From positions 149,093-213,092 of the forward strand of contig MHSR01000013.1 of NCBI GenBank assembly GCA_001822815.1: a stretch of DNA of 64,000 nt, in the 5' to 3' direction. The notes beneath the pieces were generated by a model. The model worked only from the letters and a program-made list of their open reading frames with translations. It made no database searches and was not told the DNA's origin. Below, piece after piece: positions 1-64,000 of this stretch (positions are counted from its first letter, which is position 1; the number at the start of each line of letters is the position of its first letter). The position numbers and the translations under genes are program-made. This DNA is from Candidatus Terrybacteria bacterium RIFCSPHIGHO2_01_FULL_43_35 (GTDB taxonomy: Bacteria; Patescibacteriota; Minisyncoccia; Terrybacterales; GWB1-40-14).

Positions 1-2
1 TC

Positions 3-923
3 GTGGCGGGTAATTTTTCTGTCGTCTGGCGCGATGAAAGCAAACGGGCCACAACCTTTGGAGCAACGGACATTTTTGCAGACATACTTGACGTCTCTAC
101 TGCGTCGGGCGAATTTTTTACGAATGAAGATGTAAGACAGCGGACTTCTGTCGTTGTTTTGGGATACAAATTAAACCAGGACATTTTTGGAGACTCCGAT
201 GCTATAGGACAGGTAGTCAAAATAAAAAACGTCAATTTCAGAGTTGGTGGAGTTCTTCCCAAAAAAGGCAATGTAGGTTTACTTAATGTTGATGACGTCG
301 CCATTCTTCCTTATACGGCCGCACAGGAATACCTCACTGGCACAGATTATTTTCAAGAAATACTTATACGCGTTGAGAATGAGGATGTAATGCCGCGTGT
401 CGAAGAGGATGTAAAAAATCTTCTACGTATGAACCACAATATAACCGATCCCGCAAAAGACGATTTTCATGTTATGACTCCGGCTGACGTTGCCTCAAGA
501 GTTTCTACTGTAACAGGAATACTCACGGCTTTTTTGACCGCGGTTGCCGCCATTTCTCTTATTGTCGGGGGTATAGGAATAATGAATATAATGCTTGTAT
601 CGGTAAGCGAGCGCACTGGAGAAATAGGTCTGCGCAAAGCCATAGGAGCTACAAATAATGATATATTAAAACAGTTCCTGCTTGAGGCCGTAATACTTAC
701 CGCTTCAGGAGGTGTTATAGGCATGATTTTGGGTAATACTTTTAGTTATGTTTTATCGTTAGCGCTTTCGTATTTCCTCGATGTATCCTGGAAATTCGTT
801 TTGCCCTTGCAGGCTATGGCCGTGGGCATTTTCGTCTCAACAATAGTCGGCGTTGTTTTTGGAATATATCCGGCCAGGCGCGCTTCGCGTCTTGACCCAG
901 TAGAAGCACTGAGATACGAATAG
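3..923 (+). CDS. ABC transporter permease, FtsX/MacB family (5'-partial, C-terminal part only)
   Basis: ORF runs from window edge; C-terminal FtsX-domain signature GGIGIMNIMLVSVSERTGEIGLRKAIGATNNDILKQFLLEAVIL and 3-4 predicted TM helices typical of MacB-type permeases. Confidence 0.8.
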   Translation: MAGNFSVVWRDESKRATTFGATDIFADILDVSTASGEFFTNEDVRQRTSVVVLGYKLNQDIFGDSDAIGQVVKIKNVNFRVGGVLPKKGNVGLLNVDDVAILPYTAAQEYLTGTDYFQEILIRVENEDVMPRVEEDVKNLLRMNHNITDPAKDDFHVMTPADVASRVSTVTGILTAFLTAVAAISLIVGGIGIMNIMLVSVSERTGEIGLRKAIGATNNDILKQFLLEAVILTASGGVIGMILGNTFSYVLSLALSYFLDVSWKFVLPLQAMAVGIFVSTIVGVVFGIYPARRASRLDPVEALRYE

Positions 924-933
924 TTATATGAAT

Positions 934-1066
934 CTCGTTAGAGACAGCATATCGTTGTTATATTTTGACTATGCATTATAGAGATATTAATGTTTATATA
1001 CAGGACCTAGGCGCAATTTACGGAAACGCTTTAACGTCTTCCGTAAAGCGTTTTCTGTCTCTAACG
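934..1066. repeat. long-range inverted repeat (12-bp arms ctcgttagagacag / ctgtctctaacg) enclosing a 10-bp-stem hairpin (aaacgcttta...taaagcgttt) directly upstream of start codon at 1069
   Basis: seen directly in sequence; arms at 934-947 and 1055-1066, inner hairpin 1024-1053. Confidence 0.5.
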
Positions 1067-1068
1067 GG

Positions 1069-1776
1069 ATGAAAGCTATAATTTTGGCCGGCGGCAAAGG
1101 AACGCGGCTTTATCCGGTGACACTGGAAACGCCCAAGCCTTTGCTGACCGTCAATAAAAAACCAATCCTAAATTATCTTGTCGAGCTGTTTTTTAAGCAC
1201 GGTATTGAAGACGTTGGTGTCACCATAAACGCTGATCACACCGAAGATTTCGATTGGTGGTACAAGCGCTGGTGGGAGGGCGCGCCGATAAGATTCTTTG
1301 AAGAAACCGCACCCCTAGGGACCTTCGGCACTTTGGCCTTGGTGGCCCACTGGATTAAAGGCGAAGATTTTTTTGTCAGCAATGGCGACGAACTTAAAGA
1401 CGTTGATCTTTCCGCGATGAAAGATTATCATCGCGCGCATCCTTCGCCGGCCACCGTTGCCCTGGTATCCGTTCCAAATCCTAAGGATTATGGCGTGGCC
1501 AAACTGGATGGCGATATGATCAGTGAATTTCTTGAGAAGCCAGAAAACCCGCCAACCTCCTATATAAACGCCGGTCTGTACTGTCTTTCACCGGAAATTT
1601 TTGATTATTATACCGGTGCCAACAACGGCTTTGCCATGCTGGAGAAAGATTTGTTTCCCAAATTGGCTAGTGAAGGACGCCTCCATGGCTTCACTTATAA
1701 CGGCAAGTGGCAGGATTGCGGCACATTCGAAAGATGGCAGAAGGCTATGCAAGAATGGGGGAAGGATAACAAGTAG
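1069..1776 (+). CDS. sugar-phosphate nucleotidyltransferase (NTP_transferase family; glucose-1-P thymidylyl-/mannose-1-P guanylyltransferase-like)
   Basis: N-terminal MKAIILAGGKGTRLYPVT (GGxGTRLxP signature), EKP and NAGxY motifs. Confidence 0.75.
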   Translation: MKAIILAGGKGTRLYPVTLETPKPLLTVNKKPILNYLVELFFKHGIEDVGVTINADHTEDFDWWYKRWWEGAPIRFFEETAPLGTFGTLALVAHWIKGEDFFVSNGDELKDVDLSAMKDYHRAHPSPATVALVSVPNPKDYGVAKLDGDMISEFLEKPENPPTSYINAGLYCLSPEIFDYYTGANNGFAMLEKDLFPKLASEGRLHGFTYNGKWQDCGTFERWQKAMQEWGKDNK

Positions 1777-1949
1777 TAAATCCGTTCGCGTCTGCAAGGG
1801 ATCCCTCCATTTGTATAGCCGATTACGGCATTTTGGCACGAGCCTTAATGCCGCTCACAGACTTGCTACTTGCATAAGAAAGCGAAATGTTAAGCGCACC
1901 CTCAGAACCCGCTAAAGGGCTTGCGCCAATTATTTCCATTTATAAAAGT

Positions 1950-2315
1950 ATGAATATAAATGTAGGTAGGCGCGGCGAGGAGATCGCCGCTGATTATTTA
2001 AAAAAGAAAGGATATAAAATTATCGCAAGGAATTGGAAGCCGGCTAAGCTTCCGACTGCCGGCGAGATAGATATAGTAGCAAAGAGGGGAGAGGATTTTG
2101 TTTTCGTTGAGGTTAAGGCGTTATCCCAAAACGACACTTTTTATCCCGAAGACCACTTTACGCCGGACAAGGCAGCCAAAACCATAAGAGCCGCACGCCT
2201 GTGGCTTGCCGAAAATAACAGCTTAGATAGGCCTTGGCAGATAGATTTGATTGCTATCGAGATGTATGCCGGCGGACAAGAGCATATTTTCCATTACGAA
2301 CAAGTGGTTAGCTGA
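1950..2315 (+). CDS. yraN: YraN family (UPF0102) putative endonuclease
   Basis: GRRGEEIAADYLKKKGYKIIARNWK...GEIDIVA...FVEVK pattern typical of YraN; ORF track starts at 1887 but the conserved domain begins at Met 1950. Confidence 0.65.
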   Translation: MNINVGRRGEEIAADYLKKKGYKIIARNWKPAKLPTAGEIDIVAKRGEDFVFVEVKALSQNDTFYPEDHFTPDKAAKTIRAARLWLAENNSLDRPWQIDLIAIEMYAGGQEHIFHYEQVVS

Positions 2316-2618
2316 GTTTGCTTGCCTGTCAGTTTCGTCCTTGGGCTTAGCGGTTATTGCTATTCTTGGGGAGGTCGGTGCTGCGCAAAACGAAGACCTC
2401 TCACTTTTCTTGACACCAAGACAAAGAATGTTTAGTATACGTTAGGTTAAGGGTTGCAATGTTTGATAACGGTCCGCTTTGGCGGGCCATTTTCATTATC
2501 CCAAGGTTAAAGTAAAAGTTAAAAGCTAAAAATTTTGGTATTTCGCAAAAGCGAAAATTATAATGCGCCGAAGGCGCTACCCAACTTTTTACTTTTTCGT
2601 TTTTACCTTTTAGTTTTT

Positions 2619-3941
2619 ATGTTTGATTTAAAAAATTTCGCCTCGGCCATCAGCCAAATAGTTGAAGAAAAAGGCATACCCGAGGAAAAAGTAGTTGAAA
2701 CTATCGAGTTGGCTCTTGCCGCCGCGTACAAGCGCGATTACGCAAGTCGCGGAGAGAATATTAAAGTTAGCTTTGACCCCAAGAACGGACACATGGAGGT
2801 GTTTAAGGTAATGCTTGTTGTTAATGAAGATATGCTTAAACCAGAGGAAACAGAGGACAACGAAGCGTCTCAAGAAACAGCGCCCCCGCTAAAGATTGAA
2901 ATTGAAAGCAAAAAGAAAACTTCCAAAAAATCGGCTGTCAAAGACAATAAAGAACCCAAAGTCAATAAAATCAAGGAAGAAAAGCCCTCGGAAGAAGACA
3001 CCCGGATACGTTTCAACCAAGCCAGACATATCATGGTTAAGGATGCCAAAAAAATTAGAAAAGGCATTAAAGCCGGAGAAGAACTTTTTACGCCCCTTGA
3101 AGTTCATGAAAATTTTGGACGCATAGCTGCGCAGACGGCCAAGCAGGTGATAATACAGCGCATACGCGAAGCCGAAAGAGAAGCCGTCTTCGGTGAATTC
3201 AAGGACAAAGAAGGCGAATTGATTTCTGGAATAGTTCAGCGCGTTGAAGGGCGGACAGTATATGTGGATATAGGCAAGACATTCGGCGTTTTGTTCCCGC
3301 AGGAACAGATTCCGGGAGAATATTATCGCATTGGCTCGCGCATACGGTTTTATGTCGTAGAGGTTAATTCGGGACCCAAAGGCCCGCAAGTGATATTATC
3401 GCGTTCGCATCCAAAGATGATTTCCAAACTTTTTGAGTTGGAAGTCCCGGAAGTCGCCTCCGGTACAGTTGTATTAAAATCGGTTGCACGTGAAGCCGGC
3501 TCTAGAACCAAGATTGCCGTGACCTCCACGCAAGAAGGTATAGATCCGATAGGTTCTTGTGTTGGCCATCGAGGCACACGTATTACTACCGTTATCGGAG
3601 AGATTGGTGGAGAAAAAATAGACGTTATTGAATGGTCGGAAGATTCGCAACGTTATATCACCAATGCTCTGTCGCCGGCGAAAGCCACTTCGGTTGAGCT
3701 TGGGCAAAAAAATATAGCTGTGGCCACTGTTCCTGACGATCAATTGTCTTTGGCTATAGGCAAAGAGGGTCAGAACGTTAGGTTGGCCGCCAAACTAACC
3801 GGATGGAAAATAGATATACGCGGCGAAAGTGGAGAAGTTACTATGCCCAGCGAGCCTCAAGAAACCACGGATAATTCAGAAGGTGAAAGCGAGGCACAAG
3901 AATCTAATAACAAAGTTGTCACAGACAAAGCAGAGGAATAA
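2619..3941 (+). CDS. nusA: transcription termination/antitermination factor NusA (with Lys/Glu-rich insertion)
   Basis: NusA N-terminal domain, S1 domain (GELISGIVQRVEGRTVYVDIG), two KH domains (GSCVGHRGTRI..., AIGKEGQNVRLAAKLTGWKIDI); likely start Met 2619 (ORF track 2535). Confidence 0.85.
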   Translation: MFDLKNFASAISQIVEEKGIPEEKVVETIELALAAAYKRDYASRGENIKVSFDPKNGHMEVFKVMLVVNEDMLKPEETEDNEASQETAPPLKIEIESKKKTSKKSAVKDNKEPKVNKIKEEKPSEEDTRIRFNQARHIMVKDAKKIRKGIKAGEELFTPLEVHENFGRIAAQTAKQVIIQRIREAEREAVFGEFKDKEGELISGIVQRVEGRTVYVDIGKTFGVLFPQEQIPGEYYRIGSRIRFYVVEVNSGPKGPQVILSRSHPKMISKLFELEVPEVASGTVVLKSVAREAGSRTKIAVTSTQEGIDPIGSCVGHRGTRITTVIGEIGGEKIDVIEWSEDSQRYITNALSPAKATSVELGQKNIAVATVPDDQLSLAIGKEGQNVRLAAKLTGWKIDIRGESGEVTMPSEPQETTDNSEGESEAQESNNKVVTDKAEE

Positions 3942-3976
3942 TATAAAAATACCGATAAAAAAATTTAAATTTAAAA

Positions 3977-6040
3977 GTGAAAATTTTCATGAATATATCT
4001 TTTGTACTGTTTTCAAGCATAATGATTCTTGCCTGGGCTGGCCTTTTGATTAAATGGGTCCTCAAGCAACCAAAAGGCAGTGAAAAAATGAATGAAATAT
4101 CCCTGGCTATCAGTCAGGGCTCAAACGCTTTTTTGACCAGACAATATAAAACCGTTGCTTTGGTCGCTCTTCCGATAACAATTATTCTTTATTTTGTATT
4201 TGGTTCGATGGTTGCCTTGGGATTTGTTGTTGGCGCGGTTTCGTCAGCCATTGCTGGCATAATCGGAATGCTTATTTCCGTCCGTGCCAATGTGCGCGTT
4301 GCCCAAGCGGCAGAAAAAAGTATGGCACACGCCATGCAAGTTGCTTTCCGTGGCGGTGCGGTCACGGGTTTTTTTGTTGTAGGCTTGGGATTGCTTTCCG
4401 TGACGTGTTTTTGGCTTGTGGTTGGCAACGAAATATTCCCATTGGTGGCCTTGAGTTTTGGCGCATCTTTGATTTCTGTTTTTGCGAGGCTCGGCGGCGG
4501 AATTTATACCAAAGGCGCTGATGTTGGTGCTGACCTCGTTGGTAAAATTGAAGTTGGAATTCCGGAAGATGATCCGCGCAATCCCGCGGTCATTGCCGAC
4601 AACGTCGGCGACAATGTGGGTGATTGCGCTGGCATGGCCGCAGATCTTTTTGAAACTTACGTAGTAACTATAGTAGCTTCATTTATTCTTGCCCGTTCTC
4701 TTTTCCCGGATTTATCCTCGGCATTGCTTTTGCCTTTGGGCTTGGCGGCCATAGCTATACTTGCCACACCTATCGGCATGCTGGCTTTGGGCAAAGTTAA
4801 AGATTCAAAATCCATAATGAGTGCTATGTACAGGTCTCTTATTGTTACTGCCGTATTGTCGGCCGCGGGTTTCTGGGTAGTGACGCACGCCTTAGATTTT
4901 TCAAAATTGAACCCATCTTCCGGCGCTTCAGTAGCTTATCCCTCGGCTCTTGAGCTGTGGCTTGCGTCTTTGATCGGACTTGTGATTACGGCGCTGATGG
5001 TTTTGGTGACCGATTACTACACGGCCAAGAAATTCCGTCCGGTTCAATCTATAGCTAAAGCATCCGAAACCGGACACGCTACAAATATTATCAGCGGTTT
5101 GGCCATAGGCATGGAGGCGACAGCCGCGCCAATTGTGATTGTTGTTGCCGGAATGATTTCGGCTTATTTGGTTGTGGGCGGCGGAGTCGTTGGAGTTTTT
5201 GGCATAGCAATTGCGGCTGTGGCTATGCTTTCTTTGGCAGGAATAATTGTGGCCATAGACGCTTTCGGCCCCATTACTGATAATGCCGGTGGCATCGCTG
5301 AAATGTCCCATTTGTCCCCCTCGTTGCGCGAGGTTACCGATGCTTTAGATGCGGTCGGCAATACAACCAAAGCGGTGACTAAGGGTTATGCTATAGCTTC
5401 GGCGGCTTTGGCCTCTTTGGTACTTTTTGCCGGATATCGTCAGGAGATAATTTCCGCCTCGCAGACCGTAGCTGCTTCTTTAGATTTTAATATAACTAAC
5501 GTTAAAGTAATCGCCGGTTTGTTTTTAGGCGCCATGGTCCCGTATCTTTTTGCTTCGCTGGCCATGCGCGCTGTTGGCAAATCAGCAGGATCAATAGTTG
5601 AAGAAGTTCGCCGTCAATTTAAAGAAAAGCCAGGTATTATGAATGGTACAGATAAGCCAGATTATGCCCGAGCCGTTGATATAGTTACCAGCGCGGCTTT
5701 GCGTGAAATGATTTTGCCGACATTGTTGCCCGTGGGTGTTCCAATATTGATAGCTTATGCGCTTGGCCTGGAGGCCTTGGGTGGAGCCTTGATCGGCGTC
5801 ATTGTCACGGGTCTTTTTGTCGCGCTTTCTATGACCTCGGGCGGAGCGGCATGGGATAACGCCAAGAAATATATTGAAGAGGGACATTTTGGAGGTAAGG
5901 GTTCCGCGGCGCATAAAGCCGCCGTGACAGGAGATACGGTAGGGGATCCGTATAAAGACACCGCTGGACCAGCCATAAACCCCGTTATTAAAGTCATGAA
6001 CATCATCGCCATTTTGCTGGTTCGAGTCATTGTCAAATAA
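3977..6040 (+). CDS. hppA: membrane-bound proton-translocating pyrophosphatase (K+-independent type, Lys in GNTTKA)
   Basis: [59 protein letters not shown] signatures; ~16 TM helices. Confidence 0.9.
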
Positions 6041-6072
6041 AAAACCGCTCTTTTTTAGTGAGCGGATATGAT

Positions 6073-6786
6073 TTAAGATTCTCCGGCGTAGATATCAATA
6101 TCAGTAAGCGGAACCTCGGAAAGCTTCAGAAGATCATTGATTTGTTTAAGAGTTAATCCCTTAAGGGGAAGTGTTTTGAGTGCTGGTTCGCCCTCTTTGG
6201 TATGAAGGCTTAAGCCCGCACTAAACGCTCTGGCCAAGATATCTTTTTTGCTGTTTAGAAGATATTCGATGCGTCTAGGCTCTGACCAAATCCAGTAGCC
6301 GCCCACGGGGGCAGGAAAGGCTGGAATAAAAACCACAAGATCAAAGCTGCCGCGGCTGTTTGGGACCGGGACCCCATCGCCATTTAGAGAATAAGCGCGT
6401 TTTAGCTCTACTGCGATAACAATGCCCAGTATGCGGTTGCCGTCGAACTGTTCAACTCTGACAAATGGGAAACGAAGAACGACTTTCATCCAGTAGGCTA
6501 TCTTGAAAGGAAGAGATATTACCGGGATTTTCCAAACAAAACGCTGTACAGCCGGAATTTTAATGAAGAAACCAATAATACTTGCGGTTAATATAGTGAC
6601 AAAGTAAACGGCAAGCGGAAGTTCGATTATAGCCCGAAGACCAAAAGCCGCGAATAAGGGGTTAAAAATAGTCCCGAAAATATTGTTAATGAATGAAAGA
6701 AATCCGGCAAAAATGGCCGATAAAAACAAGATTACAAAACCAGGGACGAAATAATTGCTCAGCCAATCGCGCATCCGGCTCGACAC
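6073..6786 (-). CDS. DUF502-family membrane protein
   Basis: N-terminal TM helices; FVRVEQFDGNRILGIV...FIPAFPAPVGGY...pattern resembling DUF502. Confidence 0.5.
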   Translation of the reverse strand: MSSRMRDWLSNYFVPGFVILFLSAIFAGFLSFINNIFGTIFNPLFAAFGLRAIIELPLAVYFVTILTASIIGFFIKIPAVQRFVWKIPVISLPFKIAYWMKVVLRFPFVRVEQFDGNRILGIVIAVELKRAYSLNGDGVPVPNSRGSFDLVVFIPAFPAPVGGYWIWSEPRRIEYLLNSKKDILARAFSAGLSLHTKEGEPALKTLPLKGLTLKQINDLLKLSEVPLTDIDIYAGES

Positions 6787-6934
6787 AGCAACTCCTTTTA
6801 AAGAACACTTAATTGGTTATTTACGCAATAACACACCCGTTCTCAAACAGCAAATTTACCCCCAATGGATTTAAACTTATAATGCAACATCCGAGAGAAA
6901 GTGCTGCACCTGGTTGTTGAATTAACTTAGATAT

Positions 6935-8224
6935 ATGGATATAAAACGTGAAATTCAAAAACAAAACATAGAATGGCGAGTGGAGATAAACGGAATCGAA
7001 TTAGCTCCTTATTGTCAAATGGCGCTTGAGACAATGATCAAAGATTTAGAATTCCCCGGTTTTCGCAAAGGGAAAATTCCTCAAAATCTGGCCCAAAATC
7101 ATTTCAGTGAAGAACAGATTATTGAGCAAAGCGCTTTGTTGGCTACACGAAAAATTGCTGCCGATATCTTAGCCCAAGAAATAGAAGAATGGATGGGCCA
7201 GCCTGAAATAGAAGTATTGGAAAACAACAAGGATAAGGGCCTTGTTTTTATCCTGCGCGCAACTTTGTTGCCTAAAGTTATATTGGGCGATTGGCGGAAG
7301 AAAATAAATGTTAAAGCGCAGCTACCTCAAGTGAAAGACGAAGAAATAACCAAATCTCTAAACTATTTACGCGCCTCACGAGCGGTTTATCGCGCCGTAA
7401 ACAGGACCGCGCAAAAAGGAGATTTTGTCGAGGTTTCTTTCTCTGGTTTGGCTGGCGGCGTTCAGGTTGAAGGTTTGGCATCTCGCCGCCACCCATTCAT
7501 TTTGGGCGAAGGAGGTTTCGTCGAGGGGTTTGAGGATAATATTGAGGGCATGAGAGTCGGAGAGGATAAACTTTTTACTTTAAAGGTTGATAAAAGCTGG
7601 AAACATAAAGCCGTTGCCGGCCGAGAAATAGAGTTTTCGGTAAAGCTGGATGCGTTACAGGAAAGATTGCTGCCAGAAATCTTAGATGATTTTGCTAAGT
7701 CCTTGGGAGCGTTCAAGTCCATAGATGAACTTAAAGCAAGCATAACTGAGGGGTTGCTGGCCGAAAAAAAAGAAGCCGAAAAGAAAAGATTCCGTCTGGC
7801 TATACTTGATCAAATTATTGAAAACTTGTCTGTTGAAATACCAGAAGTAATGCGTAAACAAGAGGCCGATCGTTTATATGAAGATATGCGCGTGGGGGTT
7901 GAGCAAGGAGGCTATAAGTTTGAAGGTTATTTGACTCAAATCGGCAAAACACAAGAAGGCCTGAAGGAAGATTTTATGCGCGGAGCCGAAAAAAGGGTAA
8001 AAGCCAGTCTGGTTTTGCGTGCTTTGGCCAAAGAACTGGCCATTGAGCCGACTGACGAAGAAATTCAGCAGTGCATCAACGAAGAGCTTATAAAAGCAAG
8101 GCCTCCTGAAGGAGCGCAAAAAATTGACCCCGACGAGCACAAGGCTTATTGTAGAAGTATAGTTCGCAACGAAAAGGTGTTTGAGGCATTGGAGGCAATT
8201 GTGGAACAAAAAGCAAAAGTATAA
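6935..8224 (+). CDS. tig: trigger factor (ribosome-associated chaperone, PPIase)
   Basis: FPGFRKGKIP signature of trigger factor N-domain, FKBP-like middle domain; upstream of clpP as in many bacteria. Confidence 0.8.
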   Translation: MDIKREIQKQNIEWRVEINGIELAPYCQMALETMIKDLEFPGFRKGKIPQNLAQNHFSEEQIIEQSALLATRKIAADILAQEIEEWMGQPEIEVLENNKDKGLVFILRATLLPKVILGDWRKKINVKAQLPQVKDEEITKSLNYLRASRAVYRAVNRTAQKGDFVEVSFSGLAGGVQVEGLASRRHPFILGEGGFVEGFEDNIEGMRVGEDKLFTLKVDKSWKHKAVAGREIEFSVKLDALQERLLPEILDDFAKSLGAFKSIDELKASITEGLLAEKKEAEKKRFRLAILDQIIENLSVEIPEVMRKQEADRLYEDMRVGVEQGGYKFEGYLTQIGKTQEGLKEDFMRGAEKRVKASLVLRALAKELAIEPTDEEIQQCINEELIKARPPEGAQKIDPDEHKAYCRSIVRNEKVFEALEAIVEQKAKV

Positions 8225-8402
8225 AATAACCGCGAATTCAATTTCTAATTACTAATGTCTAATATCCGCAATATATAAAAACACTTTTGGGCATTAGAAA
8301 ATTGAGTCATTGGGACTTGATTAGGTCAATTAGAAATTAGGAATTAGACATTTGTAAAATAAATTTATCATCATAACTCATTCAAATTATTCAAAAGATA
8401 TT

Positions 8403-9011
8403 ATGTCTACCAACGCATACAATCAGTATTTAATCCCCACGGTTATAGAAAAATCGCAGTTTGGCGAAAGGGCCTATGATATTTATTCGCGCCTGCTTAA
8501 AGACCGCATTATTTTTTTGGGCGGACCGGTTTCAGATGCGGTGGCCAACGCTGTTATTGCCCAAATGCTTTTTTTGGAGTCACAAGATCCCAAAAAAGAT
8601 ATCCAGCTTTATATTAATTCACCGGGCGGCTCTGTGACTGCCGGTTTGGCCATTTATGACACTATGCAATATGTGAAATGCGACGTTTCAACTATGTGCA
8701 TAGGCATAGCTGCGTCTATGGCCGCAACTATTCTTGCCTCCGGCACCAATGGCAAGAGATTTGCCTTGCCCAACTCTGAAATATTGATCCACCAGGTGAT
8801 GGGCGAAGCGGGGGGGCAGGCGGTTGAGATTGAGATATCCGCCAAACACATTTTGAAAATCAAGGATCGATTGAATGACATCTTGGCCAAGCACACCGGA
8901 CAAAAAATAGATAAGATAGAAAAAGACACCGACCGCGACTTTTATATGAACGCTCACGAAGCCAAAGAATACGGCATTATCGACAAGATAATTAACCACA
9001 AAAAGCAATAA
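8403..9011 (+). CDS. clpP: ATP-dependent Clp protease proteolytic subunit ClpP
   Basis: [38 protein letters not shown], catalytic Ser/His/Asp context. Confidence 0.9.
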
Positions 9012-9013
9012 TA

Positions 9014-9048
9014 AAAAGCCGCCCTGAGTTTGTCGAAAGGCGGCTTTT
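9014..9048 (+). terminator. rho-independent terminator after clpP
   Basis: aaaagccgcc...ggcggctttt hairpin followed by T tract. Confidence 0.6.
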
Positions 9049-9085
9049 CCTTAATTCGCTGTCCTTTTAGTGTTATAATGTTGGT

Positions 9086-9832
9086 ATGGCCTCTTCAGAT
9101 GCCAATACTAAGACTAGTGGCGGAATAGACATTCTTTCTGTGCCCAAAAAAGAACTGCACCCAAAAGCCATTCTCAAGAATTACTGGCCGCTTATCATTT
9201 TCGGCCTATTTATAGTATTGTTTGTTTCGGCTATTGTCGCGCTTAAATTATACAAAGATGCCCAGCCCGCCGACATATCAAAATTGGTGCTTAAGCCCGA
9301 TGCCAACGACCCGTATTTGGGCAAATTCATTGCGCCCCTGGTTGTTGTAGAAGCCGCCGATATTCGCTGTCCAGGATGCAAGAATTTTTATGATAATATT
9401 GAGCCCGATCTTAAAAGGAACTATATTGATACCGGCAAAATAAAATTCTATTTTTGGGATGTTCTGATAGATAACGCTTCTTTACAGGCTTCTGAAGCTA
9501 CTTATTGTGCCAACGACCAGGGCAAATATTGGGAGTACCGCTCTGAATTCCTGGTCTTGCCTAGAGATGAAGGCAACTGGGGTAAGATTTTGAACCGCAG
9601 TGAATTTATAGCTATAGCTCAAGATTTAAACCTTGACACAGCAGTATTTGGGGCATGCTTAGATTCTGAAAAATATAAGGACAAAGTACTCGAAAAGAGC
9701 GAACAAGCTTTAGCTACCGGCATGACGTTTAGCCCCACGCTATTTTTAAGTAGCGGTAAGGTTTTGCCGGGCGTTGGTTTCTATAACACGCTTGCCAATG
9801 AGATTGACAGATTTTTTAATTTAAATAAATAA
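9086..9832 (+). CDS. DsbA-like thiol:disulfide oxidoreductase (membrane-anchored, CPGC active site)
   Basis: N-terminal TM helix, thioredoxin-fold with CPGC motif, DsbA-like length. Confidence 0.7.
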   Translation: MASSDANTKTSGGIDILSVPKKELHPKAILKNYWPLIIFGLFIVLFVSAIVALKLYKDAQPADISKLVLKPDANDPYLGKFIAPLVVVEAADIRCPGCKNFYDNIEPDLKRNYIDTGKIKFYFWDVLIDNASLQASEATYCANDQGKYWEYRSEFLVLPRDEGNWGKILNRSEFIAIAQDLNLDTAVFGACLDSEKYKDKVLEKSEQALATGMTFSPTLFLSSGKVLPGVGFYNTLANEIDRFFNLNK

Positions 9833-9864
9833 CGCTTCAGGAATCATTTTAAAAATATTTTCGT

Positions 9865-10335
9865 ATGCGCAAAAAAACACAATTTTTATTAATAGCTGTC
9901 TTTGTAGCCGGTGCAATGGGCGGATTTTTTCTTCAATCAACCTTTAAAGATATTCTGGAACCAAAAACGCCCCTACCCCAAAATCCTTCCCCAATACAGC
10001 AGTCTTATCTGCAAAATCCTCTATTTACGGATTGGACGGCTAATATTGAAGGCACCATATTATCTTTGAATGATAAAAATATGGTTATTGAAGATAAGGG
10101 CATTGAGGCAGATATCAGTTTAACTCAAGAAACATCTTTCCAGCGCTATGTTCTCCCTCAAGATAATAATTCAGAAGCAGCTCCTGAAGATATCACGGCC
10201 AAAGATTTAAAAATAGGCGACAATGTTTCTGTTTTTGTTAGCTTCAGGAAGGGTATTGCCGAAACAAGCAGTGTTGTTGTGTTTCCATTGTCCACCGAGC
10301 CTCCTACTACGGGTATTAAGACCCCCAATCAATAA
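9865..10335 (+). CDS. hypothetical secreted protein
   Basis: signal peptide-like N-terminus; no recognisable domain. Confidence 0.4.
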   Translation: MRKKTQFLLIAVFVAGAMGGFFLQSTFKDILEPKTPLPQNPSPIQQSYLQNPLFTDWTANIEGTILSLNDKNMVIEDKGIEADISLTQETSFQRYVLPQDNNSEAAPEDITAKDLKIGDNVSVFVSFRKGIAETSSVVVFPLSTEPPTTGIKTPNQ

Positions 10336-10363
10336 AAGACCAATAGATAAAAGATGTTTGTTT

Positions 10364-12343
10364 ATGAAACATCACGCCTCGCATCAAAATAAGTTTTTAA
10401 GTCGCCAGTTTTTAGTTGTTTTCGCGGCTTTTTTACTTGGCGCAGGCTTTTTGTTTTTTGCGCCAAGCGCGCTAGCTGTAACGTGTTCAGTAGAGTATAC
10501 CTACTGTCCTTCTTCTTGCCCGTCTAGCCCGAACCTTAGTTTGCCAGACAACTGCACGAGCTATGCCAATACTTATTCTTGTACAGGCGCTGAATCTTTT
10601 GGCGGTGCAGCAAGGCGCTATAGAACCACAACGTCATACTATTGGGGTAGCCCAAGTAAGTATTGCTATTCTTCGATGGCAGAATTTGGGTGCGTATATA
10701 CGCGACTTACAAGTTCCAGTAGAGTTGATTGCACTGCTGGTTACACAAACTCGCCCTGCTCTTCCGAAACTCCACCTGGAAGCAAATTGTATAGTCAATG
10801 CCCATCTAATTCATCACAAAATTTAGATTGGGCCTGTAAATACCGTTTGTGTCGGGTATCAAACGCAACGTGTGGGGGGCCTGACAGCGGGTGGTTTAAC
10901 GGCGTTATATGTGTATATTCTTCATGCGGTACCGATTCATGTATCAGTTCCACTACGCTTCGTGATCGGCACTGCTCAACATCAAGCGATACGTGTACTT
11001 ATACCGATGTTAATTGCGGTTCGCCCAGCTATAGTTGCAGCGGCGACACCATTAATTATTGCAACCGAGGGTGTTCAAGCGCATCTTGTTTCAGTTCATG
11101 TTCTTCGGTCGCAACTTGCAGTAATGTTACCGGATCGTCATATTGTTCCGGGACACAATCGGCAACAAAGGTTGTACATAACGTTACCGATAAATATTGC
11201 AGTAGCGGCTCCAGCACGTGCGGAACCGGCTCAATCAGCGTTGTTACGGATAGAACCTGCACAACTTCATATTCTTGTAGCGCAGATAATACAAGCGTTA
11301 TTGCAACCTGCAGTGCGACTGGCGGCTCGCCCCAAAGAACCTGTTCCGACACTTGGACTAGCCAAACTTGCGCCGCAAACCAGATTTGTTCAGCCGGAGC
11401 ATGCATTGCAGATGCCGCACCAATAGTAACCACTACCCCAGCAACGTCTATAACACAGACATCCGCGACCCTTAACGGCACGGTCAATCCAAACGGCTAC
11501 GCAACCACAGCTTGGTTTAGATACAGTACTACAAGCCCAGGAGGCTGTAATGACATCTTTGGCACTCGCGCACCAGCAAGTGGAGGTTTTAGTGCCGGCA
11601 GCGGTACTTCAGCGCTCGCGTATCCCCAGGGCATTTCTGGCTTGACCGAAGGCAACACTTATTATTATTGCGCTATTGCCAATAATTCTGGTGGTAATGG
11701 TTACGGCGCCATATTGTCATTTTTGACGTCTAGCGCGGCACCAGTTACGCTTTCGGCGTCATTGTCAGCAAATCCAGCTTCGGGGTCAGCGCCATTTGAT
11801 ACCACACTGACCACAAATGTTGTTTATGACGGCAATATTTCAGACACGATAAATTACAGTTATTGGTGGGACTGTTCCGATGTCACCAATAGTGTTGCGG
11901 GAGCCTCGGCCTCCTGTGGAATTCTTCCGTCTCCTGCCGCCGGCTCATGCGCATCAAATAGCGACGGCCACAAATGCAATGCGGTTTTAACCAATCCCCA
12001 TTCTGTTGGTAATATCTATGCTTCCACCGGAAGCTATACAGCCAAAGTTATCGTTGAAAGAGGAGGCGCTACTCCGGCCACAAGCTCAGCGCCGATTTCC
12101 GTAGGCGTTTTACCGCCTGTGACAGGTTGCATAAATGAATGTTATCCGCCAAACACTAACGAATGCACTACTCTAACTTCTTACCGTACATGTGGTGAAG
12201 TCGGCGATGGCGATGCCTGTTTGGAGTGGGTGCCGCTTGGAGCTGTGCCAGGCGCTACCGCTACTCCATGCCCCACGGGCTATACTTGTCTTGTCGGCCA
12301 ATGTTTTCCCGTGCCAGGTTGGATAGAAGTTCCACCGAAATAA
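10364..12343 (+). CDS. extremely cysteine-rich secreted protein with FN3/PKD-like middle domains
   Basis: signal peptide (MKHH...FFAPSALA); ~330 aa N-terminal region with dozens of Cys; ATLNGTVNPNGYATTAWFRYS FN3-like segment; C-terminal Cys-knot-like tail; likely start 10364 (ORF track 10223 overlaps upstream gene). Confidence 0.6.
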   Translation: MKHHASHQNKFLSRQFLVVFAAFLLGAGFLFFAPSALAVTCSVEYTYCPSSCPSSPNLSLPDNCTSYANTYSCTGAESFGGAARRYRTTTSYYWGSPSKYCYSSMAEFGCVYTRLTSSSRVDCTAGYTNSPCSSETPPGSKLYSQCPSNSSQNLDWACKYRLCRVSNATCGGPDSGWFNGVICVYSSCGTDSCISSTTLRDRHCSTSSDTCTYTDVNCGSPSYSCSGDTINYCNRGCSSASCFSSCSSVATCSNVTGSSYCSGTQSATKVVHNVTDKYCSSGSSTCGTGSISVVTDRTCTTSYSCSADNTSVIATCSATGGSPQRTCSDTWTSQTCAANQICSAGACIADAAPIVTTTPATSITQTSATLNGTVNPNGYATTAWFRYSTTSPGGCNDIFGTRAPASGGFSAGSGTSALAYPQGISGLTEGNTYYYCAIANNSGGNGYGAILSFLTSSAAPVTLSASLSANPASGSAPFDTTLTTNVVYDGNISDTINYSYWWDCSDVTNSVAGASASCGILPSPAAGSCASNSDGHKCNAVLTNPHSVGNIYASTGSYTAKVIVERGGATPATSSAPISVGVLPPVTGCINECYPPNTNECTTLTSYRTCGEVGDGDACLEWVPLGAVPGATATPCPTGYTCLVGQCFPVPGWIEVPPK

Positions 12344-12375
12344 AGGCAAGTCAATAGTTTAGTGGTAATTGGATA

Positions 12376-12408
12376 AAAACCGTTCGTTGCAATAACTGGA
12401 CGGTTTTT
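12376..12408 (+). terminator. rho-independent terminator
   Basis: aaaaaccgttcg...ggacggttttt hairpin + T run. Confidence 0.55.
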
Positions 12409-12554
12409 GTTGGAACTGACATTTGCAAATATCTAATTCCTAATTTATTCAAAAGATACAAGGTACAAGAAACAATAACCAAACAAATCTCAAGCTCCAA
12501 ATTTCAATAAACAAACACGTTTGGATATTGATGATTGGTTATTGGATATTGTCT

Positions 12555-12630
12555 GTATCCCATCGGGTCTGAGTCCCTCAGGTCGTTCAGACTCTGAAGA
12601 GCCTTCAGACTCAAAGAGATCGAAGACTTA
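12555..12630. repeat. copy A of short palindromic repeat family (ctcaggtcgttcagactc...tgaagag...)
   Basis: 17/18 nt identity with segment inside htrA (53466-53590, opposite orientation) plus shared tgaagagYcttc motif. Confidence 0.55.
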
Positions 12631-12709
12631 TTTCTTGATTATTGTATTTTATTTTTTGCGTTGTTATTTTGCGCTTTTCGCTTTACATTTTTCATTTTAG
12701 TATAAAGGC

Positions 12710-14260
12710 ATGACTCCCGCCGCGCTTATAATTCTTGATGGTTTCGGAATAGGGAAACCCAATTTGGGCAACGCCATTTATCGCGCCCGCACCCCAACTT
12801 TTGATTATTTAAACAAAAGCGCGTTCGTCGCGGCCCTGCAGGCTTCCGGTACGGCAGTGGGTTTGCCGTGGGGCGAAGCAGGCAATTCAGAAGTCGGGCA
12901 TCTAACCATAGGTGCTGGACAAATAATCTACCAGTATCTTCCGCGTATAAGCATGGCCATACGCGACGGCTCTTTCTTCAACAATTGGGCGCTTGAAGGC
13001 GCGGCTAAATATGTTCGCGCGCAAAACACCACCCTACATCTGATGGGTCTCGTGTCTTCAGGTAGTGTCCACGCCTACATAGATCATTTGTATGGTTTAC
13101 TTGAGCTCGCCAAAAAAGAAGGCATTGGAAAAGTCGCGGTTCATGTTTTCACTGACGGTAAAGACGCTTTGCCCAACGAGGCCATCAAGTTCCTGCCAGC
13201 GGTTGAAGAACGCATGCGGCGCATAGGAGTTGGCCGCATCGCCAGTATTATTGGCCGTCACTGGAGTATGGACAGGGATCAAAACTGGGACAGGATAGAA
13301 AAAGCTTATCGGCTTTTGACGGCAGGGGAGGGCATTGCTATTGAGGATATAGCCTCTTATATTGACAAGGCTTATAAACAGGGCCTGACCGATGACAGGC
13401 TTGAGCCTGCATTGGTTTTGACCGCTGACGGGCATGCCGATATAATTCGCGACAAAGATGCGGTTATCTTTTTTAATTTTAGAGAAGATTCTGCAAGACA
13501 GCTGACCCGCGCATTTGTAGATGAAAAATTTGAATACTTCAGCCGTGAACGACTTGAACATCTGCGATTTGTCACCATGACCGAATATGAAAAAGACCTT
13601 CGGGCTCGCGCGGCATTCCTACCACCGCTGGTTTCTTCTACTTTGGGCAAGGTTATTGCCGATAGAGATTTAAGCCAGCTTCGCGTGGCCGAAACAGAAA
13701 AATACGCACACATCACATATTTTTTTGACGGCGCCAAGGAAGAAGTATATCCGAAAGAGGAGAGAGTTTTGATACCGTCGCAAAGCGTTGCGCATACCGA
13801 CGATCATCCCGAGATGCGCGCGCCTGAAATAACCACAGCAATAGTCAATGCATTGGAAAAAGGAAATTTCTCTTTTATCGCCGCCAACTTTGCAAATGCC
13901 GATATGGTAGGACACACCGGCAATATCGAAGCTGCCATTCGCGCAGTAGAATTTCTAGACAGCGCGATGAACAGGATATTACGTGCGATAACCAAACATA
14001 ATTATGCCTTGATTATTACGGCTGACCACGGTAACGCCGAGCAAAAACTTGATCCAATGACCGGGCAGCGCCTTTCGGAGCACACAACCAACCCCGTGCC
14101 GTTTTATGCCATAGGCGCAAACGTGCGCGGTCAAGGAATTAACGGCCCGCTTTATAATCTGGATGCAAGCGGATATTTGGCAGACGTGGCCCCCACTATT
14201 CTTACTCTGATGGGCATTGACGCGCCCGCAGAGATGACCGGGCGAAACCTACTTGAATAA
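12710..14260 (+). CDS. gpmI: 2,3-bisphosphoglycerate-independent phosphoglycerate mutase
   Basis: IILDGFGIG, NSEVGHLTIGAG, ADHGNAE motifs. Confidence 0.9.
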   Translation: MTPAALIILDGFGIGKPNLGNAIYRARTPTFDYLNKSAFVAALQASGTAVGLPWGEAGNSEVGHLTIGAGQIIYQYLPRISMAIRDGSFFNNWALEGAAKYVRAQNTTLHLMGLVSSGSVHAYIDHLYGLLELAKKEGIGKVAVHVFTDGKDALPNEAIKFLPAVEERMRRIGVGRIASIIGRHWSMDRDQNWDRIEKAYRLLTAGEGIAIEDIASYIDKAYKQGLTDDRLEPALVLTADGHADIIRDKDAVIFFNFREDSARQLTRAFVDEKFEYFSRERLEHLRFVTMTEYEKDLRARAAFLPPLVSSTLGKVIADRDLSQLRVAETEKYAHITYFFDGAKEEVYPKEERVLIPSQSVAHTDDHPEMRAPEITTAIVNALEKGNFSFIAANFANADMVGHTGNIEAAIRAVEFLDSAMNRILRAITKHNYALIITADHGNAEQKLDPMTGQRLSEHTTNPVPFYAIGANVRGQGINGPLYNLDASGYLADVAPTILTLMGIDAPAEMTGRNLLE

Positions 14261-14289
14261 GAAGCTAAATTTGAAATTAAGATTATTTT

Positions 14290-15261
14290 ATGGCTAAGCG
14301 CAAAAACATTGTTGTGATTGGCGGGGGCACAGGCGTTTTTAATGTCTTATCCGGGCTTAAGCATTCACGTCACAATCTTTCGGCAATTGTAACCATGGCC
14401 GATGACGGCGGCTCAACTGGTTTTTTGCGTGCCGAATTCGGTATTCTTCCTCCAGGTGATATAAGACGAGTGTTGGTAGCACTTTCACATAATGAAAAAA
14501 CCTTGGCAGATCTGTTCACCTATCGTTTTGAAGAAGGCAAGGGGCTTGCCGGACACAGTTTAGGTAATTTGTTGCTGGCCGCACTTGAACGCCTACACGG
14601 CTCTTTTGATCGGGCGGTTGAAGAGGCTGGCGTAATCCTGCAGATTCGCGGCCAGGTAATTCCGGTTACTTTTGACAATATACGTCTCGTGGCACACCTT
14701 GCCGACGGCCGGATTATAAAAGGCGAAGCAAATATAGATAGGCCAAAAGGTAACGGTAAACGTTCAAAAATCGTCAGAGTAAAACTTATTCCTAAGGCTA
14801 AAGCTAATCCCAAGGCGCTTGAAGTGATTCGTAAGGCAGATTTAATTGTTCTTGGGCCAGGCGATTTATATACCTCTATAATTCCTAATCTGTTAGTGCG
14901 GGGTATTGCGAGCGCCATAACCAAATCTAGAGCCAAGAAAGTTTTTGTTGTAAATATAATGACCAAGCGCGGCGAGACCGACGGATTTTCTGTTCACCAC
15001 TTTGTCGAAATTGTTGAAAGGTATCTCGGGCCCCAAAAAACACTCTCGCATATAGTGATTAATACCGGCGTTCCAGAAAAGAAACTTCTCAAGAAATATA
15101 AAAAAACTGAAGGCGCAGAGCTGGTTATTTATAAGGGAGAATTTATAAGACCCCAGCATTTCCGGGTTCAAACCGCCTCGTTCATCAGAAAGAATAGCAA
15201 ATTCATCAGGCATGATCCTAAAAAGCTTGCTAGGGCGCTTATCTCTATAGTGCGGGGTTAA
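14290..15261 (+). CDS. YvcK/UPF0052 family gluconeogenesis factor (CofD-like)
   Basis: IVVIGGGTG...TMADDGGSTG signature. Confidence 0.8.
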   Translation: MAKRKNIVVIGGGTGVFNVLSGLKHSRHNLSAIVTMADDGGSTGFLRAEFGILPPGDIRRVLVALSHNEKTLADLFTYRFEEGKGLAGHSLGNLLLAALERLHGSFDRAVEEAGVILQIRGQVIPVTFDNIRLVAHLADGRIIKGEANIDRPKGNGKRSKIVRVKLIPKAKANPKALEVIRKADLIVLGPGDLYTSIIPNLLVRGIASAITKSRAKKVFVVNIMTKRGETDGFSVHHFVEIVERYLGPQKTLSHIVINTGVPEKKLLKKYKKTEGAELVIYKGEFIRPQHFRVQTASFIRKNSKFIRHDPKKLARALISIVRG

Positions 15262-15295
15262 TACTAGCAACAAAGATCGAAAACCGCTTAACCAA

Positions 15296-16477
15296 ATGCT
15301 AAAGTTTGTTTTTTCAAACAACATTATTCACCGCCACGTTTTCTCAAATAACTTACAGCGGGCTTATTTTGCCACTGCCGCGCGCAACTTTGGGGTTTCC
15401 ATGATAGCTATTTTTGAGCCTTTATATCTTATTAAGATACTAAGGAATCATGGCGTGGCACACGAAATAACATTAGTTTTGCTTTATTTCGGAGTCATTT
15501 TTTTATTCTACGGTCTTTTGTGTCCGCTCGGCGCAAGACTAGCCTCAAGATATGGGCTCAAGACTGTAATATTGGTAAGCGCTCCGTTTTTGTTCGCGTA
15601 CTATACGGCTCTGCTTTATGCCTCCCATGCGCCGCTATTTATAATTGTGGCGCTGGTCGTGCAGATAATAAACAAGACTCTTTATTGGCCAGCCTTTCAT
15701 TTTTTCTTTGCTAAATCCGGAAGCGACGACCACCGTGGCAGGGAAGTGTCCGGTTCTTTAATGATTGGCGGCGTGGCGGCTATGATAGGTCCGCCATTGG
15801 GCGGGCTTATAATTTCTGTTTTTGGTTTCCCGGCGCTTTTTGCTACAGTATTGCTTGTCTTGACTCTTATGGCTGTGCCATTTCTTTTTATTGAAGAAGT
15901 CCGTCCAGATTATCACGGTAATCTTCTCACTGAATTCAAAAACGTGCTTTCAAAAGATTCGCGCAATAATTCCATAGCCTTTGCCGCGCGCGGCATAGAA
16001 GATACCACCAATGGAGTGTTTTGGCCCATTTTCCTTTTTTTGCAGGCGACTTCTTTTTTTGCCATCGGACTTATAATGTTTGCGGCTACGGCGGTTATTC
16101 TTACGGCCACGTTTTTGATAGGCCAGATAAGCGATAAGGTTGACAAACGTTTGATTCTGCGGGGCGGCGTAATTATTACTTCTTTGGTTTGGTTTAGCCG
16201 CATGTTCATCAAGACTCCCTTTCAGGCTCTGACCACAAATCTATTTTATGGTTTTGGTATCACTACCGTTGCCGTGCCATTTGCCTCTATCTTTTACGGA
16301 GCAGTAGCTAAAGAAGGCCAGAATCCTTATCATGCTGTTATTGTTCGGGAGGTTGCCAGAAATTTGAGTATAACAGTCTTCATGGTTATTTGTGCCTTGA
16401 TTTTGCCCCTCATTCCAAATATAGGCGTTCTTTTCCCGGCAGTATCTCTGATCACACTATTTATTTCTAAGATTTGA
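15296..16477 (+). CDS. MFS-type transporter (probable)
   Basis: ~12 TM helices, GGVAAMIGPPLGG-like MFS motif; start uncertain. Confidence 0.5.
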   Translation: MLKFVFSNNIIHRHVFSNNLQRAYFATAARNFGVSMIAIFEPLYLIKILRNHGVAHEITLVLLYFGVIFLFYGLLCPLGARLASRYGLKTVILVSAPFLFAYYTALLYASHAPLFIIVALVVQIINKTLYWPAFHFFFAKSGSDDHRGREVSGSLMIGGVAAMIGPPLGGLIISVFGFPALFATVLLVLTLMAVPFLFIEEVRPDYHGNLLTEFKNVLSKDSRNNSIAFAARGIEDTTNGVFWPIFLFLQATSFFAIGLIMFAATAVILTATFLIGQISDKVDKRLILRGGVIITSLVWFSRMFIKTPFQALTTNLFYGFGITTVAVPFASIFYGAVAKEGQNPYHAVIVREVARNLSITVFMVICALILPLIPNIGVLFPAVSLITLFISKI

Positions 16478-16631
16478 TATATGCCCAGTAGAGCTATCTC
16501 GACAGTTCTTTTTGCTCTCGCAAAAAGAACAAGCAGGACTGGGAGAGTATATCAAAAATAAACAATTACCTTTAATTCATTCCGTCTTTTAGCATTTGTT
16601 TGCTAAACGTCGAGATAATTCTACTGGGTAT

Positions 16632-16759
16632 GCCAGGTAGTGATCCCGCTCCAACATGCGTTAGTTTGTAGAATCATTATTTGGCCCGTGTTTATAAAAA
16701 AGACTAATTTTTAACATCCCGCTTTAATAAAGAATTATGGGGCGGGACTACTACCTGGT
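16632..16759. repeat. 18-bp imperfect inverted repeat pair (gccaggtagtgatcccgc / gcgggactactacctggt) spaced ~90 bp, upstream of PAP2 gene
   Basis: seen in sequence. Confidence 0.5.
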
Positions 16760-17302
16760 ATGAGTTTAGATATATATATTTTTAATTTTCTGCATCAACT
16801 GGCCGGAAAGAACGTTTTTCTGGACGGTTTCATTTTCTGGTCAGCGGAAATTCTGCCTTATGTTTTTGCTTTGGTCTTGTGGAGCTGGATTATAACAAGA
16901 ACTAAAAATTACGCCGAAAGAAAATATGTTATATTGATTGGCGTAATTGGCATAGTGTCGGCCATTATTTCCCGCTTTTTGCTGGTCACATTAATACGTT
17001 TATTTATTGAACGGCCGCGGCCCTTTGTTGAGCTTTGGCTTACACCACTGTTTTCGCACGAAGCATCAACCTCTTTTCCTTCGGGACACGCCGCCTTCTT
17101 TTTTGCTCTTGTTCCGGTCATGTTTTTGCTTTCGCGCAAAGCCGGATGGGTTTATCTCGTCGTAGCAATTTTAATGGGGCTCTCCCGCATCATCGCTGGC
17201 GTCCATTGGCCTTCTGATATTTTGGCCGGAGCGCTTATCGGTTTGGCGGTCGGATGGTGCATAATGAGATACGCTCTAAAAATCCATAAATTATTGCGGT
17301 GA
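16760..17302 (+). CDS. PAP2-family phosphatase (undecaprenyl-diphosphatase-like)
   Basis: PAP2 motifs RPF, PSGH, SRxxxxxHxxxD (RIIAGVHWPSDILAGALIG). Confidence 0.75.
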   Translation: MSLDIYIFNFLHQLAGKNVFLDGFIFWSAEILPYVFALVLWSWIITRTKNYAERKYVILIGVIGIVSAIISRFLLVTLIRLFIERPRPFVELWLTPLFSHEASTSFPSGHAAFFFALVPVMFLLSRKAGWVYLVVAILMGLSRIIAGVHWPSDILAGALIGLAVGWCIMRYALKIHKLLR

Positions 17303-17331
17303 ACAATCGCAATCGGCAACTTTCCCTAATA

Positions 17332-17355
17332 AAAAAGCGGTATTAAGCCGCTTTT
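17332..17355. terminator. bidirectional terminator hairpin between convergent genes
   Basis: aaaaagcggtattaagccgctttt. Confidence 0.55.
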
Positions 17356-17356
17356 A

Positions 17357-17596
17357 TTATATACTGTAGTTATCTTGTGGCGCTGGTCTGCATTTCTTGC
17401 AAGGTCTATAACCCGCCGCTACCGCATCTTCCCAAGACATGAAGAAAACACGATTTACTTTTTTCATCTTCAATCCAGATTTACAATCTAATCTGCCGAA
17501 AATTTTCCCCGGTTTCCACCCCGCATATCGACCAGGGACAGTACTCTTAACAATCACCCCATCTTTTAGAATTTTATACACCTTTTCCAAGCTCAA
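17357..17596 (-). CDS. Ada-like zinc-binding domain protein
   Basis: C-terminal FFMSWEDAVAAGYRPCKKCRP resembles Ada metal-binding domain consensus. Confidence 0.5.
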   Translation of the reverse strand: MSLEKVYKILKDGVIVKSTVPGRYAGWKPGKIFGRLDCKSGLKMKKVNRVFFMSWEDAVAAGYRPCKKCRPAPQDNYSI

Positions 17597-17701
17597 TTTT
17601 TACGTCTCCGCAAAGAACTAAAGATAAAATAGCACTCATCGTGCTATTTTACAATAGTATTGTAGAAAAGTAAAAAGCCGACAGTTAGTCGGCATAACGA
17701 T

Positions 17702-17926
17702 TTAGGCGGACGTAGGCGTCATTGAATTAAACAGTGTCCAATCTGCCTCGGTCGCTAGTAGCTCATTGAGAACCCTTAAACTATGCATTGAATTAGAACA
17801 GTTTGGTCTTGCCTTCTCGTGGGCATCGGCGATGAGATAACAAACACTCATAACATCCGAGTGCTTTTCGTATTCTACTTCTCCACGAACTTTACAAATT
17901 TCACAGAACCACTTCTGTTTAGACAC
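17702..17926 (-). CDS. hypothetical small protein with CxxC motif
   Basis: ORF only; WFCEICK motif. Confidence 0.3.
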   Translation of the reverse strand: MSKQKWFCEICKVRGEVEYEKHSDVMSVCYLIADAHEKARPNCSNSMHSLRVLNELLATEADWTLFNSMTPTSA

Positions 17927-18025
17927 GCATCTCCCCTCTTTGTATTTTCAGGAACTTTCAACAGTATATCCTGGCAAATCACACTGTCAAGAATTTAAAG
18001 GTTCTAACCAACTTCACCCGGTAAT

Positions 18026-18053
18026 GAAAAAGTCCCGCGAATCAGGGATTTTT
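18026..18053 (-). terminator. terminator hairpin immediately 3' of tRNA-Gly
   Basis: aaaaatccctgattcgcgggacttttt on minus strand. Confidence 0.5.
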
Positions 18054-18059
18054 CTCCTG

Positions 18060-18130
18060 AGCGAGTGAAGGGAATCGAACCCTCGTATCCAGTTTGGAAA
18101 ACTGGCGCACTACCATTGTGCTACACTCGC
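18060..18130 (-). tRNA. tRNA-Gly (anticodon UCC), no encoded CCA
   Basis: manual cloverleaf: acceptor GCGAGTG/CACTCGC, D stem GCAC/GTGC, anticodon stem CCAGT/ACTGG loop TTTCCAA, T arm GAGGG-TTCGATT-CCCTT. Confidence 0.8.
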
Positions 18131-18192
18131 ATGTTTGATTGTTCGCTCAAATTTGCGAGAGAAAACTAGAGTTTTCGCCCTACGGCGAAATC

Positions 18193-18264
18193 CTGGGAAA
18201 TTTTTAACGCTCCGCGAGGACGCTCCGCTAAATTTCCCGCGCGACACAAGCAGTTGTGTCGCGC
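18193..18264. repeat. structured repeat unit A (hairpin GGGAAATTT...AAATTTCCC + GCAG-loop hairpin)
   Basis: one of three related units (with 18763-18832 and 18843-18914) showing compensatory stem changes around conserved GCAG loop. Confidence 0.6.
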
Positions 18265-18292
18265 CCACATACGATACCCGCATGATCGATTT

Positions 18293-18652
18293 TTATTTTA
18301 GCAAAATATTCTTAATGCGTTTTACCTCTTGTTCAACAATCTCCCCGTCGTATTCTCCGCCGTGAGCACTCGTCCCCATATAAGAAGGTTTTTTCTGGTC
18401 TAAATGAAGTTTTAATACAACTCCCGCATTATTAAAAGAGATATAAATATGAAATCGCGGATAATCTATGCCCTGAAGCGGACGTTCATAACTTATTTGA
18501 CCGGATTTAAAGTATCTGTGTTCCATATAACCCGCTTCGCGCATGGCATAGCGAAGATTTTGCTTTAGCTCTCCGATGATTATATCCATAAAAATGTTTG
18601 AGTGCAGGAATATTAAAAACTGTGTCGGGGTGCTGGGAGAACTCGGCCTCAT
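18293..18652 (-). CDS. hypothetical protein (probable start at Met 18589)
   Basis: ORF between two tRNA genes; no recognisable domain (HGGEYDG segment). Confidence 0.4.
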   Translation of the reverse strand: MRPSSPSTPTQFLIFLHSNIFMDIIIGELKQNLRYAMREAGYMEHRYFKSGQISYERPLQGIDYPRFHIYISFNNAGVVLKLHLDQKKPSYMGTSAHGGEYDGEIVEQEVKRIKNILLK

Positions 18653-18664
18653 TAAGTCCTAAGT

Positions 18665-18735
18665 CGGGGTGCCGAGAATTGAACTCGGTCTTCGTGCTCC
18701 CAAAGCACGCGTACTGCCGGTATACTACACCCCGA
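18665..18735 (-). tRNA. tRNA-Pro (anticodon UGG), no encoded CCA
   Basis: manual cloverleaf: acceptor CGGGGTG/CACCCCG, D stem GTAT/GTAC, anticodon stem CGTGC/GCACG loop TTTGGGA, T arm CCGAG-TTCAATT-CTCGG. Confidence 0.75.
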
Positions 18736-18762
18736 CTTAGGACTTAATTTTTTGTAGGAACC

Positions 18763-18832
18763 CCGGGCATTTTTAAACGCTCAACAGGGACGTTTCGTTA
18801 AAATGCCCGCGAGAAACGAGCAGTCGTTTTGT
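18763..18832. repeat. structured repeat unit B (diverged)
   Basis: hairpin GGGCATTTTTAAACG...CGTTTCGTTAAAATGCCC followed by acga-GCAG-tcgt hairpin. Confidence 0.5.
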
Positions 18833-18842
18833 ATAGGTACCC

Positions 18843-18914
18843 AGGGAAATTTTTAACGCTCCGCCGGGAGGCTCCGCTAAATTTCCCGCTTGAGCCAAGC
18901 AGTTGGCTCAAGCC
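18843..18914. repeat. structured repeat unit C
   Basis: cagggaaatttttaacgctccgccgggaggctccgctaaatttcccgc + ttgagccaaGCAGttggctcaagc. Confidence 0.6.
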
Positions 18915-19002
18915 CCAAAGCACGCGTACTACCACTATACGACTCCCTGGCGTTAAAAGGTGGGCGGGCAAGAAGCACGCGTACTGCCAGCATATCCCGA
19001 CG
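18915..19002 (-). pseudogene. two degenerate copies of the tRNA-Pro 5' half (pseudo-tRNA fragments)
   Basis: 18915-18953 and 18974-19002 match aagcacgcgtactgcc... of tRNA-Pro 18699-18735 but cannot form anticodon stem or 3' half. Confidence 0.55.
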
Positions 19003-19224
19003 TTCAAGTCGGGATCCCGACTTCAATCAATAAATTATTGATAGTGCATCGGGACGACACCCCGTTTTAAAAGCCTTAAATTCTAAGGGCTTACGCTATA
19101 AATATGCTATAATATAAGTAATAAAAGCGCGATAGGCAAGACAAGTTCGCGTTTATATTTAGCCCAATTTAATAAGGGTTCAAAAAGGGCATTTTGGAAC
19201 TGTGCGGCATTTGATCCCACCAAC

Positions 19225-20214
19225 ATGGCAAACAAAGCAAATTCAAAGCTGATAGAATATTTGAAGTCAGAATTTGATATTGTAGGTCAATGCCGCAGAA
19301 TGCGCGTTCCATTATGGCAATGTCCTAGACTTTTGTTCATTATCATGGGCGCGGCGATTATTTTAGCCATGGTCGGTACATATTTTTTCCTTGAAGTCAG
19401 AACCGAACCGGAAATGGCAGCATTAATCGTTGTGGCCGTCGCAGGAGTTTTACTAGTTCAAAGCTATATAATAATACTGGCTACCGAACATATTGCCGAA
19501 ACAAGCCGATTAAAAACCGAGTTCATTAATATTACATCACATCAGTTGCGATCGCCGCTAACCGCTTCACGTTGGGCCGCAGAACTAATGCGTGAGTCCA
19601 GTTCAGGTTTACCAGACGAACTTAAAGAAAATTTGAAAATAATCGAAGATTCTAACGAGCGTATGAACAAATTGGTTTACGCGCTCTTACAAGTAGCCCG
19701 TATTGAAGCAAACACTGTTAGGCAACATAAACGCGACGTGGACGTAGTCGAAACTATCAAAACAGTTATCGATGAAGCAACCATTTTTGCTAAAGCCTCC
19801 AATATCAGTCTTGACTTCAATGCGCTCAAGGAACAGCTGGCTGTTAATTTCGATCCCGATCAGCTACATTTTATTGTTCAGGAGATGGTCGACAACGCCA
19901 TACGTTATTCTAACGGCAAAGGCAACATTCAGATATCGTTAACTAAGAACGGCAATCAAACCCATTTTGAAATTAAAGATAGCGGCGTCGGCATACCCAA
20001 AGACGAACAAAAAAATATTTTCCAGAAATTTTACCGTGGCTCAAATACTTACACCCTTTCGCCGTCAGGAACCGGCCTATCTCTGTTTATCGTTAAAAAG
20101 ATTATTGAAGCCGGCGGTGGACGTATAGGTTTTAGTTCTAAGTTGAACGAGGGAAGTACGTTTTGGTTCAATATTCCATTAGCATTAAATAATCAAAATA
20201 ATCATTCCAACTAA
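19225..20214 (+). CDS. sensor histidine kinase (HisKA + HATPase_c)
   Basis: H-box ITSHQLRSPLTAS; N, G1, G2 boxes (DNAIRYS, DSGVGIP, GTGLSLFIV); N-terminal TM. Confidence 0.8.
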   Translation: MANKANSKLIEYLKSEFDIVGQCRRMRVPLWQCPRLLFIIMGAAIILAMVGTYFFLEVRTEPEMAALIVVAVAGVLLVQSYIIILATEHIAETSRLKTEFINITSHQLRSPLTASRWAAELMRESSSGLPDELKENLKIIEDSNERMNKLVYALLQVARIEANTVRQHKRDVDVVETIKTVIDEATIFAKASNISLDFNALKEQLAVNFDPDQLHFIVQEMVDNAIRYSNGKGNIQISLTKNGNQTHFEIKDSGVGIPKDEQKNIFQKFYRGSNTYTLSPSGTGLSLFIVKKIIEAGGGRIGFSSKLNEGSTFWFNIPLALNNQNNHSN

Positions 20215-20288
20215 CTATCATTTGCCGATGGCTAAGACTTAAAAACAAACCGCAAATTTGTTATTAGATTAAGCCATTTGCTAAAAAT

Positions 20289-20660
20289 ATGAAAAAAATT
20301 CTTTTTGTCGAAGACGAGCGGGCGCTTCAACGCACTATAAGTGAGGCCCTGCGCCGCGAGGGCTACGAGGTTTTAAGCGCGGTTGATGGCGAAACAGGGG
20401 CCCGTTTAGCCAAAGAAGAGAAGCCTGATATGATTTTATTGGATCTTATTCTACCCCGTAGGTCTGGCTTTGATGTCTTACAGGAATTAAAAAGCGATGA
20501 CGTTACTAAGGGGATTCCCGTTATCGTGCTTACTAATCTTGAAAGTCCGGCAGATGTCGACAAAGCCATTGAACTTGGTGCCACGACTTATTTAGTGAAA
20601 GCCAACTATAATCTGGGCGATATAGTCCAAAAGGTTAAAAGCACTTTTGAAGCACAATAA
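20289..20660 (+). CDS. single-domain response regulator (CheY-like receiver)
   Basis: ILFVEDE...DMILLDLILP...KAN receiver motifs. Confidence 0.85.
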   Translation: MKKILFVEDERALQRTISEALRREGYEVLSAVDGETGARLAKEEKPDMILLDLILPRRSGFDVLQELKSDDVTKGIPVIVLTNLESPADVDKAIELGATTYLVKANYNLGDIVQKVKSTFEAQ

Positions 20661-20722
20661 TAGAGGTGTTTGATAACCGCTGTTTCAAAAACTAACATTT
20701 CTTTTGAATAAATAATTATTTT

Positions 20723-22474
20723 ATGCGCGTTGAAGATTCACAGCTTAAAGCCTTCATCACCGACGGCAACCTTATTCCTCCAAAGGAACTTGATGTCGCG
20801 GCGAAGGAGGCGAAAGAAGATAAGAAGCGTTTGGCCGACGTGATTTTGGCAAAAAAGCTTTTATCCGAGGAAGAGCTTTTAAAACTGGAAGCCTACATAT
20901 TAGGCATCCCGTTTATTGATCTTGAAGGCGAAGAGGTGCCCGCCGATATTTTACACATAATACCCGAACCGATAGCCAAAAAGCACAATATTATTGCTTA
21001 TCGCAAAGAAAAAAATGGACTGGAAGTGGCTATGCTGGACCCAGAAGATCTGCAGACTATAGATTTTATTCGAAGGAAAGTCCGCTTGAAAATCTTTCCG
21101 CGTTTAACGACCACAGCATCCATTAAGCACTTGTTGCGCCAGTACGAAAAAAGTCTTGAAGCTGAATTCGGAGATATAATCCGCGAAGAAGCCAGTGGAG
21201 TTAAGGCCAGCGCCGAGAGAGGAGAGGGGGCGGATGAGGGCGATTTAAAACAGGCAGCTGAAGAATTGCCCATCATTCGTATTGTGGACACCTTGCTTAA
21301 GCACGCTGTCCTGGAAAATGCTTCAGATATACACATAGAGCCGCAGGAAAAAGAAGTTACGGTGCGCTATCGCATAGACGGTATACTTCATGATGCCATG
21401 ACCCTGCCCAAGCAAGTTCATGCCGGGGTTGTAGCCCGCATAAAAATTCTTTCTAATTTGAAAATTGACGAGCACCGTCTGCCCCAAGACGGACGTTTTA
21501 AGCTTGAGACCGATGAATATAAATATTCGCTTCGCGTTTCTATTTTACCGGTATATGACGGAGAAAAAATAGTCATGCGTCTTTTGCCCGAAACCAGCAA
21601 AGCTTTAACTCTTGATGCCTTAGGTTTCCGTGGTGAAGCCTTGGAGCACGTGCATGGCGCGATGCGCAAGCCTGTGGGCATGCTCTTGGTTACCGGTCCA
21701 ACGGGCTCCGGAAAAACAACCACCCTTTATTCAATGATGGATATTTTAAATACACCAAGCGTAAACATATCTACGGTTGAAGATCCGGTGGAGTACCGCA
21801 TGCAGCGAATAAATCAAACCCAGATCCGTCCGGATATAGGCTTGACCTTCGCCAACGGGCTGCGCTCTTTAGTTCGTCAGGACCCCAACATAATTATGGT
21901 CGGTGAGATACGCGATAAAGAAACAGCAGATCTTGCCGTGAACGCCTCGCTCACGGGCCATTTGGTCCTTTCAACCCTGCACACCAATTCAGCTGCCGGC
22001 GCCTTGCCCAGATTAATAGATATGGGCGTTGAGCCATTTCTTATTGCTTCAACCGTTAATGTTATAATTGCCCAGCGTTTGGTACGTAAATTGTGCCCGG
22101 CTAGAGATGTTTACCAGTTAAGCGCGGACGAAGCCAAAGCTTTCGGCAGCGAAGCATTTGAGCACGAATCCATGCTTAAAATTTTGGCTGAAGAGAAGAT
22201 CAAGGGGTCTGAAAAGGGATTTGGTGGAATAGAATTTTCCCGTCCAAAGGCGACAACCGATTGCCCCGACGGTTATAAAGGCCGTGTAGGAATTTATGAG
22301 ATCCTGCCGATAACCGAAACCATAAGACAGTTAATCGTTCAGAAGGCCTCTAGCGATGATATTTTGCGGCAGGCGCGAAAAGAAGGTATGCGCACCATGG
22401 TTGAAGACGGAATGATTAAAGCCGCGCAAGGCCTAACTAGTGTGGAAGAAGTGTTAAGAGTAATTACAGAATAA
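20723..22474 (+). CDS. pilB: type IV pilus assembly ATPase PilB (GspE family)
   Basis: Walker A GPTGSGKTT, Asp/His boxes, N-terminal GSPII_E_N domain. Confidence 0.9.
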   Translation: MRVEDSQLKAFITDGNLIPPKELDVAAKEAKEDKKRLADVILAKKLLSEEELLKLEAYILGIPFIDLEGEEVPADILHIIPEPIAKKHNIIAYRKEKNGLEVAMLDPEDLQTIDFIRRKVRLKIFPRLTTTASIKHLLRQYEKSLEAEFGDIIREEASGVKASAERGEGADEGDLKQAAEELPIIRIVDTLLKHAVLENASDIHIEPQEKEVTVRYRIDGILHDAMTLPKQVHAGVVARIKILSNLKIDEHRLPQDGRFKLETDEYKYSLRVSILPVYDGEKIVMRLLPETSKALTLDALGFRGEALEHVHGAMRKPVGMLLVTGPTGSGKTTTLYSMMDILNTPSVNISTVEDPVEYRMQRINQTQIRPDIGLTFANGLRSLVRQDPNIIMVGEIRDKETADLAVNASLTGHLVLSTLHTNSAAGALPRLIDMGVEPFLIASTVNVIIAQRLVRKLCPARDVYQLSADEAKAFGSEAFEHESMLKILAEEKIKGSEKGFGGIEFSRPKATTDCPDGYKGRVGIYEILPITETIRQLIVQKASSDDILRQARKEGMRTMVEDGMIKAAQGLTSVEEVLRVITE

Positions 22475-22572
22475 ATTAAATATCAAAAGCCAAACACCAA
22501 AATTTACGAAAGTCGCCTACGGCCACATACAATAATTTTAAATTTTGCATTTTTAATTTTCACTAAGGTTAT

Positions 22573-23796
22573 ATGACCCTATTTAAATATGTTGCTCGTT
22601 CAATAGATGGTGCTGCCCAAAGTGGTATACAGGAGGCGGCCGATAAGCGTGTTTTGGCGCGATTCCTTAGGGGAAAAGGCATGATTTTGGTTTCTGCCGA
22701 ACACAAAGAAAAAAGCGATACACCGGTGTTTATAAAAAGAATAACCGCCGGTATTTTGGGAGTGCCTCTTGTGGAAAAAATGACATTCATCAGATATCTA
22801 GCTGTATTGATTTCTGCCGGCGTTGATATAAGCCGCGCACTTTCGGTTCTTGAACAGCAGGTTAAAAGTCCGACCTTCAAAGATATCATACGCGCCGTGC
22901 ACGCAGAAGTTATGCAGGGCAAGACATTGCATGAGACTTTGGCCAAGCATCCCAAGGCATTTTCTGAACTAACTGTAAATATGATCGCTGTCGGTGAAGA
23001 ATCGGGGCGTTTAGTTGAATCCCTTGAATTGGTCGCTAATCAGTTGGAAAGGGAGCATCAACTGGTAAGTAAGGTAAAAGGCGCATTGATATATCCGGCC
23101 GTAGTTATTTCAGCCATGCTTTTGGTAAGCGTGGTCATGTTCATCTATGTTGTACCTAACTTAAAAGCGGTATTTGGTGATATCAATCTTGCTTTGCCAA
23201 TTACGACACGGGTTATTTTTGCTTTAAGCGATTTCTTGGTCCAACGTTGGTATGTAGCCTTGGTGATCGTCATCTTAGCGGTTGTTATTTTAAGAGTAGC
23301 GTGGACGGTACCGCAGATCAAAAGAGCTATTGACGTGATTTTAATGCGCGCGCCAATTTTTGGGTCGTTGGTCCGTAAAATAGTTAGTGCCAGAATAGCT
23401 CGCACGCTTTCTTCGCTTATATCATCTGGCGTGCCCATTATTCGTAGCATTGAGATAACATCAAATTTAGTAAGCAATACCGCCTTTAAGAACTCGCTTA
23501 AAGAATCAATTAATCACGTTCAGAAGGGAGAGCCTTTTTCCGCCGCCTTGGCAATCTACCCCAAAGTTTATCCGCCCATGTTGGTTCAGATGATATCTGT
23601 GGGAGAGGAAACTGGTAAATTGGGCGAGATGTTGGGACGCACCGCGAATTTTTATGAAGACGAGGTAGATCAATCTTTGAAAAATTTAACAACCATCATT
23701 GAACCCTTGCTTATGCTGTTTATCGGAGGAGCAGTTGGGGTATTTGCCGTGTCTATTCTTGGGCCGATGTATACGCTCATCCAGAACCAGGTTTAA
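22573..23796 (+). CDS. pilC: type IV pilus inner-membrane platform protein PilC (GspF family)
   Basis: two T2SF repeats, 3 TM helices, follows pilB. Confidence 0.85.
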   Translation: MTLFKYVARSIDGAAQSGIQEAADKRVLARFLRGKGMILVSAEHKEKSDTPVFIKRITAGILGVPLVEKMTFIRYLAVLISAGVDISRALSVLEQQVKSPTFKDIIRAVHAEVMQGKTLHETLAKHPKAFSELTVNMIAVGEESGRLVESLELVANQLEREHQLVSKVKGALIYPAVVISAMLLVSVVMFIYVVPNLKAVFGDINLALPITTRVIFALSDFLVQRWYVALVIVILAVVILRVAWTVPQIKRAIDVILMRAPIFGSLVRKIVSARIARTLSSLISSGVPIIRSIEITSNLVSNTAFKNSLKESINHVQKGEPFSAALAIYPKVYPPMLVQMISVGEETGKLGEMLGRTANFYEDEVDQSLKNLTTIIEPLLMLFIGGAVGVFAVSILGPMYTLIQNQV

Positions 23797-23798
23797 TT

Positions 23799-24668
23799 AT
23801 GTTTACTAAAAAGGCGATTTATACCAAAAGAAATGGCTACAGCCTTATTGAAGTTTTGGCTACAACAGCAATAATAGCCGCAGTTTCTGTTTTTATCGCC
23901 TTGTCTTTGGCGAATTTCAGGAATAATGCCCAGGTTGTTTCTGAAAGTCAGAATATAGCAAGCGTTCTGGCTCTGGCCAGATCTAACACCGTAGGCGGTA
24001 AGGATAATATACTGTGGGGGGTACATCTTGCTACAAACGATTTTACCTTGTTTCAAGGTGGGGTTTATGATCCGGCTGATCCAAACAATGTTGTATATAC
24101 CCTGCCGATAGGCGTAACTATTTCCTCAATAGTTCTTGCCGGAGGTGGTTCCGACGTAATATTCAACCGAATTAATGGGGGAACGAGTCAGGCGGGCAGT
24201 CTAACTGTTTCCGCCCAAAGCAATGTGATAGTTACGATTAATTCTAGCGGTGAGATAAGCGTAGGCGGTACGCTTCCTGCTCCTGGTGGCACCCGCATAA
24301 TCGACACCAGGCATGTCGATTTTACCCTAAATTGGTCAATACAAAATTCAATAACCCTTACGTTAACTTTCTATGATCCACCAAATCCAGCAACAGTTCA
24401 AAATATAGCCATGGCGCCTTATTTCAGTATGGGCAATACGATTTTTAACTGGAGCGGTCAATATACAATTGGCGGAGGAGCCCAAGTCTTAAAGATACAC
24501 ACACATCTTATTGATACCCCCGGGAACAAGACTATTTTATCCGTCCACCGTGATAAAATGGAGAATAGCAAAGCACTGGACATAGCCATAGATGGGGTGC
24601 TAGTAGCCTCGTACAACGCAAGTGGGGACATTACGCCATGGCCTGGGGTAACTTTTGATGTGCAATAA
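23799..24668 (+). CDS. prepilin-type N-terminal cleavage/methylation domain protein (pseudopilin/minor pilin)
   Basis: NGYSLIEVLATTAIIAAV class III signal motif. Confidence 0.7.
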   Translation: MFTKKAIYTKRNGYSLIEVLATTAIIAAVSVFIALSLANFRNNAQVVSESQNIASVLALARSNTVGGKDNILWGVHLATNDFTLFQGGVYDPADPNNVVYTLPIGVTISSIVLAGGGSDVIFNRINGGTSQAGSLTVSAQSNVIVTINSSGEISVGGTLPAPGGTRIIDTRHVDFTLNWSIQNSITLTLTFYDPPNPATVQNIAMAPYFSMGNTIFNWSGQYTIGGGAQVLKIHTHLIDTPGNKTILSVHRDKMENSKALDIAIDGVLVASYNASGDITPWPGVTFDVQ

Positions 24669-24683
24669 AAAACGATAAATAAA

Positions 24684-25175
24684 ATGATAACCTTTAATAA
24701 TAAAAATAAGGGCTTCGCGCTTATAGAGATTACTGTAGCCATAGGTATAGCCGCCACCTTTTTCTTCGGCATGCTTCAATTTATCAACACTTCTGCGCGA
24801 ACCATGCGATCCGAGCGCTATACGCGCGAAGCCGGGCTACTGCTGGCAGAGGGTCAGGACGCTGTTAAGTTCATGCGTGATGCTGGTTGGACGGCATATA
24901 TTTCTTCTTTGTCTCTTGAAGCCACATATTATATTAGTCCATCTGGAAATAGCTGGTCTTTCACTACAAATGATCCCGGCGTGATTTCCGGATTGTATAC
25001 ACGCACCTTGGTTTTACATGAGGTTTTGCGTGATGCCAGCGGCAATATCGTCAGCGCGGGCGGAACCGCAGATGCGAATTCGCGAAGAGTTACAGCAACT
25101 ATAACTTGGTCCGGTCCTTACGGGGCAAGAAACATTACCAGCGCTTTTTATGTTAACAATATTTTTAGAAATTAG
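24684..25175 (+). CDS. pseudopilin/minor pilin
   Basis: KGFALIEITVAIGIAA prepilin motif. Confidence 0.7.
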   Translation: MITFNNKNKGFALIEITVAIGIAATFFFGMLQFINTSARTMRSERYTREAGLLLAEGQDAVKFMRDAGWTAYISSLSLEATYYISPSGNSWSFTTNDPGVISGLYTRTLVLHEVLRDASGNIVSAGGTADANSRRVTATITWSGPYGARNITSAFYVNNIFRN

Positions 25176-25195
25176 TTATAATAAACAGTGAGTAC

Positions 25196-25717
25196 ATGAA
25201 AAAGAGTCAAGCCGGAGTAACCATTTTAGAGTTTATAGTTTACGTGGGCATTTTGGCTATCATGAGCGGAGTGACGGTTGTATTTTTAACCAAAGTTATA
25301 AGTTCTTATGCAATAATACGGGCAGAAAAGAATCTTTCGCAGGACAACGCACTCGCTTTCGAGAGGATTTTTAATGAGACGCGTCACGCAAAACTTATAT
25401 ATACGCCCACATCAGTTTTGGAGACCGATGCCAGCCAGTTATCATTGCGCACATCGCTTAATCCGCCAGCGGATGAAACCTTTACTTACGTTGATTATTA
25501 TGTGGATAACGGCGTACTTTATGAAAAAAGAGAGGGAAATTCGGCCATACCGTTGACGGGTTCAAATTCGGTAGTAACTGTTTTTAACGCCACGCGATTT
25601 TATTTCGGCGGAGCAGAAGGCATAAGGATAACTTTAGTCGCCAGAACCATAGCGGCATCCGGTCCGCTATCACGGACTTTTTCGTGGACCAGCAGTTCTA
25701 CTTTAAGAGGTTATTGA
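25196..25717 (+). CDS. pseudopilin/minor pilin
   Basis: AGVTILEFIVYVGILAI prepilin-like motif. Confidence 0.6.
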   Translation: MKKSQAGVTILEFIVYVGILAIMSGVTVVFLTKVISSYAIIRAEKNLSQDNALAFERIFNETRHAKLIYTPTSVLETDASQLSLRTSLNPPADETFTYVDYYVDNGVLYEKREGNSAIPLTGSNSVVTVFNATRFYFGGAEGIRITLVARTIAASGPLSRTFSWTSSSTLRGY

Positions 25718-25724
25718 AATTAAT

Positions 25725-28667
25725 ATGACTAAAAACATTATTTTAACGGATAAGCGAGGTGTGGCTTCTTTAGTTATTCTTTTAATCTCATTGTCAGTGA
25801 CCGCTATTTTTGTAGGCGGCTTTGCCTTTATTTTAAACCGTGAGACGGCGACCGTACGCCAGATCAATAATTCTAATGCCGCATTCCAAGCAGCTGAATC
25901 TGGAATTGAGGACGTAATAACGCGACTACGCGCCGGCGGCAATCCGCCCTCGCCCCTTACTTTTAGCGTTGGTCAGGCATCGGTAACCGTCACTACAGTC
26001 ACTCTCGGTAATCAAAAGATAATTACGGCCGTTGGCACCATTGATAATGTTACGCGTACTGTTGAAACGGTTATAGAATTAAACACAACCGACACCGATT
26101 TTTTCTATGGAGCACAGGTGGGGGAGGGCGGTTTGGTTATGGCCAATAACGCCATAGTTTTCGGGAGTGTTTATTCGGACGGTAGTATAATAGGCGGAAC
26201 CCAAGGCTCGACAATAAATAATGATGTCTTTGTTGCAGCCGGCGTTGCTCCAGTGCCAGATCAATCATGGACAACGCAAAATGCCGATTTTTCTGCCGGC
26301 GTTACACAAAATAGCGCCGTTGTTTTGGTTGATTCTGGCGGTGACGTGGGAGATTATGATTCCATGGCGCTTGGTTCGGATCAGTTCGCAAGAATTAGTT
26401 ACTACGATGCTTCGAATAAAGATCTTAAATTTGTGCGGTGTACTAACCATGATTGTACTGCCAAAAATATTACCACCGTTGATTCAACCGGAGACGTCGG
26501 TTACCGATATTCATCCATATATCTTGGATCAGACGACTTCGCGCGCATAAGTTATTACGACAATACCAGCAACAATAGGGATCTTAAATTTGTACGCTGT
26601 ACTAACAATGATTGTACGAATAAAAATATCACCAGCGCCGATACTACCGGTGACGTTGGGCAGTTTTCATCTATGGCTCTAGGTTCAGATGGCTACGCGC
26701 GTATAAGTTATTACGATAATTCAGGAGGAAATTTGAATTTTTTGCGTTGTACTGATTCTGATTGTACGGCCAGTAATAAAACCAGCGTTGATACTAGCGG
26801 AGACGTGGGTAAATATACATCCATAACTTTGGGTTCAGATGGTTTTGCCAGGATAAGTTATGTGTATGCTGGCAACAATGATGACTTAAAATATGTTCGC
26901 TGTACGAATGCCGACTGCACCACCAAAAATATAACCACGGTTGATTCCGCCGCCGAAGTTGATTATCCAACTTCGATTGCCTTGGGCTCCGACGGTTATG
27001 TGCGCATCAGTTATTATGATGATGCCAGCGACGATCTTAAATTTGTCCAATGCACCAACGATGACTGCACAACCAAAAATATAACTGTAGTCGATTCTTC
27101 AGGTGATGTTGGTAGGTACGGCTCCATAAAAATTGCTTCTGATGGTTACGCCAGAATAAGCTATTACGATGCCTCAAGCGGTAGCGTAAAATTGGCCAAA
27201 TGCACAAACGCGGCCTGCACAACAAATAGCATTTCTGTTCCTGATACCCAGGACAATGTCGGTTTGTATACGTCTTTGTATTTGGGGACCGACGGCTTCG
27301 CGCGCATTAGCTACCGCGATGATGATAATAAAGATCTTAAATTCATACGTTGCATGATAGATTCTTGTCCCGCGCCAACACCACAGGTTGATGTTGCCCA
27401 AAGTTTCAGGCCAAGCGCAACCCAGCGCGCGGTTAAAGTCGATTTGTACCTGAAAAAAACCGGCACTCCACTTAACGCAACACTGCTTCTAATAAAAGAT
27501 AGCGGCGGTTCTCCCAGCACTAACTCTGATGATATACTTGCCACGGGCACCATAAACGCTTCGCAAGTTACCGCTTCTTATGGATGGTTATCTGTAGGCC
27601 TTTCAAGTACGCCCACATTGACTGTCAACACCATATACTGGCTTGTTGTCGACACCATATTAGATAATTCAAACTATCTTATATGGGGAGGGGACTCAAC
27701 CGACGCTTATGCGTCTGGTACTGGAAAAAGAAGTAATGATTGGACGGCTGGTGGGTGGAGCACAATAGGAGGCGATTTAGATTTCAAAATATATATGGGC
27801 GGAGTGGATTATCAGATTAGTTCAATGGAGAATATAGGAGGCAATGCCAGTGCTCATATAATTGACAACGCGGATGTAACCGGAAATGTTAATGCTTATA
27901 CATATAATAATGGGACCGTAGGAGGCAATATAAACGCCGATTCTATTTCCAACTGCACCATTAACGGTAACGCATCTTATAATACTAAAGCTACTTGTAC
28001 GGTCGGAGGGACAGAGACTACGCCTACAACCCCGCCTGATGATCCGCCACACGTGCCACTACCCATTTCCGAGGCAACCATAGCCGAATGGAAAAGTGAT
28101 GCAGCGGCAGGCGAACCCATAATAGGAGATTATGTTGTGCCAGAGGGAACTTCATATTTGGGACCAAAAAAGATAACCGGGGATCTTTTGATGAGCGTAA
28201 ACAGATCTACTCTAGTTTTGACAGGTACCGTGTGGGTGCAGGGCAATATAGATGTTGCAAACGGCAGCAGAATAATACTTGATCCCAGTTTTGGTGTTTT
28301 TAGCGGTACGGTTATTGCTGATGGTTGGATACGTATTGAGAATAACGGTATTTTTGAGGGTTCCGGTCAGCCCGGCAGTTACGTTATGCTTCTTTCAACC
28401 CTGGCTTGTGTTGGCGTGGCAAGCCCGAGTTGTACTGGCGAGAATAGTGGAGCAATAAGCTTGCATAATAATGCCGAAGGAGCGATTTTTTACGCATCGA
28501 ACGGTCTTATACATTTGAACAACGGTGTTCTTGTGACCGAACTTGTAGGGTATAAGATAAGTCTTGATCCCAACGCAAAGCTTATTTATCAAATAGGTTT
28601 AGCTAACGCCAGTTTTACATCTGGACCGTCGGCTGGATGGGCTATTCTTTCCTGGAAAGAATTGTGA
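25725..28667 (+). CDS. PilX-N-terminus-like pilus-associated protein with seven tandem ~50-aa Cys-containing repeats (putative propeller tip adhesin) and C-terminal beta-helix-like region
   Basis: N-terminal TM + PilX_N-like segment; 7 repeats of DVGxYxSxALGSDGxARISYYDxxxxDLKFVRCTNxDCTxKNIT; inside T4P operon. Confidence 0.6.
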   Translation: MTKNIILTDKRGVASLVILLISLSVTAIFVGGFAFILNRETATVRQINNSNAAFQAAESGIEDVITRLRAGGNPPSPLTFSVGQASVTVTTVTLGNQKIITAVGTIDNVTRTVETVIELNTTDTDFFYGAQVGEGGLVMANNAIVFGSVYSDGSIIGGTQGSTINNDVFVAAGVAPVPDQSWTTQNADFSAGVTQNSAVVLVDSGGDVGDYDSMALGSDQFARISYYDASNKDLKFVRCTNHDCTAKNITTVDSTGDVGYRYSSIYLGSDDFARISYYDNTSNNRDLKFVRCTNNDCTNKNITSADTTGDVGQFSSMALGSDGYARISYYDNSGGNLNFLRCTDSDCTASNKTSVDTSGDVGKYTSITLGSDGFARISYVYAGNNDDLKYVRCTNADCTTKNITTVDSAAEVDYPTSIALGSDGYVRISYYDDASDDLKFVQCTNDDCTTKNITVVDSSGDVGRYGSIKIASDGYARISYYDASSGSVKLAKCTNAACTTNSISVPDTQDNVGLYTSLYLGTDGFARISYRDDDNKDLKFIRCMIDSCPAPTPQVDVAQSFRPSATQRAVKVDLYLKKTGTPLNATLLLIKDSGGSPSTNSDDILATGTINASQVTASYGWLSVGLSSTPTLTVNTIYWLVVDTILDNSNYLIWGGDSTDAYASGTGKRSNDWTAGGWSTIGGDLDFKIYMGGVDYQISSMENIGGNASAHIIDNADVTGNVNAYTYNNGTVGGNINADSISNCTINGNASYNTKATCTVGGTETTPTTPPDDPPHVPLPISEATIAEWKSDAAAGEPIIGDYVVPEGTSYLGPKKITGDLLMSVNRSTLVLTGTVWVQGNIDVANGSRIILDPSFGVFSGTVIADGWIRIENNGIFEGSGQPGSYVMLLSTLACVGVASPSCTGENSGAISLHNNAEGAIFYASNGLIHLNNGVLVTELVGYKISLDPNAKLIYQIGLANASFTSGPSAGWAILSWKEL
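26328..27390 (+). repeat. seven tandem ~150-bp coding repeats within 25725..28667
   Basis: recurring cttaaatttgtRcgStgtactaac... at DNA level; protein repeats listed above. Confidence 0.8.
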
Positions 28668-28684
28668 TTTAGAACGGTTTATAT

Positions 28685-29917
28685 ATGTTTAATTTCATCT
28701 ATCCAAAACTTGAGGCATTTGGTCTTGATATTTCAGATCGTTCTTTTAAGATCGCCAGCATTGAAATTAATCGCAAGCGCAAGCAGATGGATCTTGTTTC
28801 TTATGGGGTATTTCCTTTTGAGAGAGGATTTATTGAGAGTGGACGCATCATTAGCAAGGATAAGGTAGGACTGATCATAAGAGACGGCCTGTCTAAAATT
28901 CATGGTAAGCGCATAGCAACCAAAGCAGCTGTGGTGTCTTTGCCGGAAGAACAATGTTTTGTTCGCGTCATTCAACTTCCGCCTATGCCGGAGAAGGAAC
29001 TTAGTGAGGCTGTGGCCGCAGAAACAGAGGGTAATATACCGATGTCTTTGGATGAAGTTTATTACGATTGGCAGGTTATAACCAGGCCCGATGGAGTAGC
29101 TTCCAGCGCAAGTGGAGAAAACACCAAACATTTCGATGTTTTGGTAGCCGCAACCCCGAAAGAAGTGGTTGAAGAGTACGAATCTTTACTTGCCGGGATT
29201 GGATTACTCCCGCTTATTTTTGAGCCTGAGTCGTTTGCTATTGCTCGTGCCGCATTGAGGAACCGTATTAGTTATTCCCCGCTTTTATTAGTAGATTTGG
29301 GTGAGACGCATACTACCCTAGCTATAGTTTCGGGAACATCTATACGTGTCACCGTGTCCGTTTCGGTTGCCGGAGGTAATTTTACAGATCTTATTTCCTC
29401 CGCATTTAAGATATCCAGTGAAGAAGCCGAAAAGAAAAAAAGAGAACATGGTTTAGGACAAGAAGGCGAAGGTTTAAAAATTTTTAAGATACTTGAGGCT
29501 CCACTTATAGATTTGGTTCATCAAATCAAAGGCTATCTTGCTTTCTACGCATCGCATTCTTTCCATGAACATCAGGTTTGGACATTGGCGGTTAAAACAC
29601 CGGAAATTAAAACCATGGGTAGCTTTGATTTCAGGCCCGTCTCGCGTGGTGAAGTTGTGATCGGTAGAGATGCCGATGGTAAAGAAAATCAAGCCACAAG
29701 ATTAGGTATGTCTGGCATCTCGCGAATATTTTTAACGGGGGGCGGCGCGAATTTGGCTGGTTTGCCAGAATATCTTTCGGCCAGCCTTAAAATTTCTGTT
29801 CAGCGTGCCAACCCGCTTATTAACATAACCCATATCGTTAATGATAAAGAAGGAGTAGCGCCGTTTGATCCTATGACTTATGCTACCGCGATAGGTTTAG
29901 CCATGCACAGACCATAA
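28685..29917 (+). CDS. pilM: type IV pilus assembly protein PilM (actin-like ATPase fold)
   Basis: FtsA/PilM-like architecture, position after pilins and before PilN/O-like genes. Confidence 0.75.
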   Translation: MFNFIYPKLEAFGLDISDRSFKIASIEINRKRKQMDLVSYGVFPFERGFIESGRIISKDKVGLIIRDGLSKIHGKRIATKAAVVSLPEEQCFVRVIQLPPMPEKELSEAVAAETEGNIPMSLDEVYYDWQVITRPDGVASSASGENTKHFDVLVAATPKEVVEEYESLLAGIGLLPLIFEPESFAIARAALRNRISYSPLLLVDLGETHTTLAIVSGTSIRVTVSVSVAGGNFTDLISSAFKISSEEAEKKKREHGLGQEGEGLKIFKILEAPLIDLVHQIKGYLAFYASHSFHEHQVWTLAVKTPEIKTMGSFDFRPVSRGEVVIGRDADGKENQATRLGMSGISRIFLTGGGANLAGLPEYLSASLKISVQRANPLINITHIVNDKEGVAPFDPMTYATAIGLAMHRP

Positions 29918-29923
29918 ATTATT

Positions 29924-30511
29924 ATGTTGGGCGACAAACTCATAAATTTAACATCTATCGAAGCTCAAAATGGCATCCGTTTTGAATTGCTGACCCGTCT
30001 TGTTATTCGAGTGGGTATTGTTATAATTGCCATTTTGTCTGTTTTAATAATCTTCATGCTTACCAGTTTGATTTATATTACTACTTTGAAGGGCGGGGTT
30101 AGTGAGAACACAAAAACCTGGCGTATTTTAGGGCAGACAACCGAAAGTGATGAAGTCAAACAAAAAGTTAAAGCATCTGCAGATTTTATACGTTATGTGT
30201 CAAAGCTGTCCACCGACCCATTTAAGTGGAGTAGTACAATACGAGACGTAGTGGTTTCCCTGCCGCCAACCGTTTATTTAACCGCAATATCCGGCTCACA
30301 AGCGCAAAGGAATATAGTTATTAGCGGTTTTGCTCCGACCAGAGATGATGTTTTGCAATTGGAAGATATGCTTAAAAAACTTCCGTTTATAAGTCTGGTC
30401 GATTCACCCGATTCCAACGTTATCGCAGAAAAAAATATCACATTCCAATTCACTTTGATCCTGAATAATATACGGCAACAAGAAGAAAAAACCGATAAAA
30501 AAAGCAAGTAA
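29924..30511 (+). CDS. PilN-like bitopic membrane protein
   Basis: N-terminal TM helix, size and position. Confidence 0.5.
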   Translation: MLGDKLINLTSIEAQNGIRFELLTRLVIRVGIVIIAILSVLIIFMLTSLIYITTLKGGVSENTKTWRILGQTTESDEVKQKVKASADFIRYVSKLSTDPFKWSSTIRDVVVSLPPTVYLTAISGSQAQRNIVISGFAPTRDDVLQLEDMLKKLPFISLVDSPDSNVIAEKNITFQFTLILNNIRQQEEKTDKKSK

Positions 30512-30525
30512 TACCATCGTTTTGT

Positions 30526-31077
30526 ATGAATAAATACCGTTCGCCAAAACAAAAATTCACGATCGCTCTTGTCGTTTGCGGCACGCTTGTAGTTGCAGTT
30601 GTAGGTTTAATAATTGCACCGTTGTTTATACAAGTTGTCTCCAATTCTGCAAAATTGAAGGCTGGCATGCTGGAACAGGTTAATGAGCAGGCGAAATTTG
30701 TCGCAGCGCAGGAAACTACGCAAGACTTATTGAAAATCAGCCCCCAAATAGATAAAATCGAGACATTTTTTCTGGCAGACGATTTGCGTGATTTAAGTAA
30801 TACTCTGAATGCTATAGAAAACCTGGCGCAGATCTACAATATAGATCTTAAGAAACAGCCGACTGGAGCCACCAAAGAAAGCAAGGGTTTTTCTTTGGTA
30901 GTTCGTGGTACCTTCCCAAACATCATGAATTTTATTATGCGGCTTGAACAATTCCCGAAGTTTAGCAAAATAGAGGGTTTTAGTTTGGCCACACAGCGCG
31001 TTGCCGAAGGCAGCAACATTACGCAAGAGCTGTCAGGCAGCATATCATTCGTTATTTATTTATCGCCAAATAACTAA
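30526..31077 (+). CDS. PilO-like bitopic membrane protein
   Basis: N-terminal TM helix, coiled-coil, position. Confidence 0.45.
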   Translation: MNKYRSPKQKFTIALVVCGTLVVAVVGLIIAPLFIQVVSNSAKLKAGMLEQVNEQAKFVAAQETTQDLLKISPQIDKIETFFLADDLRDLSNTLNAIENLAQIYNIDLKKQPTGATKESKGFSLVVRGTFPNIMNFIMRLEQFPKFSKIEGFSLATQRVAEGSNITQELSGSISFVIYLSPNN

Positions 31078-31083
31078 ACCGCA

Positions 31084-31395
31084 ATGTATCAAATAAAACT
31101 GCCAAGAAAAATATCTTTGCCGCGCGAACGCTTAGTTGGAATTTTTGTTAACCATATAGGTGAATTTTTCATACTTCTATTATTTATTGTTTTCGCAGCG
31201 GGCGGTTATATTTTTTGGAAATACGCCTGGATAGTATCTAATTTTCAACCTAAGCCCCAGATCCTTTCCAGCGCGATACCCCAAAAAAGCCTTGATGAAA
31301 TCCTGCAACATATAGAGCAAAGAGAAAAAGATTTCAAATCTCTGTTACCAGCTTTAAGCATACGAGATCCTTTCCAAGAAACAGTCCCGCATTAA
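31084..31395 (+). CDS. small membrane protein (possible PilP-like)
   Basis: single TM; operon position only. Confidence 0.3.
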   Translation: MYQIKLPRKISLPRERLVGIFVNHIGEFFILLLFIVFAAGGYIFWKYAWIVSNFQPKPQILSSAIPQKSLDEILQHIEQREKDFKSLLPALSIRDPFQETVPH

Positions 31396-31416
31396 TATTT
31401 TATAAAATTCCAATAT

Positions 31417-31950
31417 ATGAGCACAAATTTTTTTGATTATCCGACTATTGTTTCGTGGATCAAAAGCGAAGGGCCGGTTATAATTGCAACGATTATAAGT
31501 CTATTTTTAGGTTATAAATTTACTGTAGTTGTTTTTTCTCGTCTGGTGCACGTGATCACGAAAACTATGAGCGAGGGAACGCGTCAGAAAACCGAAACTA
31601 TTTTTACGCACATTTTTGTAAATTTAAGTCGAGTAGGATTTTTTATCTTGACCGCAATTTATTTGTTGTCCAAGGCGGGTATAGATATAGGTCCTATCGC
31701 CGCTGGCTTGGGCATAGGCGGCTTGGCTCTGGGTTTTGCGGCACAGATACTTGTGCGCGATATAATTTCTGGCATGGTCTTGCTTGGCGAAAACCGGTTT
31801 AAAAAAGGAGACAAAATTTCTCTTCCTGGGTTGGTAGAGGGGATAGTTGAGGATTTTGATTTGCGCGGCGTCACCCTAAAAAGCGAAGCTGGGGAGCGAC
31901 ATTTCGTGCCATTTGGCGAAATAAGGACTATTACGAAAATTAAAAATTAA
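31417..31950 (+). CDS. mechanosensitive ion channel family protein (MscS-like, short)
   Basis: LGIGGLALGFAAQILVRDIISGMVLLGENRFKKGDKI...MscS signature. Confidence 0.7.
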   Translation: MSTNFFDYPTIVSWIKSEGPVIIATIISLFLGYKFTVVVFSRLVHVITKTMSEGTRQKTETIFTHIFVNLSRVGFFILTAIYLLSKAGIDIGPIAAGLGIGGLALGFAAQILVRDIISGMVLLGENRFKKGDKISLPGLVEGIVEDFDLRGVTLKSEAGERHFVPFGEIRTITKIKN

Positions 31951-31982
31951 AAAGTAAAAAGTCAAAGCTCAAAAGTATTGAA

Positions 31983-32009
31983 ATTCGCTCCGACGATATC
32001 GGAGCGAAT
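31983..32009 (+). terminator. terminator hairpin
   Basis: attcgctccgacgatatcggagcgaat. Confidence 0.5.
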
Positions 32010-32060
32010 AACCAAAATTTTACATTTTTAGCCTTTCATTTTACATTTAGTTTGTGCTTT

Positions 32061-32132
32061 GCCCCTATAGCTCAACGGATAGAGCAGCGCTCTTCTAAGG
32101 CGTTGATCCGGGTTCGATTCCTGGTAGGGGCG
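32061..32132 (+). tRNA. tRNA-Arg (anticodon UCU), no encoded CCA
   Basis: manual cloverleaf: GCCCCTA acceptor, D stem GCTC/GAGC, anticodon loop CTTCTAA, T arm CCGGG-TTCGATT-CCTGG. Confidence 0.8.
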
Positions 32133-32150
32133 CATTTGTTAATTTAAAAA

Positions 32151-32501
32151 TTGTATATTATGAACGAAAAACCTTTTAAGCCTTTTAGTACAGAGGCGGG
32201 TTCGGAAAATCCTATTGATAAAGAAACGGCTATTATTTTGGCAAAGCTAGCAGGGGAGCGGATTGATGAAGAAACGCTTAGTCTAATACGCAATCGTTTG
32301 GCAACGCGCTTGGAAGATGCCTGGACGAAGCCCGGCGACTTGTATTCGCCTCGTCCAGATATTTTGGATAAATTACGGTTAGGCCAGAAAATTAAAATGG
32401 ATCGCGAAATTCAACTTTTTATTGCACAGCTTCTGCAGGATTACCGCCTTACTCCAGATGAGCGCGATCTGGTAAAGGGAAAAATTCTGGAAGTAGAATA
32501 G
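32151..32501 (+). CDS. hypothetical protein
   Basis: ORF only. Confidence 0.35.
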   Translation: MYIMNEKPFKPFSTEAGSENPIDKETAIILAKLAGERIDEETLSLIRNRLATRLEDAWTKPGDLYSPRPDILDKLRLGQKIKMDREIQLFIAQLLQDYRLTPDERDLVKGKILEVE

Positions 32502-32695
32502 TCCACTTAAATCATGATTAGAAAAATAAAAAGTAAATACGTAGTTTTGAGCGAAACCACTGGGCGTCAATTCGGAGCTTACAATACCCTTAGCGAGGCA
32601 AAAAAGCGCTTGGCGCAGATAGAATTTTTAAACATATGAAATCTTCGCCCAAGCTGCGCGCCAAATTGCGCAAAAGAAGTTTAGCCAAATAATTT

Positions 32696-33139
32696 ATGGA
32701 AAAAGAACGGTTTATGCCACAAGAAACAGCGCCGCCGGATGATAAAACTCCTGCGCAAAATATAACATTTGAATCTAGTCATTCATCTGGTCCTGGAGGC
32801 CAGAATGTCAATAAGCGTGAAACCAAAGTGCGAGCGCGCTGGAATTTTGAAAATGATCCCGCGCTCACCGAAGATCAGAAGCAACGGATACGCAGCGCTT
32901 ACCCAGGTAGAGTGACCGAAGCCGGTGAGCTTATCGTTGAGTCGCAATCGGAACGGAGCCGCGACGCCAACCAGCGCAAAGCTGCAGCTCGTTTACTCGA
33001 TTTAATCGCCAGAGCATTAGAAGTTGCTCCGGAACGGCAAGAAACAAAAGTTCCGTTTTCCGCAAAGCGAGCTCGTTTAGAGGAAAAGCATCATACTGCA
33101 GCAAAGAAAGAGTTGCGCAAGAAGGTTGACGAGTGGTAG
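32696..33139 (+). CDS. arfB: alternative ribosome-rescue factor ArfB (peptidyl-tRNA hydrolase, RF-1 domain)
   Basis: GGQ motif (SSGPGGQNVNKRETKV), short length with basic C-terminal tail. Confidence 0.8.
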   Translation: MEKERFMPQETAPPDDKTPAQNITFESSHSSGPGGQNVNKRETKVRARWNFENDPALTEDQKQRIRSAYPGRVTEAGELIVESQSERSRDANQRKAAARLLDLIARALEVAPERQETKVPFSAKRARLEEKHHTAAKKELRKKVDEW

Positions 33140-33170
33140 AATTTTTAAATTGAATTTAAGGCGGCAGGGG

Positions 33171-33242
33171 GGTGCCTATAGTTTAATGGTAAAACTCCGC
33201 TCTGTGGCAGCGGTGACAAGGGTCCGATTCCCTTTAGGCACC
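33171..33242 (+). tRNA. tRNA-His (anticodon GUG) with encoded G-1, no CCA
   Basis: G-1 + GTGCCTA acceptor pairing TAGGCAC-C73; anticodon stem CCGCT/AGCGG loop CTGTGGC; T arm AAGGG-TCCGATT-CCCTT. Confidence 0.8.
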
Positions 33243-33299
33243 CCTCTGCCGCTTTTTCATTGCAAAAGGAAATCGAAACAAAGAGAATTTTATGGCATA

Positions 33300-34070
33300 A
33301 TGGAACCATGGGATTTAAATCTTCATTTTGTGAACAATAAAAATCTTTTAATAATTGGTCTCGTTGTTCTTGTCGGAGCAGGATTTGTTATTGGCGCTTT
33401 GTGGTTGTTGGGTAAAAAAACATCGACCGCAACGCTTCCGCCGCCAGCGGCAGAGCGTGAAGCACCCGCTCCAGAACAAACATCTGAAGCAGGTAACGTT
33501 GAAGATTCAGCCCAAACTCCGGTAGAAGTTGCATCTACGCAGTTGCCGCCAGCCACCGCGCCAGCCCCAGTACCTCCTCCGGCAACAGTTCCTCCGCCCC
33601 CAACCCCGCCACTACAGGCGCCAATGGTAATATCCAGCTCCGCGTTTGGACAAAACCAAAATATTCCTGCTCAATACACGTGTGATAGTCAAGACATCAA
33701 CCCGCCTTTAAGCATGGGGAATGCACCTGCAGAAACTCAAAGTTTAGCCCTCATTATGGATGATCTGGACGGGCCGGGTGGTACTACAACGCACTGGTTA
33801 TTGTGGAACATTAACTCTGCGGTTTTAAGTATTTCTGCAAATAGTGTCCCGGCCGGCGCGCAACAAGGAACTAATTATGACGGTAAAGTAAAATATGCGG
33901 GTCCTTGTCCTCCACTAGATGATCCCAAGCACCGCTATATATTTAAGTTATATGCGCTTGATATAAGCTTGTCGCTTCAATCCGGAGCTTCTAAAAGTGC
34001 GCTAGAGGGGGCCATGAACGGACATATCTTGGCACAGGCGCAACTCACCGGTCTTTATGGTTATCATTAA
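33300..34070 (+). CDS. YbhB/YbcL-family PEBP (Raf-kinase-inhibitor-like) protein, membrane-anchored with Pro-rich linker
   Basis: HWLLWNI...GPCPP...HRYIFKLYALD PEBP motifs; ORF track start 33126 (TTG) would overlap tRNA-His, so Met 33300 preferred. Confidence 0.7.
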   Translation: MEPWDLNLHFVNNKNLLIIGLVVLVGAGFVIGALWLLGKKTSTATLPPPAAEREAPAPEQTSEAGNVEDSAQTPVEVASTQLPPATAPAPVPPPATVPPPPTPPLQAPMVISSSAFGQNQNIPAQYTCDSQDINPPLSMGNAPAETQSLALIMDDLDGPGGTTTHWLLWNINSAVLSISANSVPAGAQQGTNYDGKVKYAGPCPPLDDPKHRYIFKLYALDISLSLQSGASKSALEGAMNGHILAQAQLTGLYGYH

Positions 34071-34198
34071 TAGCTGACTGTTCCTGACCCACCTATGCCG
34101 CTTTTTATTTTGGTATTAAACTCGATGAAACCACTCTTGCCCTTGAGGCGGACGCTATTATATACTTAAAAGCAGTTCTTAAAAATAAGGAGAGTTTA

Positions 34199-34546
34199 AT
34201 GGAAGCTTCAAAAGCGCTTGGTGATGTTGTTGTAAAAAAACATGCAGATATTTCAGACACGGGCGCCCCGATTTATGCCAAAAATGCCGACAGACACTAT
34301 AAAGTCATTCAGCTTCAAGACGGCGGTCTGATTATTGAGATAACCCAAAGCCGCCCAAGCGGCTGGCAAAAGAAGGTGAGTTATGAATATGGTTCATGTC
34401 CTGGTGAAGGATGTTGGCATGGACGAGTATATGTTAAAAACACGCGCGGAATGGTGAGAGCAGAACCGTTTATTCCTACTAAAGCGCAATTGAAATGGCT
34501 TATACGACTTATTCTAAATCTTGCCTGGAGCACGCAAAAGAACTAA
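34199..34546 (+). CDS. hypothetical protein
   Basis: ORF with RBS aaggagag upstream. Confidence 0.35.
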   Translation: MEASKALGDVVVKKHADISDTGAPIYAKNADRHYKVIQLQDGGLIIEITQSRPSGWQKKVSYEYGSCPGEGCWHGRVYVKNTRGMVRAEPFIPTKAQLKWLIRLILNLAWSTQKN

Positions 34547-34654
34547 TTTTATAGCCGTCTTTGAAACCAAAGACGGTTTTTGATTGTAATACTAAGAAAT
34601 ACATGAAGATACAAAAAGATTTGTGCTAAAATGTTGTGGTATATGATTATAATA

Positions 34655-34905
34655 GCCGCAAACGCCGGCACACCGTACATTTTTTATCGAGAGACCGAGA
34701 CACGTTGGTTCCCAACGCTTTCCGAAAGTAGTTCGAAACCGAAATCCCTTGCCACAAACTGTGATCGGGCCGGGTAGCGCTCACGTGCGACCGGTATGCG
34801 TTGACGACCGTAAGTAAGACTACCGGTTGAGCGCCGTATTCAAGACAAAAACTTCCCGCAATGGTGAGTTTTTGTTTGTGGTGCGAAAGAGGGATTTGAA
34901 GTAGC
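34655..34905 (+). ncRNA. candidate structured cis-regulatory RNA (riboswitch-like leader, class unassigned) with terminator-like hairpin 34846-34873
   Basis: GC-rich, hairpin-dense ~250 nt between a TATAAT box (34648) and start of membrane-protein gene; hairpins cgttgg/ccaacg, gcgctca...tgagcgc with nested accggt stems; aaaaact..agttttt + T tract. Confidence 0.4.
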
Positions 34906-34922
34906 CATGTTATAATCACTTC

Positions 34923-35492
34923 ATGGATATGGTTCAGTATAAAAAGAAACTTCAACGCGACGTTTTCATTTTGTTATTGAGCGTTGTCGTTGCAGTGTTG
35001 CTTGTTGTTAGTGGAAGCATCCATTCTATTTCCGACAACCTGGGCGAATGGGGGCTCATCGGCGTTTTTCTGGCCGGTATGGGGTTCTCTTCCGCCTTCT
35101 TCGCCGCACCCGCAACCATCTTCATCTTCGCGTTTGCGCAGAACCCTTTCCCCTTTTGGCTTGTTGCGATTGTGGCAGCAATTGGTGCGATGCTGGGGGA
35201 TTTGCTTATTTTTCGCTTCCTGCGCGATGGTCTAGCCGACGACTTTCGTTATCTTGTTGAGCAAGCCGGCAAAAACGAACGAATGCGGCACATTTTTCGT
35301 TCGCAGCTCTTCTATTGGTTCGGCTCGTTCATTGCCGCCCTGGTGATCGCCTCTCCCTTGCCGGATGAGATTGGTCTTGCTATGTTCGGCGTTCTTCGTT
35401 TCGATACGAAACGCTTCTTGCCGATCTCGTTCGCTCTTAATTTCTTGGGTATTCTCGTCATCACGCTTCTCGCACAAATTCCAGGTAATTAG
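34923..35492 (+). CDS. small polytopic membrane protein (family unassigned)
   Basis: 4-5 TM helices; paralogous to frameshifted remnant at 38551-38900. Confidence 0.5.
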   Translation: MDMVQYKKKLQRDVFILLLSVVVAVLLVVSGSIHSISDNLGEWGLIGVFLAGMGFSSAFFAAPATIFIFAFAQNPFPFWLVAIVAAIGAMLGDLLIFRFLRDGLADDFRYLVEQAGKNERMRHIFRSQLFYWFGSFIAALVIASPLPDEIGLAMFGVLRFDTKRFLPISFALNFLGILVITLLAQIPGN

Positions 35493-35501
35493 TCCAGAAA
35501 T

Positions 35502-36773
35502 ATGGTCGTTTCTTTGGCGGTGCTTATTTTTGTGCTCGGGTACCTCGTCATTTCATTGGCGTATTTCTTACGTGTTGATAAATCAGCAGTCGCCCTTCTT
35601 ATCGGGGGCGTTCTCTGGGTTCTCATAGCCGCTACGTTGCCGCACGATGCGATCGGCAGTGCGCTTGCCGAGGCTGGGAGCGATATTTTCTCAATTATCG
35701 TGTTTCTTTTGGGAGCAATGACGCTTGTTGAAATCCTCACGCATTATCGCATTTTTGATCTGATTCGGGTTCGTCTGTTCGCGCTTCACGTTTCCGATCG
35801 TGCGCAGTTTTGGATCATTGGGATTTTAACATTCTGTCTAAGCCCTATACTTGATAATCTGACAACAACTATTGTGATGGCGCAGGTTGCTCAGAGGTTC
35901 TTTCGCGGACAGAATCTCCTCCTTGCCATTGCCGCAATAGTGGTAAGCGCAAATGCCGGTGGCGCCTTTTCGCCGATCGGCGACGTCACCACACTCATGT
36001 TGTGGTTGGCAGGAAAATTCTCTGCCCTGGAAGTCATTTCGCAGCTTTTCTTTCCCTCACTCTTCCTTTTTCTTGTAAGCAATTGGTTGCTCGCGCGACG
36101 TCTTCAGGCAGACACACAGGATGTTGAGGAAGAAACGCAGGTATCGTTTTCTCTTTCTGAAAAAATCATCTGTGGGTTTGTCTTTCTAGCCTTTACCATG
36201 CCGTTTTTCTTCAGCCAGCTCGGGTTGCCCCCGTATCTTGGGATCATTACAGGGCTTGCATTCGTCTGGTTCGTTGGTGATGTGTTTAAAATCGTCGTAC
36301 CGCAGCCAAGCCATCTATCCGTAGATATCAATCGTTTCCTGCAGAAAACCGATATCGCGACGCTCAAATTTTTCATTGGTATTTTGCTTGCGGTCAGTGC
36401 GTTAGCGCACCTGGGCATTCTTGCGCATGCTTCTGAGGCCATGTTTGGCAATGCTCCAACCGAAGGTAGGTTGATCGCGGGAAGCGTAGTTTTGGGCATA
36501 CTCTCTGCGGTCGTGGATAACGTACCACTTACGGCCGCGGCAATCGATATCTTACATACTACGAACTCTGCCATTTGGAGTCTTTTAGCGCTTGCGGTTG
36601 GGACCGGCGGGTCGCTGTTGATCATTGGCTCTGCTGCGGGCATTGTGGCAATGGGTACGGCTCAAGAAATGACCTTTTTTCGCTATTTGCGTATCGCCAC
36701 CGTGCCAGCGTTCATAGGATACGTTGCGGCTATCGTCACCTGGTTTATCCAGTTTAGATTATTTTTTGCTTAG
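35502..36773 (+). CDS. ArsB/NhaD-superfamily permease (Na+/H+ antiporter NhaD-like)
   Basis: ~12 TM, size and hydrophobic repeat organisation typical of NhaD/CitMHS transporters. Confidence 0.6.
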   Translation: MVVSLAVLIFVLGYLVISLAYFLRVDKSAVALLIGGVLWVLIAATLPHDAIGSALAEAGSDIFSIIVFLLGAMTLVEILTHYRIFDLIRVRLFALHVSDRAQFWIIGILTFCLSPILDNLTTTIVMAQVAQRFFRGQNLLLAIAAIVVSANAGGAFSPIGDVTTLMLWLAGKFSALEVISQLFFPSLFLFLVSNWLLARRLQADTQDVEEETQVSFSLSEKIICGFVFLAFTMPFFFSQLGLPPYLGIITGLAFVWFVGDVFKIVVPQPSHLSVDINRFLQKTDIATLKFFIGILLAVSALAHLGILAHASEAMFGNAPTEGRLIAGSVVLGILSAVVDNVPLTAAAIDILHTTNSAIWSLLALAVGTGGSLLIIGSAAGIVAMGTAQEMTFFRYLRIATVPAFIGYVAAIVTWFIQFRLFFA

Positions 36774-37140
36774 TTAATTGGTTTGGTAATGCGGAAACAG
36801 GTCTCGAGGATCTGGTCCTTCGCACCGCGTGATTTATTATCAAAAAAGTATTATACTGGCTAATATTATGACTTTTCTCAATCCAATTCTGTTGAGCAGG
36901 ATAATATACTTATTGGGTTTATCTAATCTAATCGGCCTATTTCTGGTATTCTTCTCCTGCCGATGTCTCCCTGGCATGCGCTGGCTGAGACCATTGTGGC
37001 AAACAAGGTGGTATCAGAAATTTTATCGCCTACACTGCTGGTACTGGTATTTTTTCTTCATTTCGGTTTTCTTGCACGCCATTCTCGCCATTTACTTTTA
37101 TGGCAATCCGTTTTTGAGCACCAACTAATTAAAAAATACC

Positions 37141-37419
37141 ATGGGCCTATTTAACAATCCGCCGCAAGGCGTAACTAAAGAAGAATTCCGGCGCATCATG
37201 AATGGAACACACAATCTTCCACAAGAAGCCAGAAAACGCCTAGAAGATTTGGGCGAGGCTTATTTTACGCGTCAGGGTATTTATAATCGCATAAGAAAAG
37301 AAGATTTTGAACAATTTATGAAAGGGGCTAAAGATATGCTACCGCCTGGTTATCACGATAAGATGAAAGAGATGGGCGCCAAACTTCAAGCGGCCTTGCG
37401 GGGGCATTACGGCTCTTAA
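37141..37419 (+). CDS. hypothetical protein
   Basis: ORF only. Confidence 0.35.
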   Translation: MGLFNNPPQGVTKEEFRRIMNGTHNLPQEARKRLEDLGEAYFTRQGIYNRIRKEDFEQFMKGAKDMLPPGYHDKMKEMGAKLQAALRGHYGS

Positions 37420-37481
37420 CTTTATTAACAAAAAGCGCAAGGAAATAAGATTTGTTATAAAATGTAATGTAGGATCAATAG

Positions 37482-37509
37482 AAATCCCGACTTTGTTGAG
37501 TCGGGATTT
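37482..37509. terminator. bidirectional terminator hairpin
   Basis: aaatcccgactttgttgagtcgggattt. Confidence 0.55.
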
Positions 37510-37512
37510 TGT

Positions 37513-38406
37513 TTATAGCTTCCAGATATACCATAGACCTGGGGCAGTAAGAGTTTTTACAGCTTCATCCAAGTCTTCTAGGAGCGAAGCGTTAGCTCGC
37601 ATGCCACCCAAGAAGTTTTCAAGAAAAGATTGTTTCGATGCCAATTGGACAAAAGAGATCTGATCTTTTGTCAGGCCCGAGTTTTTGGTCTTGGCATATT
37701 CAATCATGGCGTCACGGGCAGTATCAAAAGAGCCGATCTGGTCCACTAAACCAAGTTGCCTTGCGTGTTCGGCGCTGAAAACTTTTCCGGTTGTGATTTC
37801 GGGCCAAGATGCTTCGGTGATGGCAGTGCGGCGGCTGGATACGATTGTGACGAATCTTTTCATGGCCGGCTCAATGATTTCATTGAGCAGGTATTTGCGA
37901 TCTTCATCCGTTAATGGGCGGTACATGGATGTAGTATCTTTGAGCGATCCAGTGGTGAGCGATTCCATCTTAACGCCTAATTTCGCAAGAGCTTCGGAAA
38001 CATCCATTCGCTGAAGAATGACGCCCACGGATCCAACGATAGCTGATTTTGCGGCAACAATGTTGTCTGCGCCTACAGCCGCCATGTAGGAGCCAGATGC
38101 TCCCAAGTTCTCTATATAGGCAACAACGGGCATTTTCTGGCGTATACGGCTGATTTCGTTGAAGATATCTTCGCTGGCGCTTGCCATGCCGCCTGGTGAA
38201 TTAATGCGGAGAAGTACGCCACAGGCAAGAGGATCATGTCGTATACGCTTTCCTAATACCTCAAAATGCCGCGCGCTCGTTTGGCGCGCGCCTCCTCGGA
38301 GCGGGCTTGGAGCGGCACCTTCATCCACAATGACGCCTTTAATGGGAACGATAAAGACCTTGTGCGGACCGTGGCCGCCAACCATAACTTCTATAAGCTG
38401 CGACAT
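37513..38406 (-). CDS. sppA: signal peptide peptidase SppA (S49 family, 36K type)
   Basis: ClpP/crotonase-fold S49 motifs (VAYIENLGASGSYMAAVGADNIVA), N-terminal anchor. Confidence 0.8.
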   Translation of the reverse strand: MSQLIEVMVGGHGPHKVFIVPIKGVIVDEGAAPSPLRGGARQTSARHFEVLGKRIRHDPLACGVLLRINSPGGMASASEDIFNEISRIRQKMPVVAYIENLGASGSYMAAVGADNIVAAKSAIVGSVGVILQRMDVSEALAKLGVKMESLTTGSLKDTTSMYRPLTDEDRKYLLNEIIEPAMKRFVTIVSSRRTAITEASWPEITTGKVFSAEHARQLGLVDQIGSFDTARDAMIEYAKTKNSGLTKDQISFVQLASKQSFLENFLGGMRANASLLEDLDEAVKTLTAPGLWYIWKL

Positions 38407-38550
38407 TTATTCTCCTTTTTAGCCTTTTTCAAAATTCATTTGGTATTAGTTTACCGCAAATATGGCCAGTAAAGCAAGATTGCCCTCACGGATAGAGACC
38501 GTTTGCGGCAAAAGGTTGCTTAAAAAGTCGCGTTTCGGCATAATAAAATA

Positions 38551-38900
38551 ATGCAATTATTTAAGGGTTACACTCGACTTCAAAAACTTGAAAAAGATTT
38601 ATTTCTTTTGTTTGTCGGAGTTGTTTTTGCCGTAGTTTTAATCGCCAGCGGCTTTATAAACCAGTTGGCAGTAATTCTTAACGGATGGGGCCTGATAGGC
38701 GTTTTTATTACGGGGATTGGTTTTTCTACTGGTTAAGTTCTTTTCTAGCCGCCGCGATAATAGCCTCGCCCCTTCCAGACGAATTGGGGCTTATGATTCT
38801 TGGGTTTATCCATTTCAACACCAAAAAATTCTTGCCCATTGCCTTTGTTCTTAATTTTTTAGGCATATTGGCGATAACCTTATTTGCACAAATTAAATAA
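38551..38900 (+). pseudogene. frameshifted/internally deleted paralog of membrane-protein gene 34923..35492
   Basis: two ORF pieces (38551-38736, 38685-38900) in different frames align to N- and C-terminal parts of the 189-aa protein (GWGLIGVF..GxGFS; IASPLPDExGL...NFLGIL..TL.AQI). Confidence 0.6.
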
Positions 38901-39735
38901 CATGCCAGAGTTGCCGGAAGTTGAAATAACAATGAGAAAGCTTGCGCCCAAGATTTTGAGGCGCAAAATAATTTCTTTCTATAGCGATTGGCCGCGAGGC
39001 TTACATAGTCATTATTCTTTAGATAAATTGTCCAAAGACTTGCGTGGCAGGAAAATACTTCGACTTTCGCGTATCGGCAAAGTTATCTTTCTGCATTTGT
39101 CAGGTCAAAATTCTCCGCGCATAGCCTTTCATCAGCGTATGTCTGGACGCCTGCTTATTTTGGATGACAGCGATTTTACGGTCAACGCTAAACATATCAG
39201 GATAAAACTGGGCTTGTCTGGTAGTAAAATTTTGGCGTTTGTGGATCCGCGCAAATTCGGCATCATGTGGTACGGTTCATCGGAGCATCTGGACAAATAC
39301 AGTTATCTGCAGAAATTAGGGCCGGACGCGTTAAGCTTATCAAAGAAATATTTTTATAACGCATTGAATAATAAAAGAATCGGTATTAAAGCTTTTTTGT
39401 TAAGGCAGGATATTTTGGCCGGCGTGGGCAATATTGTAGCCGATGAAGTTTTGTGGGAGGCAAAAATAAATCCGCAACTCAAGAGTAATTCCTTAAGCAT
39501 TAACCAGAAAAATTCTTTGTTTTTGGCCATTAAAAAAGTATTAAAGCGCAGCATAGCTTTAGGCGGTAGTTCCATGCGCGATTGGGTACACCCTGACCAA
39601 GATAGGGGATCATATCAAGATAATTGGCGGGCTTACGGCCGTGCGGGCAAAAAATGCTTCAGGTGCGGCACAATTTTAAAACGCGCCATTATTGCCGGCA
39701 GGGGTACAGTATTTTGCGTCCATTGCCAGAAATAG
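38884..39735 (+). CDS. mutM: formamidopyrimidine-DNA glycosylase (Fpg/MutM)
   Basis: N-terminal MPELPEVE, H2TH domain, C-terminal zinc finger CFRCGT...CVHCQ. Confidence 0.85.
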   Translation: MHKLNNMPELPEVEITMRKLAPKILRRKIISFYSDWPRGLHSHYSLDKLSKDLRGRKILRLSRIGKVIFLHLSGQNSPRIAFHQRMSGRLLILDDSDFTVNAKHIRIKLGLSGSKILAFVDPRKFGIMWYGSSEHLDKYSYLQKLGPDALSLSKKYFYNALNNKRIGIKAFLLRQDILAGVGNIVADEVLWEAKINPQLKSNSLSINQKNSLFLAIKKVLKRSIALGGSSMRDWVHPDQDRGSYQDNWRAYGRAGKKCFRCGTILKRAIIAGRGTVFCVHCQK

Positions 39736-39779
39736 GATTCAAAGAGCGTGTTATAATAATCAGCAAAGAGGGGAAAGAC

Positions 39780-39974
39780 ATGGAAGGCGACAAAAAATCC
39801 ACTGGAACCGTTTATAATTTCTGTGAATCATGTGATGCTTGTCCTGTTTCTGAAGAGGCCTTAATCGAAAACAATAGCGGTCTAATTCTCCGCGATGATT
39901 TTGGCGGAGAAGTTAAGCTTACCGATAACCAGCTTAAAGACTTCGCGGCATTTTTGGTCAAGCGTTTCAAATAA
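39780..39974 (+). CDS. small hypothetical protein (Cys-containing)
   Basis: ORF downstream of mutM; CESCDACP motif. Confidence 0.3.
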   Translation: MEGDKKSTGTVYNFCESCDACPVSEEALIENNSGLILRDDFGGEVKLTDNQLKDFAAFLVKRFK

Positions 39975-40013
39975 GTACGGTAAACGCGCCATTTTTGTGA
40001 TATAATATAATTT

Positions 40014-42098
40014 ATGGAGAACAATCAACCAATGCCGAGCGCGGCTGCGCCGGAAGGCAAGCTCACGGCCAAAACGCGCGGTATATTCTTTTTTGTAGTA
40101 CTTATTCTTTTCGGCATATTTGCTGTCGGATTGAAGTGGATATTCTCGGTTAGTCCAGGCAACGCGCCTTTTTTCTTATTTGACTACGCCGTCGGCTTGT
40201 CCATGATTTTTTTGCCCTGTACGTTGCCTTTGGCTTTTGTCATTGTTCCCTTGGCAATGGGTAAGGGTTATGCGCGGGGATTAGGCATAGCAATTTCTTT
40301 CGGTATCGGAGTTGCCATAACCTTAAGCTTTTATGGGGCTTTAATTGGGGCATTCGGCCAAGCTTTGGGTGTATCTAAAGTTGAATTAGCCAAAAACATT
40401 CTTTATACAATAGCTGGTTTCATGGCCATATTTTTTGCTTTGGGTGAGATAGGCTTAACCAAATTCCGCATGCCAACATATAGCGGGAAAATTCCCGGTT
40501 TCATTCAACGCAGGCAGGAATTTTTGAAAGCTGGACTTCTTGGATTATTCTTGGGTAATGTCGGTGTAGGTTGTCCGAATCCGTTGTTTAATGCGGTAAT
40601 AATTCCACAAATAATAGCAACGGGCAGCGTATTCCAAGGTTGGCTTATAATGTTTGTTCAGGCCCTGGGACGCTTCACGCCCCTTTTACTTCTTGCCATG
40701 TTGGGCATTTTGGGCGTTAACGCAACCGCGTTTCTTGTAAGCAGGCGGGGAGTCGTTGAGCGCGCGACAGGATGGGCGACGGTTTTTGTGGGTGGTTTTA
40801 TGCTGACATTGGGCTTGTTTACCCACGATTGGTATGTTTATTCGGGCATTCATACGCTTCTTGAACAATTGACACAAGAAGAAACGATCACAAATATTTT
40901 GGGACAGAGGGCCGGACTGCTGGGACACGCGCATACATTTCCTAGCGGTACTGGAATATTGGGGCAACCACTTTCGTGGGGTTCGTGGTTCATGGTGGCA
41001 ATATGGCTGATACCCATATTTTGGTATTGGTTCCTAAAAAAGAAAGACTTCAAAGCGCTTCCAGAAAGCGAAAAAGCAATGCAAGGTAGCGTTTTTAAGT
41101 GGATGACATCTTATTTAATAACGCTTTCTGTTTTGTTGGTCCTTGTTTTCGGATATTTTTTGCCTTATAGATTCAAGAACATGAATATGATGGAGGGGAT
41201 GCACAATGACATGGAAATGAGCGCTGTTCCAGTCATCAAGGCTTTTCTTGCCGCAACCCCCGGACCGCTAGAAGTAAATATTCCAACTCGCTTAGCTTTC
41301 AATTTTCTGGACGACAATGACAAGATTTTAACCGGTATTCAAGCGGGGCACGAAAGCGTAATGCATATTTTCATAGTAAAAGACGATTTCAGCGTCTTTG
41401 CTCATTTACACCCCGAAGATTCTGAACCCATAACACAAGAAATGCTTGATAACGCAGTCTTTGCTGTTAACTATACATTCCCGAGTGAGGGTAATTGGCG
41501 CATTCTTGCGCAGATTGTGCACGAGGATCACGAAATCGTTAAAGACTTCGGCAGCTTTTCGATAGGTAGGCATAGCGGCACAAACACCCTAACCACAGAT
41601 CTTTCCAGGGAAAAATTCTTCGGGCAGAGCGAAGAATATCGCGTGACGATCTCTTCTAATCCGGCAAAAATAATAGCCGGCCAGCCGGTAAAGCTAGATT
41701 ATTATATTGAAAAGGACCGCCAGCCGGTGATGGACATAGTTCCTTATCTTGGAGCGGCCATGCATTTTGCTATCTGGAGCATAGATCAGGAAACCTTTAG
41801 CCACGACCACGGAATGCTTGAAGGTGAAACAACAGACGAGCATCACGGTACTCTACTTAATACCGTTTACGCTCATGGAGAAGTGGAGCCGGCGGCAGAC
41901 GATAATCATTCGGAAACAGATGCCCTTCCCGCCGAATTTGGTCCGGATATCATTCTAAATCACACGTTCCCTTATGCCGGCTACTGGAAGATATTTGGGC
42001 AATTTAAGCGCGGCGACCAGGTTGTCATTACCGATTTTATGGTCCAGGTTTTTCCCAACCCCGTAGATATGAGAGAAGAGAGCACGCACGCGCATTAA
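40014..42098 (+). CDS. CcdA/DsbD-like thiol-disulfide transporter membrane domain fused to duplicated His-rich extracytoplasmic domain
   Basis: TM Cys motifs FLPCTLP and GVGCPNPLF as in DsbD beta-domain/CcdA; C-terminal ~330 aa consists of two ~110-aa repeats rich in His. Confidence 0.6.
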   Translation: MENNQPMPSAAAPEGKLTAKTRGIFFFVVLILFGIFAVGLKWIFSVSPGNAPFFLFDYAVGLSMIFLPCTLPLAFVIVPLAMGKGYARGLGIAISFGIGVAITLSFYGALIGAFGQALGVSKVELAKNILYTIAGFMAIFFALGEIGLTKFRMPTYSGKIPGFIQRRQEFLKAGLLGLFLGNVGVGCPNPLFNAVIIPQIIATGSVFQGWLIMFVQALGRFTPLLLLAMLGILGVNATAFLVSRRGVVERATGWATVFVGGFMLTLGLFTHDWYVYSGIHTLLEQLTQEETITNILGQRAGLLGHAHTFPSGTGILGQPLSWGSWFMVAIWLIPIFWYWFLKKKDFKALPESEKAMQGSVFKWMTSYLITLSVLLVLVFGYFLPYRFKNMNMMEGMHNDMEMSAVPVIKAFLAATPGPLEVNIPTRLAFNFLDDNDKILTGIQAGHESVMHIFIVKDDFSVFAHLHPEDSEPITQEMLDNAVFAVNYTFPSEGNWRILAQIVHEDHEIVKDFGSFSIGRHSGTNTLTTDLSREKFFGQSEEYRVTISSNPAKIIAGQPVKLDYYIEKDRQPVMDIVPYLGAAMHFAIWSIDQETFSHDHGMLEGETTDEHHGTLLNTVYAHGEVEPAADDNHSETDALPAEFGPDIILNHTFPYAGYWKIFGQFKRGDQVVITDFMVQVFPNPVDMREESTHAH

Positions 42099-42108
42099 AG
42101 ATAATAGA

Positions 42109-42143
42109 AAATACCCAGCCCTAACTTTTAGGGCTGGGTATTT
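42109..42143. terminator. bidirectional terminator between convergent genes
   Basis: aaatacccagccctaacttttagggctgggtattt. Confidence 0.6.
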
Positions 42144-42154
42144 AGTTTGGCAAT

Positions 42155-42376
42155 TTAATTCGCTGCTGGTTTTGCCGTGTAACCGACCTCTTCTACCGCC
42201 TTAACAATAGCTTCGGCCTTTATTTTTTCGTCATCATATTCAAATTCGCCAACCTTTTTATCATAATCCACAAAGGCGTTTTTTACACCGTCAGTATTGG
42301 ATAAATACATTTGTATACCGGCGGCGCACGCACCGCAATGCATGCCGCCAATATCGAACTTTTGTTTAATAATTGC
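42155..42376 (-). CDS. copZ: copper chaperone CopZ (HMA domain)
   Basis: GMHCGACAAGI metal-binding motif; ORF track extends further 5' but HMA domain starts at Met 42376. Confidence 0.8.
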   Translation of the reverse strand, partial: AIIKQKFDIGGMHCGACAAGIQMYLSNTDGVKNAFVDYDKKVGEFEYDDEKIKAEAIVKAVEEVGYTAKPAAN

Positions 42377-42606
42377 CATATTATTTATTTTGAATGATTT
42401 TGATTTTATCTCCGCATGCATTGCGGAGAGGGAGGGTCGGGGAAGAGCATCTTCCCCGTGTAGGCCATTCGGCTCTGAGAGCCTCAGGCTCGAATGAGAA
42501 AATATTAAAAACCGCGGGTTTTTAAGGAGGAACGAGCTTGCGAGTGACGACAGCAAGGCATTCCTCCGATGTCAAATTTTTGTTTTACTATAGCCATATA
42601 TTTATT

Positions 42607-43138
42607 TTAAGCCCTTCTTAGTTTAAGAGCAATAACAAAGCCGCTTATTGAGCCAATGGCGGTTGCGACAGTTAGCCACAGCGGGGGGGGTATTTCCGCG
42701 GTTGGTTTTGGCACCGCCCTTACGCTTGTTAGAAAACCAGCGTTGTGTTCTTTTCCGTCCGGAGTTTTAAATATTATATGTATGTCGTATATGCCGGTCT
42801 CGATGAATTGATAGCTGAATTCTGCCAAGCCTTCATTTAAAACAATATTATCATTTTGGAATATTGGGCCTCCATCGGGGAGAGATTTTACCTCAAAGGC
42901 TTCTATTTCTATCCTTGCAACTGGTATATCGGTAAGATAAGCGCGAGTTTGTGGGTTCAGAAATGCAAGTATGAACCCAACCTGCTCGCTTTCTAAAGGA
43001 GATAAAGGAACTGCTGATAAGGTAACCTAAAATTCCGTCCACGTACCTTTCCCAAACGCCATTCGCTAAGATAAAACCGGGAAATAAAGCAAAGGCAACT
43101 ATTAAAACGGCATATGTCGTTATGCTTCGTACGGACAT
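42607..43138 (-). pseudogene. possible frameshifted gene for membrane-anchored small periplasmic protein (two ORF pieces 42893-43138 and 42607-42828)
   Basis: N-terminal TM piece and a second frame that reads open upstream well beyond its TTG start, suggesting one interrupted reading frame. Confidence 0.3.
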
Positions 43139-43149
43139 TATATTTTGGC

Positions 43150-43359
43150 CTATTTTTTCTTAAGCTTGAGCCAAATGAAGTATCCTCCAGCTCCAGCGAT
43201 AGCCGCGCCAAAAATACCTACTGCGACTGGGTTTACGGAACCAGCCCTTTTTTCAAGAGTTTCAGGCTCCTCGTGAGACTGGTCGCTTTCATGTGCCATA
43301 CCAATAAGAGGAGCCGTGCTCAAGAATGCTAACGTAAGTAAAGATAATATGTAGCGCAT
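43150..43359 (-). CDS. small secreted/membrane-anchored His-rich protein
   Basis: signal peptide, HESDQSHEE, C-terminal TM helix; adjacent to copA. Confidence 0.35.
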   Translation of the reverse strand: MRYILSLLTLAFLSTAPLIGMAHESDQSHEEPETLEKRAGSVNPVAVGIFGAAIAGAGGYFIWLKLKKK

Positions 43360-43376
43360 GCTTTTGTATCAATATT

Positions 43377-45824
43377 TTAACTCTTCATCTCTGTTCGAGC
43401 AAACGCCGGTTCCCTATAACGCTTAAGAAGCAGGGAATTGGCCACCACCGAAACCGAAGAGAAGGCCATGGCAAAACCAGCTATTTCTGGCCGCAAAGCA
43501 GTTTGCGAGAAAGTTAAGAAGAAAGATCCCAGCCAATTGCCGGCCGCGGGTATATTGCCAAGCCATTGAGAGAAGGTCATTACCCATGCGGCGGGCTCAA
43601 CGATAGTTCCTGTTGAGTGTGTTGTGATCAAAATATGCATGCCGCTTGCCACAGGTATCGCCACGATATTATAAACAAAAGCCCAGAAGAAATTTTCCCA
43701 AATCTTGCGCACTGTTTTTCTGGAAAGATCTATGGCCGTGACAACATCACGAAGATCATCTTTAATCAGAATTATCTCTCCGGTTTCAACGGCCACGTCC
43801 GTTCCAGAACCCACCGCGATTCCTAAATTTGATTTTGCTAAAGCCGGCGCATCGTTAATGCCGTCTCCGACCATGGCTACATTTTTACCTTGTTTTTGAA
43901 GATCGGTAATCAATCCCTCTTTGTTTTGCGGAAGAACCTTTGCAAAATATTTGTCTATGCCTAACTCTTTTGATATGGCCTGAGCGGTTTTTTCATTGTC
44001 GCCGGTTATCATTATTATCTCCTTTTTCATTTTCTTAAGCTCGGCGATGGCCTCTTTGGCAAAAGGCTTAAGCGTGTCGGCAATCCCCAAAATACCTATA
44101 AGTTTGTTGTCATAGACCACATATACTACGGTTTTTGCTTCGTTTTGTAGCCTGTCAGAATCTGCAACTTGAGCGGTAATGCCGATACCATTTTCTGTCA
44201 TAAAGGTATCATTGCCTACCAGCAGTATTTTGGCTTCAACCATTGCACTAATACCTTTTCCTGAAACAGCTTTAAAGTTTTCAACTGCGGGCAATATCTG
44301 TTCTTTTGCAGCCTTAACAACGGCTTTTGCAAGAGGGTGCTCCGAACCCTTTTCTGCCGCGGCAGCAAGACGGATAAGCTCATCTTTTGAGATATTCTCA
44401 CCGACAGGAATGATGTCGGTAACGTCAGGCTCACCCTTGGTTAGCGTGCCGGTTTTATCAAAAGCTACAGCAGTAATTTTATGCGCTTTCTCTAAAGCTT
44501 CGGCTCCCTTGATTAAAATTCCCGACTCGGCTCCTCTTGCGGTACCGACCATAAGAGCTGTCGGTGTCGCAAGACCAAGGGCGCATGGACAGGAAACCAC
44601 CAAAACCGCAATTGCAAAGAGTAAAGACGGCGTGGCTGTGTATCCTTGCACGAAATACCAAAACGCAAAAGTGATTATCGAAAAAACAATGACTGCCGGT
44701 ACAAAACGCTCCGAAATTTTATCGGCCACGTCTTGTATGGGTGCGCGTGTAGCTTGTGCTTGTTCAACGAGGCGCACTATTTGATAAAGAAGAGTATCTT
44801 TGCCCACCTTAGAGGCTTTGCAGGTCAATAATCCATAACTGTTTACCGTTGCGCCTATTACTTCATCCCCAGCTTTTTTATTGACCGGCATTGATTCTCC
44901 GGTAACAACTTTTTCATCAATAGCCGATTCTCCAGATAAGATAATACCGTCGGTTGGAACTTTGCTGCCGGGTTTTACAATAAACGTATCATCAACCCTT
45001 AAATCATCTAAGGATATTTCCAATTCTTTACCATCGCGTACCACAACCGCTTTTTCGGGAGCAAGTTTAAGCAGCTTACGCACCGCTTCTGATACCCGTC
45101 CGCGCGATAACGCTTCAAAGTATCTTCCAAGAATAATAAACGACATTAAGGCCGCGGTGGATTCCCAGAAAGGATGGTCAAATCCTTGCCAAAAACGATT
45201 TAGAAAATCGATATCGGAGAATATAAAACCAAAGAATGACATAAAATAAGCCGCGCTGGTGCCCAAAACAACCAAAACATCCATTGAAGACGAACCGACC
45301 CGTATTGCGGTGAAGGCGTTTCTGTAAAAAGGCCAACCGACAACAAATTGTATAGGAGTCGTCATTATCCAATATATCCAGTTTAAATCAAACAAAGTTC
45401 CCCCAGCGCAACCGTTTTCTCCGCCAAACAAGCCACCGCCTCCGAAACATAGTGCGTGTATATGCGTAAGATTAAGCATATGAACCGCCATGTAGTATCC
45501 AATAATGGGGGAGGCGAGAGTAAATGACATTATCACTCTGTTTCGTAGTGAGCGTATATTCTTTTTTTGTTGTTTTTCTGCCTCCTCCTCCTCATCTACC
45601 CCTTCTTTTGGTAAAATAAGTGTATAGCCAATTTTTTTAAGTAGCTCTTCTATATAGTTTAATTTCACTTTTTCGGAGTCGTATTCTAGGGCAAGTCTTT
45701 CAGTGCCGTAATTTGCTGAAGCCGAAATTACTCCTGGCACTCGTCCCAGAGTCTTGTTGATAAGCACCGAACAAGACGCGCAGTGCATCCCCTGGACCTT
45801 GTAGTATATGTGTTCCGTAGCCAT
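43377..45824 (-). CDS. copA: copper-translocating P1B-type ATPase
   Basis: N-terminal HMA (GMHCASC), CPC motif (VVSCPCALGLATP), DKTGT, GDGINDAP. Confidence 0.9.
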   Translation of the reverse strand: MATEHIYYKVQGMHCASCSVLINKTLGRVPGVISASANYGTERLALEYDSEKVKLNYIEELLKKIGYTLILPKEGVDEEEEAEKQQKKNIRSLRNRVIMSFTLASPIIGYYMAVHMLNLTHIHALCFGGGGLFGGENGCAGGTLFDLNWIYWIMTTPIQFVVGWPFYRNAFTAIRVGSSSMDVLVVLGTSAAYFMSFFGFIFSDIDFLNRFWQGFDHPFWESTAALMSFIILGRYFEALSRGRVSEAVRKLLKLAPEKAVVVRDGKELEISLDDLRVDDTFIVKPGSKVPTDGIILSGESAIDEKVVTGESMPVNKKAGDEVIGATVNSYGLLTCKASKVGKDTLLYQIVRLVEQAQATRAPIQDVADKISERFVPAVIVFSIITFAFWYFVQGYTATPSLLFAIAVLVVSCPCALGLATPTALMVGTARGAESGILIKGAEALEKAHKITAVAFDKTGTLTKGEPDVTDIIPVGENISKDELIRLAAAAEKGSEHPLAKAVVKAAKEQILPAVENFKAVSGKGISAMVEAKILLVGNDTFMTENGIGITAQVADSDRLQNEAKTVVYVVYDNKLIGILGIADTLKPFAKEAIAELKKMKKEIIMITGDNEKTAQAISKELGIDKYFAKVLPQNKEGLITDLQKQGKNVAMVGDGINDAPALAKSNLGIAVGSGTDVAVETGEIILIKDDLRDVVTAIDLSRKTVRKIWENFFWAFVYNIVAIPVASGMHILITTHSTGTIVEPAAWVMTFSQWLGNIPAAGNWLGSFFLTFSQTALRPEIAGFAMAFSSVSVVANSLLLKRYREPAFARTEMKS

Positions 45825-45875
45825 AAAATAAAATTTTTAATAAGCAATTAAACTTAAATATTATTTGTTATTGAA

Positions 45876-46283
45876 ATGAATAAATTCAAGTTAATGTTAA
45901 TATTCGGAATCTTTTTGCTGTCTAACGGATTCATTTACCAAAAATTTTATCGTCCGGCAGAAATAGCGCCAATTAAAGAGAGCAATAAACCGCCCGTAGT
46001 TGTTGAAATGAGATCAGATGAGAATAAATGGCATTTTAATCCCGATCGCGTCGAGGTAACGGCTGGAGACAGGGTTATATTAAAGATTTATAACGAAGAC
46101 TCCTATGATCACGGCTGGGCCACAGAAGCTTTGGGTATAAACAAACGCCTTTTCCCCAAAAAAGAAACCGAAATAGAATTTGTTGCATCAAAAATTGGAG
46201 AATTTCCCTTCTATTGTTCCGTACCCTGCGGTGAAGGACACTACAGACAAAAAGGAGTATTGATTGTCAAACCACAGGATTAA
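45876..46283 (+). CDS. cupredoxin-like domain protein (putative copper-binding)
   Basis: signal peptide; HGW...FYCSVPCGEGHYRQKG resembles cupredoxin ligand arrangement. Confidence 0.5.
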   Translation: MNKFKLMLIFGIFLLSNGFIYQKFYRPAEIAPIKESNKPPVVVEMRSDENKWHFNPDRVEVTAGDRVILKIYNEDSYDHGWATEALGINKRLFPKKETEIEFVASKIGEFPFYCSVPCGEGHYRQKGVLIVKPQD

Positions 46284-46284
46284 T

Positions 46285-46725
46285 TCATTGGTTAATTTGT
46301 GCTTTTTTCTTTTTTTTCTCGAACCAGGCATCTAAACTTAAGGGCCCAGCACCTTGAACCCACAGCGATATAAGGCCGCCGATCAAACCAAGATCACGAT
46401 TTAACGTAGGGTCTTGGCTGAAACCATATTTGGAAACTAATCCACCCAAAAAAAGCATAACAAGCATAGCGGCGCCAAGGCCCGTCCATCTTATGAATGC
46501 GCCGCTGAATAAAGAAATAGCTATTATAATTTCCATTACGCCCAAGATGTAATTCAATGCCGCGGCACCTCCTATTTTAAGATTTAAAAGGATTTGTATT
46601 TCAGCCCGACCTTGTTCTGGGCTACCTAATTTTTGCACGGCAAATAACATAAACACCACGCCTATTCCCAAGCGCAAAAATATTGGTGCGTAAGGCAATA
46701 ATTTTCCTCTAATTTTATCCAACAT
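46285..46725 (-). CDS. DoxX-family membrane protein
   Basis: 4 TM, DoxX-like N-terminal LRLGIGVVF motif. Confidence 0.65.
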   Translation of the reverse strand: MLDKIRGKLLPYAPIFLRLGIGVVFMLFAVQKLGSPEQGRAEIQILLNLKIGGAAALNYILGVMEIIIAISLFSGAFIRWTGLGAAMLVMLFLGGLVSKYGFSQDPTLNRDLGLIGGLISLWVQGAGPLSLDAWFEKKKKKAQINQ

Positions 46726-46727
46726 GT

Positions 46728-47006
46728 TTATTTCCAGGTGAGTTCCCGCAGTTTTTTAATAAGTTCATCGCGGTTCACTCCGCCGGTAGAAAAAAGTTCT
46801 CCGTTAACGATAATTCCCGGTGCTGAAAATATGCCGAAATCAACAACCATTTTCTGCCCTTCCGGCGTTGTCGCATCTATTTTTTCCATACTCACATCGG
46901 GGAATTCCTTTTGTATATCGGGCCAAATCTTGTCAAACTGGGCACAGGCGACGCACCCCGGTACGGAAACATCTTTGAGCACTATACTTTGGCCAGCTTC
47001 ATTCAT
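46728..47006 (-). CDS. thioredoxin-fold protein (glutaredoxin-like, CVAC active site)
   Basis: PGCVACAQF CxxC and thioredoxin-like topology. Confidence 0.65.
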   Translation of the reverse strand: MNEAGQSIVLKDVSVPGCVACAQFDKIWPDIQKEFPDVSMEKIDATTPEGQKMVVDFGIFSAPGIIVNGELFSTGGVNRDELIKKLRELTWK

Positions 47007-47091
47007 ATCTAATCAGTATAACATGTTTTAAGGCATTTGTTGTTTGTGGATAATACGGTTAAAATATTGGCATAAGATAGAATTTTAAATC

Positions 47092-48675
47092 ATGACAGCG
47101 TTTTTCTCTAAAAATCAAGCGCCTAAACCCAGGTATGGGGGCCAATTTTCAATTGAGCTTGTGGGATTTATCGCGAGTATTCCCGAAGCAAAACAAGCCT
47201 TTCCTGGTATTGAACAGGAAGCCAAGGCGGTTTCTGCAATGACCAACATAAAAGAACGAGAAGTTGTTGCGGCTGAATTATATACTAAAATAGAAGCTTT
47301 TTTGGTTTCAAATTATTCATTTAAATATACCGCGAATAGTTTACGTGATGAGATAAGGAAAAAATATCATCCCGAAAGGATGGGCGAAGGAGCCGCGCTT
47401 ATTTTTGTGAATGCGGATATGCGCGCGGTCGCTCTGTTTAGGATATTCGAAAACGCATTGGTTTTTAGGGCGCAACAAGCCTATGGCCGTGATACTTTTG
47501 TGGCATTGATGCGCGATAGGTTTGCCGATCAGCATTTTGCAGCGGCTTACATTAAGAATGGAGAGATGTCTTGGCAGGAGACCACCGATTTATTAGTAAA
47601 CGTGCCGCAGGGCGAGCAGAAACTACGGGCGCAAGAATTTTTTTCACACTTCAACACTTTTTTGATGAATATGCTGCGAGATAAAATTCAGGATGCCAGG
47701 ACCCAGCTTGTGTTGCAGGATTTATACCGTAATTTAAAACGCGAATACAGGTTTTTAGATGATTTTCCTATAATACTCTCTATTATTACTGATCAGAATA
47801 TACTGCGTGACGAACGCGTGGGCATGCTCAGCAGAACGGAGCTTGCTGAACAGTCGCGCATGCAGACAAAAAAAATAGAAGAAACCCTTGCCGAACTGCA
47901 GCACGAAAAGGAACAGCTAGTAACGGCTTTGCGAGACCTTGAGATATCGCAAGAAAAACTTCGAGCCTTGGATAGAGCCAAAGGACAGTTTATCGACGTG
48001 GTTTCTCATCAGTTCAGAACGCCGCTTTCTACGATACGTTGGAGCTCAGAACTTCTGCGAGAGAATTTTGGCGAAAAAATAGGCAAGGACGGAAAGACAT
48101 ATTTGGATAACGTGCGGCACAAGTCAATGTTTCTAATTAACATACTTAATGATATTTTTGATGTTTTATCGGTTGAGGGCGAGATGCTTAATCTTCAGAA
48201 GAAACCCACTCAATTGTGGGAGATTATTGAGGATAAAATAAGAATGATGGAAGCCGAAGCCGCTCAGCATAACGTAAAACTAGTCTTTGAAAAATCAACC
48301 AATGCTTTGAAAGAAGTTATGCTGGATCAATCAATCATGCAAAGGGCTCTTGAAATTTTAATACGCAACGCAATAAATTATAGTCATGATGGCGGACAAG
48401 TTATCATAAAGATGGGCGAGGAAATGATTGACAATAATAATTATGTTTGGGCCGAAATAAGCGATAGTGGTATAGGAATATCGTCTGAAGATCTACCTAA
48501 AATATTTACTAAGTTTTTCAGGGCGTCAAACGCCATCCAAAAGGTACCAGATGGTGCCGGTCTCGGGCTTTATATAGTTCGAAATATAATTGAGCAACAT
48601 GGTGGTAGGGTGGCGGTAACCTCTGAATTGAACAAGGGTTTTACTTTCCGTTTTTATATCCCAGACAAGATATAA
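47092..48675 (+). CDS. cytoplasmic sensor histidine kinase with uncharacterised N-terminal domain
   Basis: H-box VSHQFRTPLSTI, HATPase_c G-boxes; no TM helices; no adjacent response regulator. Confidence 0.8.
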   Translation: MTAFFSKNQAPKPRYGGQFSIELVGFIASIPEAKQAFPGIEQEAKAVSAMTNIKEREVVAAELYTKIEAFLVSNYSFKYTANSLRDEIRKKYHPERMGEGAALIFVNADMRAVALFRIFENALVFRAQQAYGRDTFVALMRDRFADQHFAAAYIKNGEMSWQETTDLLVNVPQGEQKLRAQEFFSHFNTFLMNMLRDKIQDARTQLVLQDLYRNLKREYRFLDDFPIILSIITDQNILRDERVGMLSRTELAEQSRMQTKKIEETLAELQHEKEQLVTALRDLEISQEKLRALDRAKGQFIDVVSHQFRTPLSTIRWSSELLRENFGEKIGKDGKTYLDNVRHKSMFLINILNDIFDVLSVEGEMLNLQKKPTQLWEIIEDKIRMMEAEAAQHNVKLVFEKSTNALKEVMLDQSIMQRALEILIRNAINYSHDGGQVIIKMGEEMIDNNNYVWAEISDSGIGISSEDLPKIFTKFFRASNAIQKVPDGAGLGLYIVRNIIEQHGGRVAVTSELNKGFTFRFYIPDKI

Positions 48676-48774
48676 TGTTGATGCGCAGTGTAGTTCGCAG
48701 TGCATATGTTGCGCGACACCTTTGTTTTTGTTAAAGAGGAATAAAATTAGGAGGAACCTTTAAAATGACGGATT

Positions 48775-49320
48775 TTGTCGGGGATGCTGATGGACGTACA
48801 TAATACTACTGGTAGTAAACAAGCAAGGTACATACAACATTCTTGCGGCAAAACAGTTGCCTATAGTGCCCAGGAACTTGTTTATCGCGTTACGTTGGGC
48901 AACCTCAATGCGAAAGGCACTCTTTATGGCGGTCATCCGCTTTTCATAGCCGATGGTTTTGCGGCAGAGATTGCATTACGTCATAGCGGTTTTGGATGCG
49001 ATACTCTTTTTGTGGATGGCGGGAAATTTTGGGCACCGGCTTATCTTGGGGATGTATTGATTTTTAAAGGTTCGGTTAACAGAGTCTGGGACTCTTCTTT
49101 GGAAGTAGGCGTACGCATTGTTGTGCGCCGGCCGGAAAGCGATCAAGAAGAGCATTTGTTCTCTGCCTACTTCACTTTTGTGGCTCTGGATGAAAACCGT
49201 AAACCTATTCAAGTTTGTACGGTTATCCCAGAGACCAAAGAAGAAAAAAGGCGTTTTAAAGAAGCTCAGCGTCGCAGGAATTACCGCCTGAAGCACAACA
49301 AGAAAAAGGCTTATACGTAA
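48775..49320 (+). CDS. hotdog-fold acyl-CoA thioesterase
   Basis: GTLYGGHPLFIADGFAAEIA 4HBT-like motif; Lys/Arg-rich tail. Confidence 0.55.
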   Translation: MSGMLMDVHNTTGSKQARYIQHSCGKTVAYSAQELVYRVTLGNLNAKGTLYGGHPLFIADGFAAEIALRHSGFGCDTLFVDGGKFWAPAYLGDVLIFKGSVNRVWDSSLEVGVRIVVRRPESDQEEHLFSAYFTFVALDENRKPIQVCTVIPETKEEKRRFKEAQRRRNYRLKHNKKKAYT

Positions 49321-49403
49321 AACCGCGTCTTATGCGCGGTTTTTAAATTAATAGATGGGCGGAAGCGTGTTATCATAATAAATGAATAATTAATAATATA
49401 AAT

Positions 49404-49592
49404 ATGGAAAATAAAATAAAATATGTGTGTACCGGCGGCTGCGGCGGTTCGGTCACAGAAGAAGAATATAATTCCGACAATACGGTTTGCGGAACGCTTA
49501 CGTGTCCAAAATACGGACAACCATTTGAGAAAAAGATATATTGCGTGGTTTGCGGACAGGAACTTACTGCGGGTGAAGTGCATCAACACTAG
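49404..49592 (+). CDS. small zinc-ribbon-like Cys-rich protein
   Basis: CTGGC...CGTLTC...CVVC; precedes ABC transporter genes. Confidence 0.35.
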   Translation: MENKIKYVCTGGCGGSVTEEEYNSDNTVCGTLTCPKYGQPFEKKIYCVVCGQELTAGEVHQH

Positions 49593-49609
49593 AACATCCT
49601 ACTTCGTAA

Positions 49610-50341
49610 ATGAAAAATCATACAGAAAATAAATTACATATCTGGCGAGTTACTCCGCATGCTATTTTCGCTTCATTCGCTATTGTGGGGGTTACTATTG
49701 CGCTGGTTGCGGTCACAATTTTATCAGGTATTTCGCCACATGAGTTATTTACCGGTCTTTTGGCCAGTTTCTTGAGAGTGTGCATCGCCTTCGTAATTTC
49801 TCTTGTTCTGGCAGTAGTTATAGGTATTTTGCTCACACGTAATACAAAGATTGAAAATTTTATATTGCCATTTTTGGATCTTATGCAAAGCTTCCCTAAT
49901 TTTGCGATATTACCCTTGATTTTGGTATGGTTTAGTTCCAAGACCCTTGCCGTAATAACCATCCTTATCATAACCATGATTTGGCCAATACTTTTTGCAG
50001 TAATAGGAGGAACAAAATCTTCACGTAACGATTTGGCGGAGGCGGCAACAGTTTTTGGCGCAAAAGGTTGGAGGCGGTGGCGGTATTTTTATATACCGAC
50101 GCTTTTCCCCGCCATCATTACCGGTTCAATAGTGGGTTGGGGAGAGGGTTGGGAGGCTGTGGTAGGCGCGGAGATTATTGCACGGGCCGGAGGCATAGGC
50201 ACTTCCATCGCGCATGCTACAGAAACTGGTCAGACGCAGTTATTTTTGACGCTTCTTGCACTTCTTCTTTTCGTGATATTCCTTTTCAATTCTTGGGTGT
50301 GGCTCGCATTGCTTAAGCGCTCAGCCAGATTCAATATATGA
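49610..50341 (+). CDS. ABC transporter permease (NitT/TauT-type, BPD_transp_1)
   Basis: 6 TM, EAA-like loop (DLAEAATVFGAKGWRRWRYFYIP). Confidence 0.8.
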   Translation: MKNHTENKLHIWRVTPHAIFASFAIVGVTIALVAVTILSGISPHELFTGLLASFLRVCIAFVISLVLAVVIGILLTRNTKIENFILPFLDLMQSFPNFAILPLILVWFSSKTLAVITILIITMIWPILFAVIGGTKSSRNDLAEAATVFGAKGWRRWRYFYIPTLFPAIITGSIVGWGEGWEAVVGAEIIARAGGIGTSIAHATETGQTQLFLTLLALLLFVIFLFNSWVWLALLKRSARFNI

Positions 50342-51078
50342 ACGATACAATTTTATCGGTCAAAAATCTTTCTTACGGATATGCTTCTGAAAGAGATAAC
50401 AGTTACGCCCTCCGAGACGTAAATTTTTCGGTTAAAAGGGGAGAATTTTTTGTGATCCTGGGGCCTTCGGGTTGCGGCAAATCCACATTGCTGCGTCTTA
50501 TAGCAGGATTGATGCCAATACAAGACGGATCCATAATTTTTGATCCCCCGACCATGGCCGAACGTCGTTCTATGGTTTTCCAGTCTTTTGCCATTTTCCC
50601 TTGGCTTACTGTTAAAGATAATATTCTTTTCGGCTTGAATATGCACGGCATGAATCAAGATGAACAGGATAAAGTCGCAGATTTTTACGTAAAAGAATTG
50701 GGTTTGGATGGTTTTGGCGAACATTATCCAGCAGATTTATCTGGTGGTATGCGTCAAAGGGTGGGGTTAGCCAGGGCCTTGGCAATTGATCCGGAAGTTC
50801 TTTTGATGGACGAACCATTTTCGCAACTGGACTCATTTACCGCAGCAAGGTTGCGCAAAGATGTTCTTGATATATGGGCGCGAGAACACATGACAGTTAT
50901 AATGGTTACTCATCTAATAGAAGAAGCTATAGAGCTTGCCGACCGCATATTAGTGATGACGGCGCGACCAGGGACGGTTGAATCTATTGTTGAAAATACC
51001 GTTTCTCGTCCGCGCAACGATCGCATGCCCGAATTCTGGAAAATAGAAGATTTGTTGACCGAAATGGTCAAGTTCTAA
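50338..51078 (+). CDS. ABC transporter ATP-binding protein (NitT/TauT family)
   Basis: Walker A GPSGCGKST, signature LSGGMRQRV, Walker B LLMDEPFSQLD; ATGA overlap with permease. Confidence 0.9.
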   Translation: MNDTILSVKNLSYGYASERDNSYALRDVNFSVKRGEFFVILGPSGCGKSTLLRLIAGLMPIQDGSIIFDPPTMAERRSMVFQSFAIFPWLTVKDNILFGLNMHGMNQDEQDKVADFYVKELGLDGFGEHYPADLSGGMRQRVGLARALAIDPEVLLMDEPFSQLDSFTAARLRKDVLDIWAREHMTVIMVTHLIEEAIELADRILVMTARPGTVESIVENTVSRPRNDRMPEFWKIEDLLTEMVKF

Positions 51079-51246
51079 AAGATTCCACTGTAGGCTTACC
51101 CACCGAAATCCAACAGTAAAGCGTATACTTTCTCATAAGAATAGATAGCAACCATTTAAAAAAGTTAATTTGACAGCAATTTGGGTTAATGATAAGCTTG
51201 GGTGAGGTTTTGTTTTTTTGCTAATTAATCTTAATTTAAAATTTTT

Positions 51247-52017
51247 ATGGAAGGCTCAAAAGAAATAAAGTTTCAAGTTCCAAATATAAATTTTAACCTG
51301 TCAACACCAGGCGCTATAATTCTCGGCGCCTGTATAATTGCTGGCACGATCTTATATACGGGTAGCGGGGCCAATTTGCGATATTTGGCTCGCCTTAGCA
51401 ATGCGCCTGCGATACAAGATGTCGGCAATCAGCCGAGCCAAGCCGTCAAGGATAATGGAGCCGCAGATTCCGGTCAGAAAGCGAATGTAACGCTCGGCGA
51501 TCTGCCATACCTTGGAGATGCCAACGCGTCCGTTGAGGTTGTTGAGTGGGGAGATTTCCAATGCCCGTTCTGTAAGAGATTTTTTGATGACGTTGAGAGT
51601 AAACTCATAACCGATTACGTTAATACCGGTAAAATTAAGTTTGCTTTCCGCGACTTTGCTTTTCTAGGTCAGGAATCTAGCGATGCCGCAAACGCAGCGC
51701 GTTGCGCCAATGCCCAAGGTAAATTCTGGAACTACCACGATTATCTTTATACCAATCAGGGCGGTGAGAACCAGGGGGAGTTTTCAAAAGCTAATCTTAA
51801 GCAATTCGCTCAAACCATTGGTTTGAATAGCGCCCAATTTAATGCGTGCGTTGACGCCGATACTTATCAGGCACAGGTTGAAGCCGACAAATCCGCGGGC
51901 GATGAGGCAGGAGTTGCCGGAACACCAGCGACGTTTGTTAACGGGAAACTTATCAGCGGCGCGCAGCCATATTCGGTTTTCCAGCAAGCCATAAATGATG
52001 CGTTGGCTGGTCAGTAG
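51247..52017 (+). CDS. DsbA-like thiol:disulfide oxidoreductase (CPFC active site), membrane-anchored
   Basis: WGDFQCPFCKRF and thioredoxin fold; second DsbA paralog in window. Confidence 0.75.
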   Translation: MEGSKEIKFQVPNINFNLSTPGAIILGACIIAGTILYTGSGANLRYLARLSNAPAIQDVGNQPSQAVKDNGAADSGQKANVTLGDLPYLGDANASVEVVEWGDFQCPFCKRFFDDVESKLITDYVNTGKIKFAFRDFAFLGQESSDAANAARCANAQGKFWNYHDYLYTNQGGENQGEFSKANLKQFAQTIGLNSAQFNACVDADTYQAQVEADKSAGDEAGVAGTPATFVNGKLISGAQPYSVFQQAINDALAGQ

Positions 52018-52082
52018 ATCTTAAATTATGTTGCAAAGCCCCCTGGTTTGTAGCCAGAGGGTTTTTGTTTTGCGGTTAAGGT

Positions 52083-52625
52083 TTATGCGCCGTAAGAGGG
52101 ATATTGTTCGCTGCTACCCTCTTTTTGATTTAAATATCTTGCCATTACAAAAAGTAGGGACGAGACGCGATTTAGAAATTTTATCAATAATCCAGCGTCT
52201 TTTATTTTTGTTCCAACCACGGCCCTCTCGGCTCTTCGGACCACGGTCCGCGCAAGATGCATGCTGGTTACGGCGGCACTACCAGAAGGTAAAATAAAAG
52301 CTTTGAGTTGCGGTAAATCCGAATCGAATAGTTCAATAAAGGCTTCTATTTTGCCGATGTGATCCTGGCTGATTGTTTGGCTTTTGTTAGTCGTAGAATA
52401 TAAAGATGATACTTCGGCTCCAGCAGTAAAAAGAACATTTTGGAGATAAGCCAAGGCTTCAAGAATTTGCGGGTCTTTTGCGAATGAGGCAGTCAAACCA
52501 AGACAGGCGTTGGCCTCGTCAATTATACCCACGGCGTTTATCAACGGGTCGCTTTTTGATAATCTTTCCCCGCCCCATATTCCGGTTTCTCCGGTATCTC
52601 CCTTGCCCGTGAAAGCTCGCGACAT
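52083..52625 (-). CDS. PduO-type ATP:cob(I)alamin adenosyltransferase family protein
   Basis: MSRAFTGKGDTGETGIWGGERLSKSDP N-terminal signature. Confidence 0.7.
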   Translation of the reverse strand: MSRAFTGKGDTGETGIWGGERLSKSDPLINAVGIIDEANACLGLTASFAKDPQILEALAYLQNVLFTAGAEVSSLYSTTNKSQTISQDHIGKIEAFIELFDSDLPQLKAFILPSGSAAVTSMHLARTVVRRAERAVVGTKIKDAGLLIKFLNRVSSLLFVMARYLNQKEGSSEQYPSYGA

Positions 52626-52672
52626 ATTTTTTATTTAAAGATTCTCAAAAATTTTTATAATTGATGATTTTT

Positions 52673-53809
52673 CTATTTTTCTTCGTCAGACGAATCCCAT
52701 TCCGCCACCTGCACCGCTACATCTTTTTTACGATTTTCTCTTAGTATGGTTAAAATTATTGCTGTACCAACCTTTGCGCGCATTAAATGCGCGCCGAACG
52801 GTTCATGCTGGTTTATATTTTGACCATTGACCGCGACAATTACATCTCCCTTTCTTAAACCAGCCGTATCTGCCGGACTGCCCGGCGTTACGGCCTCTTC
52901 TTTATGACCGCGGCTTGATATCAATGCCCCGGCGTTAACACTAAGCCCTAATTCTCCTTTGATCATTTCGTTTATCGGCAGATACTTGATGCCAAGATAA
53001 GGCTTTCTTATATGACCAAAGCGTTTTAATTCTTCAAGATCTTTTATGGCCGTATCTATGGGGACGGCAAAAGATAAGCTTTGCGCTCCTACGATCATGG
53101 CGACGTTTATGCCTATTACTTCGCCATCCATATTTACCAGTGGGCCGCCTGAATTACCTGGATTTATGGCGGCATCAGTTTGTATAAGCCCAAAGAGCTC
53201 CTCGGCCCGGCCCTGGTCATCAAGCTGGGCCATGAGCGAGCGGGAAAGCCCGGATATTATTCCAGCAGAGGCGGTATTGGTGAATTGCCCATAGGCATTG
53301 CCTATGGCTATAACCTCTTCACCAAGTGCAAGTTTTTTGGCCGTTCCAAGGGGCGCCACAGGCAAATTTTTTGCATCTATCTTTATTATAGCCAAGTCGC
53401 CAGTGGGGTCCTTGGCTAGTATTTTTACAGGAAATTTTCTTTCATCTGGAAGGGTAACAAAATATTTTTCATGGATTCGACTTCGCTCACCATGACCTCT
53501 TCGAGCCCGAAGACTCTTCAGACGTTCGTCCCGAGGACTTAGTCCCGAGGGAGTCTGAACGGCCTGAGTCGAATCGAATGGTTCATCATCAGATACAACG
53601 TGTTTGTTGGTTAGAATAATTCCATCTTCAGATACGATAAAGCCGGAGCCGCCAGATGCCTCCAGCAAGGTTTCGTCATTTGTATTAATTCCCGCGTTTT
53701 CTCCACTAAGCACGTATTTTTCTTCGAATACTTTGCGGGGAGCGCTGGCAATAGACACAACTGCCGGTGCCACGCGTTCAATTGCTCGAGTTAAAGGTGA
53801 TTTAGTCAT
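52673..53809 (-). CDS. htrA: HtrA/DegP-family serine protease with PDZ domain, carrying ~45-aa insertion after catalytic His
   Basis: TNKHVV (His), D, GNSGGPLVN (Ser) triad motifs + PDZ; inserted segment encoded by repeat-like DNA 53466-53590. Confidence 0.85.
   Translation of the reverse strand: MTKSPLTRAIERVAPAVVSIASAPRKVFEEKYVLSGENAGINTNDETLLEASGGSGFIVSEDGIILTNKHVVSDDEPFDSTQAVQTPSGLSPRDERLKSLRARRGHGERSRIHEKYFVTLPDERKFPVKILAKDPTGDLAIIKIDAKNLPVAPLGTAKKLALGEEVIAIGNAYGQFTNTASAGIISGLSRSLMAQLDDQGRAEELFGLIQTDAAINPGNSGGPLVNMDGEVIGINVAMIVGAQSLSFAVPIDTAIKDLEELKRFGHIRKPYLGIKYLPINEMIKGELGLSVNAGALISSRGHKEEAVTPGSPADTAGLRKGDVIVAVNGQNINQHEPFGAHLMRAKVGTAIILTILRENRKKDVAVQVAEWDSSDEEK
53466..53590. repeat. 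copy B of palindromic repeat family, embedded in-frame in htrA
   Basis: reverse complement contains ctcaggccgttcagactc and ctgaagagtcttcgggctcgaagag matching copy A at 12560-12625; forward end cctgagtcgaatcgaatgg resembles copy C. Confidence 0.55.
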
Positions 53810-53812
53810 GTG

Positions 53813-53855
53813 CCGTCGTTGCCCGCGAGCTTGCTCGCGGTTGCAACGACGTGCA
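53813..53855. repeat. near-perfect nested 40-bp palindrome immediately upstream of htrA start
   Basis: cgtcgttgcccgcgagcttgctcgcggttgcaacgacg. Confidence 0.6.
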
Positions 53856-53889
53856 TCCTAAAGGAGCAAAGCGACGAGGGATTACCTTA

Positions 53890-54010
53890 ATTACATTTGC
53901 CCACGAGCAGTTCGGCAGGCTCACTGTAAACCGCGCGAGTAGTCCTGTATTACCGGATCCGAGCGACTTGTCCTGAGCCGAGTCGAAGGAATTCGAAGGA
54001 TTAAATTTAT
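53890..54010. repeat. copy C of palindromic repeat family (intergenic)
   Basis: gtcctgagccgagtcgaaggaattcgaagg resembles end of copy B. Confidence 0.45.
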
Positions 54011-54205
54011 TTTATCAGCATAATTCATAAAGCGGAAGTATTAACTCCTACGCCTATATGTGCGTGGGGTTGATCCCTTTAGAGATCTCGCCCGCGCTTG
54101 GCGCGCCCAAGGGGCCTAGAGGGGCGGGCTATCTCTAACAGGATTGACTTTTATTTAATAAATGATAAATAATACAAACCAGTTCTTTTCAGCAAAAGGA
54201 GCAGT

Positions 54206-54559
54206 ATGTCTAAAGGATTAACAAATAGCAACGACAAAGCATTGCCTTTTGAGCCCAATCTTGATGCCCAAGCTTCTTCGCACCGTTCATGGTATGTTCG
54301 TTGTTTCGTATGCCCTCAGGCCTACATGGGACTACATAGAGCCATAAATGTGTATGCCGATAGTTTTAAAATCGCAACCCAGTTAGTTGTTTTGTTTCTA
54401 GGCCGCGCGTACGTTGTTCCGGCCGGTCAAGAAGATAAATTTTCTATAGCTATCGGCGCATGTGATGAGCATGCTTCCAATCTTGATAAGTTGGTTGCGT
54501 TGACCCGGGACTCAAAGACAATTAATGCCGCTGTTGTGCGTGAGGCTCAAAACGCTTAA
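54206..54559 (+). CDS. hypothetical protein
   Basis: ORF only. Confidence 0.3.
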   Translation: MSKGLTNSNDKALPFEPNLDAQASSHRSWYVRCFVCPQAYMGLHRAINVYADSFKIATQLVVLFLGRAYVVPAGQEDKFSIAIGACDEHASNLDKLVALTRDSKTINAAVVREAQNA

Positions 54560-54810
54560 TTTTAAAAACGGCCAAATCATAAGCCGTTTTTATTTTTTGC
54601 TAAACTTAAGATATCGTTTAAATGTTTGTTGCTTGACGCCCTCAGCGCCTAATTGCTTTAGTGATGCGCGATTGGGCACACCTTTCTTCTATCATTGCGT
54701 AGTGTATCAGTAAAAAGAATTTAAATGAGATGATAAAAATAGATTAGAACTTAGGATTGCCTACTAGGCTATAGTAACTATTTCTATTCTGAATGTTATA
54801 ATGAGTTATT

Positions 54811-55436
54811 ATGCGGATTCATTCAGTGGACAAAATTAAAGAACTGAGAAAATTACGACGTAAAGGCCACAGCATCAATGAACTTGTTTCACTATGCGTC
54901 ATTCCAAAAACTACCGTATGGTATCATATCCATAATATTAAACTTTTGCCAAAATATGAAAAAACTTTAAAAGCTAAGATAGGAGGGAATACGCAACGCA
55001 AGCAAAAAAGATTAGAAGTAGCTAGAAAAAACGCAGCACAATTATTGAGGGGTTCAGATAGGGATTTATCAATTGCAATCGCAATGCTTTATTGGGGAGA
55101 GGGCAACAAAAAAGTTGCGAATTTATTAACTCAGATGGCTGTATGATACGAGTTTATTTGTTTATATTGAGGGAAGTATTCCGCATTCCCGAAGAATTTA
55201 TAAAACCAACAATGAGGATTTTTGATGGTATGGATAAAACGCAATGCTTACAGTATTGGGCCGATGTTACCAATATTCCTAAGAACAAATTTATTATCCG
55301 ATACAACGATGGTGGAACTAGAGGAAGAACAAAATACGGTATGTGCAGAATAACTGTTAGAAAAGGAAGTAATGTTTTAAAAGTAATTCATTCTTTGGTT
55401 GATCAGTTTTCTGATGAAATATTAAAAGCGACATAG
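54811..55436 (+). pseudogene. HTH-containing gene apparently split by a frameshift at an A6 run (~55110-55120); ORF pieces 54811-55146 and 55092-55436
   Basis: two overlapping ORFs in adjacent frames; HSINELVSLCVIPKTTVWYHI HTH-like; LYWGEGNKK / FINSDGC motifs faintly LAGLIDADG-like. Confidence 0.4.
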
Positions 55437-55445
55437 ATTTTGAAA

Positions 55446-55518
55446 GCCCTCGTAGCTCAACGGATTAGAGCGCTCCCGTCCTAAGGGATCGATCGGGGTT
55501 CAATTCCTCGCGAGGGCA
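55446..55518 (+). tRNA. tRNA-Arg (anticodon CCU), no encoded CCA
   Basis: manual cloverleaf: GCCCTCG acceptor, D stem GCTC/GAGC, anticodon loop GTCCTAA, T arm CGGGG-TTCAATT-CCTCG. Confidence 0.75.
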
Positions 55519-55690
55519 CAGTCTACATTTTTTAGCGAGGGACCGAGTGGCCCGGCTCGCAAGGGCGACCGATATACCTTGTTTTGCAAGGCATTTTTGT
55601 TTTATCTAGATTCGAATCCTGTTTTGCTGTGGGAATTGCCAAGTAGTATAGTGTAAGTAGTAGCATCACTATAATCATATATAATTATTC

Positions 55691-58600
55691 ATGAATAAAT
55701 TTTCTTTTTTATGTAAATGCGGCGCCATCCTTTTTGGCGTTTTTTTGTTCATTACAATACCAACTTTAGCGCATGCTAAAGATTTCGTAGAGGGAACAGG
55801 AACGCATTTTGAAATTCAAGGTAGCCAATATTTAGATGTTACTCTTGATAGCTCAGAAGAGGTTAAAGTTCGTTTAGATTCGGTGCCGCAAATGATTTTA
55901 TTGAATATAGAATCAACAAACGTATCTACTTCCACAAACATTATGCTCTCTGGTTTGGAGCCCAACCACACCTATTATAAATACCAAGATGATTATCACA
56001 ATCTCACCGAAGTCCTAACAGACGCTCAAGGCGCATATTCATACGCTCAAGACATTTCTATACCACGTTTTATTTTCATCCAACCAACCCCAGGCACCAA
56101 GTTTATAAGCGATAGCGCAACGGGCGGGGACTGCACAACTATTGGTAATTGGAATTCCGCGACTAAAACCTGCACGCTTACAGGCAACGTTAATCAAACT
56201 ATTCAAATTGATAGCGATGGCATAACATTGGATGGAGCCGGTTACGCAAATACGGGTTCAAATACTGGATTTGGAGTTTATGTTTATCAAAAATTAGATA
56301 TTACGATTAAAAACGTAACCCTTTCCGCATTTACCATTGGAATTTATGCCTTACGTTCTTCTTATAATCAGTTCATAAACAATATTTTTTCATATAATCA
56401 ATTTGGCATAGCTATGGATCTATCGACCAACGCCACGGTCGCCAATAACATTATGACCATAAATAATAGAGGTATCTATGCATTCGCGAATCCTGATAAT
56501 CCGACATCAGACCATATAATCTACGGCAATCACATCAGCGGTAGTATAATAGCCGGAATTCACCTGGCTTTTAATGCGGGGGACACGGTTTACAAGAACC
56601 ACATCGAAAATAATGATATTGGAATTTTTCTGCAATACTTTTCCGGGGTAGGCTCATATACTGTTTATAACAATAATTTTATTAATAATGTCTCTCAAGC
56701 GCTTAGTGTCGACGGCCAAACCGTTGCTAATCTCGATAAACCCATTGGGGGCAATTATTGGAGCGATTATGACGCTCCTGCTGAAGGTTGCAATGATGCA
56801 AACAGCGATAACTTTTGCGACGCGCCTTACATTTTCAACTACGGTCAGGATAATTTACCATGGATAATTCAAGACGGGTGGACCTTGCTACCAGAAACAG
56901 AAGTTGCCTTCAATAGCGCCTCATCAACCCCCAACGTACTTTTAAATGCCGAACCGGTTAATACTCTTTACGGTAATTATCTTCGCGCAGAAAATAACTT
57001 AAAAGTTCCTGGCTTGGGAGTAACCACTGAATTTTCTGCTTCATATAATTCACTTTCAGAAGAAGCAGGTTCGCTTGGCCACAAATGGACGCATAACTAT
57101 GCAATGCGTATTGATTTATATTCTGATGGCGTTGTCGTTGTAAATGAAGACGGCAGACAAGATGCATATGAAAAAAATGGCGGCATATATACTCCACGTC
57201 CGGGCATCTTTGATGCGCTCGTTAAGAATCAAGACGATTCATTCACGCTTACGCGCAAGAACCAAACCGTGTTTGAGTTTGATGCAGACGGCATCCTCGA
57301 AACTATCAGCGACAAGAACGGTAACACAACTACATTGGTGCATACAAGCGGTCTTTTAACCAGTGTTACGGATGCCGTGGGCCGTACCACCCAATTTACA
57401 TACGACACAGAAAATCGAATTATCACCGTTACTGACCCTGCCAACCAGCAATTCAATTATACGTACGACACAGCCGGGGACTTGGTTACGTTTACGAATC
57501 CTAATAGCGAAATAGCAACGTATTTCTATGACACAGACCACAACCTCACGAAAATAGTGGACGCCAACGGCCATACGGTTGTTGAAAATACATACCAGGA
57601 TGGTCAAGTTGTTTTGCAGAAAGACGGTTTGGGAAATCAAACCACATATTCTTACAGCACAACTCCAACCCGTAGTACATTAATTACTGATCCCAGAGGC
57701 GGTCAAACAACTCATATCTATGATGCTGACTTACGAATTGCAACAGTTATTGATGCTTTAGGTAATACAACCGCATATGAATATGACGCGAACAATAACC
57801 GTATAAGTATTACGGATGACAATAATCATGAAACTACATTTACATATGACGCCCACGGGAATGTCCTTACCATCACTGACCCGTTGAACAATACGACCAC
57901 GTTCACCTACGACAGTAAAAATAACGTGCTTACAGAAACAAACGCTCGTAATTTCACCACAACGTTTACTTATGACGCCAACAGCAACCTTCTTACGGTA
58001 ACGGATGCCTTAAGCGGCGTTACAATATTTACCTACAATACGCTTGGTCAGCTCATAGAAAAAGAAGACGCGCGTGGCAACAGCGCATTCTTTACTTACG
58101 ATACATACGGAAATGTAAACAAAATCACTGATGCATTAGGAAATGAAACGCATCTTACGTTTGATGTTTTGTCGCGCCTCACATCTATTACAGACGCATT
58201 AAATCATACTTCAAGTACAACGTATGACGCAGTTGGACGGTTGTTAACTACAACTGATCCGTTGAATAACACAACTACATTTGTATATGATGATGTTGGT
58301 AATCTTGTATCTGTTATAGACGCAAAAAGTCAAACAACTACTTATTTATACGACGCTAATAACCGTCTTACGCAAGTTACAGATGCCGTAAGTGGCATAA
58401 CCACATATAGTTATGACGCTACTAATAACCGCACGGCTGTACATGACGCAAATAACAACACAACGAATTATGAATATAGCTTGGTTAATAAACTCACTAA
58501 ACAAATTGATGCCCTAAGCGCGCAAACTCAATATCAGTACGATGGAGTAGGTAATGTTACGAGCTATATAAATGCCAACGGTCAGACAGTTGGTTTTGCC

Positions 58601-60205
58601 TATGATGCCAATAACCGCCTAACCACAAAAACTTTCCCAGGCAGTATTCTGAACGTATATACCTATGACGCCAATGGGAACGTAACAAGCGCGGCAAATC
58701 TTGCTGTAGCATATTCCTATACCTATGACGCTTTAGATAGATTAATTGTGGTTGGTGGTCCCGGCGTGTTTTCTACAAATACATACATTTATGATTTAAA
58801 CGGCAACAAAATATCTTTTCAGGCAGAGGCGCAAAATCAAACCATAATTAACAACACGTATGCTTATGATGTCTTAAACCGTCTCACAAGCATTACAGAC
58901 AAGGCCAGCCGCGTATATAGCTTTACCTATGATTCGGCATCTCGCCGTACAAACTTAAGCTATCCCAACAATACCGCAATTTCATACGCGTATGATGCCG
59001 CAGACCGTCTGTTGCAGCTTACAAACACAGATTCGCAAAGCAATGTCTTTGCCGAATCTATATACACATACGATCAGATAGGGAATCGTTTAAGTAATTC
59101 AAACGAAAAGAAATTATCCGCATATGCGTATGATGCGTTATCTCGTGTCACCCAAGTTCAAGAGAAATTAAAGCCGTTAAGCGAACACCCGAATTTCCAA
59201 ACAACAGAACAATATTCGTATGACGCTGTTGGGAACCGTTTAACTGGCCCGGTATTGGGAAATTACACATATAACGCAGCCAATGAAGCGTTAACCGCGC
59301 CAAGCATGCTGTTAACCTATGACGCAAACGGCAATATATCAACAAAAATTGCTTCACCGTTAGCGTGGGCTTATACTTATGACCCTGAAAATCGTCTAAC
59401 TCAATTACAGAAGACAGACCCAATTGACAACAGAACATTTGAGTATAAGTATGACCCATTCGGTCGTAGAATAGAATACAAGGTTATTGCTGGTAATCAG
59501 ACTACAATCAGTAAGTATTTATACGATAATGAGGATATTGCTTTTATTACTGATGGTTCAAACGTCATAACCCACGCATTTGTGCATGGGCCTGGTATAG
59601 ATGAACCCTTAGCATTTATCGACACAAACAATGTTCCATATTTCTACATGTACGACGGCCTCGGGTCTGTTGTCGGGTTAACGGATAATAACCAGCATGT
59701 TGCAGAAAGATATGATTACGATTCATTCGGAGGTTATCTTGGGCAGGGGGCGAATGCCACAAAACAACCCTATACGTTTACTGGAAGGGAATACGATCAA
59801 GAAGCCGAACTCTACTATTACCGTACACGATATTACGACCCAGCCATAGGACGATTCATATCGAGGGATATCATCCCAGGTTTTGTTTTTAATCCGCAAA
59901 CCATCAATTCCTATACGTATGTATTGAACAATCCCCAAAGATTTGTTGATCCGTTTGGATTAGAGGCACAAGCTTCATCTGTTTTTACTTTCGATAACAC
60001 GGAAGCTTTTGAATTTATTGGGAAAACACAAGAAAAAATAAAAAAGATTTTTAGTGATCCCGAGGCAATTTTGACTTTATCTGAGGATTTCATAAATCTG
60101 GCCCTGCTCGTTATCTATAAATCTATGGATCCGATAGGTCCATTTATATTCCCGCCACTTGGATCACCAGTAGTAAATCCTTCTTATAAACAAACTCAAA
60201 CATGA
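55691..60205 (+). CDS. rhs: Rhs/YD-repeat polymorphic toxin: signal peptide, right-handed beta-helix (PbH1) region, YD repeats, RHS core ending DPFGL, ~80-aa C-terminal toxin tail
   Basis: beta-helix repeats (NNIFSYNQFGIAMD...), >30 YD repeats (TFTYDANSNLLTVTDA...), YVLNNPQRFVDPFGL RHS core motif. Confidence 0.85.
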   Translation: MNKFSFLCKCGAILFGVFLFITIPTLAHAKDFVEGTGTHFEIQGSQYLDVTLDSSEEVKVRLDSVPQMILLNIESTNVSTSTNIMLSGLEPNHTYYKYQDDYHNLTEVLTDAQGAYSYAQDISIPRFIFIQPTPGTKFISDSATGGDCTTIGNWNSATKTCTLTGNVNQTIQIDSDGITLDGAGYANTGSNTGFGVYVYQKLDITIKNVTLSAFTIGIYALRSSYNQFINNIFSYNQFGIAMDLSTNATVANNIMTINNRGIYAFANPDNPTSDHIIYGNHISGSIIAGIHLAFNAGDTVYKNHIENNDIGIFLQYFSGVGSYTVYNNNFINNVSQALSVDGQTVANLDKPIGGNYWSDYDAPAEGCNDANSDNFCDAPYIFNYGQDNLPWIIQDGWTLLPETEVAFNSASSTPNVLLNAEPVNTLYGNYLRAENNLKVPGLGVTTEFSASYNSLSEEAGSLGHKWTHNYAMRIDLYSDGVVVVNEDGRQDAYEKNGGIYTPRPGIFDALVKNQDDSFTLTRKNQTVFEFDADGILETISDKNGNTTTLVHTSGLLTSVTDAVGRTTQFTYDTENRIITVTDPANQQFNYTYDTAGDLVTFTNPNSEIATYFYDTDHNLTKIVDANGHTVVENTYQDGQVVLQKDGLGNQTTYSYSTTPTRSTLITDPRGGQTTHIYDADLRIATVIDALGNTTAYEYDANNNRISITDDNNHETTFTYDAHGNVLTITDPLNNTTTFTYDSKNNVLTETNARNFTTTFTYDANSNLLTVTDALSGVTIFTYNTLGQLIEKEDARGNSAFFTYDTYGNVNKITDALGNETHLTFDVLSRLTSITDALNHTSSTTYDAVGRLLTTTDPLNNTTTFVYDDVGNLVSVIDAKSQTTTYLYDANNRLTQVTDAVSGITTYSYDATNNRTAVHDANNNTTNYEYSLVNKLTKQIDALSAQTQYQYDGVGNVTSYINANGQTVGFAYDANNRLTTKTFPGSILNVYTYDANGNVTSAANLAVAYSYTYDALDRLIVVGGPGVFSTNTYIYDLNGNKISFQAEAQNQTIINNTYAYDVLNRLTSITDKASRVYSFTYDSASRRTNLSYPNNTAISYAYDAADRLLQLTNTDSQSNVFAESIYTYDQIGNRLSNSNEKKLSAYAYDALSRVTQVQEKLKPLSEHPNFQTTEQYSYDAVGNRLTGPVLGNYTYNAANEALTAPSMLLTYDANGNISTKIASPLAWAYTYDPENRLTQLQKTDPIDNRTFEYKYDPFGRRIEYKVIAGNQTTISKYLYDNEDIAFITDGSNVITHAFVHGPGIDEPLAFIDTNNVPYFYMYDGLGSVVGLTDNNQHVAERYDYDSFGGYLGQGANATKQPYTFTGREYDQEAELYYYRTRYYDPAIGRFISRDIIPGFVFNPQTINSYTYVLNNPQRFVDPFGLEAQASSVFTFDNTEAFEFIGKTQEKIKKIFSDPEAILTLSEDFINLALLVIYKSMDPIGPFIFPPLGSPVVNPSYKQTQT

Positions 60206-60471
60206 TCACCTTATTTTTAGTAATAAGCGGTTTATTGCTTATTATAATTGGCTTATCAAATAAAGCTCGTAAAGAACCACCCGTACCAATAGCCGTATTT
60301 GGCGTAAGGCCGACGCCGTCCAGATTTGCCGCGCTTCCGTTAGGTATCATATTTATATCTATTGGCGTGTTTATGATTATTTATCCAATAAACGCATTAA
60401 TTTCTTATATGATTATTGCACTTAGCGTTTTGATTGCAACGATTGTTTATTGGCCACATATCAAAAAATGA
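60202..60471 (+). CDS. putative Rhs immunity protein (small membrane protein)
   Basis: 2 TM helices; immediately downstream of rhs toxin tail. Confidence 0.45.
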   Translation: MITLFLVISGLLLIIIGLSNKARKEPPVPIAVFGVRPTPSRFAALPLGIIFISIGVFMIIYPINALISYMIIALSVLIATIVYWPHIKK

Positions 60472-61322
60472 TCCTTGAAAGTGAAAGTAAATCTCAATTT
60501 AGCCATCAGCTATTTAATGCTTGGTTAAACGGTCTATGGCCGCAAGATAACGACCCCTTCGGAAGACGGATAGAGTACAAGGTTATTGCTGGTAACCAGA
60601 CTACAATCAGTAAGTATTTATACGATAATGAAGATATTGCTTTTATTATTGACGGTTCAAACGTCATAACCCACGCATTTGTGCATGGGCCAGGCATTGA
60701 TGAGCCAATTGCTTTTACGGATGTTAACAATACGCCATATTTCTACATGTACGACGGCCTCGGGTCTGTTGTCGGGCTTACCAACAACTCAGAGCATGTT
60801 GCTGAAAGTTACGATTACGATAGCTTTGGACGGTATCTTGGACAGGGGAGTAATGCTATAAAACAACCTTATACGTTTACCGGACGAGAGTTCGATCAAG
60901 AATCAGAGTTGTATTACTACCGCGCCCGTTACTACGATCCTCAAATAGGGAGGTTTATTTCGCGAGATGCCTTCGGTGGTTTCCCCGATATTCCTTCAAC
61001 GCTTCATCGCTACACGTACGTAAGGAACAATCCAATAAACGACATTGATCCAAGCGGGAATATTGATATTTCTGCTGCAGAACGACTTCAAGCTTCGCTT
61101 CCTGATACGCTTAATAGGATTGCGGATGTTTTTGAGCTGTATGGAGTTGGGGTAAAAACTCCTTATGCGCCAGAACAGATTGGTTTTACGGTCCAATATA
61201 TTGGGCTCAGTTTTGGCATTCCTATTGATCCCGGATTGGTTGCTGTGGGCGTGAAGGCAACTGGCGTCTTTTCTTCTTTGCTTTCTAAAACTCTTCATAC
61301 GATAGCTAAAAATTTACGTTAA
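60468..61322 (+). CDS. orphan rhs C-terminal fragment with alternative toxin tail
   Basis: homologous to rhs 59450-59930 (DPFGRRIEYKVIAGNQTTISKYLYDNEDIAF...YYRARYYDP..GRFISRD), ends in DPSGN core variant then distinct ~95-aa tail; ATGA overlap with upstream gene. Confidence 0.6.
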   Translation: MILESESKSQFSHQLFNAWLNGLWPQDNDPFGRRIEYKVIAGNQTTISKYLYDNEDIAFIIDGSNVITHAFVHGPGIDEPIAFTDVNNTPYFYMYDGLGSVVGLTNNSEHVAESYDYDSFGRYLGQGSNAIKQPYTFTGREFDQESELYYYRARYYDPQIGRFISRDAFGGFPDIPSTLHRYTYVRNNPINDIDPSGNIDISAAERLQASLPDTLNRIADVFELYGVGVKTPYAPEQIGFTVQYIGLSFGIPIDPGLVAVGVKATGVFSSLLSKTLHTIAKNLR

Positions 61323-61332
61323 ATTTATAAAT

Positions 61333-61662
61333 ATGAACACAGAAAAATTTTATAACATATTTTTTGCTTTAGGCGGTATTGTGATTGCCTTTATTTATTT
61401 ATTTCTTTTTATATGGTTTTTAAAGCGGCGAGCTCATAAGATAAAATTTATCATAAGCCAAGAAAAAAGCGTGATTATTGACGATAAATTAAAAACATAT
61501 GGGTGGATTATTTTTATTTTAACCCTTCCGACTTGGTTTTTGATTACATCCGATATTCTTAACGACCAACCTTTTTTACTCGATGTGGTGGCAAGTATTG
61601 ATTTGTTATTAACTTATGTAGCAATTAGGTTTTGGCTTGCCAGCATCAAACCAAAAGAATGA
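61333..61662 (+). CDS. putative immunity protein (membrane)
   Basis: TM helices, position after orphan toxin tail. Confidence 0.4.
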   Translation: MNTEKFYNIFFALGGIVIAFIYLFLFIWFLKRRAHKIKFIISQEKSVIIDDKLKTYGWIIFILTLPTWFLITSDILNDQPFLLDVVASIDLLLTYVAIRFWLASIKPKE

Positions 61663-62729
61663 TTCTTGAAAACCAACAAATAAAACATCAAATCTTCAAC
61701 GCCTGGCTAAATAGTCTTTTGCCAAAAGACGCCAACGGCAACATATCAACAAAAATTGCTTCGCCATTAGCGTGGGCTTATACTTATGACCCGGAAAATA
61801 GATTAACCCAACTTTCTAAGACGGATCCGATTGATAACCGTACATTTCAATACGCATATGATCCATTTGGAAGACGAATAGAATACAAGGTTATTGCAGG
61901 GAACCAGACTACAATCAGTAAGTATTTATACGATAATGAGGATATTGCTTTTATTACTGATGGTTCAAATACAGTTACGCATGCATTCGTGCATGGACCT
62001 GGAATTGATGAGCCGTTGGCGTTTACCGATGTTAACAACACGCCGTATTTCTATTTGTACGATGGTTTGGGAAGCGTTGTCGGATTAACTGATAACAACC
62101 AGCATGTGGCTGAAAGATACGATTACGATTCATTCGGACGTTATCTGGGACAGGGCAATAACGCCATAAAACAACCCTACACGTTCACTGGTAGGGAATA
62201 TGATCAGGAAAGCGGGCTATATTACTACAGGGCGCGTTATTATGATCCGACCATAGGACGATTTATTTCGAGGGATCCTATCTCTAATAATAATCCCGAT
62301 TTGGTATCATCCAATGTTTATAGTTATGTAGAAAATAATCCTGTCACTAGAACTGATCCGATGGGACTGTGGTACATAGACGTTAATGGTTCCGTTGGTT
62401 TTTGGGGCGGCATTACAGCCGGATTCTTAATAGGCTCAGAAGGATTTTATTATTACGTAGGTGGGGGGATAGTTACTCCGCTTGCTGGCTTATCTCTAAC
62501 ATATTCTCCAAATAATCCCACAGTTGGTCTGAATGCTGGTGCGCAGGCCGGTTTTGGTATTGGTGGCCAGGCTGGCTACAGTTATGAAGACGGTAAAGAG
62601 CCGTTCCGAGAGTATGGATTGGTTACTCCCGGCGTATCGGTAACCGTTTACGAAGTATTCAAGGTTCAACTGCCCTCGTTTTTAAAAAATGAAGTTGAAG
62701 CAGCATTTACAGAAAATAATGAAAAATAA
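61659..62729 (+). CDS. second orphan rhs C-terminal fragment with distinct Gly-rich toxin tail
   Basis: homology to rhs 59330-59930 begins at DANGNISTKIASPLAWAYTYDPENRLTQL; DPMGLW core then unique tail. Confidence 0.6.
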   Translation: MILENQQIKHQIFNAWLNSLLPKDANGNISTKIASPLAWAYTYDPENRLTQLSKTDPIDNRTFQYAYDPFGRRIEYKVIAGNQTTISKYLYDNEDIAFITDGSNTVTHAFVHGPGIDEPLAFTDVNNTPYFYLYDGLGSVVGLTDNNQHVAERYDYDSFGRYLGQGNNAIKQPYTFTGREYDQESGLYYYRARYYDPTIGRFISRDPISNNNPDLVSSNVYSYVENNPVTRTDPMGLWYIDVNGSVGFWGGITAGFLIGSEGFYYYVGGGIVTPLAGLSLTYSPNNPTVGLNAGAQAGFGIGGQAGYSYEDGKEPFREYGLVTPGVSVTVYEVFKVQLPSFLKNEVEAAFTENNEK

Positions 62730-62749
62730 TAATTAATACGTTAAATAAT

Positions 62750-62947
62750 ATGATTAATAATATCGGAGATATAATTTTTTTTCTTGTTGGGATAGCGTGT
62801 ATAGTTTTTAGTAAGCAGATCGGACATGCTACAAGCGGCTTTCATAAAAAATTAGGATATAACTTTAGTGAGAGGGGCTATCGAATAGCCTTTATTTTAG
62901 CCGGAACCCTTTTTGTCCTTTTTAGTTTATCAAACCTCTTGCGATAG
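62750..62947 (+). CDS. putative immunity protein (small membrane protein)
   Basis: 2 TM helices, position. Confidence 0.35.
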   Translation: MINNIGDIIFFLVGIACIVFSKQIGHATSGFHKKLGYNFSERGYRIAFILAGTLFVLFSLSNLLR

Positions 62948-62996
62948 GCCGATATACTATTTCTTAAGTAAAAAGCAATAGATTCAATAGTAAAAA

Positions 62997-63806
62997 ATGA
63001 TTCCTGAAACCGAAAATGGTGAATATGCGGTTCAAGTTATCGGAACAGGCGAAGGGAGCTACACATTAGATTCTCTGGCAGTAGATGCAGATGGCGCACC
63101 GCATACCGCAACGTTTGCGGGCAACACTAACATCAACATTCAAGCGGTATACGATCTTTCCTATGATGCCGCACAGCCGCAAAATATAACTATAGTTTCT
63201 GAAGACACGACTGCGCCGATAATCACGCATACCGCCATCAACCCACAATATCTTCTAAACACAGCCTCAATCCCACTTAGCTTCGATACAAACGATAGTG
63301 GTACTGGCATTTATCGGCTTGAGGTCAATCTTGACGGGTCGCCATTAACATCTGGTCAGTTTTTGGCTTTTACCGTTCCGGGCAACCATCTCATTCGTAT
63401 TTCGGCAGAGGATTTCGTTGGCAATGTGCGAACCGAGGAAATTCCGTTTGCTGTCGTATATCAGTTCAGTGGGTTTCTTTCACCGATCAAGGCTGATGGT
63501 AGCGGCATTTATAATCTTGGCCGGACTTTACCTGTGAAGTTCCAACTTACGGATGCGAATGGCGTCTTCGTATCGACGGCCGTTGCCCAACTTCTTGCCG
63601 CAAAAATCCAAGATGGCATTGTTGGAACTGAAGAAGTCCCGCTTTCAAGCTCTGTTGCGGATATCGGGAATCTTTTTAGATACGATTCTTCTACCCAGCA
63701 ATATATCTACAATCTTGCGACCTCATCATTAGGTCTTGGCACGTGGCAACTTAAGGTTGTTCTCGATGACGGAAAGAACTATACGGTTGTTATTTCGCTG
63801 CATTAA
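62997..63806 (+). CDS. hypothetical protein (Ig-like beta-rich)
   Basis: ORF only. Confidence 0.35.
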   Translation: MIPETENGEYAVQVIGTGEGSYTLDSLAVDADGAPHTATFAGNTNINIQAVYDLSYDAAQPQNITIVSEDTTAPIITHTAINPQYLLNTASIPLSFDTNDSGTGIYRLEVNLDGSPLTSGQFLAFTVPGNHLIRISAEDFVGNVRTEEIPFAVVYQFSGFLSPIKADGSGIYNLGRTLPVKFQLTDANGVFVSTAVAQLLAAKIQDGIVGTEEVPLSSSVADIGNLFRYDSSTQQYIYNLATSSLGLGTWQLKVVLDDGKNYTVVISLH

Positions 63807-63826
63807 CATGCCGCGGAAACAGTTCG

Positions 63827-64000
63827 TTCTCACCATTATTGTTATTGCCGCCGTCTTGGTGGCAATAGCGCTGTTGCTTGTCTCTCTCGACCTAAAAAAG
63901 AATCCTCATCCAGTGGAAACAATGAAACCTCTCCACGGGCCATGCCTAGAAAAAGATGAATATGCGGATTACCCATTTTGGCCCGAGACGCATGTTCCAA
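63827..64000 (+). CDS. hypothetical membrane protein (3'-partial at window edge)
   Basis: ATG 63827 followed by TM segment LTIIVIAAVLVAIALLLV; truncated by window. Confidence 0.3.

Follow-up and report, generated by a model that had tools for sequence, protein, structure and literature searches.

The three repeat units that accompany tRNA-Gly and tRNA-Pro in this window (the whole stretch of 64,000 nt that was analysed) are copies of a small folded DNA/RNA element whose family is widespread in ultra-small (CPR) bacteria and uncatalogued. We explain them as a CPR-wide, non-autonomous and strand-specific structured insertion element that provides the defined 5' end of DNA inserted in tRNA genes, and we give this explanation a probability of roughly 0.6. 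In the best reading, the units are a module of tRNA-gene replacement cassettes. In the window, insertions marked by units C and B destroyed the ancestral tRNA-Pro, and one marked by unit A destroyed a tRNA-Gly of ancestral type; a different, working copy lies next to each.

The first-pass annotation had reported three repeat units beside the two tRNA genes on the minus strand, and a repeat search found them there as one 75-nt family (18192-18266, 18762-18836 and 18841-18915), the other two copies sharing 84% and 68% identity with the reference copy. We use "unit" for this ~75-nt repeat; units A, B and C are all on the minus strand, like tRNA-Gly and tRNA-Pro. The earlier positions were right but the bounds slightly too short, as the layout, (T/G)GGG-P1-CGGG-P2-CCCNGG, is a little longer and unit A has a third hairpin (hp3) at 18173-18190. 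A covariance model matched the three units at 94, 93 and 70 bits (E 1e-13 to 1e-19), and because of these scores the differing but complementary hairpin arms of the copies are not due to chance. No further copies were found in the 64 kb window by this model or by a pattern with 3 mismatches. The features, given in the order in which they are read on the minus strand, are as follows.

18950..19026, minus strand: native upstream flank; it holds a palindrome at 19003-19026 and, at 18969-19002, the older remnant of a tRNA-Pro-like 5' half.
18914..18949, minus strand: 5' half of the resident (ancestral) tRNA-Pro, from +1 to G37, ending in the anticodon loop at CUUUGGG.
18840..18916, minus strand: unit C, a member of the 75-nt repeat family; covariance-model match 94.1 bits; GGGG, then P1 (GCTTGAGCCAA/TTGGCTCAAGC, loop CUGC), CGGG-P2-CCC and TGGG.
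18761..18839, minus strand: unit B, diverged or degenerate; covariance-model match 69.6 bits; 68% identity to unit A; short P1, no 5' GGG, P2 of the GGGCAUUUU type; adjoins the 3' TGGG of unit C.
18651..18748, minus strand: replacement tRNA-Pro together with the perfect 21-nt leader/trailer inverted repeat that brackets it and lengthens its acceptor stem to 21 bp.
18663-18734, minus strand: intact tRNA-Pro(tgg), the replacement copy.
18625..18648, minus strand: decayed tRNA-Pro 3' remnant, consisting of a T-arm with a loop deletion and the acceptor 3' strand GGCCGAGTTCTCCCAGCACCCCGA.
18293..18589, minus strand: ORF98, which lies between tRNA-Pro and tRNA-Gly and is a native gene for a small CPR protein.
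18265..18281, minus strand: tRNA-Gly 5' fragment of 17 nt, from +1 to the D-loop GG, of the ancestral type GCGGGTATCGTATGTGG; fused to unit A.
18192..18267, minus strand: unit A; covariance-model match 92.7 bits; fold -37.6 kcal/mol, z = -4.1; TGGG, then P1 (GCGCGACACAA/TTGTGTCGCGC), P2 of the unit C type and CCCAGG.
18173..18190, minus strand: hp3 of unit A, UUUCGCC-GUAG-GGCGAAA.
18059..18172, minus strand: spacer CTCTAG, 35-nt leader and intact tRNA-Gly; tRNA-Gly(tcc) itself is 18059-18130.

A truncated copy of the tRNA-Pro 5' half had been noticed beside unit C. It is real, and on comparison with relatives 18914-18949 is the 5' half of the original gene, its native upstream flank still attached: it is identical at 35/36 positions to the intact tRNA-Pro of L093 (a unit-free locus; L numbers denote loci of the collection), and the 31 nt upstream of it match the L093 upstream flank at 30/31, while the 5' half of the window's intact tRNA-Pro matches at 31/36. 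Unit C starts where this half ends, in the anticodon loop after UGGG, and is fused directly to the broken gene. The 3' remnant at 18625-18648 lies downstream of the intact tRNA-Pro, and better-kept 3' remnants occupy the equivalent place in L011, L012, L026, L037, L068 and L006. A second tRNA-Pro copy noticed at the same time is also present (18969-19002, 68% identity), but it is an older remnant that predates the unit insertion, since its 3' part, GCGTGCTTCTTGCCCGCCC, also occurs in unit-free L093; the part GCGTGCTTCTTGCCCGCCCACC of the flank 18950-19026 is likewise common to L093. Of the palindromes described beyond these copies, one is present as an inverted repeat at 19003-19026 and looks like a collapsed tRNA-Pro acceptor stem. 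The 21-nt inverted repeat around the intact tRNA-Pro is absent from the tRNA-Pro genes of L093 and L107. We rejected it as a mark of unit-linked tRNAs, because tRNAs 3-10 kb from any unit have such a repeat and it is therefore not unit-specific. This repeat, the tRNA-Pro 3' remnant and the tRNA-Gly 5' fragment at 18265-18281 had been overlooked by the first-pass annotation.

On the other side, the tRNA-Gly 5' fragment is identical at 17/18 positions to the tRNA-Gly(tcc) of L093 and at only 11/18 to the window's own tRNA-Gly. The body of the window's tRNA-Gly(tcc) is of a different type (GCGAGTGTAGCACAATGG...) and matches the tRNA-Gly(ccc) of L066 except in the anticodon arm; its leader is identical at 29/36 to the L093 tRNA-Gly leader. 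In L107 we found the same fragment and unit, behind a flank homologous to that upstream of the L011 tRNA-Gly. ORF98, whose family of 241 homologues has no Pfam match, was considered as the element's protein and rejected, because it occupies the equal position in unit-free L093 and in L107.

Related genomes vary in the presence or absence of a unit at one locus. L093 is syntenic with the window (PilB-RR-HK-tRNA-Pro-ORF-tRNA-Gly-...-PAP2-Sua5-CofD) and has no unit, L107 has a unit at tRNA-Gly only, and L011 has one at tRNA-Pro only, at the equal anticodon-loop position. Syntenic loci without units, together with nested and broken tRNA genes, show tRNA-targeted insertion and recombination, a possibility raised by the first-pass annotation whose integrase and att part did not survive, as no integrase recurs near the units. 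At the tRNA-Gly site, L093 holds the leader that is seen 3' of the window's unit and a remnant of another tRNA-Gly type; it is thus not a naive empty site, and deletion as well as insertion shaped these loci. The C-B tandem also occurs in strain contigs L099-L106 and in L022, and strain contigs with an identical ORF98 are all of one arrangement. L103 was dismissed as a strain variant, being merely a contig that begins inside unit C. Neither a free or excised form nor a within-population insertion polymorphism was seen, and some copies (L003, L008, L016, L048) have no tRNA piece beside them, both of which count against our explanation.

Each window unit folds as two hairpins on either strand, with z-scores of -2.4 to -6.1. 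In the hairpin whose loop reads GCAG, or CUGC on the minus strand, the arms differ between the three copies and yet stay complementary, which had been taken as a sign of selection on structure, and the family bears this out. On an alignment of 60 sequences the two-hairpin fold holds and is strongly supported by compensatory change: 97.3% of cells are paired, 16/24 pairs changed on both sides, none of 500 shuffles matched the observed pairing and compensation, and slid controls were only 28-52% paired. The element measures ~75 nt, or ~105 nt with hp3 (GGUUUYGC...GCRAAAC directly after NGG), which is present in ~30/58 distinct copies on manual reading, vs 37 marked by an automatic flag. Two proposals for hp3 were rejected, namely kissing between its loop and the P2 apical loop (mean 3.47 vs 3.39 for permuted pairs, p = 0.29) and a role as a general terminator, as a T-run follows the hp3 of unit A only.

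Features of this fold would also suit a non-coding RNA, or a cis-acting pre-tRNA module serving as a processing, stability or folding insulator, that is maintained by the host and co-transcribed with tRNA genes. The broken tRNA pieces would then be by-products of frequent tRNA-gene duplication or replacement and not of unit mobility. Besides the very strong covariation, the internal-loop core (UUUAGCGA / GAGCGUUAAAA) is almost invariant across Saccharibacteria and Parcubacteria; a G.U pair is invariant in 58/60 copies, the other helix positions hold 24 G.U vs 8 A.C, and G.U pairs are confined to the tRNA-sense strand; the orientation is that of the neighbouring tRNA in ~27/34 cases; and lineages with only 67% identity in pilB still have units at the tRNA-Pro/tRNA-Gly locus. 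The core shared by very distant CPR lineages and the tRNA-strand bias count against our explanation. Nevertheless, the close relatives L093 and L107 manage without a unit at the same tRNAs, copies with a mutated core or a truncation persist (L107, unit B and a truncated C in L022), and units lie inside dead tRNA fragments and are also found overlapping the 5' ends of tRNAs that are oriented divergently. The G-runs to which the 5' boundary is fused lie at many different places in the tRNA. In addition, a P2 helix variant is common to the copies of one genome, which differ in P1, and a genome-specific variant in all copies of a genome speaks for turnover or conversion and not for old independent paralogues. 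We consider a host-maintained RNA unlikely, although it deserves serious weight, and the tRNA-linked small RNA suggested by the first-pass annotation is a serious competitor too. The earlier suggestion of a promoter element found no support: the copies have unrelated upstream sequences, units may precede or follow a tRNA, the region holds 2 consensus promoter matches vs 2.1 expected by chance, and in L004 a separate good promoter, as read from the sequence, stands between unit and tRNA.

The family comprises ~60 distinct copies in Parcubacteria- and Saccharibacteria-type genomes and in metagenomes. GTDB genomes hold units in 14 loci, 11 of them named as CPR groups (Parcubacteria group, Wildermuthbacteria, Niyogibacteria and Saccharibacteria), 2 from an unclassified 'bacterium' MAG and 1 labelled Elusimicrobia. 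A covariance-model search for more copies, as the first-pass annotation had proposed, gave 65 matches in 78 metagenome loci. Since loci were gathered by sequence pattern, the real breadth and context of the family are only sampled. Rfam 15 at the gathering score returned tRNAs only for the window and 14 loci, and searches at E<=10 or E<=5, spanning the window and 18 loci, gave no match overlapping the units, whether to HDV-like, hatchet, twister, pistol or hammerhead ribozymes, to HEARO/omega-RNA or to tRNA-like elements. In viral contigs (IMG/VR), a strict pattern had 0 matches and a loose pattern 2, without covariance-model confirmation. BLAST against INPHARED and PLSDB found no phage or plasmid match, and full-text literature searches, including GIY-YIG together with tRNA genes, yielded no description of the element.

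Linkage to tRNA genes extends through the family: a tRNA is found no more than 150 nt away from 33 of the ~58 distinct copies, usually on the strand of the unit, 17/62 5' flanks have a tRNA alignment that scores higher than the best shuffle, and all 13 orphan T-arms in 533 kb are within 513 nt of a unit. A nested order of resident 5' piece, unit, replacement tRNA and resident 3' piece is found elsewhere with at least 8 further tRNA identities (at least 10 struck in all). A spacer comes after the unit, and then an intact tRNA whose anticodon is the same and which often has a leader/trailer inverted repeat of its own; in L066, the unit is followed by a partial tRNA. Acceptor strands, anticodon arms or T-loops are missing from the interrupted tRNAs, next to which stands an intact copy. 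Resident 5' and 3' acceptor strands pair mutually and not with the inner tRNA, as in these five loci.

L012: GTCCCCG/CGGGGAC.
L026: CGGGCTG/CAGCCCG.
L037: GGGCTCG/CGAGCCC.
L068: GGCGAGG/CCTCGCC.
L011: CGGGATG/CATCCCG.

The left flank ends in (T/G)GGG in 54-58/60 copies, the unit's own G-run being fused to the G-run of the target. Junctions fall at the D-loop G18G19, the UGGG of the tRNA-Pro anticodon loop, the variable arm and the T-stem, or, in reverse orientation, at the CCC of the acceptor stem or of the Gly-CCC anticodon. The right end varies between unit alone, unit with hp3 and unit with a whole tRNA cassette, and the shortest whole inserts are ~85 nt (L006, L018, L056). A derivative of an ssDNA transposon, i.e. 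a MITE of the IS200/IS605/REP kind mobilised by a Y1 HUH transposase with its gene elsewhere, would choose sites 3' of (T)GGG and have NGGG as its end, in agreement with these left flanks and with unit ends of CCCNGG(G). Strand specificity, asymmetric hairpins instead of terminal inverted repeats and tolerated G.T pairs also fit, as does the clean 75-nt insertion in a D-loop in L039, flanked by GGG at either end and otherwise free of duplication. That flanking GGG is indistinguishable from the element's own terminal GGG, and at other loci the tRNA stretch that is duplicated varies, at 17-36 nt. An origin of this kind seems improbable to us, as the two hairpins are mutually unrelated, unlike a left-end and a right-end hairpin that share one TnpA, the right end varies, no transposase recurs among the neighbours (~1.5-4 kb around each copy), and the accompanying replacement tRNA is left unexplained. 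A classical MITE was rejected for its want of terminal inverted repeats, the unit being 2-3 consecutive unrelated hairpins with ends GGGY... and ...CCCNGG. Integron attC sites are marked by R''/R' boxes (RYYYAAC ... GTTRRRY) paired at the hairpin base, by cassette arrays and by IntI. They were rejected as well, because GTT inside P2 pairs with AGC via G.U and there are no terminal boxes, ORF-attC array or IntI nearby.

GIY-YIG, with 4 members, is the one Pfam family that exceeds 2 members among 150 neighbouring ORFs. Its genes lie beside the inner tRNA in L005, L050, L068 and L080 (PF01541, E 1e-12 to 1e-18), and the proteins are ~90 aa, single-domain and without an evident DNA-binding domain. 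They are present at 4/~58 distinct unit loci and absent in the window, which holds no mobility enzyme gene. This rarity, the lack of a mobility enzyme gene in the window and the missing DNA-binding domain all count against our explanation, in which the role of GIY-YIG is putative. All-against-all BLAST of 1634 neighbour ORFs joined only duplicates of the same genome regions, neither integrase nor transposase nor reverse transcriptase recurs within ~1.5-4 kb of the ~58 distinct copies, and no IscB-, TnpB- or Cas-like gene recurs near copies. LAGLIDADG_1 had 2 matches among the neighbours, one of them in L033 upstream of tRNA-Ile-tRNA-Ala; the L033 gene is taken to be unrelated to the element.

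tRNA genes are classical integration sites, and partial tRNA duplicates flank the region, as they would if the units were att scars of prophages or integrative elements that an integrase had placed in tRNA genes. An integrase, which the first-pass annotation had wished to see looked for, was found neither among the 150 neighbouring ORFs nor in the window at 15000-22500. Moreover, whole inserts go down to ~85 nt, many tRNA identities are involved with junctions at several places within the tRNA, the duplicated parts are mainly 5' ones that break off at a G-run of a tRNA loop, the inserted DNA brings a complete second tRNA without restoring the old one, and phage, plasmid and viral-contig collections hold no confirmed match. 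This reading is largely refuted and we regard it as highly improbable. Tyrosine-integrase islands and prophages do resemble our loci in targeting tRNA genes, in partial tRNA duplicates at the borders and in preserved tRNA function, but here there is no integrase, the inserts are tiny, 5' parts are duplicated, the tRNA is whole and new, and many tRNA species are hit. An integrase-type element was also set aside because there is no 3'-part direct repeat restoring the gene and at least 10 tRNA identities occur, not one per element.

For replacement cassettes with the unit at their 5' end, we can tentatively offer one joint mechanism, possible but on balance doubtful as a whole, that combines homing-type repair, a microhomology join, a rescuing tRNA and a single-stranded fold. 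The cassettes would spread by homing-type break-and-copy repair, in which a nuclease acting in cis or in trans would cut the resident tRNA gene. Repair would copy the cassette from a donor, with one side anchored by tRNA homology and the other joined via 3-5 nt of GGG(G)(C) microhomology at the unit end, and the replacement tRNA would let the cell survive an otherwise lethal hit. The conserved fold on the tRNA-sense strand may act single-stranded, either in a transcript from the resident tRNA promoter or as a structure recognised when the end is made. In a transcript, it might part the new pre-tRNA from the defunct 5' piece of the old tRNA, or else define an RNA end.

A bolder proposal, which we hold to be quite improbable, would make the unit the RNA component of a new homing system for CPR tRNA genes, guide-like or self-cleaving and end-defining. 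In the guide-like version, a tRNA-derived 5' segment transcribed from the resident tRNA promoter would be fused to the 2-3-hairpin scaffold, and this RNA would steer a small nuclease, e.g. the cassette GIY-YIG, to uninterrupted tRNA genes; in the other version, the RNA would make the precise GGG end for cassette copying. Either would be, if true, a new kind of RNA-assisted selfish tRNA gene replacement. Set out as a rival, with the unit as a guide-RNA scaffold (like IscB omega-RNA or sgRNA) or an R2-like self-cleaving ribozyme that defines the 5' end, the idea seems a shade less probable still. It would fit a variable 16-36-nt target-derived 5' segment followed by a conserved 2-3-hairpin scaffold of 75-105 nt, the sharp 5' boundary, the landing inside a transcribed RNA gene and the small cassette nucleases without a DNA-binding domain. 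On the other hand, nuclease genes are not regular neighbours of the unit, searches up to E<=10 gave no match to known ribozyme or omega-RNA families, the flanks of many copies are not tRNA sequence, and in L005 and L082 the inner tRNA is a nearly perfect match to the 'guide' and would be self-targeted.

Several known systems share parts of this picture. The Seg family consists of free-standing GIY-YIG homing endonuclease cassettes of T4-like phages, SegB lying in a tRNA gene cluster. Seg cassettes resemble ours in occupying tRNA gene regions, in a small GIY-YIG gene that lies, at four of our loci, beside a variant target copy, in partial target duplicates flanking the insert and in a spread presumed to proceed by cutting cassette-free alleles. 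However, most of our copies are without a nuclease gene, the conserved part is a folded non-coding module of 75-105 nt with a G-run junction, the resident tRNA is split into nested halves and not co-converted, and the hosts are cellular CPR genomes, not phages. REP/BIME, IS200/IS605-derived elements and Rickettsia palindromic elements are small structured non-autonomous bacterial repeats; like the units they are short, multi-copy and without an ORF, have compensated hairpins and can insert inside genes. Our family differs from such repeats in having no terminal inverted repeats or paired REP geometry, a strong tRNA-gene preference, a fixed 5' junction, a variable 3' extent and an accompanying replacement tRNA. 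R2 resides in 28S rRNA genes, with an HDV-like ribozyme as its structured 5' RNA. R2 and the mobile archaeal tRNA introns (Fujishima et al. 2010, cited in PMC10714607) likewise occupy an essential transcribed RNA gene at a defined site with structured RNA at the exact 5' junction, and one short element occurs at several tRNA positions. In our family, by contrast, a reverse transcriptase and a BHB splice motif are both missing, the fold is neither HDV-like nor that of another known ribozyme, and the interrupted tRNAs are dead and replaced, not spliced. A tRNA intron (group I or archaeal BHB) was rejected, since 75-105 nt is too small for a group I core and Rfam gave no intron match.

A well-supported structured element of ~100 nt, with ~60 distinct copies and extensive covariation, is new to Rfam, and the sharp G-run junction and the occasional GIY-YIG partner make its mechanism open to experiment. 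In the tiny genomes of CPR bacteria (Patescibacteria), most tRNA genes exist as one essential copy. If our reading holds, a selfish element enters such essential genes by travelling with a spare tRNA, leaving nested 'tRNA within tRNA' wrecks behind. This would account for enigmatic fragments of tRNAs, for tRNAs that are duplicated or chimeric and for mis-annotated tRNAs in CPR genomes, and tRNA genes would be gateways for gene exchange between very distant CPR lineages.

The window holds three structured repeat units, A to C, on the minus strand beside genes for tRNA-Gly and tRNA-Pro.

18059-18130, minus strand: tRNA-Gly(tcc), by ARAGORN and Rfam
18173-18190: third hairpin (hp3) behind unit A
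18192-18266 (A), 18762-18836 (B), 18841-18915 (C): three members of a 75-nt direct-repeat family, by repeat search
18265-18281: 17-nt fragment from the 5' part of a tRNA-Gly, ahead of unit A
18293-18589, minus strand: ORF98
18625-18648: decayed tRNA-Pro 3' remnant
18651-18671 / 18728-18748: tRNA leader/trailer inverted repeat
18663-18734, minus strand: tRNA-Pro(tgg), by ARAGORN and Rfam
18955-18975: CCCGCC-N3-4-GGCGGG element

The other two repeat members are 84% and 68% identical to the reference copy, each unit folds into two hairpins, P1 and P2 (z-scores -2.4 to -6.1), and the terminal TGGG of unit C is the start of unit B. Since a three-member repeat family and two-hairpin folds were both recovered, the first-pass annotation had described these units correctly. 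The repeat search also recovered the partial tRNA-Pro 5'-half copies of this annotation and a perfect 21-nt inverted repeat flanking tRNA-Pro on both sides. The covariance-model search proposed there, together with a pattern search, gave no fourth copy within 64 kb.

Searching the GTDB species genomes with a pattern built from the three window copies gave 14 loci; 11 belong to named CPR groups (Parcubacteria group, Wildermuthbacteria, Niyogibacteria, Saccharibacteria), two to an unclassified 'bacterium' MAG and one to a MAG labelled Elusimicrobia. On the latter contig (L002, JAGHAK010000089.1; L numbers denote loci from other genomes and metagenomes) the unit adjoins tRNA-Pro(ggg), and either the contig is a mis-binned CPR contig or the family extends beyond CPR. 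A looser pattern gave 78 metagenome loci, among which covariance model R1 confirmed 65 hits. As the loci were collected by sequence patterns, their contexts are a sample. No family in Rfam 15 matched the unit even at E<=10, phage, plasmid and viral-contig collections held no confirmed unit (two loose-pattern viral matches were unconfirmed by the covariance model), and full-text literature searches found no description of the element. The units form a large, structured and uncatalogued family.

RNAalifold found compensatory changes in 13 of 24 pairs across 17 sequences. Among 60 distinct sequences, 97.3% of cells were paired and 16 of 24 pairs changed on both sides (270 cells); none of 500 shuffles equalled the observed pairing or covariation, and sliding the partners lowered pairing to 28-52%. 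The consensus is (T/G)GGG-Y-P1(10-11 bp)-R-C-GGG-P2-CCC-N-GG, with an almost invariant P2 internal-loop core, UUUAGCGA / GAGCGUUAAAA. A G.U pair occurs in 58 of the 60 copies, and other helix positions hold 24 G.U against 8 A.C; this excess indicates that the fold is read on one strand, which in the window is the tRNA-sense strand. A host-beneficial RNA co-transcribed with tRNA genes would fit both the strand bias and the near-invariant core, but we consider this reading unlikely given the relatives without a unit, the degenerate copies and the junctions within dead tRNAs. A third conserved hairpin, GGUUUYGC-loop-GCRAAAC, follows the unit in about 30 of 58 distinct copies by manual reading (37 by automatic flag). 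The P2 variant is genome-specific (L004/L011, L006/L014, L007/L012, window A/C). At two loci, L030 (~230-350) and L007 (1-115, minus strand), further conserved hairpins that covary (AGCGCC-UAAG-GCGCU vs CUCGCC-GAAG-GCGAG) come after unit and hp3; ahead of the unit stands a lone P1-like hairpin that has the exact P1 sequence of another copy from that genome. L021 has convergent units 25 nt apart (972-1056, plus; 1081-1163, minus), one with a diverged P2 core.

Of about 58 distinct copies, 33 have an intact tRNA gene within 150 nt, in most cases on the strand of the unit; 10 or more tRNA identities are represented. Directly 5' of the unit there is very often a tRNA piece whose terminal G-run is fused to the unit GGG, giving a fixed 5' junction at tRNA-gene G-runs; for 17 of 62 flanks, the alignment to a tRNA outscores every shuffled flank. 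The junctions (slash) are as follows.

D-loop (...AGCUCAGU-GG/G): L005, L006, L012, L015, L033, L036, L037, L039, L066, L068, L082, L026, window unit A
tRNA-Pro anticodon loop (CUUUGGG/G): window unit C, L011
T-stem of tRNA-Cys: L010, L040
Variable arm of tRNA-Leu: L044
Reverse orientation, CCC anticodon of tRNA-Gly: L001
Reverse orientation, acceptor CCC of intact tRNA-Lys or tRNA-Arg: L009, L019, L050, L061

Where a unit precedes an intact tRNA, the locus begins with the 5' part of a broken resident tRNA (+1 to the G-run), followed by the unit with or without hp3, a spacer, a leader repeat, the intact inner tRNA, a trailer repeat, a short tail and the resident 3' part. The two acceptor strands of the resident tRNA show complementarity to one another but none to the inner tRNA.

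L012: GTCCCCG/CGGGGAC
L026: CGGGCTG/CAGCCCG
L037: GGGCTCG/CGAGCCC
L068: GGCGAGG/CCTCGCC
L006: GGACAC/GTGTCC
L011: CGGGATG/CATCCCG

Inner and outer tRNAs diverge by 0 to ~40% while the outer stems are still perfect; therefore the inner copy was often different already at insertion and may have come from a foreign or paralogous source. In the mirror arrangement (L039, L066, L010, L040, L044, L060) the intact tRNA lies upstream, and a second copy, truncated at its 5' side, contains the unit (alone or plus hp3) and continues in its 3' part to the tRNA end; L039 is a clean 75-nt D-loop insertion with GGG at both sides. All 13 orphan T-arms found in the 533 kb of sequence retrieved are no more than 513 nt away from a unit.

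Syntenic loci were taken from contigs carrying homologues of ORF98, a conserved 98-aa family (241 homologues, without a Pfam match; those with source names come from CPR/Patescibacteria or unclassified MAGs) that in this lineage is wedged between tRNA-Pro and tRNA-Gly. The window protein is 100% identical to one from Candidatus Terrybacteria RIFCSPLOWO2_01_FULL. The relative L093 (ORF98 69% identical; PilB-RR-HK-tRNA-Pro-ORF-tRNA-Gly-...-PAP2-Sua5-CofD) has no unit, L107 (68%) carries one core-mutated unit ahead of tRNA-Gly, its tRNA-Pro being uninterrupted, and in L011, more distantly related (67% DNA identity in pilB), only tRNA-Pro is accompanied by a unit. Base by base, window 18914-18949 matches the L093 tRNA-Pro at 35 of 36 positions and its 31-nt upstream flank at 30 of 31, against 31 of 36 for the intact window tRNA-Pro. 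Judged by this comparison, the segment and its flank are the 5' half of the original tRNA-Pro gene at its native position, so that the cut in the ancestral gene came after UGGG. What now follows is units C and B, a spacer and another complete tRNA-Pro, which carries a 14-nt leader/trailer repeat of its own; farther downstream lies a decayed T-arm/acceptor remnant. At tRNA-Gly, the 17-nt fragment ahead of unit A agrees with the L093 tRNA-Gly at 17 of 18 positions but with the window's own at only 11 of 18; L107 has the same fragment, preceded by a flank apparently homologous, by eye, to that before the intact tRNA-Gly in L011.

The window and L011 units occupy the same anticodon-loop position; since tRNA-Pro is unbroken in L093 and L107, which share the ORF98 synteny, the two hits were independent. 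The L093 tRNA-Gly site is not a naive empty site: it keeps the leader and a remnant of another tRNA-Gly type, which indicates repeated rounds of replacement and deletion. In L093 as in L107, a 3' remnant of the other tRNA-Gly type lies downstream. The window tRNA-Gly(tcc) shares its body with L066 tRNA-Gly(ccc) (2108-2179) and its anticodon arm with L093 tRNA-Gly(tcc) (4344-4415), which gives it the look of a chimera or a remoulded tRNA. No unit polymorphism was seen among strain contigs from the population of the window.

Taken together, the structured family, fixed G-run 5' junction, replacement tRNAs, presence and absence among relatives, degenerate copies and genome-specific P2 variant lead us to favour a selfish, non-autonomous insertion module (probability roughly 0.6). 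The evidence as a whole indicates this instead of the promoter family suggested by the first-pass annotation. Another of its suggestions, remnants of tRNA-targeted integration, is very improbable as integrase att remnants: the junctions are fixed at G-runs, replacement tRNAs are present, and no integrase, transposase or reverse transcriptase recurs among unit neighbours (ORF comparison; Pfam, 150 ORFs). An IS200/IS605-like single-stranded-DNA MITE is improbable.

GIY-YIG was the sole Pfam family seen more than twice among the 150 neighbouring ORFs. At four distinct unit loci a small single-domain gene (PF01541, E 1e-12 to 1e-18; ~80-97 aa) immediately adjoins the inner tRNA, and a fifth such gene, in L001, is next to tRNA-Gln ~5 kb from the unit.

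L005: 6545-6835, minus strand
L050: 5581-5850, plus strand
L068: 2739-3104, plus strand
L080: 1224-1532, minus strand
L001: 1527-1811, minus strand

The window encodes no GIY-YIG protein. These genes stand next to tRNA genes within split resident tRNAs, and in L050 a second copy of the tRNA 3' end and of the ORF's first ~15 nt comes after the ORF. A LAGLIDADG ORF (L033, 2719-3162, minus strand) upstream of a unit preceding tRNA-Ile-tRNA-Ala is probably an rRNA-operon intron ORF.

Many CPR tRNA genes, including ones away from units, carry a 10-17-bp leader/trailer inverted repeat prolonging the acceptor stem (L010, L011, L012, L013, L026, L030, L033, L037, L008, L091), with recurring motifs CCCCGTTAGAAAT...ATTTCTAACGGGG, CCCCGTACCAAA.../...TTTGGTACGGGG and CCCCGCACCTTTT/AAAAGGTGCGGGG; such a repeat might act as a processing stem of the pre-tRNA or mark where mobile tRNA cassettes end. 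The same motif forms a 29-nt palindromic hairpin, CCCCGCACC-AGAATAAATTC-GGTGCGGGG, two inverted copies of which (3757-3790, 4440-4470) enclose the whole tRNA-Pro-ORF-tRNA-Gly segment in L093. A second small hairpin element, CCCGCC-N3-4-GGCGGG, often after CTTG, interrupts tRNA anticodon loops or adjoins tRNA fragments (L068 ~2795-2845 and ~3225-3275, L036 ~565-610, L011 5540-5575, L107 2820-2860), and in L068 forms a ~50-nt direct repeat around a GIY-YIG-tRNA-Ser insert.

A GIY-YIG nuclease is a possible engine of the cassettes. Only tentatively do we propose a specific homing mechanism, in which nuclease-triggered copy repair would spread the cassette, with tRNA homology anchoring one side and GGG microhomology at the unit end the other. 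The unit fold might work single-stranded, in a read-through transcript or as a structure recognised at end formation; it seems quite improbable that the unit serves a new homing system as a guide-like RNA or a ribozyme. Under the proposed homing mechanism, the replacement tRNA would rescue an otherwise lethal hit.

What the first reader, a model, noticed from the sequence alone, without database searches (positions are those of the whole stretch)
53466..53590. Palindromic repeat element apparently inserted in-frame into the htrA coding sequence
HtrA normally has only a few residues between the catalytic His (TNKHVV) and the conserved VTLPDGR strand. Here there is a ~45-aa insertion (DDEPFDSTQAVQTPSGLSPRDERLKSLRARRGHGERSRIHEKY) with no frame disruption. 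The DNA encoding it matches a palindromic repeat found in intergenic DNA: ctcaggYcgttcagactc and ctgaagagYcttc are shared with 12560-12625, and cctgagYcgaRtcgaa is shared with 53890-54010. The intergenic copies are described in the next finding. This parallels Rickettsia palindromic elements, which insert in-frame into genes.
Basis: partly seen in the sequence, partly recalled or inferred. Interest (0 to 1): 0.65.

Follow-up and report, generated by a model that had tools for sequence, protein, structure and literature searches.

The report
Palindromic repeat inserted in-frame in htrA
A 114-base copy of a small palindromic repeat that is scattered through the genomes of ultra-small "candidate phyla radiation" bacteria sits in-frame inside the HtrA protease gene, adding a 38-residue floppy loop next to the active site, and the same repeat family has done this to several other essential genes in related bacteria.

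Summary
htrA (52673-53809, minus strand; Candidatus Terrybacteria) carries 38 extra codons (114 nt, 53468-53581) six residues after the catalytic His70. The three closest orthologues, 71-75% identical, lack them, as do more than 100 other homologues and all solved HtrA structures. The 67-nt core (53497-53563) matches a profile built only from other genomes at E=5e-21. The window holds two further copies, both intergenic (12568-12618 and 42462-42497). The family is modular and found almost only in Patescibacteria MAGs: a 36-nt hairpin unit, a 30-nt "D" module and "CCTTCGA-N5-CTCAGG" arms. I found in-frame copies in LigA, EF4/LepA, GatB, CysRS, an RluA-type pseudouridine synthase and probably RecO. 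Insert sizes measured against orthologues are 30, 36, 66 and 114 nt, so the frame is kept. The peptides are hydrophilic, and AlphaFold gives pLDDT<50 for the insert inside a confident HtrA fold. In LigA the element is 89-100% identical between genomes whose synonymous sites are saturated. The way it moves is unknown: no transposase was seen and there is no consistent target duplication. It behaves like Rickettsia palindromic elements and intragenic REPs. I file it as a new member of a known kind, apparently not described for this superphylum.

The parts
52673..53809 (-). htrA (S1C serine protease with one PDZ domain), 378 aa, open reading frame intact
   Evidence: Pfam Trypsin_2 4e-34 and PDZ_2 4.6e-13. 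His70, Asp138 and Ser220 sit in invariant columns. AlphaFold mean pLDDT 83, pTM 0.81. Foldseek top hits are DegQ, MucD and HtrA, TM-score normalised to the target up to 0.84.
53468..53581 (-). 114-nt (38-codon) insert PFDSTQAVQTPSGLSPRDERLKSLRARRGHGERSRIHE; the alternative register is 53462-53575
   Evidence: Absent from orthologues and from solved HtrA structures. GC is 55% against 46% for the rest of the gene. pLDDT is below 50 for residues 77-111. GRAVY is -1.35.
53497..53563 (-). 67-nt core repeat unit (long form: 36/37-nt hairpin unit with the D module nested in it)
   Evidence: nhmmer with a profile built without any window sequence gives 70.3 bits, E=5.1e-21. It differs from the family consensus at 4 of 67 positions (my count on the alignment).
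53521..53550 (-). 30-nt 'D' module CCTCGGGACTAAGTCCTCGGGACGAACGTC nested inside the hairpin unit
   Evidence: This stretch is missing from the short-form copy at 12568-12618. The same 30 nt distinguish the long from the short form at the LigA site.
53564..53581 (-). Left arm CCATTCGATTCGACTCAG (the CCTTCGA-N5-CTCAGG 'L' module); it holds the inverted-repeat arm GATTCGACT at 53567-53575
   Evidence: The L module precedes the unit in many copies, in L050, L054, L064, L066 and L117. Inverted repeat I6.
53473..53496 (-). Right arm GTCATGGTGAGCGAAGTCGAATCC, an inverted and diverged L module; it holds the inverted-repeat arm AGTCGAATC at 53474-53482
   Evidence: Inverted repeats I2 and I6. The reverse complement resembles the L module of L015, TTCGCTTCGCTCAGG.
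53600..53602 (-). Codon of the catalytic His70, six residues upstream of the insert
   Evidence: TNKHVV motif; invariant column H70.
12568..12618 (+). Intergenic short-form copy of the same family, between ORF 10223-12343 and the iPGM gene 12710-14260
   Evidence: nhmmer 55 bits, E=2.4e-16, with a profile built without window sequences. ORF context.
42462..42497 (+). Diverged short-form copy, probably intergenic (it lies inside the mechanically listed ORF 42155-42556)
   Evidence: nhmmer E=0.004. The sequence CCATTCGGCTCTGAGAGCCTCAGGCTCGAATGAG reads as a family member.
53972..53989 (-). Isolated L module CCTTCGACTCGGCTCAGG in the htrA upstream intergenic region

Best explanation
The segment is a copy of a small, non-coding, modular palindromic repeat that is dispersed in Patescibacteria (CPR) genomes. 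It has been copied into the htrA coding sequence of a Candidatus Terrybacteria species.

Shown:
- The insert is absent from orthologues.
- Its 67-nt core is a strong match to copies at unrelated loci in other genomes.
- It consists of a hairpin unit with a nested 30-nt D module, flanked by two inverted 'CCTTCGA-N5-CTCAGG' arms.
- The whole is 114 nt, a multiple of three, and has no stop codon in the frame used, so the gene stays open.
- The catalytic triad and the PDZ domain are intact.
- The allele is the only one seen in this species.
- The same family lies in-frame in at least five other conserved genes elsewhere in the superphylum. Insert sizes measured against orthologues are 30, 36 and 66 nt.

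Inferred:
- The insert is translated as a 38-residue hydrophilic, disordered surface loop. The site is the loop just after the catalytic His, equivalent to loop B, the '60-loop', of chymotrypsin-like proteases, which is known to tolerate insertions.
- HtrA remains functional, and the insert is a tolerated passenger rather than an adaptation.

How the family spreads is not established. No transposase and no consistent target-site duplication were seen. The LigA and EF4 series suggest that modules accrete stepwise at or next to modules already present. They also suggest that filled alleles move between lineages by homologous recombination or gene conversion. That would explain why the element is far better conserved than the synonymous sites of its host genes.
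For: Insert against orthologues:
- Protein alignments, codon-level comparison, PDB alignment.

Repeat family:
- Exact-motif statistics in the window.
- 21 family members among the 17-mer hits in GTDB genomes, all but four in MAGs labelled as CPR groups.
- 21 metagenome loci with the long form, in different flanks.
- Profiles built without the window hit 53497-53563 at E=5e-21 and 12568-12618 at E=2e-16.

In-frame copies elsewhere:
- Context scan and Pfam identity of the host genes.
- Gaps against solved GatB, EF4 and BRCT structures.
- LigA: about 14 of the 120 closest cluster representatives carry RSDSES[LR]QTR[MT]S at the same site (one as RSYSES...), close relatives are empty, and one further allele carries the 30-nt D module nested in it.
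- EF4: empty, then +30 nt, then +36 nt.

Element against host conservation:
- 0.89-1.00 against 0.55-0.63 overall, and 0.83-1.00 against 0.29-0.43 at third codon positions.

Tolerance:
- AlphaFold pLDDT below 50 for residues 77-111, within a fold that is otherwise mostly above 90; HtrA fold matches.
- GRAVY -1.2 to -1.6 and 74-87% polar, Gly or Pro residues in all inserted peptides.

Fixation:
- An identical or 99%-identical protein on 21 contigs; all four cluster members carry the insert.
Against: - No expression, proteomic or activity data, so translation of the insert and activity of the protease are inferred.
- The mechanism of insertion is unknown. The insert boundaries are ambiguous by 6 nt. 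The 9-bp inverted ends of the htrA copy are not shared by most other copies. A test for flanking direct repeats was negative overall.
- Only 2 of 6 frames of this particular 114-nt copy are open. The open frame is therefore what survivorship would give, not evidence of design.
- The copy number in this genome is known only for 64 kb: three copies plus one isolated arm.
- Two family-bearing MAGs are labelled Gammaproteobacteria (L035, L066). I did not verify their taxonomy, so restriction to CPR is not proven.
Confidence: 0.9

Rival explanations
1. It is a classical MITE: a deletion derivative of an insertion sequence. On this reading it was mobilised in trans by a transposase that recognises the terminal inverted repeats, and it landed in htrA by cut-and-paste or copy-and-paste transposition with a target-site duplication.
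For: The htrA copy has perfect 9-bp inverted ends and 12-nt flanks that match at 7 of 12 positions. Two other copies (L145, L040) have perfect 12-nt direct repeats close to the unit, a length that 0.4% of control positions reach at 9 nt or more. The element is small, multi-copy and has no coding capacity.
Against: Most copies lack these inverted ends. The 36/67-nt unit instead carries a direct repeat, TTCAGACTC, near both ends. There is no consistent duplication abutting the unit. No transposase was called within 10 kb of htrA in four loci. The modules occur in many different combinations, which fits mosaics better than a single transposon with fixed ends.
Confidence: 0.2
2. The insert is an adaptive, selected loop. 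Having been recruited from the repeat, it now regulates access to the HtrA active site or oligomerisation, as the 60-loop insertion does in thrombin.
For: Its position is six residues after the catalytic His. It is fixed and invariant in all sampled members of the species.
Against: The sampled population is nearly clonal, so invariance says little. The insert is predicted to be disordered. The same DNA gives unrelated peptides in different frames in unrelated proteins, which argues for tolerance rather than function. Orthologues manage without it.
Confidence: 0.1
3. The element is removed before the mature protein is made, as an intron-like RNA or an intein-like peptide, so its reading frame is irrelevant.
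For: It is palindromic and could fold. Self-splicing insertions in rRNA genes have been reported for CPR bacteria (my own knowledge, not checked here).
Against: There is no Rfam match even at E<=10 and no covariation. At 38 aa it is far too short for an intein, and the usual Cys/Ser/Thr nucleophile at the first insert residue is absent (the insert starts Pro or Asp). The inserts I could measure against orthologues or solved structures are multiples of three (30, 36, 51, 66 and 114 nt), and every intragenic copy found lies in one of the four stop-free frames, which excised elements would not need. Because the scan could only detect stop-free copies, the frame part of this argument is weaker than it looks.
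Confidence: 0.03
4. The sequence is a lineage-specific loop that arose in place, by slippage or duplication, and only resembles other loci by chance or low complexity. Alternatively it is an assembly chimera.
For: The sequence is built from short, self-similar motifs (GACTC/GAGTC, TCAGAC/GTCTGA).
Against: The match to a profile from other genomes has E=5e-21. The insert's GC content stands out from the gene. The same arrangement recurs in L097 and in 21 metagenome loci. The allele is found on 21 contigs from different samples and assemblers.
Confidence: 0.01
5. The repeats are DNA-uptake or other protein-recognition sequences kept by selection at the DNA level; intragenic copies are a by-product.
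For: The element is much better conserved than host synonymous sites across genomes. Genome-maintenance genes (LigA, probably RecO) are among the hosts. Natural competence is widely assumed for CPR bacteria (my own knowledge, not checked here).
Against: Density is low, three copies in 64 kb, where uptake sequences occur about once per kb. The modules vary in combination and length. There is no evidence for a receptor.
Confidence: 0.05

Closest known systems
Rickettsia palindromic elements (RPE-1 to RPE-10)
   Same: Both are small palindromic repeats found in intergenic DNA and also in-frame inside unrelated, apparently functional housekeeping genes. Both add hydrophilic peptide segments judged compatible with the protein fold. 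Both occur in reduced-genome, host-dependent bacteria (RPE properties from PMC10969869, and PMC3733652).
   Different: The phylum is different (Patescibacteria, not Alphaproteobacteria). The modules are shorter (30, 36 and 66 nt, with a 114-nt composite here, against about 150 bp for the RPEs first described). They form a combinatorial mosaic with nested modules. The family is shared across many candidate phyla. No sequence similarity to RPEs was tested.
Intragenic GTAG/CGTC-tagged REPs (Di Nocera et al. 2013)
   Same: Both are hairpin repeats of 20-40 bp, sometimes dimeric or clustered. Both are occasionally found inside ORFs, where they encode 20-30 residues, often in replication and repair genes. 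The CGTC class has no known transposase.
   Different: The short unit here has no GTAG or CGTC tag 5' of its stem. A CGTC occurs only at the D-module junction of the long form. No RAYT association was examined, and CPR bacteria were not among the phyla surveyed in that paper.
BIMEs (bacterial interspersed mosaic elements) of enterobacteria
   Same: Both are mosaics built from a few short palindromic and linker modules in variable combinations.
   Different: BIMEs are extragenic. Here modules are repeatedly found inside coding sequences, with lengths that preserve the frame.
Bacterial MITEs with intragenic copies (ERIC/IRU, BOX, Correia/NEMIS)
   Same: Both are non-autonomous, multi-copy and small, and occasionally give in-frame fusions with host ORFs.
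   Different: The defining terminal inverted repeats and target duplications are not consistently present here, and no parent IS is known.
[quoted passage not shown]
   Same: Both have coding DNA with dyad symmetry, a punctate distribution and suspected horizontal spread.
   Different: PARCELs are tandem arrays of 25-residue amphipathic domains in ORFs lacking assigned functions, many of which carry membrane-targeting sequences. The present elements are single insertions of hydrophilic, probably disordered peptides in housekeeping enzymes, and most copies are intergenic.

Membership tests
Rickettsia palindromic elements (RPE) | Palindromic repeat present in many copies, both intergenic and intragenic | tested here: met
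   Three copies in the window, and more than 40 in other loci. Inverted ends and internal palindromes.
Rickettsia palindromic elements (RPE) | In-frame insertion into unrelated conserved genes, without disrupting them | tested here: met
   HtrA, LigA, EF4, GatB, CysRS and an RluA-type synthase.
Rickettsia palindromic elements (RPE) | Sequence similarity to an RPE family consensus; host genus Rickettsia or close relatives | not tested
The host is Candidatus Terrybacteria, so membership by descent is unlikely.
MITE | Terminal inverted repeats shared by family members | tested here: inconclusive
   The htrA copy has 9-bp perfect inverted ends, but most other copies lack them.
MITE | Target-site duplication of fixed length | tested here: not met
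   The longest shared flank word averages 5.2 nt, against 4.4 nt in controls. Only 2 of 25 copies have 12-nt repeats, and those do not abut the unit.
MITE | A related autonomous IS or transposase | not tested
   None among the genes called within 10 kb of htrA. No genome-wide search was possible.
REP / BIME (including the GTAG and CGTC super-families) | Short imperfect palindromes of 20-40 nt, combined into mosaics | tested here: met
   A 36-nt hairpin unit, a 30-nt D module and L arms in variable combinations.
REP / BIME (including the GTAG and CGTC super-families) | An unpaired GTAG or CGTC tag at one end of the stem | tested here: inconclusive
   There is no tag at the end of the short unit. 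A CGTC occurs at the D/unit junction of the long form but overlaps the stem (sequences; definition).
REP / BIME (including the GTAG and CGTC super-families) | Association with RAYT (Y1) transposase genes | not tested
Intein | A splicing domain of 130 aa or more, with conserved terminal residues | tested here: not met
   The insert is 38 aa, with no Pfam hit other than the protease and PDZ domains. Its first residue is Pro or Asp.
Group I / group II intron or another known ribozyme | A match to a curated RNA family | tested here: not met
   No Rfam match in 53300-54250 beyond three chance-level microRNA matches (E=6-9), none of which overlaps the insert.
HtrA/DegP (S1C) protease (the host gene) | Trypsin-like fold, a His-Asp-Ser triad and a C-terminal PDZ domain | tested here: met

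The most novel reading that the evidence does not exclude
Patescibacteria carry a superphylum-wide set of short palindromic modules whose lengths are multiples of three and which are poor in stop codons.

What the evidence leaves open is that these modules:
- colonise surface loops of essential proteins (HtrA, LigA, EF4, GatB, CysRS, RluA and others);
- accrete stepwise at the same sites;
- stay nearly identical in sequence across genomes whose host genes are saturated at synonymous sites.

That pattern would imply ongoing spread by recombination or conversion, or a mobilising activity not yet identified. It would be an RPE-like process that has not been described for this group. It could also account for part of the unusual insertions reported in CPR proteins.
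Probability: 0.55. Interest if true: 0.72.

Novelty: new member of a known kind. Interest (0 to 1): 0.55.

Why it matters
In-frame palindromic repeats are best known from Rickettsia, with scattered intragenic REPs elsewhere. Finding the same behaviour in the candidate phyla radiation, another group of reduced-genome, host-dependent bacteria, has several consequences.

- It suggests that small genomes with few mobile elements can still be invaded by repeats that preserve the reading frame.
- It gives a concrete source for lineage-specific loops in otherwise conserved CPR proteins.
- For annotation and structure prediction, such segments should be recognised as repeat-derived rather than treated as functional motifs.
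- The contrast in LigA between a nearly invariant element and saturated host codons, together with the stepwise EF4 series, offers a tractable way to study how such elements spread. The candidates are recombination, conversion or an unknown enzyme.
- For HtrA itself, a 38-residue loop next to the catalytic His may alter substrate access, which can be tested in vitro.

Tried and rejected
- Rfam, at gathering thresholds over the whole window and at E<=10 around the insert: only tRNAs and chance microRNA hits.
- RNA or DNA structure: moderate stability only (z = -2.5 as DNA, -1.6 as RNA). There are no compensatory changes among 10 distinct copies, because they are too conserved. No case for a structured RNA can be made.
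- Viral contigs: two scans with family patterns found nothing, so there is no sign of a phage vector.
- Target-site duplication test on 25 independent copies: no consistent duplication.
- The 38-aa insert peptide searched against 1.84 billion representatives: one hit, a tandem-repeat protein that carries none of the element's peptide motifs and that I take to be spurious. The query is too short, and clustering at 50% identity hides carriers, so this is uninformative.
- The general repeat finder with default seeds did not flag the family. It needed word-7 BLAST and profiles.
- Hammerhead-like 'CTGATGAG' in some copies: most copies have TGAAGAG, and the rest of the ribozyme core is absent. Rejected by inspection.
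- Pfam on the small ORFs next to htrA (54206-54559, 54811-55436): no hits, so no candidate mobilising enzyme nearby.
- Literature searches that combined CPR or Patescibacteria with MITE, REP, palindromic or RPE terms returned nothing relevant in the held library, and peptide-word searches returned nothing. This is absence from that library only.
Full report
**1. What is at the coordinates**

The ORF 52673-53809 on the minus strand encodes a 378-aa HtrA/DegP-type protease. Pfam gives Trypsin_2 at 4e-34 and PDZ_2 at 4.6e-13. An identical 378-aa protein (P0121) is held by NCBI under three accessions, OHA46759.1, OHA50252.1 and OHA50997.1, with source names from Candidatus Terrybacteria MAGs, so that is the organism.

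In an alignment with the closest relatives (P0002, P0003 and P0004, 71-75% identical) and with more distant Patescibacteria homologues, this protein alone has extra residues between the catalytic-His motif TNKHVVSDDE and the strand KYFVTLPDERKF. The same holds in a 119-sequence alignment and in a motif-distance scan of 112 homologues.

P0004 lies in a syntenic neighbourhood, with Cob_adeno_trans, DsbA, HisKA, Thioredoxin_3, MauE, cupredoxin and an HMA ATPase, so it is a true orthologue.

Against solved structures, query residues 52-76 and 116-377 align to residues 96-120 and 122-370 of a DegP-like chain. About 38 residues therefore stand where solved HtrAs have one.

The insert is 38 aa (114 nt), not about 45 aa.

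**2. Boundaries**

The codon-level comparison reads:
- orthologues: TCC GAC GAA GAA CCG TTC | TTT GTT
- window: TCT GAT GAT GAA CCA TTC [GAT TCG ACT ... CGA ATC CAT GAA AAA TAT] TTT GTT

Both flanks look like the ancestral loop (GAT GAA CCA TTC and CAT GAA AAA TAT match at 7 of 12 positions). The insert can therefore be written as 53462-53575 or as 53468-53581. Either way, its removal restores the orthologue loop length.

The palindromic body is bounded by perfect 9-bp inverted repeats, GATTCGACT and AGTCGAATC, at 53567-53575 and 53474-53482. The insert has 55% GC, against 46% for the rest of htrA and 43% for the window.

**3. It is a repeat**

None of 100 shuffles reached the observed counts. 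The 16-mer shared with 53972-53987 is exact but only marginally significant.

A 17-mer common to both window copies was scanned against one genome per GTDB species. It returned about a hundred chance hits and 21 clear family members. The family members were in MAGs labelled as:
- Parcubacteria group, Patescibacteria group
- Doudnabacteria, Curtissbacteria, Taylorbacteria
- Saccharibacteria, Jorgensenbacteria, Nomurabacteria

A profile search of the same loci added further copies, including one in a Zambryskibacteria MAG (L062). Two more were in unnamed 'bacterium' MAGs, and two in MAGs labelled Gammaproteobacteria, whose taxonomy I did not verify.

A 20-mer spanning the junction specific to the htrA-type arrangement found 21 further loci in JGI metagenomes, with different flanks.

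Profiles built only from these foreign copies hit the window at 53497-53563 (70.3 bits, E=5.1e-21), at 12568-12618 (55 bits, E=2.4e-16) and weakly at 42462-42497 (E=0.004). The last two are intergenic.

The same htrA allele occurs on 21 contigs from several samples and assemblers, and all four members of its 90% cluster carry the insert. Assembly artefact is excluded.

**4. Anatomy of the family**

The basic short unit is (TCAG)GTCGTTCAGACTC-TGA(A)GAGTCTTCAGACTC-GA(A/T)GAG.

The long form has a 30-nt D module, CCTCGGGACTGAGTCCTCGGGACGAACGTC, nested after TTCAGACTC. This gives a 67-nt unit with sharp ends and a mean column identity of 92% among ten distinct copies. By my count on the alignment, the htrA copy differs from the consensus at 4 of 67 positions.

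A third module, CCTTCGA-N4-7-CTCAGG ('L'), often precedes the unit. It is about four times more frequent in family-bearing loci than in the other fetched loci.

The htrA insert reads: L arm, then the unit with D nested in it, then an inverted and diverged L arm.

No Rfam family matches. The fold is only moderately stable. The copies are too similar to show covariation. No copy was found in viral contigs.

**5. The same family is in-frame in other conserved genes**

For each strong hit I looked for stop-free frames spanning the element within long ORFs and identified the hosts with Pfam:
- GatB (L019)
- EF4/LepA (L015)
- CysRS (L129/L139)
- LigA, in the BRCT domain (L130)
- an RluA-type pseudouridine synthase (L141)
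- RecO, near the C-terminus and less certain (L040)
- a DUF6798 protein (L092)

Against solved structures the inserts appear as clean gaps: 17 aa in EF4, about 30 aa in GatB and 22 aa in the LigA BRCT domain.

The consensus unit is open in four of six frames, and all four are used by one host or another. The encoded peptides are strongly hydrophilic: GRAVY is -1.2 to -1.6, and 74-87% of residues are polar, Gly or Pro.

**6. Two informative series**

LigA. Among the 120 closest cluster representatives, about 14 carry RSDSES[LR]QTR[MT]S at the same PG|SK site (one reads RSYSES...), while close relatives such as P0138 are empty. L130/P0124 has the same insert with the 10-residue D module nested inside it. 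The DNA shows a 36-nt insert and an exact 30-nt D insertion. Between genomes, the element is 89-100% identical. In the properly aligned pairs, the flanking ligA codons are 55-63% identical, and 29-43% at third positions, which means they are saturated. The element is therefore kept, or renewed, by something other than selection on the protein.

EF4. Orthologues 89-94% identical to the L015 protein have the minimal loop (QYGDYT). A relative at 81% identity has +30 nt, an L module. L015 has that plus a 36-nt unit. The flanks of L015 are closest to the empty allele (0.89 and 0.94 nucleotide identity). Its junction codons, however, resemble the L-bearing allele. This hints at a recombination patch rather than a simple insertion. 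That is inference from one case.

All insert sizes measured against orthologues (30, 36, 66 and 114 nt), and the 17-aa (51-nt) EF4 gap measured against a solved structure, are multiples of three. By my tally, intergenic short units come in 40- and 41-nt versions, while the five intragenic short units are all the 41-nt version. My own hypergeometric estimate for that split is about 0.06, so it is only suggestive.

**7. Consequences for HtrA**

AlphaFold with 119 sequences gives a confident HtrA fold (mean pLDDT 83, pTM 0.81). Residues 77-111 are below pLDDT 50, and the neighbouring strands are above 90. Foldseek finds DegQ, MucD, DegP and HtrA structures first.

The site is the loop that follows the catalytic His. 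In chymotrypsin nomenclature this is loop B, the 60-loop, where thrombin carries a well-known insertion. That correspondence is established knowledge and was not tested here. The most economical reading is a tolerated, disordered surface loop. An effect on substrate access is possible but unsupported.

**8. Mechanism of spread**

This is not resolved.
- No transposase was called within 10 kb of htrA.
- The small ORFs nearby have no Pfam hits.
- A test for flanking direct repeats was negative overall. Two copies showed unexplained 12-nt repeats.
- The unit has a direct repeat, not an inverted one, near its ends.

I favour a non-autonomous REP/BIME-like mosaic that grows by module accretion and spreads between lineages by recombination or conversion. 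A classical MITE mechanism remains possible.

**9. Comparison with what is known**

In behaviour, the element matches Rickettsia palindromic elements and the intragenic GTAG/CGTC REPs described by Di Nocera et al., which also sit in replication and repair genes and encode 20-30 residues. It differs in host phylum, module size, nesting and breadth of distribution. It lacks the GTAG or CGTC tag in its short form. PARCELs are a looser analogue.

Searches of the held literature found no description of such repeats in CPR or Patescibacteria. This is absence from that library only.

**Verdict**

It is a new member of a known kind, of moderate interest. The wider pattern across the superphylum is the part worth following up.

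Noticed in passing
EF4/LepA homologues P0249-P0350 (loop between RGITIK and DTPGH); proteins P0256, P0257, P0264, P0266, P0301: The same EF4 loop is a hot spot in CPR orthologues. Loop lengths range from 16 to 67 residues, and the peptides look like translations of other repeat families (for example NKSQIPN...LEFSASDLEF). Five proteins carry an insertion of about 140 residues and have the Pfam family PF13366; one of them is named 'GxxExxY protein' by its source.
   Followed up: partly
window 12440-12560: Directly upstream of the intergenic family copy lies another palindromic stretch...caataaccaaac...gtttggatattgatgattggttattgg.... By eye it resembles the repeat type that gives the NKSQIPN-like peptides in the EF4 loops.
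   Followed up: no
window 53811-53860 and 54060-54145: Two further GC-rich palindromes lie in the htrA upstream intergenic region. One is CGTCGTTGC...GCAACGACG around CCGCGAGC/GCTCGCGG. The other is ATCCCTTTAGAGAT...ATCTCTAACAGGAT. Neither resembles the family studied here.
   Followed up: no
window 18192-18266, 18762-18836, 18841-18915: Three copies of a 75-nt repeat (68-84% identical) are interleaved with two tRNA genes (18060-18130, 18664-18734). A 34-nt repeat recurs at 18699, 18914 and 18969.
   Followed up: no
window 55691-62200: A 1504-aa NosD/beta-helix RHS/YD-repeat protein is followed by 300-nt direct repeats (81-83% identical) at 59453, 60552 and 61860. This looks like alternative RHS C-terminal cassettes.
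   Followed up: no
window 26357-27352: Five to seven tandem copies of a unit of about 150 nt (60-80% identical). They are probably a repeat domain inside a gene.
   Followed up: no
L008 225-488 and L152 3032-3352: Small GIY-YIG (PF01541) genes lie next to the insert-free htrA orthologue (L008) and immediately after an insert-bearing ligA (L152). This may be coincidence, given how common these genes are, or a lead to a nuclease involved in repeat spread.
   Followed up: no
L135, L136, L138, L142, L143 (D module): A sub-family of the D module has the 8-mer GAGTCCTC replaced by its reverse complement GAGGACTC, that is, a small inversion inside the hairpin.
   Followed up: no
L145 5650-5770 and L040 around 3230-3300: Perfect 12-nt direct repeats (TTTTAGAAAATT and AGACTTCAGTCC) flank the unit at 2-9 nt distance. 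Only 0.4% of control positions reach 9 nt or more. This is unexplained, and may be a duplication made at insertion.
   Followed up: partly
protein P0005 (Candidatus Terrybacteria HtrA, 422 aa): Relative to P0006, which is identical elsewhere in the alignment apart from one other residue, this HtrA has a tandem duplication of about 56 residues covering the GNSGGP catalytic-serine region. It is either a real duplication or an assembly error.
   Followed up: no
L035 and L066: Two contigs with clear family copies belong to MAGs labelled 'uncultured Gammaproteobacteria' from the same study (SRP050083). Either they are mis-binned or mislabelled CPR contigs, or the family is not confined to CPR.
   Followed up: partly

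Follow-up and report, generated by a model that had tools for sequence, protein, structure and literature searches.

An Rhs polymorphic-toxin operon of Candidatus Terrybacteria with two displaced toxin/immunity cassettes that share a leader absent from the main gene

Organization of the rhs array

The window is a 64,000-nucleotide stretch of a groundwater genome of Candidatus Terrybacteria (CPR), and positions 55691-62947 hold a tightly packed same-strand array of rhs, imm1, orphan 1, imm2, orphan 2, and imm3 (Table 1). Gene order was constant in seven independent assemblies, six of them identical across the array and one with two base differences. No convincing intergenic terminator was found in the array, and promoter-like sites were not in excess. 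The array is a Sec-exported (WapA-like), T6SS-independent Rhs polymorphic-toxin operon, in which one toxin/immunity cassette is active and two are displaced. Pfam and NCBIfam matches, core reuse, and Foldseek bear out the preliminary description: the locus encodes an Rhs polymorphic toxin and holds two orphan rhs-CT/immunity cassettes.

Table 1. Features of the rhs array (window coordinates).
Feature	Position	Strand	Basis
Full-length rhs, 1504 aa	55691..60205	+	ORF; Pfam and NCBIfam; identical in independent assemblies
Predicted Sec signal peptide MNKFSFLCKCGAILFGVFLFITIPTLAHA, cleavage before KD	55691..55777	+	Read from sequence
Core identity tract, ~65 nt	59498..59562	+	Sliding divergence profile; junction mapping
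DPFGL autoproteolysis/demarcation motif, main Rhs	59948..59962	+	Sequence; end of TIGR03696 match
CT-main, 80 aa	59963..60202	+	No known family; no Pfam match at E<=10
ATGA, rhs stop/imm1 start	60202-60205	+	Read directly
imm1, 89-aa predicted membrane protein	60202..60471	+	Start overlaps rhs stop (ATGA); hydrophobic segments; L017 homologue
ATGA, imm1 stop/orphan 1 start	60468-60471	+	Read directly
Leader 1, 28 codons	60468..60551	+	ATG overlaps imm1 stop (ATGA); tblastn; coding constraint
Orphan 1 core fragment, DPFGRR to DPSGN	60552..61061	+	~80% nt identity to main core; TIGR03696 E 1.1e-22
CT-o1, ~86 aa and stop	61062..61322	+	No known family
imm2, 109-aa predicted membrane protein	61333..61662	+	ORF; hydrophobic segments
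ATGA, imm2 stop/orphan 2 start	61659-61662	+	Read directly
Leader 2, 24 codons	61659..61730	+	ATG overlaps imm2 stop (ATGA); tblastn; coding constraint
Orphan 2 core fragment, ANGNIS to DPMGL	61731..62369	+	Repeats, NCBIfam, alignment; Foldseek
CT-o2, 119 aa and stop	62370..62729	+	Relatives not detected
imm3, 65-aa predicted two-helix membrane protein	62750..62947	+	ORF; hydrophobic segments
Third, truncated copy of leader start AAAAAATGATTCCTGAAACC	62987..63015	+	Repeat family D12

The main Rhs comprises a signal peptide, a NosD-type beta-helix (residues 175-361), a DUF6531 domain (Pfam), a YD-repeat shell (RHS_repeat, E 2.6e-101, 19 stretches), an Rhs-associated core (TIGR03696 in NCBIfam, residues 1343-1424), and an 80-aa C-terminal tail. 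Its N-terminus reads as a Sec signal peptide, with a basic n-region, a hydrophobic core, and a cleavage-type motif (AHA, then K). The ORF, the domain matches, and the reading of the sequence all agree with the signal peptide, beta-helix, YD repeats, and DPFGL core described previously; the tail, however, had been placed at 60130-60205 and instead follows DPFGL directly. Upstream of rhs lie a tRNA-Arg(CCT) gene (55446-55519) and a gene split into two overlapping ORFs. Both had been reported as a tRNA and a frameshifted HTH gene, and while the tRNA and the split stand, the HTH identity is only putative, as no Pfam match was obtained even with both ORFs joined. No downstream repeat of the tRNA of at least 11 nt was found, and with the HTH assignment unverified we find no evidence for the tRNA-linked island that had been proposed.

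As described earlier, a small membrane (immunity-like) gene follows each toxin tail, and the products of imm1, imm2, and imm3 have two to three hydrophobic segments each. A homologue of imm1 occurs at another locus, L017 (blastp E 4.9e-9), where it adjoins a tail similar in size to CT-main. Both orphan start codons overlap the preceding immunity stop as ATGA, as previously noted; the rhs/imm1 junction is also ATGA, which had been missed. The three tails, called unrecognisable at the outset, are still without a match in Pfam (E<=10), PDB, or homologue searches, and their AF2 models are of low confidence; they may be novel toxin domains, as first suggested. Glycine makes up 18% of CT-o2, which has GxxxG runs. 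The small size and predicted membrane location of all three immunity proteins point to toxins that probably act on membranes.

Core reuse and candidate recombination between main and orphan copies

Main core positions 59453-59752 correspond to 60552-60851 in orphan 1 at 83% and to 61860-62159 in orphan 2 at 81% nucleotide identity, and 59321-59620 correspond to 61728-62027 in orphan 2 at 83%, with homology of orphan 2 to the main core beginning at 61728. Reuse of core sequence by the orphans is thus upheld, but the reused segments are somewhat larger than the 300-500 bp first given, at ~170 codons in orphan 1 and ~214 codons in orphan 2. In the AF2 model of orphan 2 the shell strands have pLDDT >90, and Foldseek matches the model to solved Rhs shells (8qja, E 1.2e-13).

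A sliding profile of main against orphan copies showed mosaic divergence with identity tracts, one of which (Table 1) is common to 60597-60661 in orphan 1 and 61905-61969 in orphan 2. The crossover junctions observed lie in core identity tracts and not in the leader. At L021 the main gene is fused to CT-o2 with the junction inside the tabulated tract, and P0001 is a chimera of orphan 1 and the main gene; both population recombinants may instead have arisen through chimeric assembly at the repeat.

A coding-constrained leader at the orphan starts

The orphans begin with leaders of 24-28 aa, MILESESKSQFSHQLFNAWLNGLWPQDN in orphan 1 and MILENQQIKHQIFNAWLNSLLPKD in orphan 2, with the consensus H-x-[LI]-F-N-A-W-L-N-x-L-x-P in both. 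In a six-frame tblastn search of the whole window, the orphan 1 leader matched only itself and that of orphan 2 (E 2.5e-7), with no match in the main rhs in any frame, as expected from the earlier report of a shared orphan leader that the main gene lacks. The similarity is not due to chance. A truncated leader start after imm3, missed previously, now supplies the ATG of a downstream 269-aa PxKF-domain ORF, and the 16-nt pattern AAWGATTCYTGAAAMC has exact matches in the window only at 61658 and 62996.

The two leaders differ at 22 of ~72 aligned nucleotides, mostly at third codon positions (6/3/13 by codon position), and synonymous sites between them are saturated. Over the ~24 codons on which these values rest, pS is 1.0 and pN 0.16 in the orphan frame, versus pS 0.16-0.23 and pN 0.31-0.39 in the other two frames, and when the 22 differences were placed at random 5000 times, nonsynonymous changes were as few in only one placement. 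Across four leaders (orphan 1, orphan 2, L017, and L005), pN was well below pS in 6/6 pairwise comparisons. From substitution patterns alone we infer that the leader is translated, and these patterns indicate that purifying selection acted on its protein sequence in the orphan frame and in no other; the constraint could date from donor lineages and not from this genome. The gene callers of NCBI, ENA, and JGI all place the orphan starts at these ATGs, and the A-rich, SD-less sequence upstream of them is typical for genes of this genome. The frame-specific constraint and the three gene callers lend evolutionary support to the earlier suggestion that the orphans may be translated independently. 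Helices are predicted at residues 11-22 of leader 1 (low confidence) and 2-19 of leader 2 (pLDDT 61-68), with pLDDT 51-68 overall and amphipathicity not beyond chance.

The search for the leader in other orphan arrays, suggested in the preliminary description, found it at two other Parcubacteria rhs loci (L005/L010 and L017) from samples other than that of the window, for three independent loci in all; a search of 1.84 billion representative proteins gave no further matches. The leader of L005, a locus in a different genome, hits just the two leaders of the window (E 3.8e-4 and 2e-3), and it lacks the ATGA overlap, with a GTG start 12 nt past the stop. At L017 the region of immunity stop and leader start is nearly identical to that of orphan 2 (~50/55 nt around the ATG by our own count) and keeps the ATGA overlap, and the leader is fused to a stub without a toxin. 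Leader and core are joined at four different positions across loci. Other groundwater Rhs arrays (L011, L013, and L014) have unrelated leader families after every immunity gene examined, the last included; these families also lack the ATGA overlap, with gaps of 0 to ~400 nt, and family-2 leaders show pS > pN too. The leaders observed fall into three unrelated families, of which families 1 and 2 showed no significant similarity by hhalign (P 0.011).

The leader as a probable cassette-boundary module

The Rhs-plus-orphans architecture is ordinary, and the leader is the unusual part. We regard it as somewhat probable that the leader is a cassette-boundary module giving displaced cassettes a coupled translation start, a reading that includes operon, re-initiation, and recombination. 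The module is short, about -12 to +75 around an ATG, and lies after each immunity gene. Its sequence includes the final codons and the stop of the immunity ORF, the overlapping start codon, and the leader, which is in frame with the sequence downstream: in both orphans a core fragment, and after imm3 a truncated PxKF gene. The array would be transcribed as one polycistronic message, and ribosomes ending on an immunity gene would re-initiate at the overlapping ATG, which would yield the orphans as cytoplasmic "mini-Rhs" proteins composed of leader, last YD strands, autoprotease core, and toxin. Translation would be kept up across the long orphan stretches and the downstream immunity genes would therefore still be expressed; co-expression of toxin and immunity would be preserved, which would favour maintenance in an addiction-like (TA-like) manner. 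The core repeats, which are ~80% identical and contain short identity tracts, may allow cassette swaps between main gene and orphans by homologous recombination. The four core junction positions and the toxinless L017 stub are hard to reconcile with a structural role of the leader in the mini-Rhs, and the conserved residues H, F, N, W, L, L, and P go unexplained if the leader serves only against polarity or as a start codon.

A possible but rather doubtful alternative is that the leader is a passive scar, the 5' end of an ORF once downstream of an ancestral rhs-imm, which a tandem duplication fused to a core fragment and which was then carried as the right-hand flank of every cassette; the orphans would be a silent reservoir and the peptide functionless. 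The copy after every immunity gene, the last included, is consistent with this, with terminal copies being lone stubs or fused to an unrelated gene, as are the lineage-specific, unrelated leader families, the varying leader-core junctions, and a degenerate leader interrupted by a stop (L014, ~6926). Orphans of one array have near-identical leaders and junctions at L014 and L022, as duplication predicts. However, in a functionless scar drift should affect the three codon positions alike, and the strong synonymous excess in the frame of all four leaders counts against it; moreover, all distinct leader-core junctions seen are in frame, and an intact donor gene with this N-terminus is absent among the same representative proteins.

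That the leader acts at the DNA level, as a site or homology arm (like attC or a cassette-exchange arm) for CT-immunity capture or exchange, we consider improbable. It does sit at the 3' boundary of every cassette, a Y1 transposase gene adjoins one leader-bearing array, and the identity between orphan 2 and L017 makes a right-hand arm between close relatives possible. Within the window, however, the two leaders are too diverged for homologous recombination, and a sequence-specific site would predict the reverse of their third-position divergence; a conserved hairpin is absent (consensus fold -1.8 kcal/mol), as is a recombinase gene in or beside the array. Given the saturated synonymous sites, the missing hairpin, and crossovers in core tracts, the recombination module proposed earlier cannot be a homologous-recombination arm within this genome. 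A programmed -1 frameshift at the immunity gene end, yielding an immunity-orphan fusion and a membrane-anchored orphan toxin, is highly improbable: imm1 ends ATC AAA AAA TGA, and slippage in the P site along the A-run would shift ribosomes into the orphan frame at the ATG, but the A-run is unconserved (imm2 and the L017 immunity gene end AAA GAA TGA), L005 has its 12-nt gap, and no stimulatory RNA structure was found. Chance similarity, or an ORF-calling or assembly artefact, might be suspected for a short peptide in a metagenome-assembled genome with repeats; this is effectively refuted by the E-value within the window, the two loci from other samples, and the agreement of the seven assemblies.

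Comparison with known systems

WapA-type Sec-dependent Rhs toxins occur in Gram-positive bacteria, among them Bacillus subtilis and Streptococcus suis (for the latter, PMC12704120). Like them, the main Rhs combines an N-terminal signal peptide with a YD-repeat shell, ends in a polymorphic toxin, and is followed by an immunity gene; it has no PAAR or VgrG domain. It differs in its N-terminal presentation domain, a NosD-type parallel beta-helix and DUF6531 in place of cell-wall-binding repeats, and in its CPR host; contact-dependent delivery is putative for it. Membrane-depolarising tails with small membrane immunity proteins are known from the Rhs toxin Tse5-CT, CDI ionophores (PMC11630599), and the glycine-zipper toxin EsxX (PMC12744356); the tails here are likewise short, hydrophobic or Gly-rich, and paired with small predicted integral-membrane immunity proteins, a likeness of composition and context alone, as sequence or profile similarity was not found. 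In the orphan cdiA-CT/cdiI arrays of CDI systems, displaced pairs also keep a conserved pre-toxin piece and the immunity genes are expressed, but these arrays belong to another delivery family (two-partner secretion), have their boundary at VENN and not at DPxGL, and are not described as having a leader module (PMC3150448).

Orphan rhs-CT/rhsI modules 3' of full-length rhs are known in Enterobacteria (Dickeya, Salmonella, and E. coli; Poole et al. 2011, PMC3150448; Koskiniemi et al. 2014, PMC3967940), and the window orphans resemble them in location 3' of rhs-rhsI, a partial core with the PxxxxDPxGL region, a different CT with its own immunity gene, and toxin switching by homologous recombination with the main gene, for which L021 and P0001 are candidates. 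Translation initiation signals are said to be missing from classical orphans (a statement made for those of cdiA-CT, PMC3150448), whereas those of the window have a conserved, coding-constrained, ATG-bearing leader that overlaps the immunity stop, a copy of which also follows the last immunity gene. In Salmonella Typhimurium, internally expressed Rhs-CT/immunity pairs are type II toxin-antitoxin-like modules, driven by internal promoters and started at a weak CTG within core sequence (Starsta et al. 2020, PMC7043789). In contrast, the window orphans start at an ATG in a leader of their own, distinct from core sequence, and this start would be coupled to the stop of the immunity gene upstream. 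Salmonella makes the orphan Rhs C-terminal fragment inside the producing cell, free of the delivery part, and the cognate immunity protein neutralises it (PMC7043789); this precedent offers a plausible selective reason for keeping orphans translated.

Organization of the Rhs array

The genes of the array at 55691-62947 carry "hypothetical" as their sole annotation. All lie on the same strand with few gaps between them, and stop and start codons overlap as ATGA at three junctions (60202-60205, 60468-60471 and 61659-61662). The host is a Candidatus Terrybacteria (Parcubacteria/CPR) bacterium from the Rifle aquifer, and the gene order is the same in seven independent assemblies, six of which show 100% identity wherever they cover 59601-63100, with two base differences within the array in the seventh. 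An apparent variant of orphan 1 (O1) in the contig L029 is most likely a scaffold gap and not a mutation, as the contig is unaligned across ~86 nt. Scanning the array for sigma-70-like promoters gave no enrichment of promoter-like sites and was uninformative, and no convincing terminator was found in its intergenic regions.

Features of the array and of the leader that opens its orphan cassettes
Feature	Position	Strand	Basis or remark
rhs, 1504 aa	55691-60205	+	ORF map and raw sequence
imm1 (predicted immunity gene)	60202-60471	+	ORF map and raw sequence
Orphan 1 (O1), 284 aa counted from ATG	60468-61322	+	ORF map and raw sequence
imm2 (predicted immunity gene)	61333-61662	+	ORF map and raw sequence
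Orphan 2 (O2), 356 aa	61659-62729	+	ORF map and raw sequence
imm3 (predicted immunity gene)	62750-62947	+	ORF map and raw sequence
Third leader start, truncated	62987-63015	+	3' of imm3; 23/29 nt match that of O1
O1 leader-core junction			MILESESKSQFSHQLFNAWLNGLWPQDN, then core DPFGRR
O2 leader-core junction			MILENQQIKHQIFNAWLNSLLPKD, then core ANGNIS
Peptide across leader-core junction			...QLFNAWLNGLWPQDNDPFGR

The main Rhs protein matches the YD/RHS repeat models PF05593 (RHS_repeat, E = 2.6e-101, 19 stretches) and TIGR01643 (E = 9.3e-80), in addition to NosD/parallel beta-helix, DUF6531 and the Rhs-associated core TIGR03696, and its N-terminus reads as a Sec signal-peptide-like sequence. 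Pfam returned NosD, DUF6531 and RHS_repeat only, with neither of the T6SS adaptor domains PAAR and VgrG and with a NosD-type beta-helix in place of a cell-wall-binding domain. TIGR03696 is matched by the main protein (E = 4.3e-20), O1 (1.1e-22) and O2 (1.9e-24). A preliminary description of this DNA had proposed orphan cassettes that reuse rhs core sequence, and this arrangement holds: both orphans are located downstream of a full-length rhs-immunity pair, and each keeps the 3' core and has a different C-terminal tail and immunity gene. The orphans are homologous to the main rhs at the DNA level, with 81-83% identity among the repeats at 59453-59752, 60552-60851 and 61860-62159 and 83% between 59321-59620 and 61728-62027. 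The beta-sheet core of the O2 AF2 model is confident (pLDDT >90) and superposes on the C-terminal part of the solved Rhs shells 8qja (E = 1.2e-13), 8h8b, 8cp6 and 7q97. The array is an Rhs operon of WapA-like type that includes two displaced cassettes.

The cores end in RFISRD...DPFGL (main), ...DPSGN (O1) and ...DPMGL (O2); the class motif is PxxxxDPxGL with two Asp residues of the predicted autoprotease. In O1, the canonical DPxGL cleavage motif reads DPSGN (61047-61061), with Asn where the final Leu would stand, a loss that may affect autoproteolysis.

A conserved leader opens both orphans

Both orphans begin with a leader of 24-28 aa ahead of the reused core. The two leaders join that core 39 residues apart, each at another YD-repeat position. 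In a six-frame tblastn search of the 64-kb window, the O1 leader matched only itself and O2 (E = 2.5e-7). The similarity, noted in the preliminary description along with the leader's absence from the main gene, is not due to chance, and the lack of a match to the main rhs in any frame rules out an origin as rhs core read in another frame. The gene callers of three sources all start both orphans at the leader ATGs.

The FNAWLN codons of the two leaders differ synonymously (TTTAATGCTTGGTTAAAC in O1 vs TTCAACGCCTGGCTAAAT in O2). Over the whole leader, pS is 1.0 and pN 0.16 in the orphan frame vs 0.16-0.23 and 0.31-0.39 in the other two frames, and the differences are distributed 6/3/13 over the codon positions. 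When the 22 differences were placed at random, equally few nonsynonymous changes arose in 1 of 5000 placements. This substitution pattern indicates purifying selection on the leader in the orphan frame. The core flanking the leaders has pS of 0.61-0.72 and pN of 0.07-0.09; by comparison, the leaders cannot be younger than the core copies, and they did not arise by a recent duplication within this genome.

Shine-Dalgarno sequences are hardly used in this CPR genome, with a GGAG/GAGG/AGGA motif upstream of 2 of the 33 window ORFs of at least 200 aa. Gene starts in the window are preceded by A/T-rich stretches, and the A-rich stretch before the leader ATGs resembles that of ordinary genes in this genome. 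A search for a conserved RNA hairpin or other structure at the stop/start junction found none. Fusion of immunity protein and orphan by -1 frameshifting was ruled out, as the slippery A-run of imm1 is not conserved, and so was an amphipathic or membrane-binding leader helix, the hydrophobic moment being no higher than that of shuffled sequences.

A further, truncated leader start follows imm3, and the 16-nt pattern AAWGATTCYTGAAAMC has exact matches in the window at 61658 and 62996 only. A boundary module is present behind each immunity gene of the array. The truncated copy now supplies the ATG of a 269-aa PxKF-domain ORF without a signal peptide. This ORF (62997-63806) encodes an OmpL47-type barrel alongside the PxKF domain and repeats the leader start over its first ~7 codons and the ~10 nt before them; it resembles a surface-protein gene truncated at the 5' end that gained the leader's ATG.

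Leaders at other Rhs loci

The preliminary description suggested searching for the FNAWLN leader in other Rhs orphan arrays, and it is present at two other Parcubacteria loci, L005/L010 and L017. At L005/L010, the main Rhs (1520 aa, LamG-type N-terminus) is followed by a 169-aa membrane immunity protein and an orphan that begins VPKTLNRKTEFELCHLLFNSWLQSLYPPE, then core YAYDTADRLL, from a GTG 12 nt past the immunity stop. At L017, the rhs 3' end is followed by an imm1 homologue (112-aa immunity protein, E = 4.9e-9), an ATGA overlap and then MILENQKINHQIFNAWLSSLYPE + NRTFQYKYDPFGRRIEKKV; beyond MILENQKINHQIFNAWLSSLYPE|NRTFQYKYDPFGRRIEKKV the core is gone. Across the window, L005/L010 and L017 there are four different leader-core junctions. 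A leader profile searched against 1.84 billion representative proteins matched three only, all of them leader-core ORFs, so there is neither a donor gene nor a wide family, and no free-standing gene with the leader N-terminus was found in the same set. Scanning DNA for the degenerate pattern H-x-[LI]-FN-x-WL... gave no match in 185,579 species genomes and, in a metagenome collection, found only L009 (the window organism) and L010 (the L005-type locus).

In the groundwater arrays L011, L013 and L014, the orphans open with a second leader family, ...LLIRR[LV]I..L....Y[IL][NQ].L, preceded by ~25 nt of conserved DNA, AAAAGGGGAC.GGCT.ATTTAAATGA. The last immunity gene of these arrays is also trailed by a leader copy, here a stand-alone stub (e.g., L014 MRNLMINRNKILSYLLLQRLLVYAP*), and pS again exceeds pN (L011 vs L013a: pS 0.43, pN 0.02). 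A third family, MLATAKEE..., occurs on two of the three orphans of L022. Homology of the first two families is unsupported (hhalign P 0.011, probability 3.8%). With unrelated leaders in the same place in other groundwater Rhs arrays, it is the position that recurs and not the sequence. A scan of species genomes for the LLIRR...Y[IL][NQ] leader gave three matches, all by chance and none in an Rhs context.

Several further features were seen in these arrays. In L022 (JGI 3300023223; 973-2103 and 5594-6679), the leaders read MLATAKEE...ELPDDNNGN and are unrelated to the other two families; ~60 nt of nearly identical DNA lies upstream of the two orphans that bear them, the orphan in the middle is leaderless, and inside the array there is an HTH gene on the opposite strand. 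The L011 array ends (11481-11545 and 11565-12020) in two tandem copies of AAAAAAGGGGA[TC]AGGCT, the upstream part of the second-family leader module, with an IS200-type Y1 transposase gene directly after them. At 7030-7329 of L014, an Rhs core remnant ending ...NNPVNFV runs directly into the leader module (ENGKGDGSN*ATG), which sits exactly at the expected DPxGL place, the toxin and immunity genes being gone.

Recombination and genomic context

Core divergence is mosaic: a tract of ~65 nt encoding QTTISKYLYDNEDIAFI... (59498-59562 = 60597-60661 = 61905-61969) is essentially identical in the three copies, and the core around it is 20-30% diverged. The tract has the appearance of a hot spot for gene conversion or recombination. 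In L021, a contig from the same aquifer, the main Rhs is fused to the O2 tail (CT-o2) with the junction inside this tract and imm1-O1-imm2 missing, and the protein P0001 joins the O1 leader and 5' core to the main 3' core and tail; either could be an assembly chimera at the repeat. In L009 (Ga0209211_10175590, 1465 nt, same population), a patch of O1 is O2-like, being 95% identical to 61860-62026, and the equivalent of window 60720-60811 (92 nt) is missing from O1, a frameshifting loss; either an assembly artefact or a natural conversion/deletion between O1 and O2 may account for this. All three forms are expected products of toxin switching and unequal crossing-over, but may also be assembly chimeras at the repeat.

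A tRNA-Arg and a frameshifted HTH gene immediately upstream had been taken to fit an island context. The island is not borne out: no tRNA-Arg repeat of at least 11 nt occurs in the 6 kb beyond the array, no integrase is present, and GC over the array and the pair of ORFs preceding the tRNA (54500-62000; 0.32-0.44) is just modestly lower than in the flanks (0.46-0.51). Upstream, 54811-55436 does hold two overlapping ORFs in different frames (111 and 114 aa), called as two genes in every assembly, but the HTH assignment finds no Pfam match for them, single or joined. Their GEGNK motif hints at a LAGLIDADG-like protein.

Toxin tails and immunity proteins

The three tails, of 80, about 86 and 119 aa, are unrelated to one another, and each is followed by a small ORF, a layout that fits a putative variable C-terminal toxin with a putative immunity protein encoded by the next gene. 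None of the tails has a Pfam match at E<=10; CT-o2, the only tail queried beyond Pfam, had no PDB match and no homologue. AF2 models of the tails (pLDDT <50) are too poor for a fold search. The products of imm1-3 are all small with 2-3 hydrophobic segments each, and CT-o2 is 18% glycine with GxxxG runs. By analogy with Tse5-CT, CDI ionophores and EsxX (PMC12744356), the tails would most likely act by membrane depolarization.

Discussion

We propose that the orphans are translated by termination-reinitiation. Their translation would keep the polycistronic message translated, so that downstream immunity genes are expressed, and would keep toxin-immunity pairs co-expressed. In the main rival explanation, the leader would be the flank of an ORF located downstream in the ancestor, carried along with each cassette. 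This would account for its position after every immunity gene and for its lineage specificity, but it leaves unexplained both the substitution pattern and the absence of a parent gene. An integron-like or otherwise site-specific cassette is disfavoured by the lack of a recombinase in or beside the array and of a conserved hairpin in the leader region, and by the divergence of the leaders at the DNA level.

Beyond termination-reinitiation, it is conceivable, if on balance rather doubtful, that in Rhs arrays from uncultivated bacteria of groundwater a dedicated boundary module, a translated leader mini-ORF after every immunity gene, makes the orphans independent, coupling-translated mini-Rhs genes in which the leader peptide serves a purpose in its own right, such as docking to the membrane immunity protein or control of folding or cleavage of the truncated shell. 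The orphans would then form a second, functional tier of the toxin system and not a reservoir.

Orphan toxin cassettes are usually seen either as donors of immunity genes or as silent spares that gain importance only by recombining with the main gene. In this array, a conserved and selected translation start module has a fixed position behind every immunity gene, and independent leader families occupy that position in other arrays. If the leaders are translated, orphans in these lineages would be expressed genes, addiction and anti-polarity could explain the upkeep of long toxin arrays, and the leader would provide a simple, searchable marker of cassette boundaries. The array would also represent a Sec-type Rhs weapon in a CPR bacterium, with three unrecognisable and probably membrane-acting tails; to our knowledge, interbacterial antagonism has been little studied in these organisms.

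The locus type is already known. Its leader/boundary module is real and represents a variant that appears to be undescribed; no description of a conserved leader module on orphans was found in the searchable literature. The main Rhs shares with WapA-like Sec-dependent Rhs proteins a signal-peptide-like N-terminus and the lack of T6SS adaptor domains; unlike them, it has a NosD-type beta-helix instead of cell-wall-binding repeats. The tails agree with Tse5-CT, EsxX-CT and CDI ionophores in composition and membrane immunity partners only, with no sequence or fold homology in the searches run. Classical orphan modules can replace the main tail by core recombination, for which the L021 and P0001 junctions, possibly assembly chimeras, would be candidate counterparts here. 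In the portions of the literature accessible to our search, orphans are described either without initiation signals or with weak internal starts in use (the latter in PMC7043789). Whereas classical orphan modules have no initiation signal of their own, O1 and O2 have an ATG within an ATGA overlap and a constrained leader. The Salmonella TA-like case (PMC7043789) resembles the array in the co-expression of toxin and immunity proposed for it.
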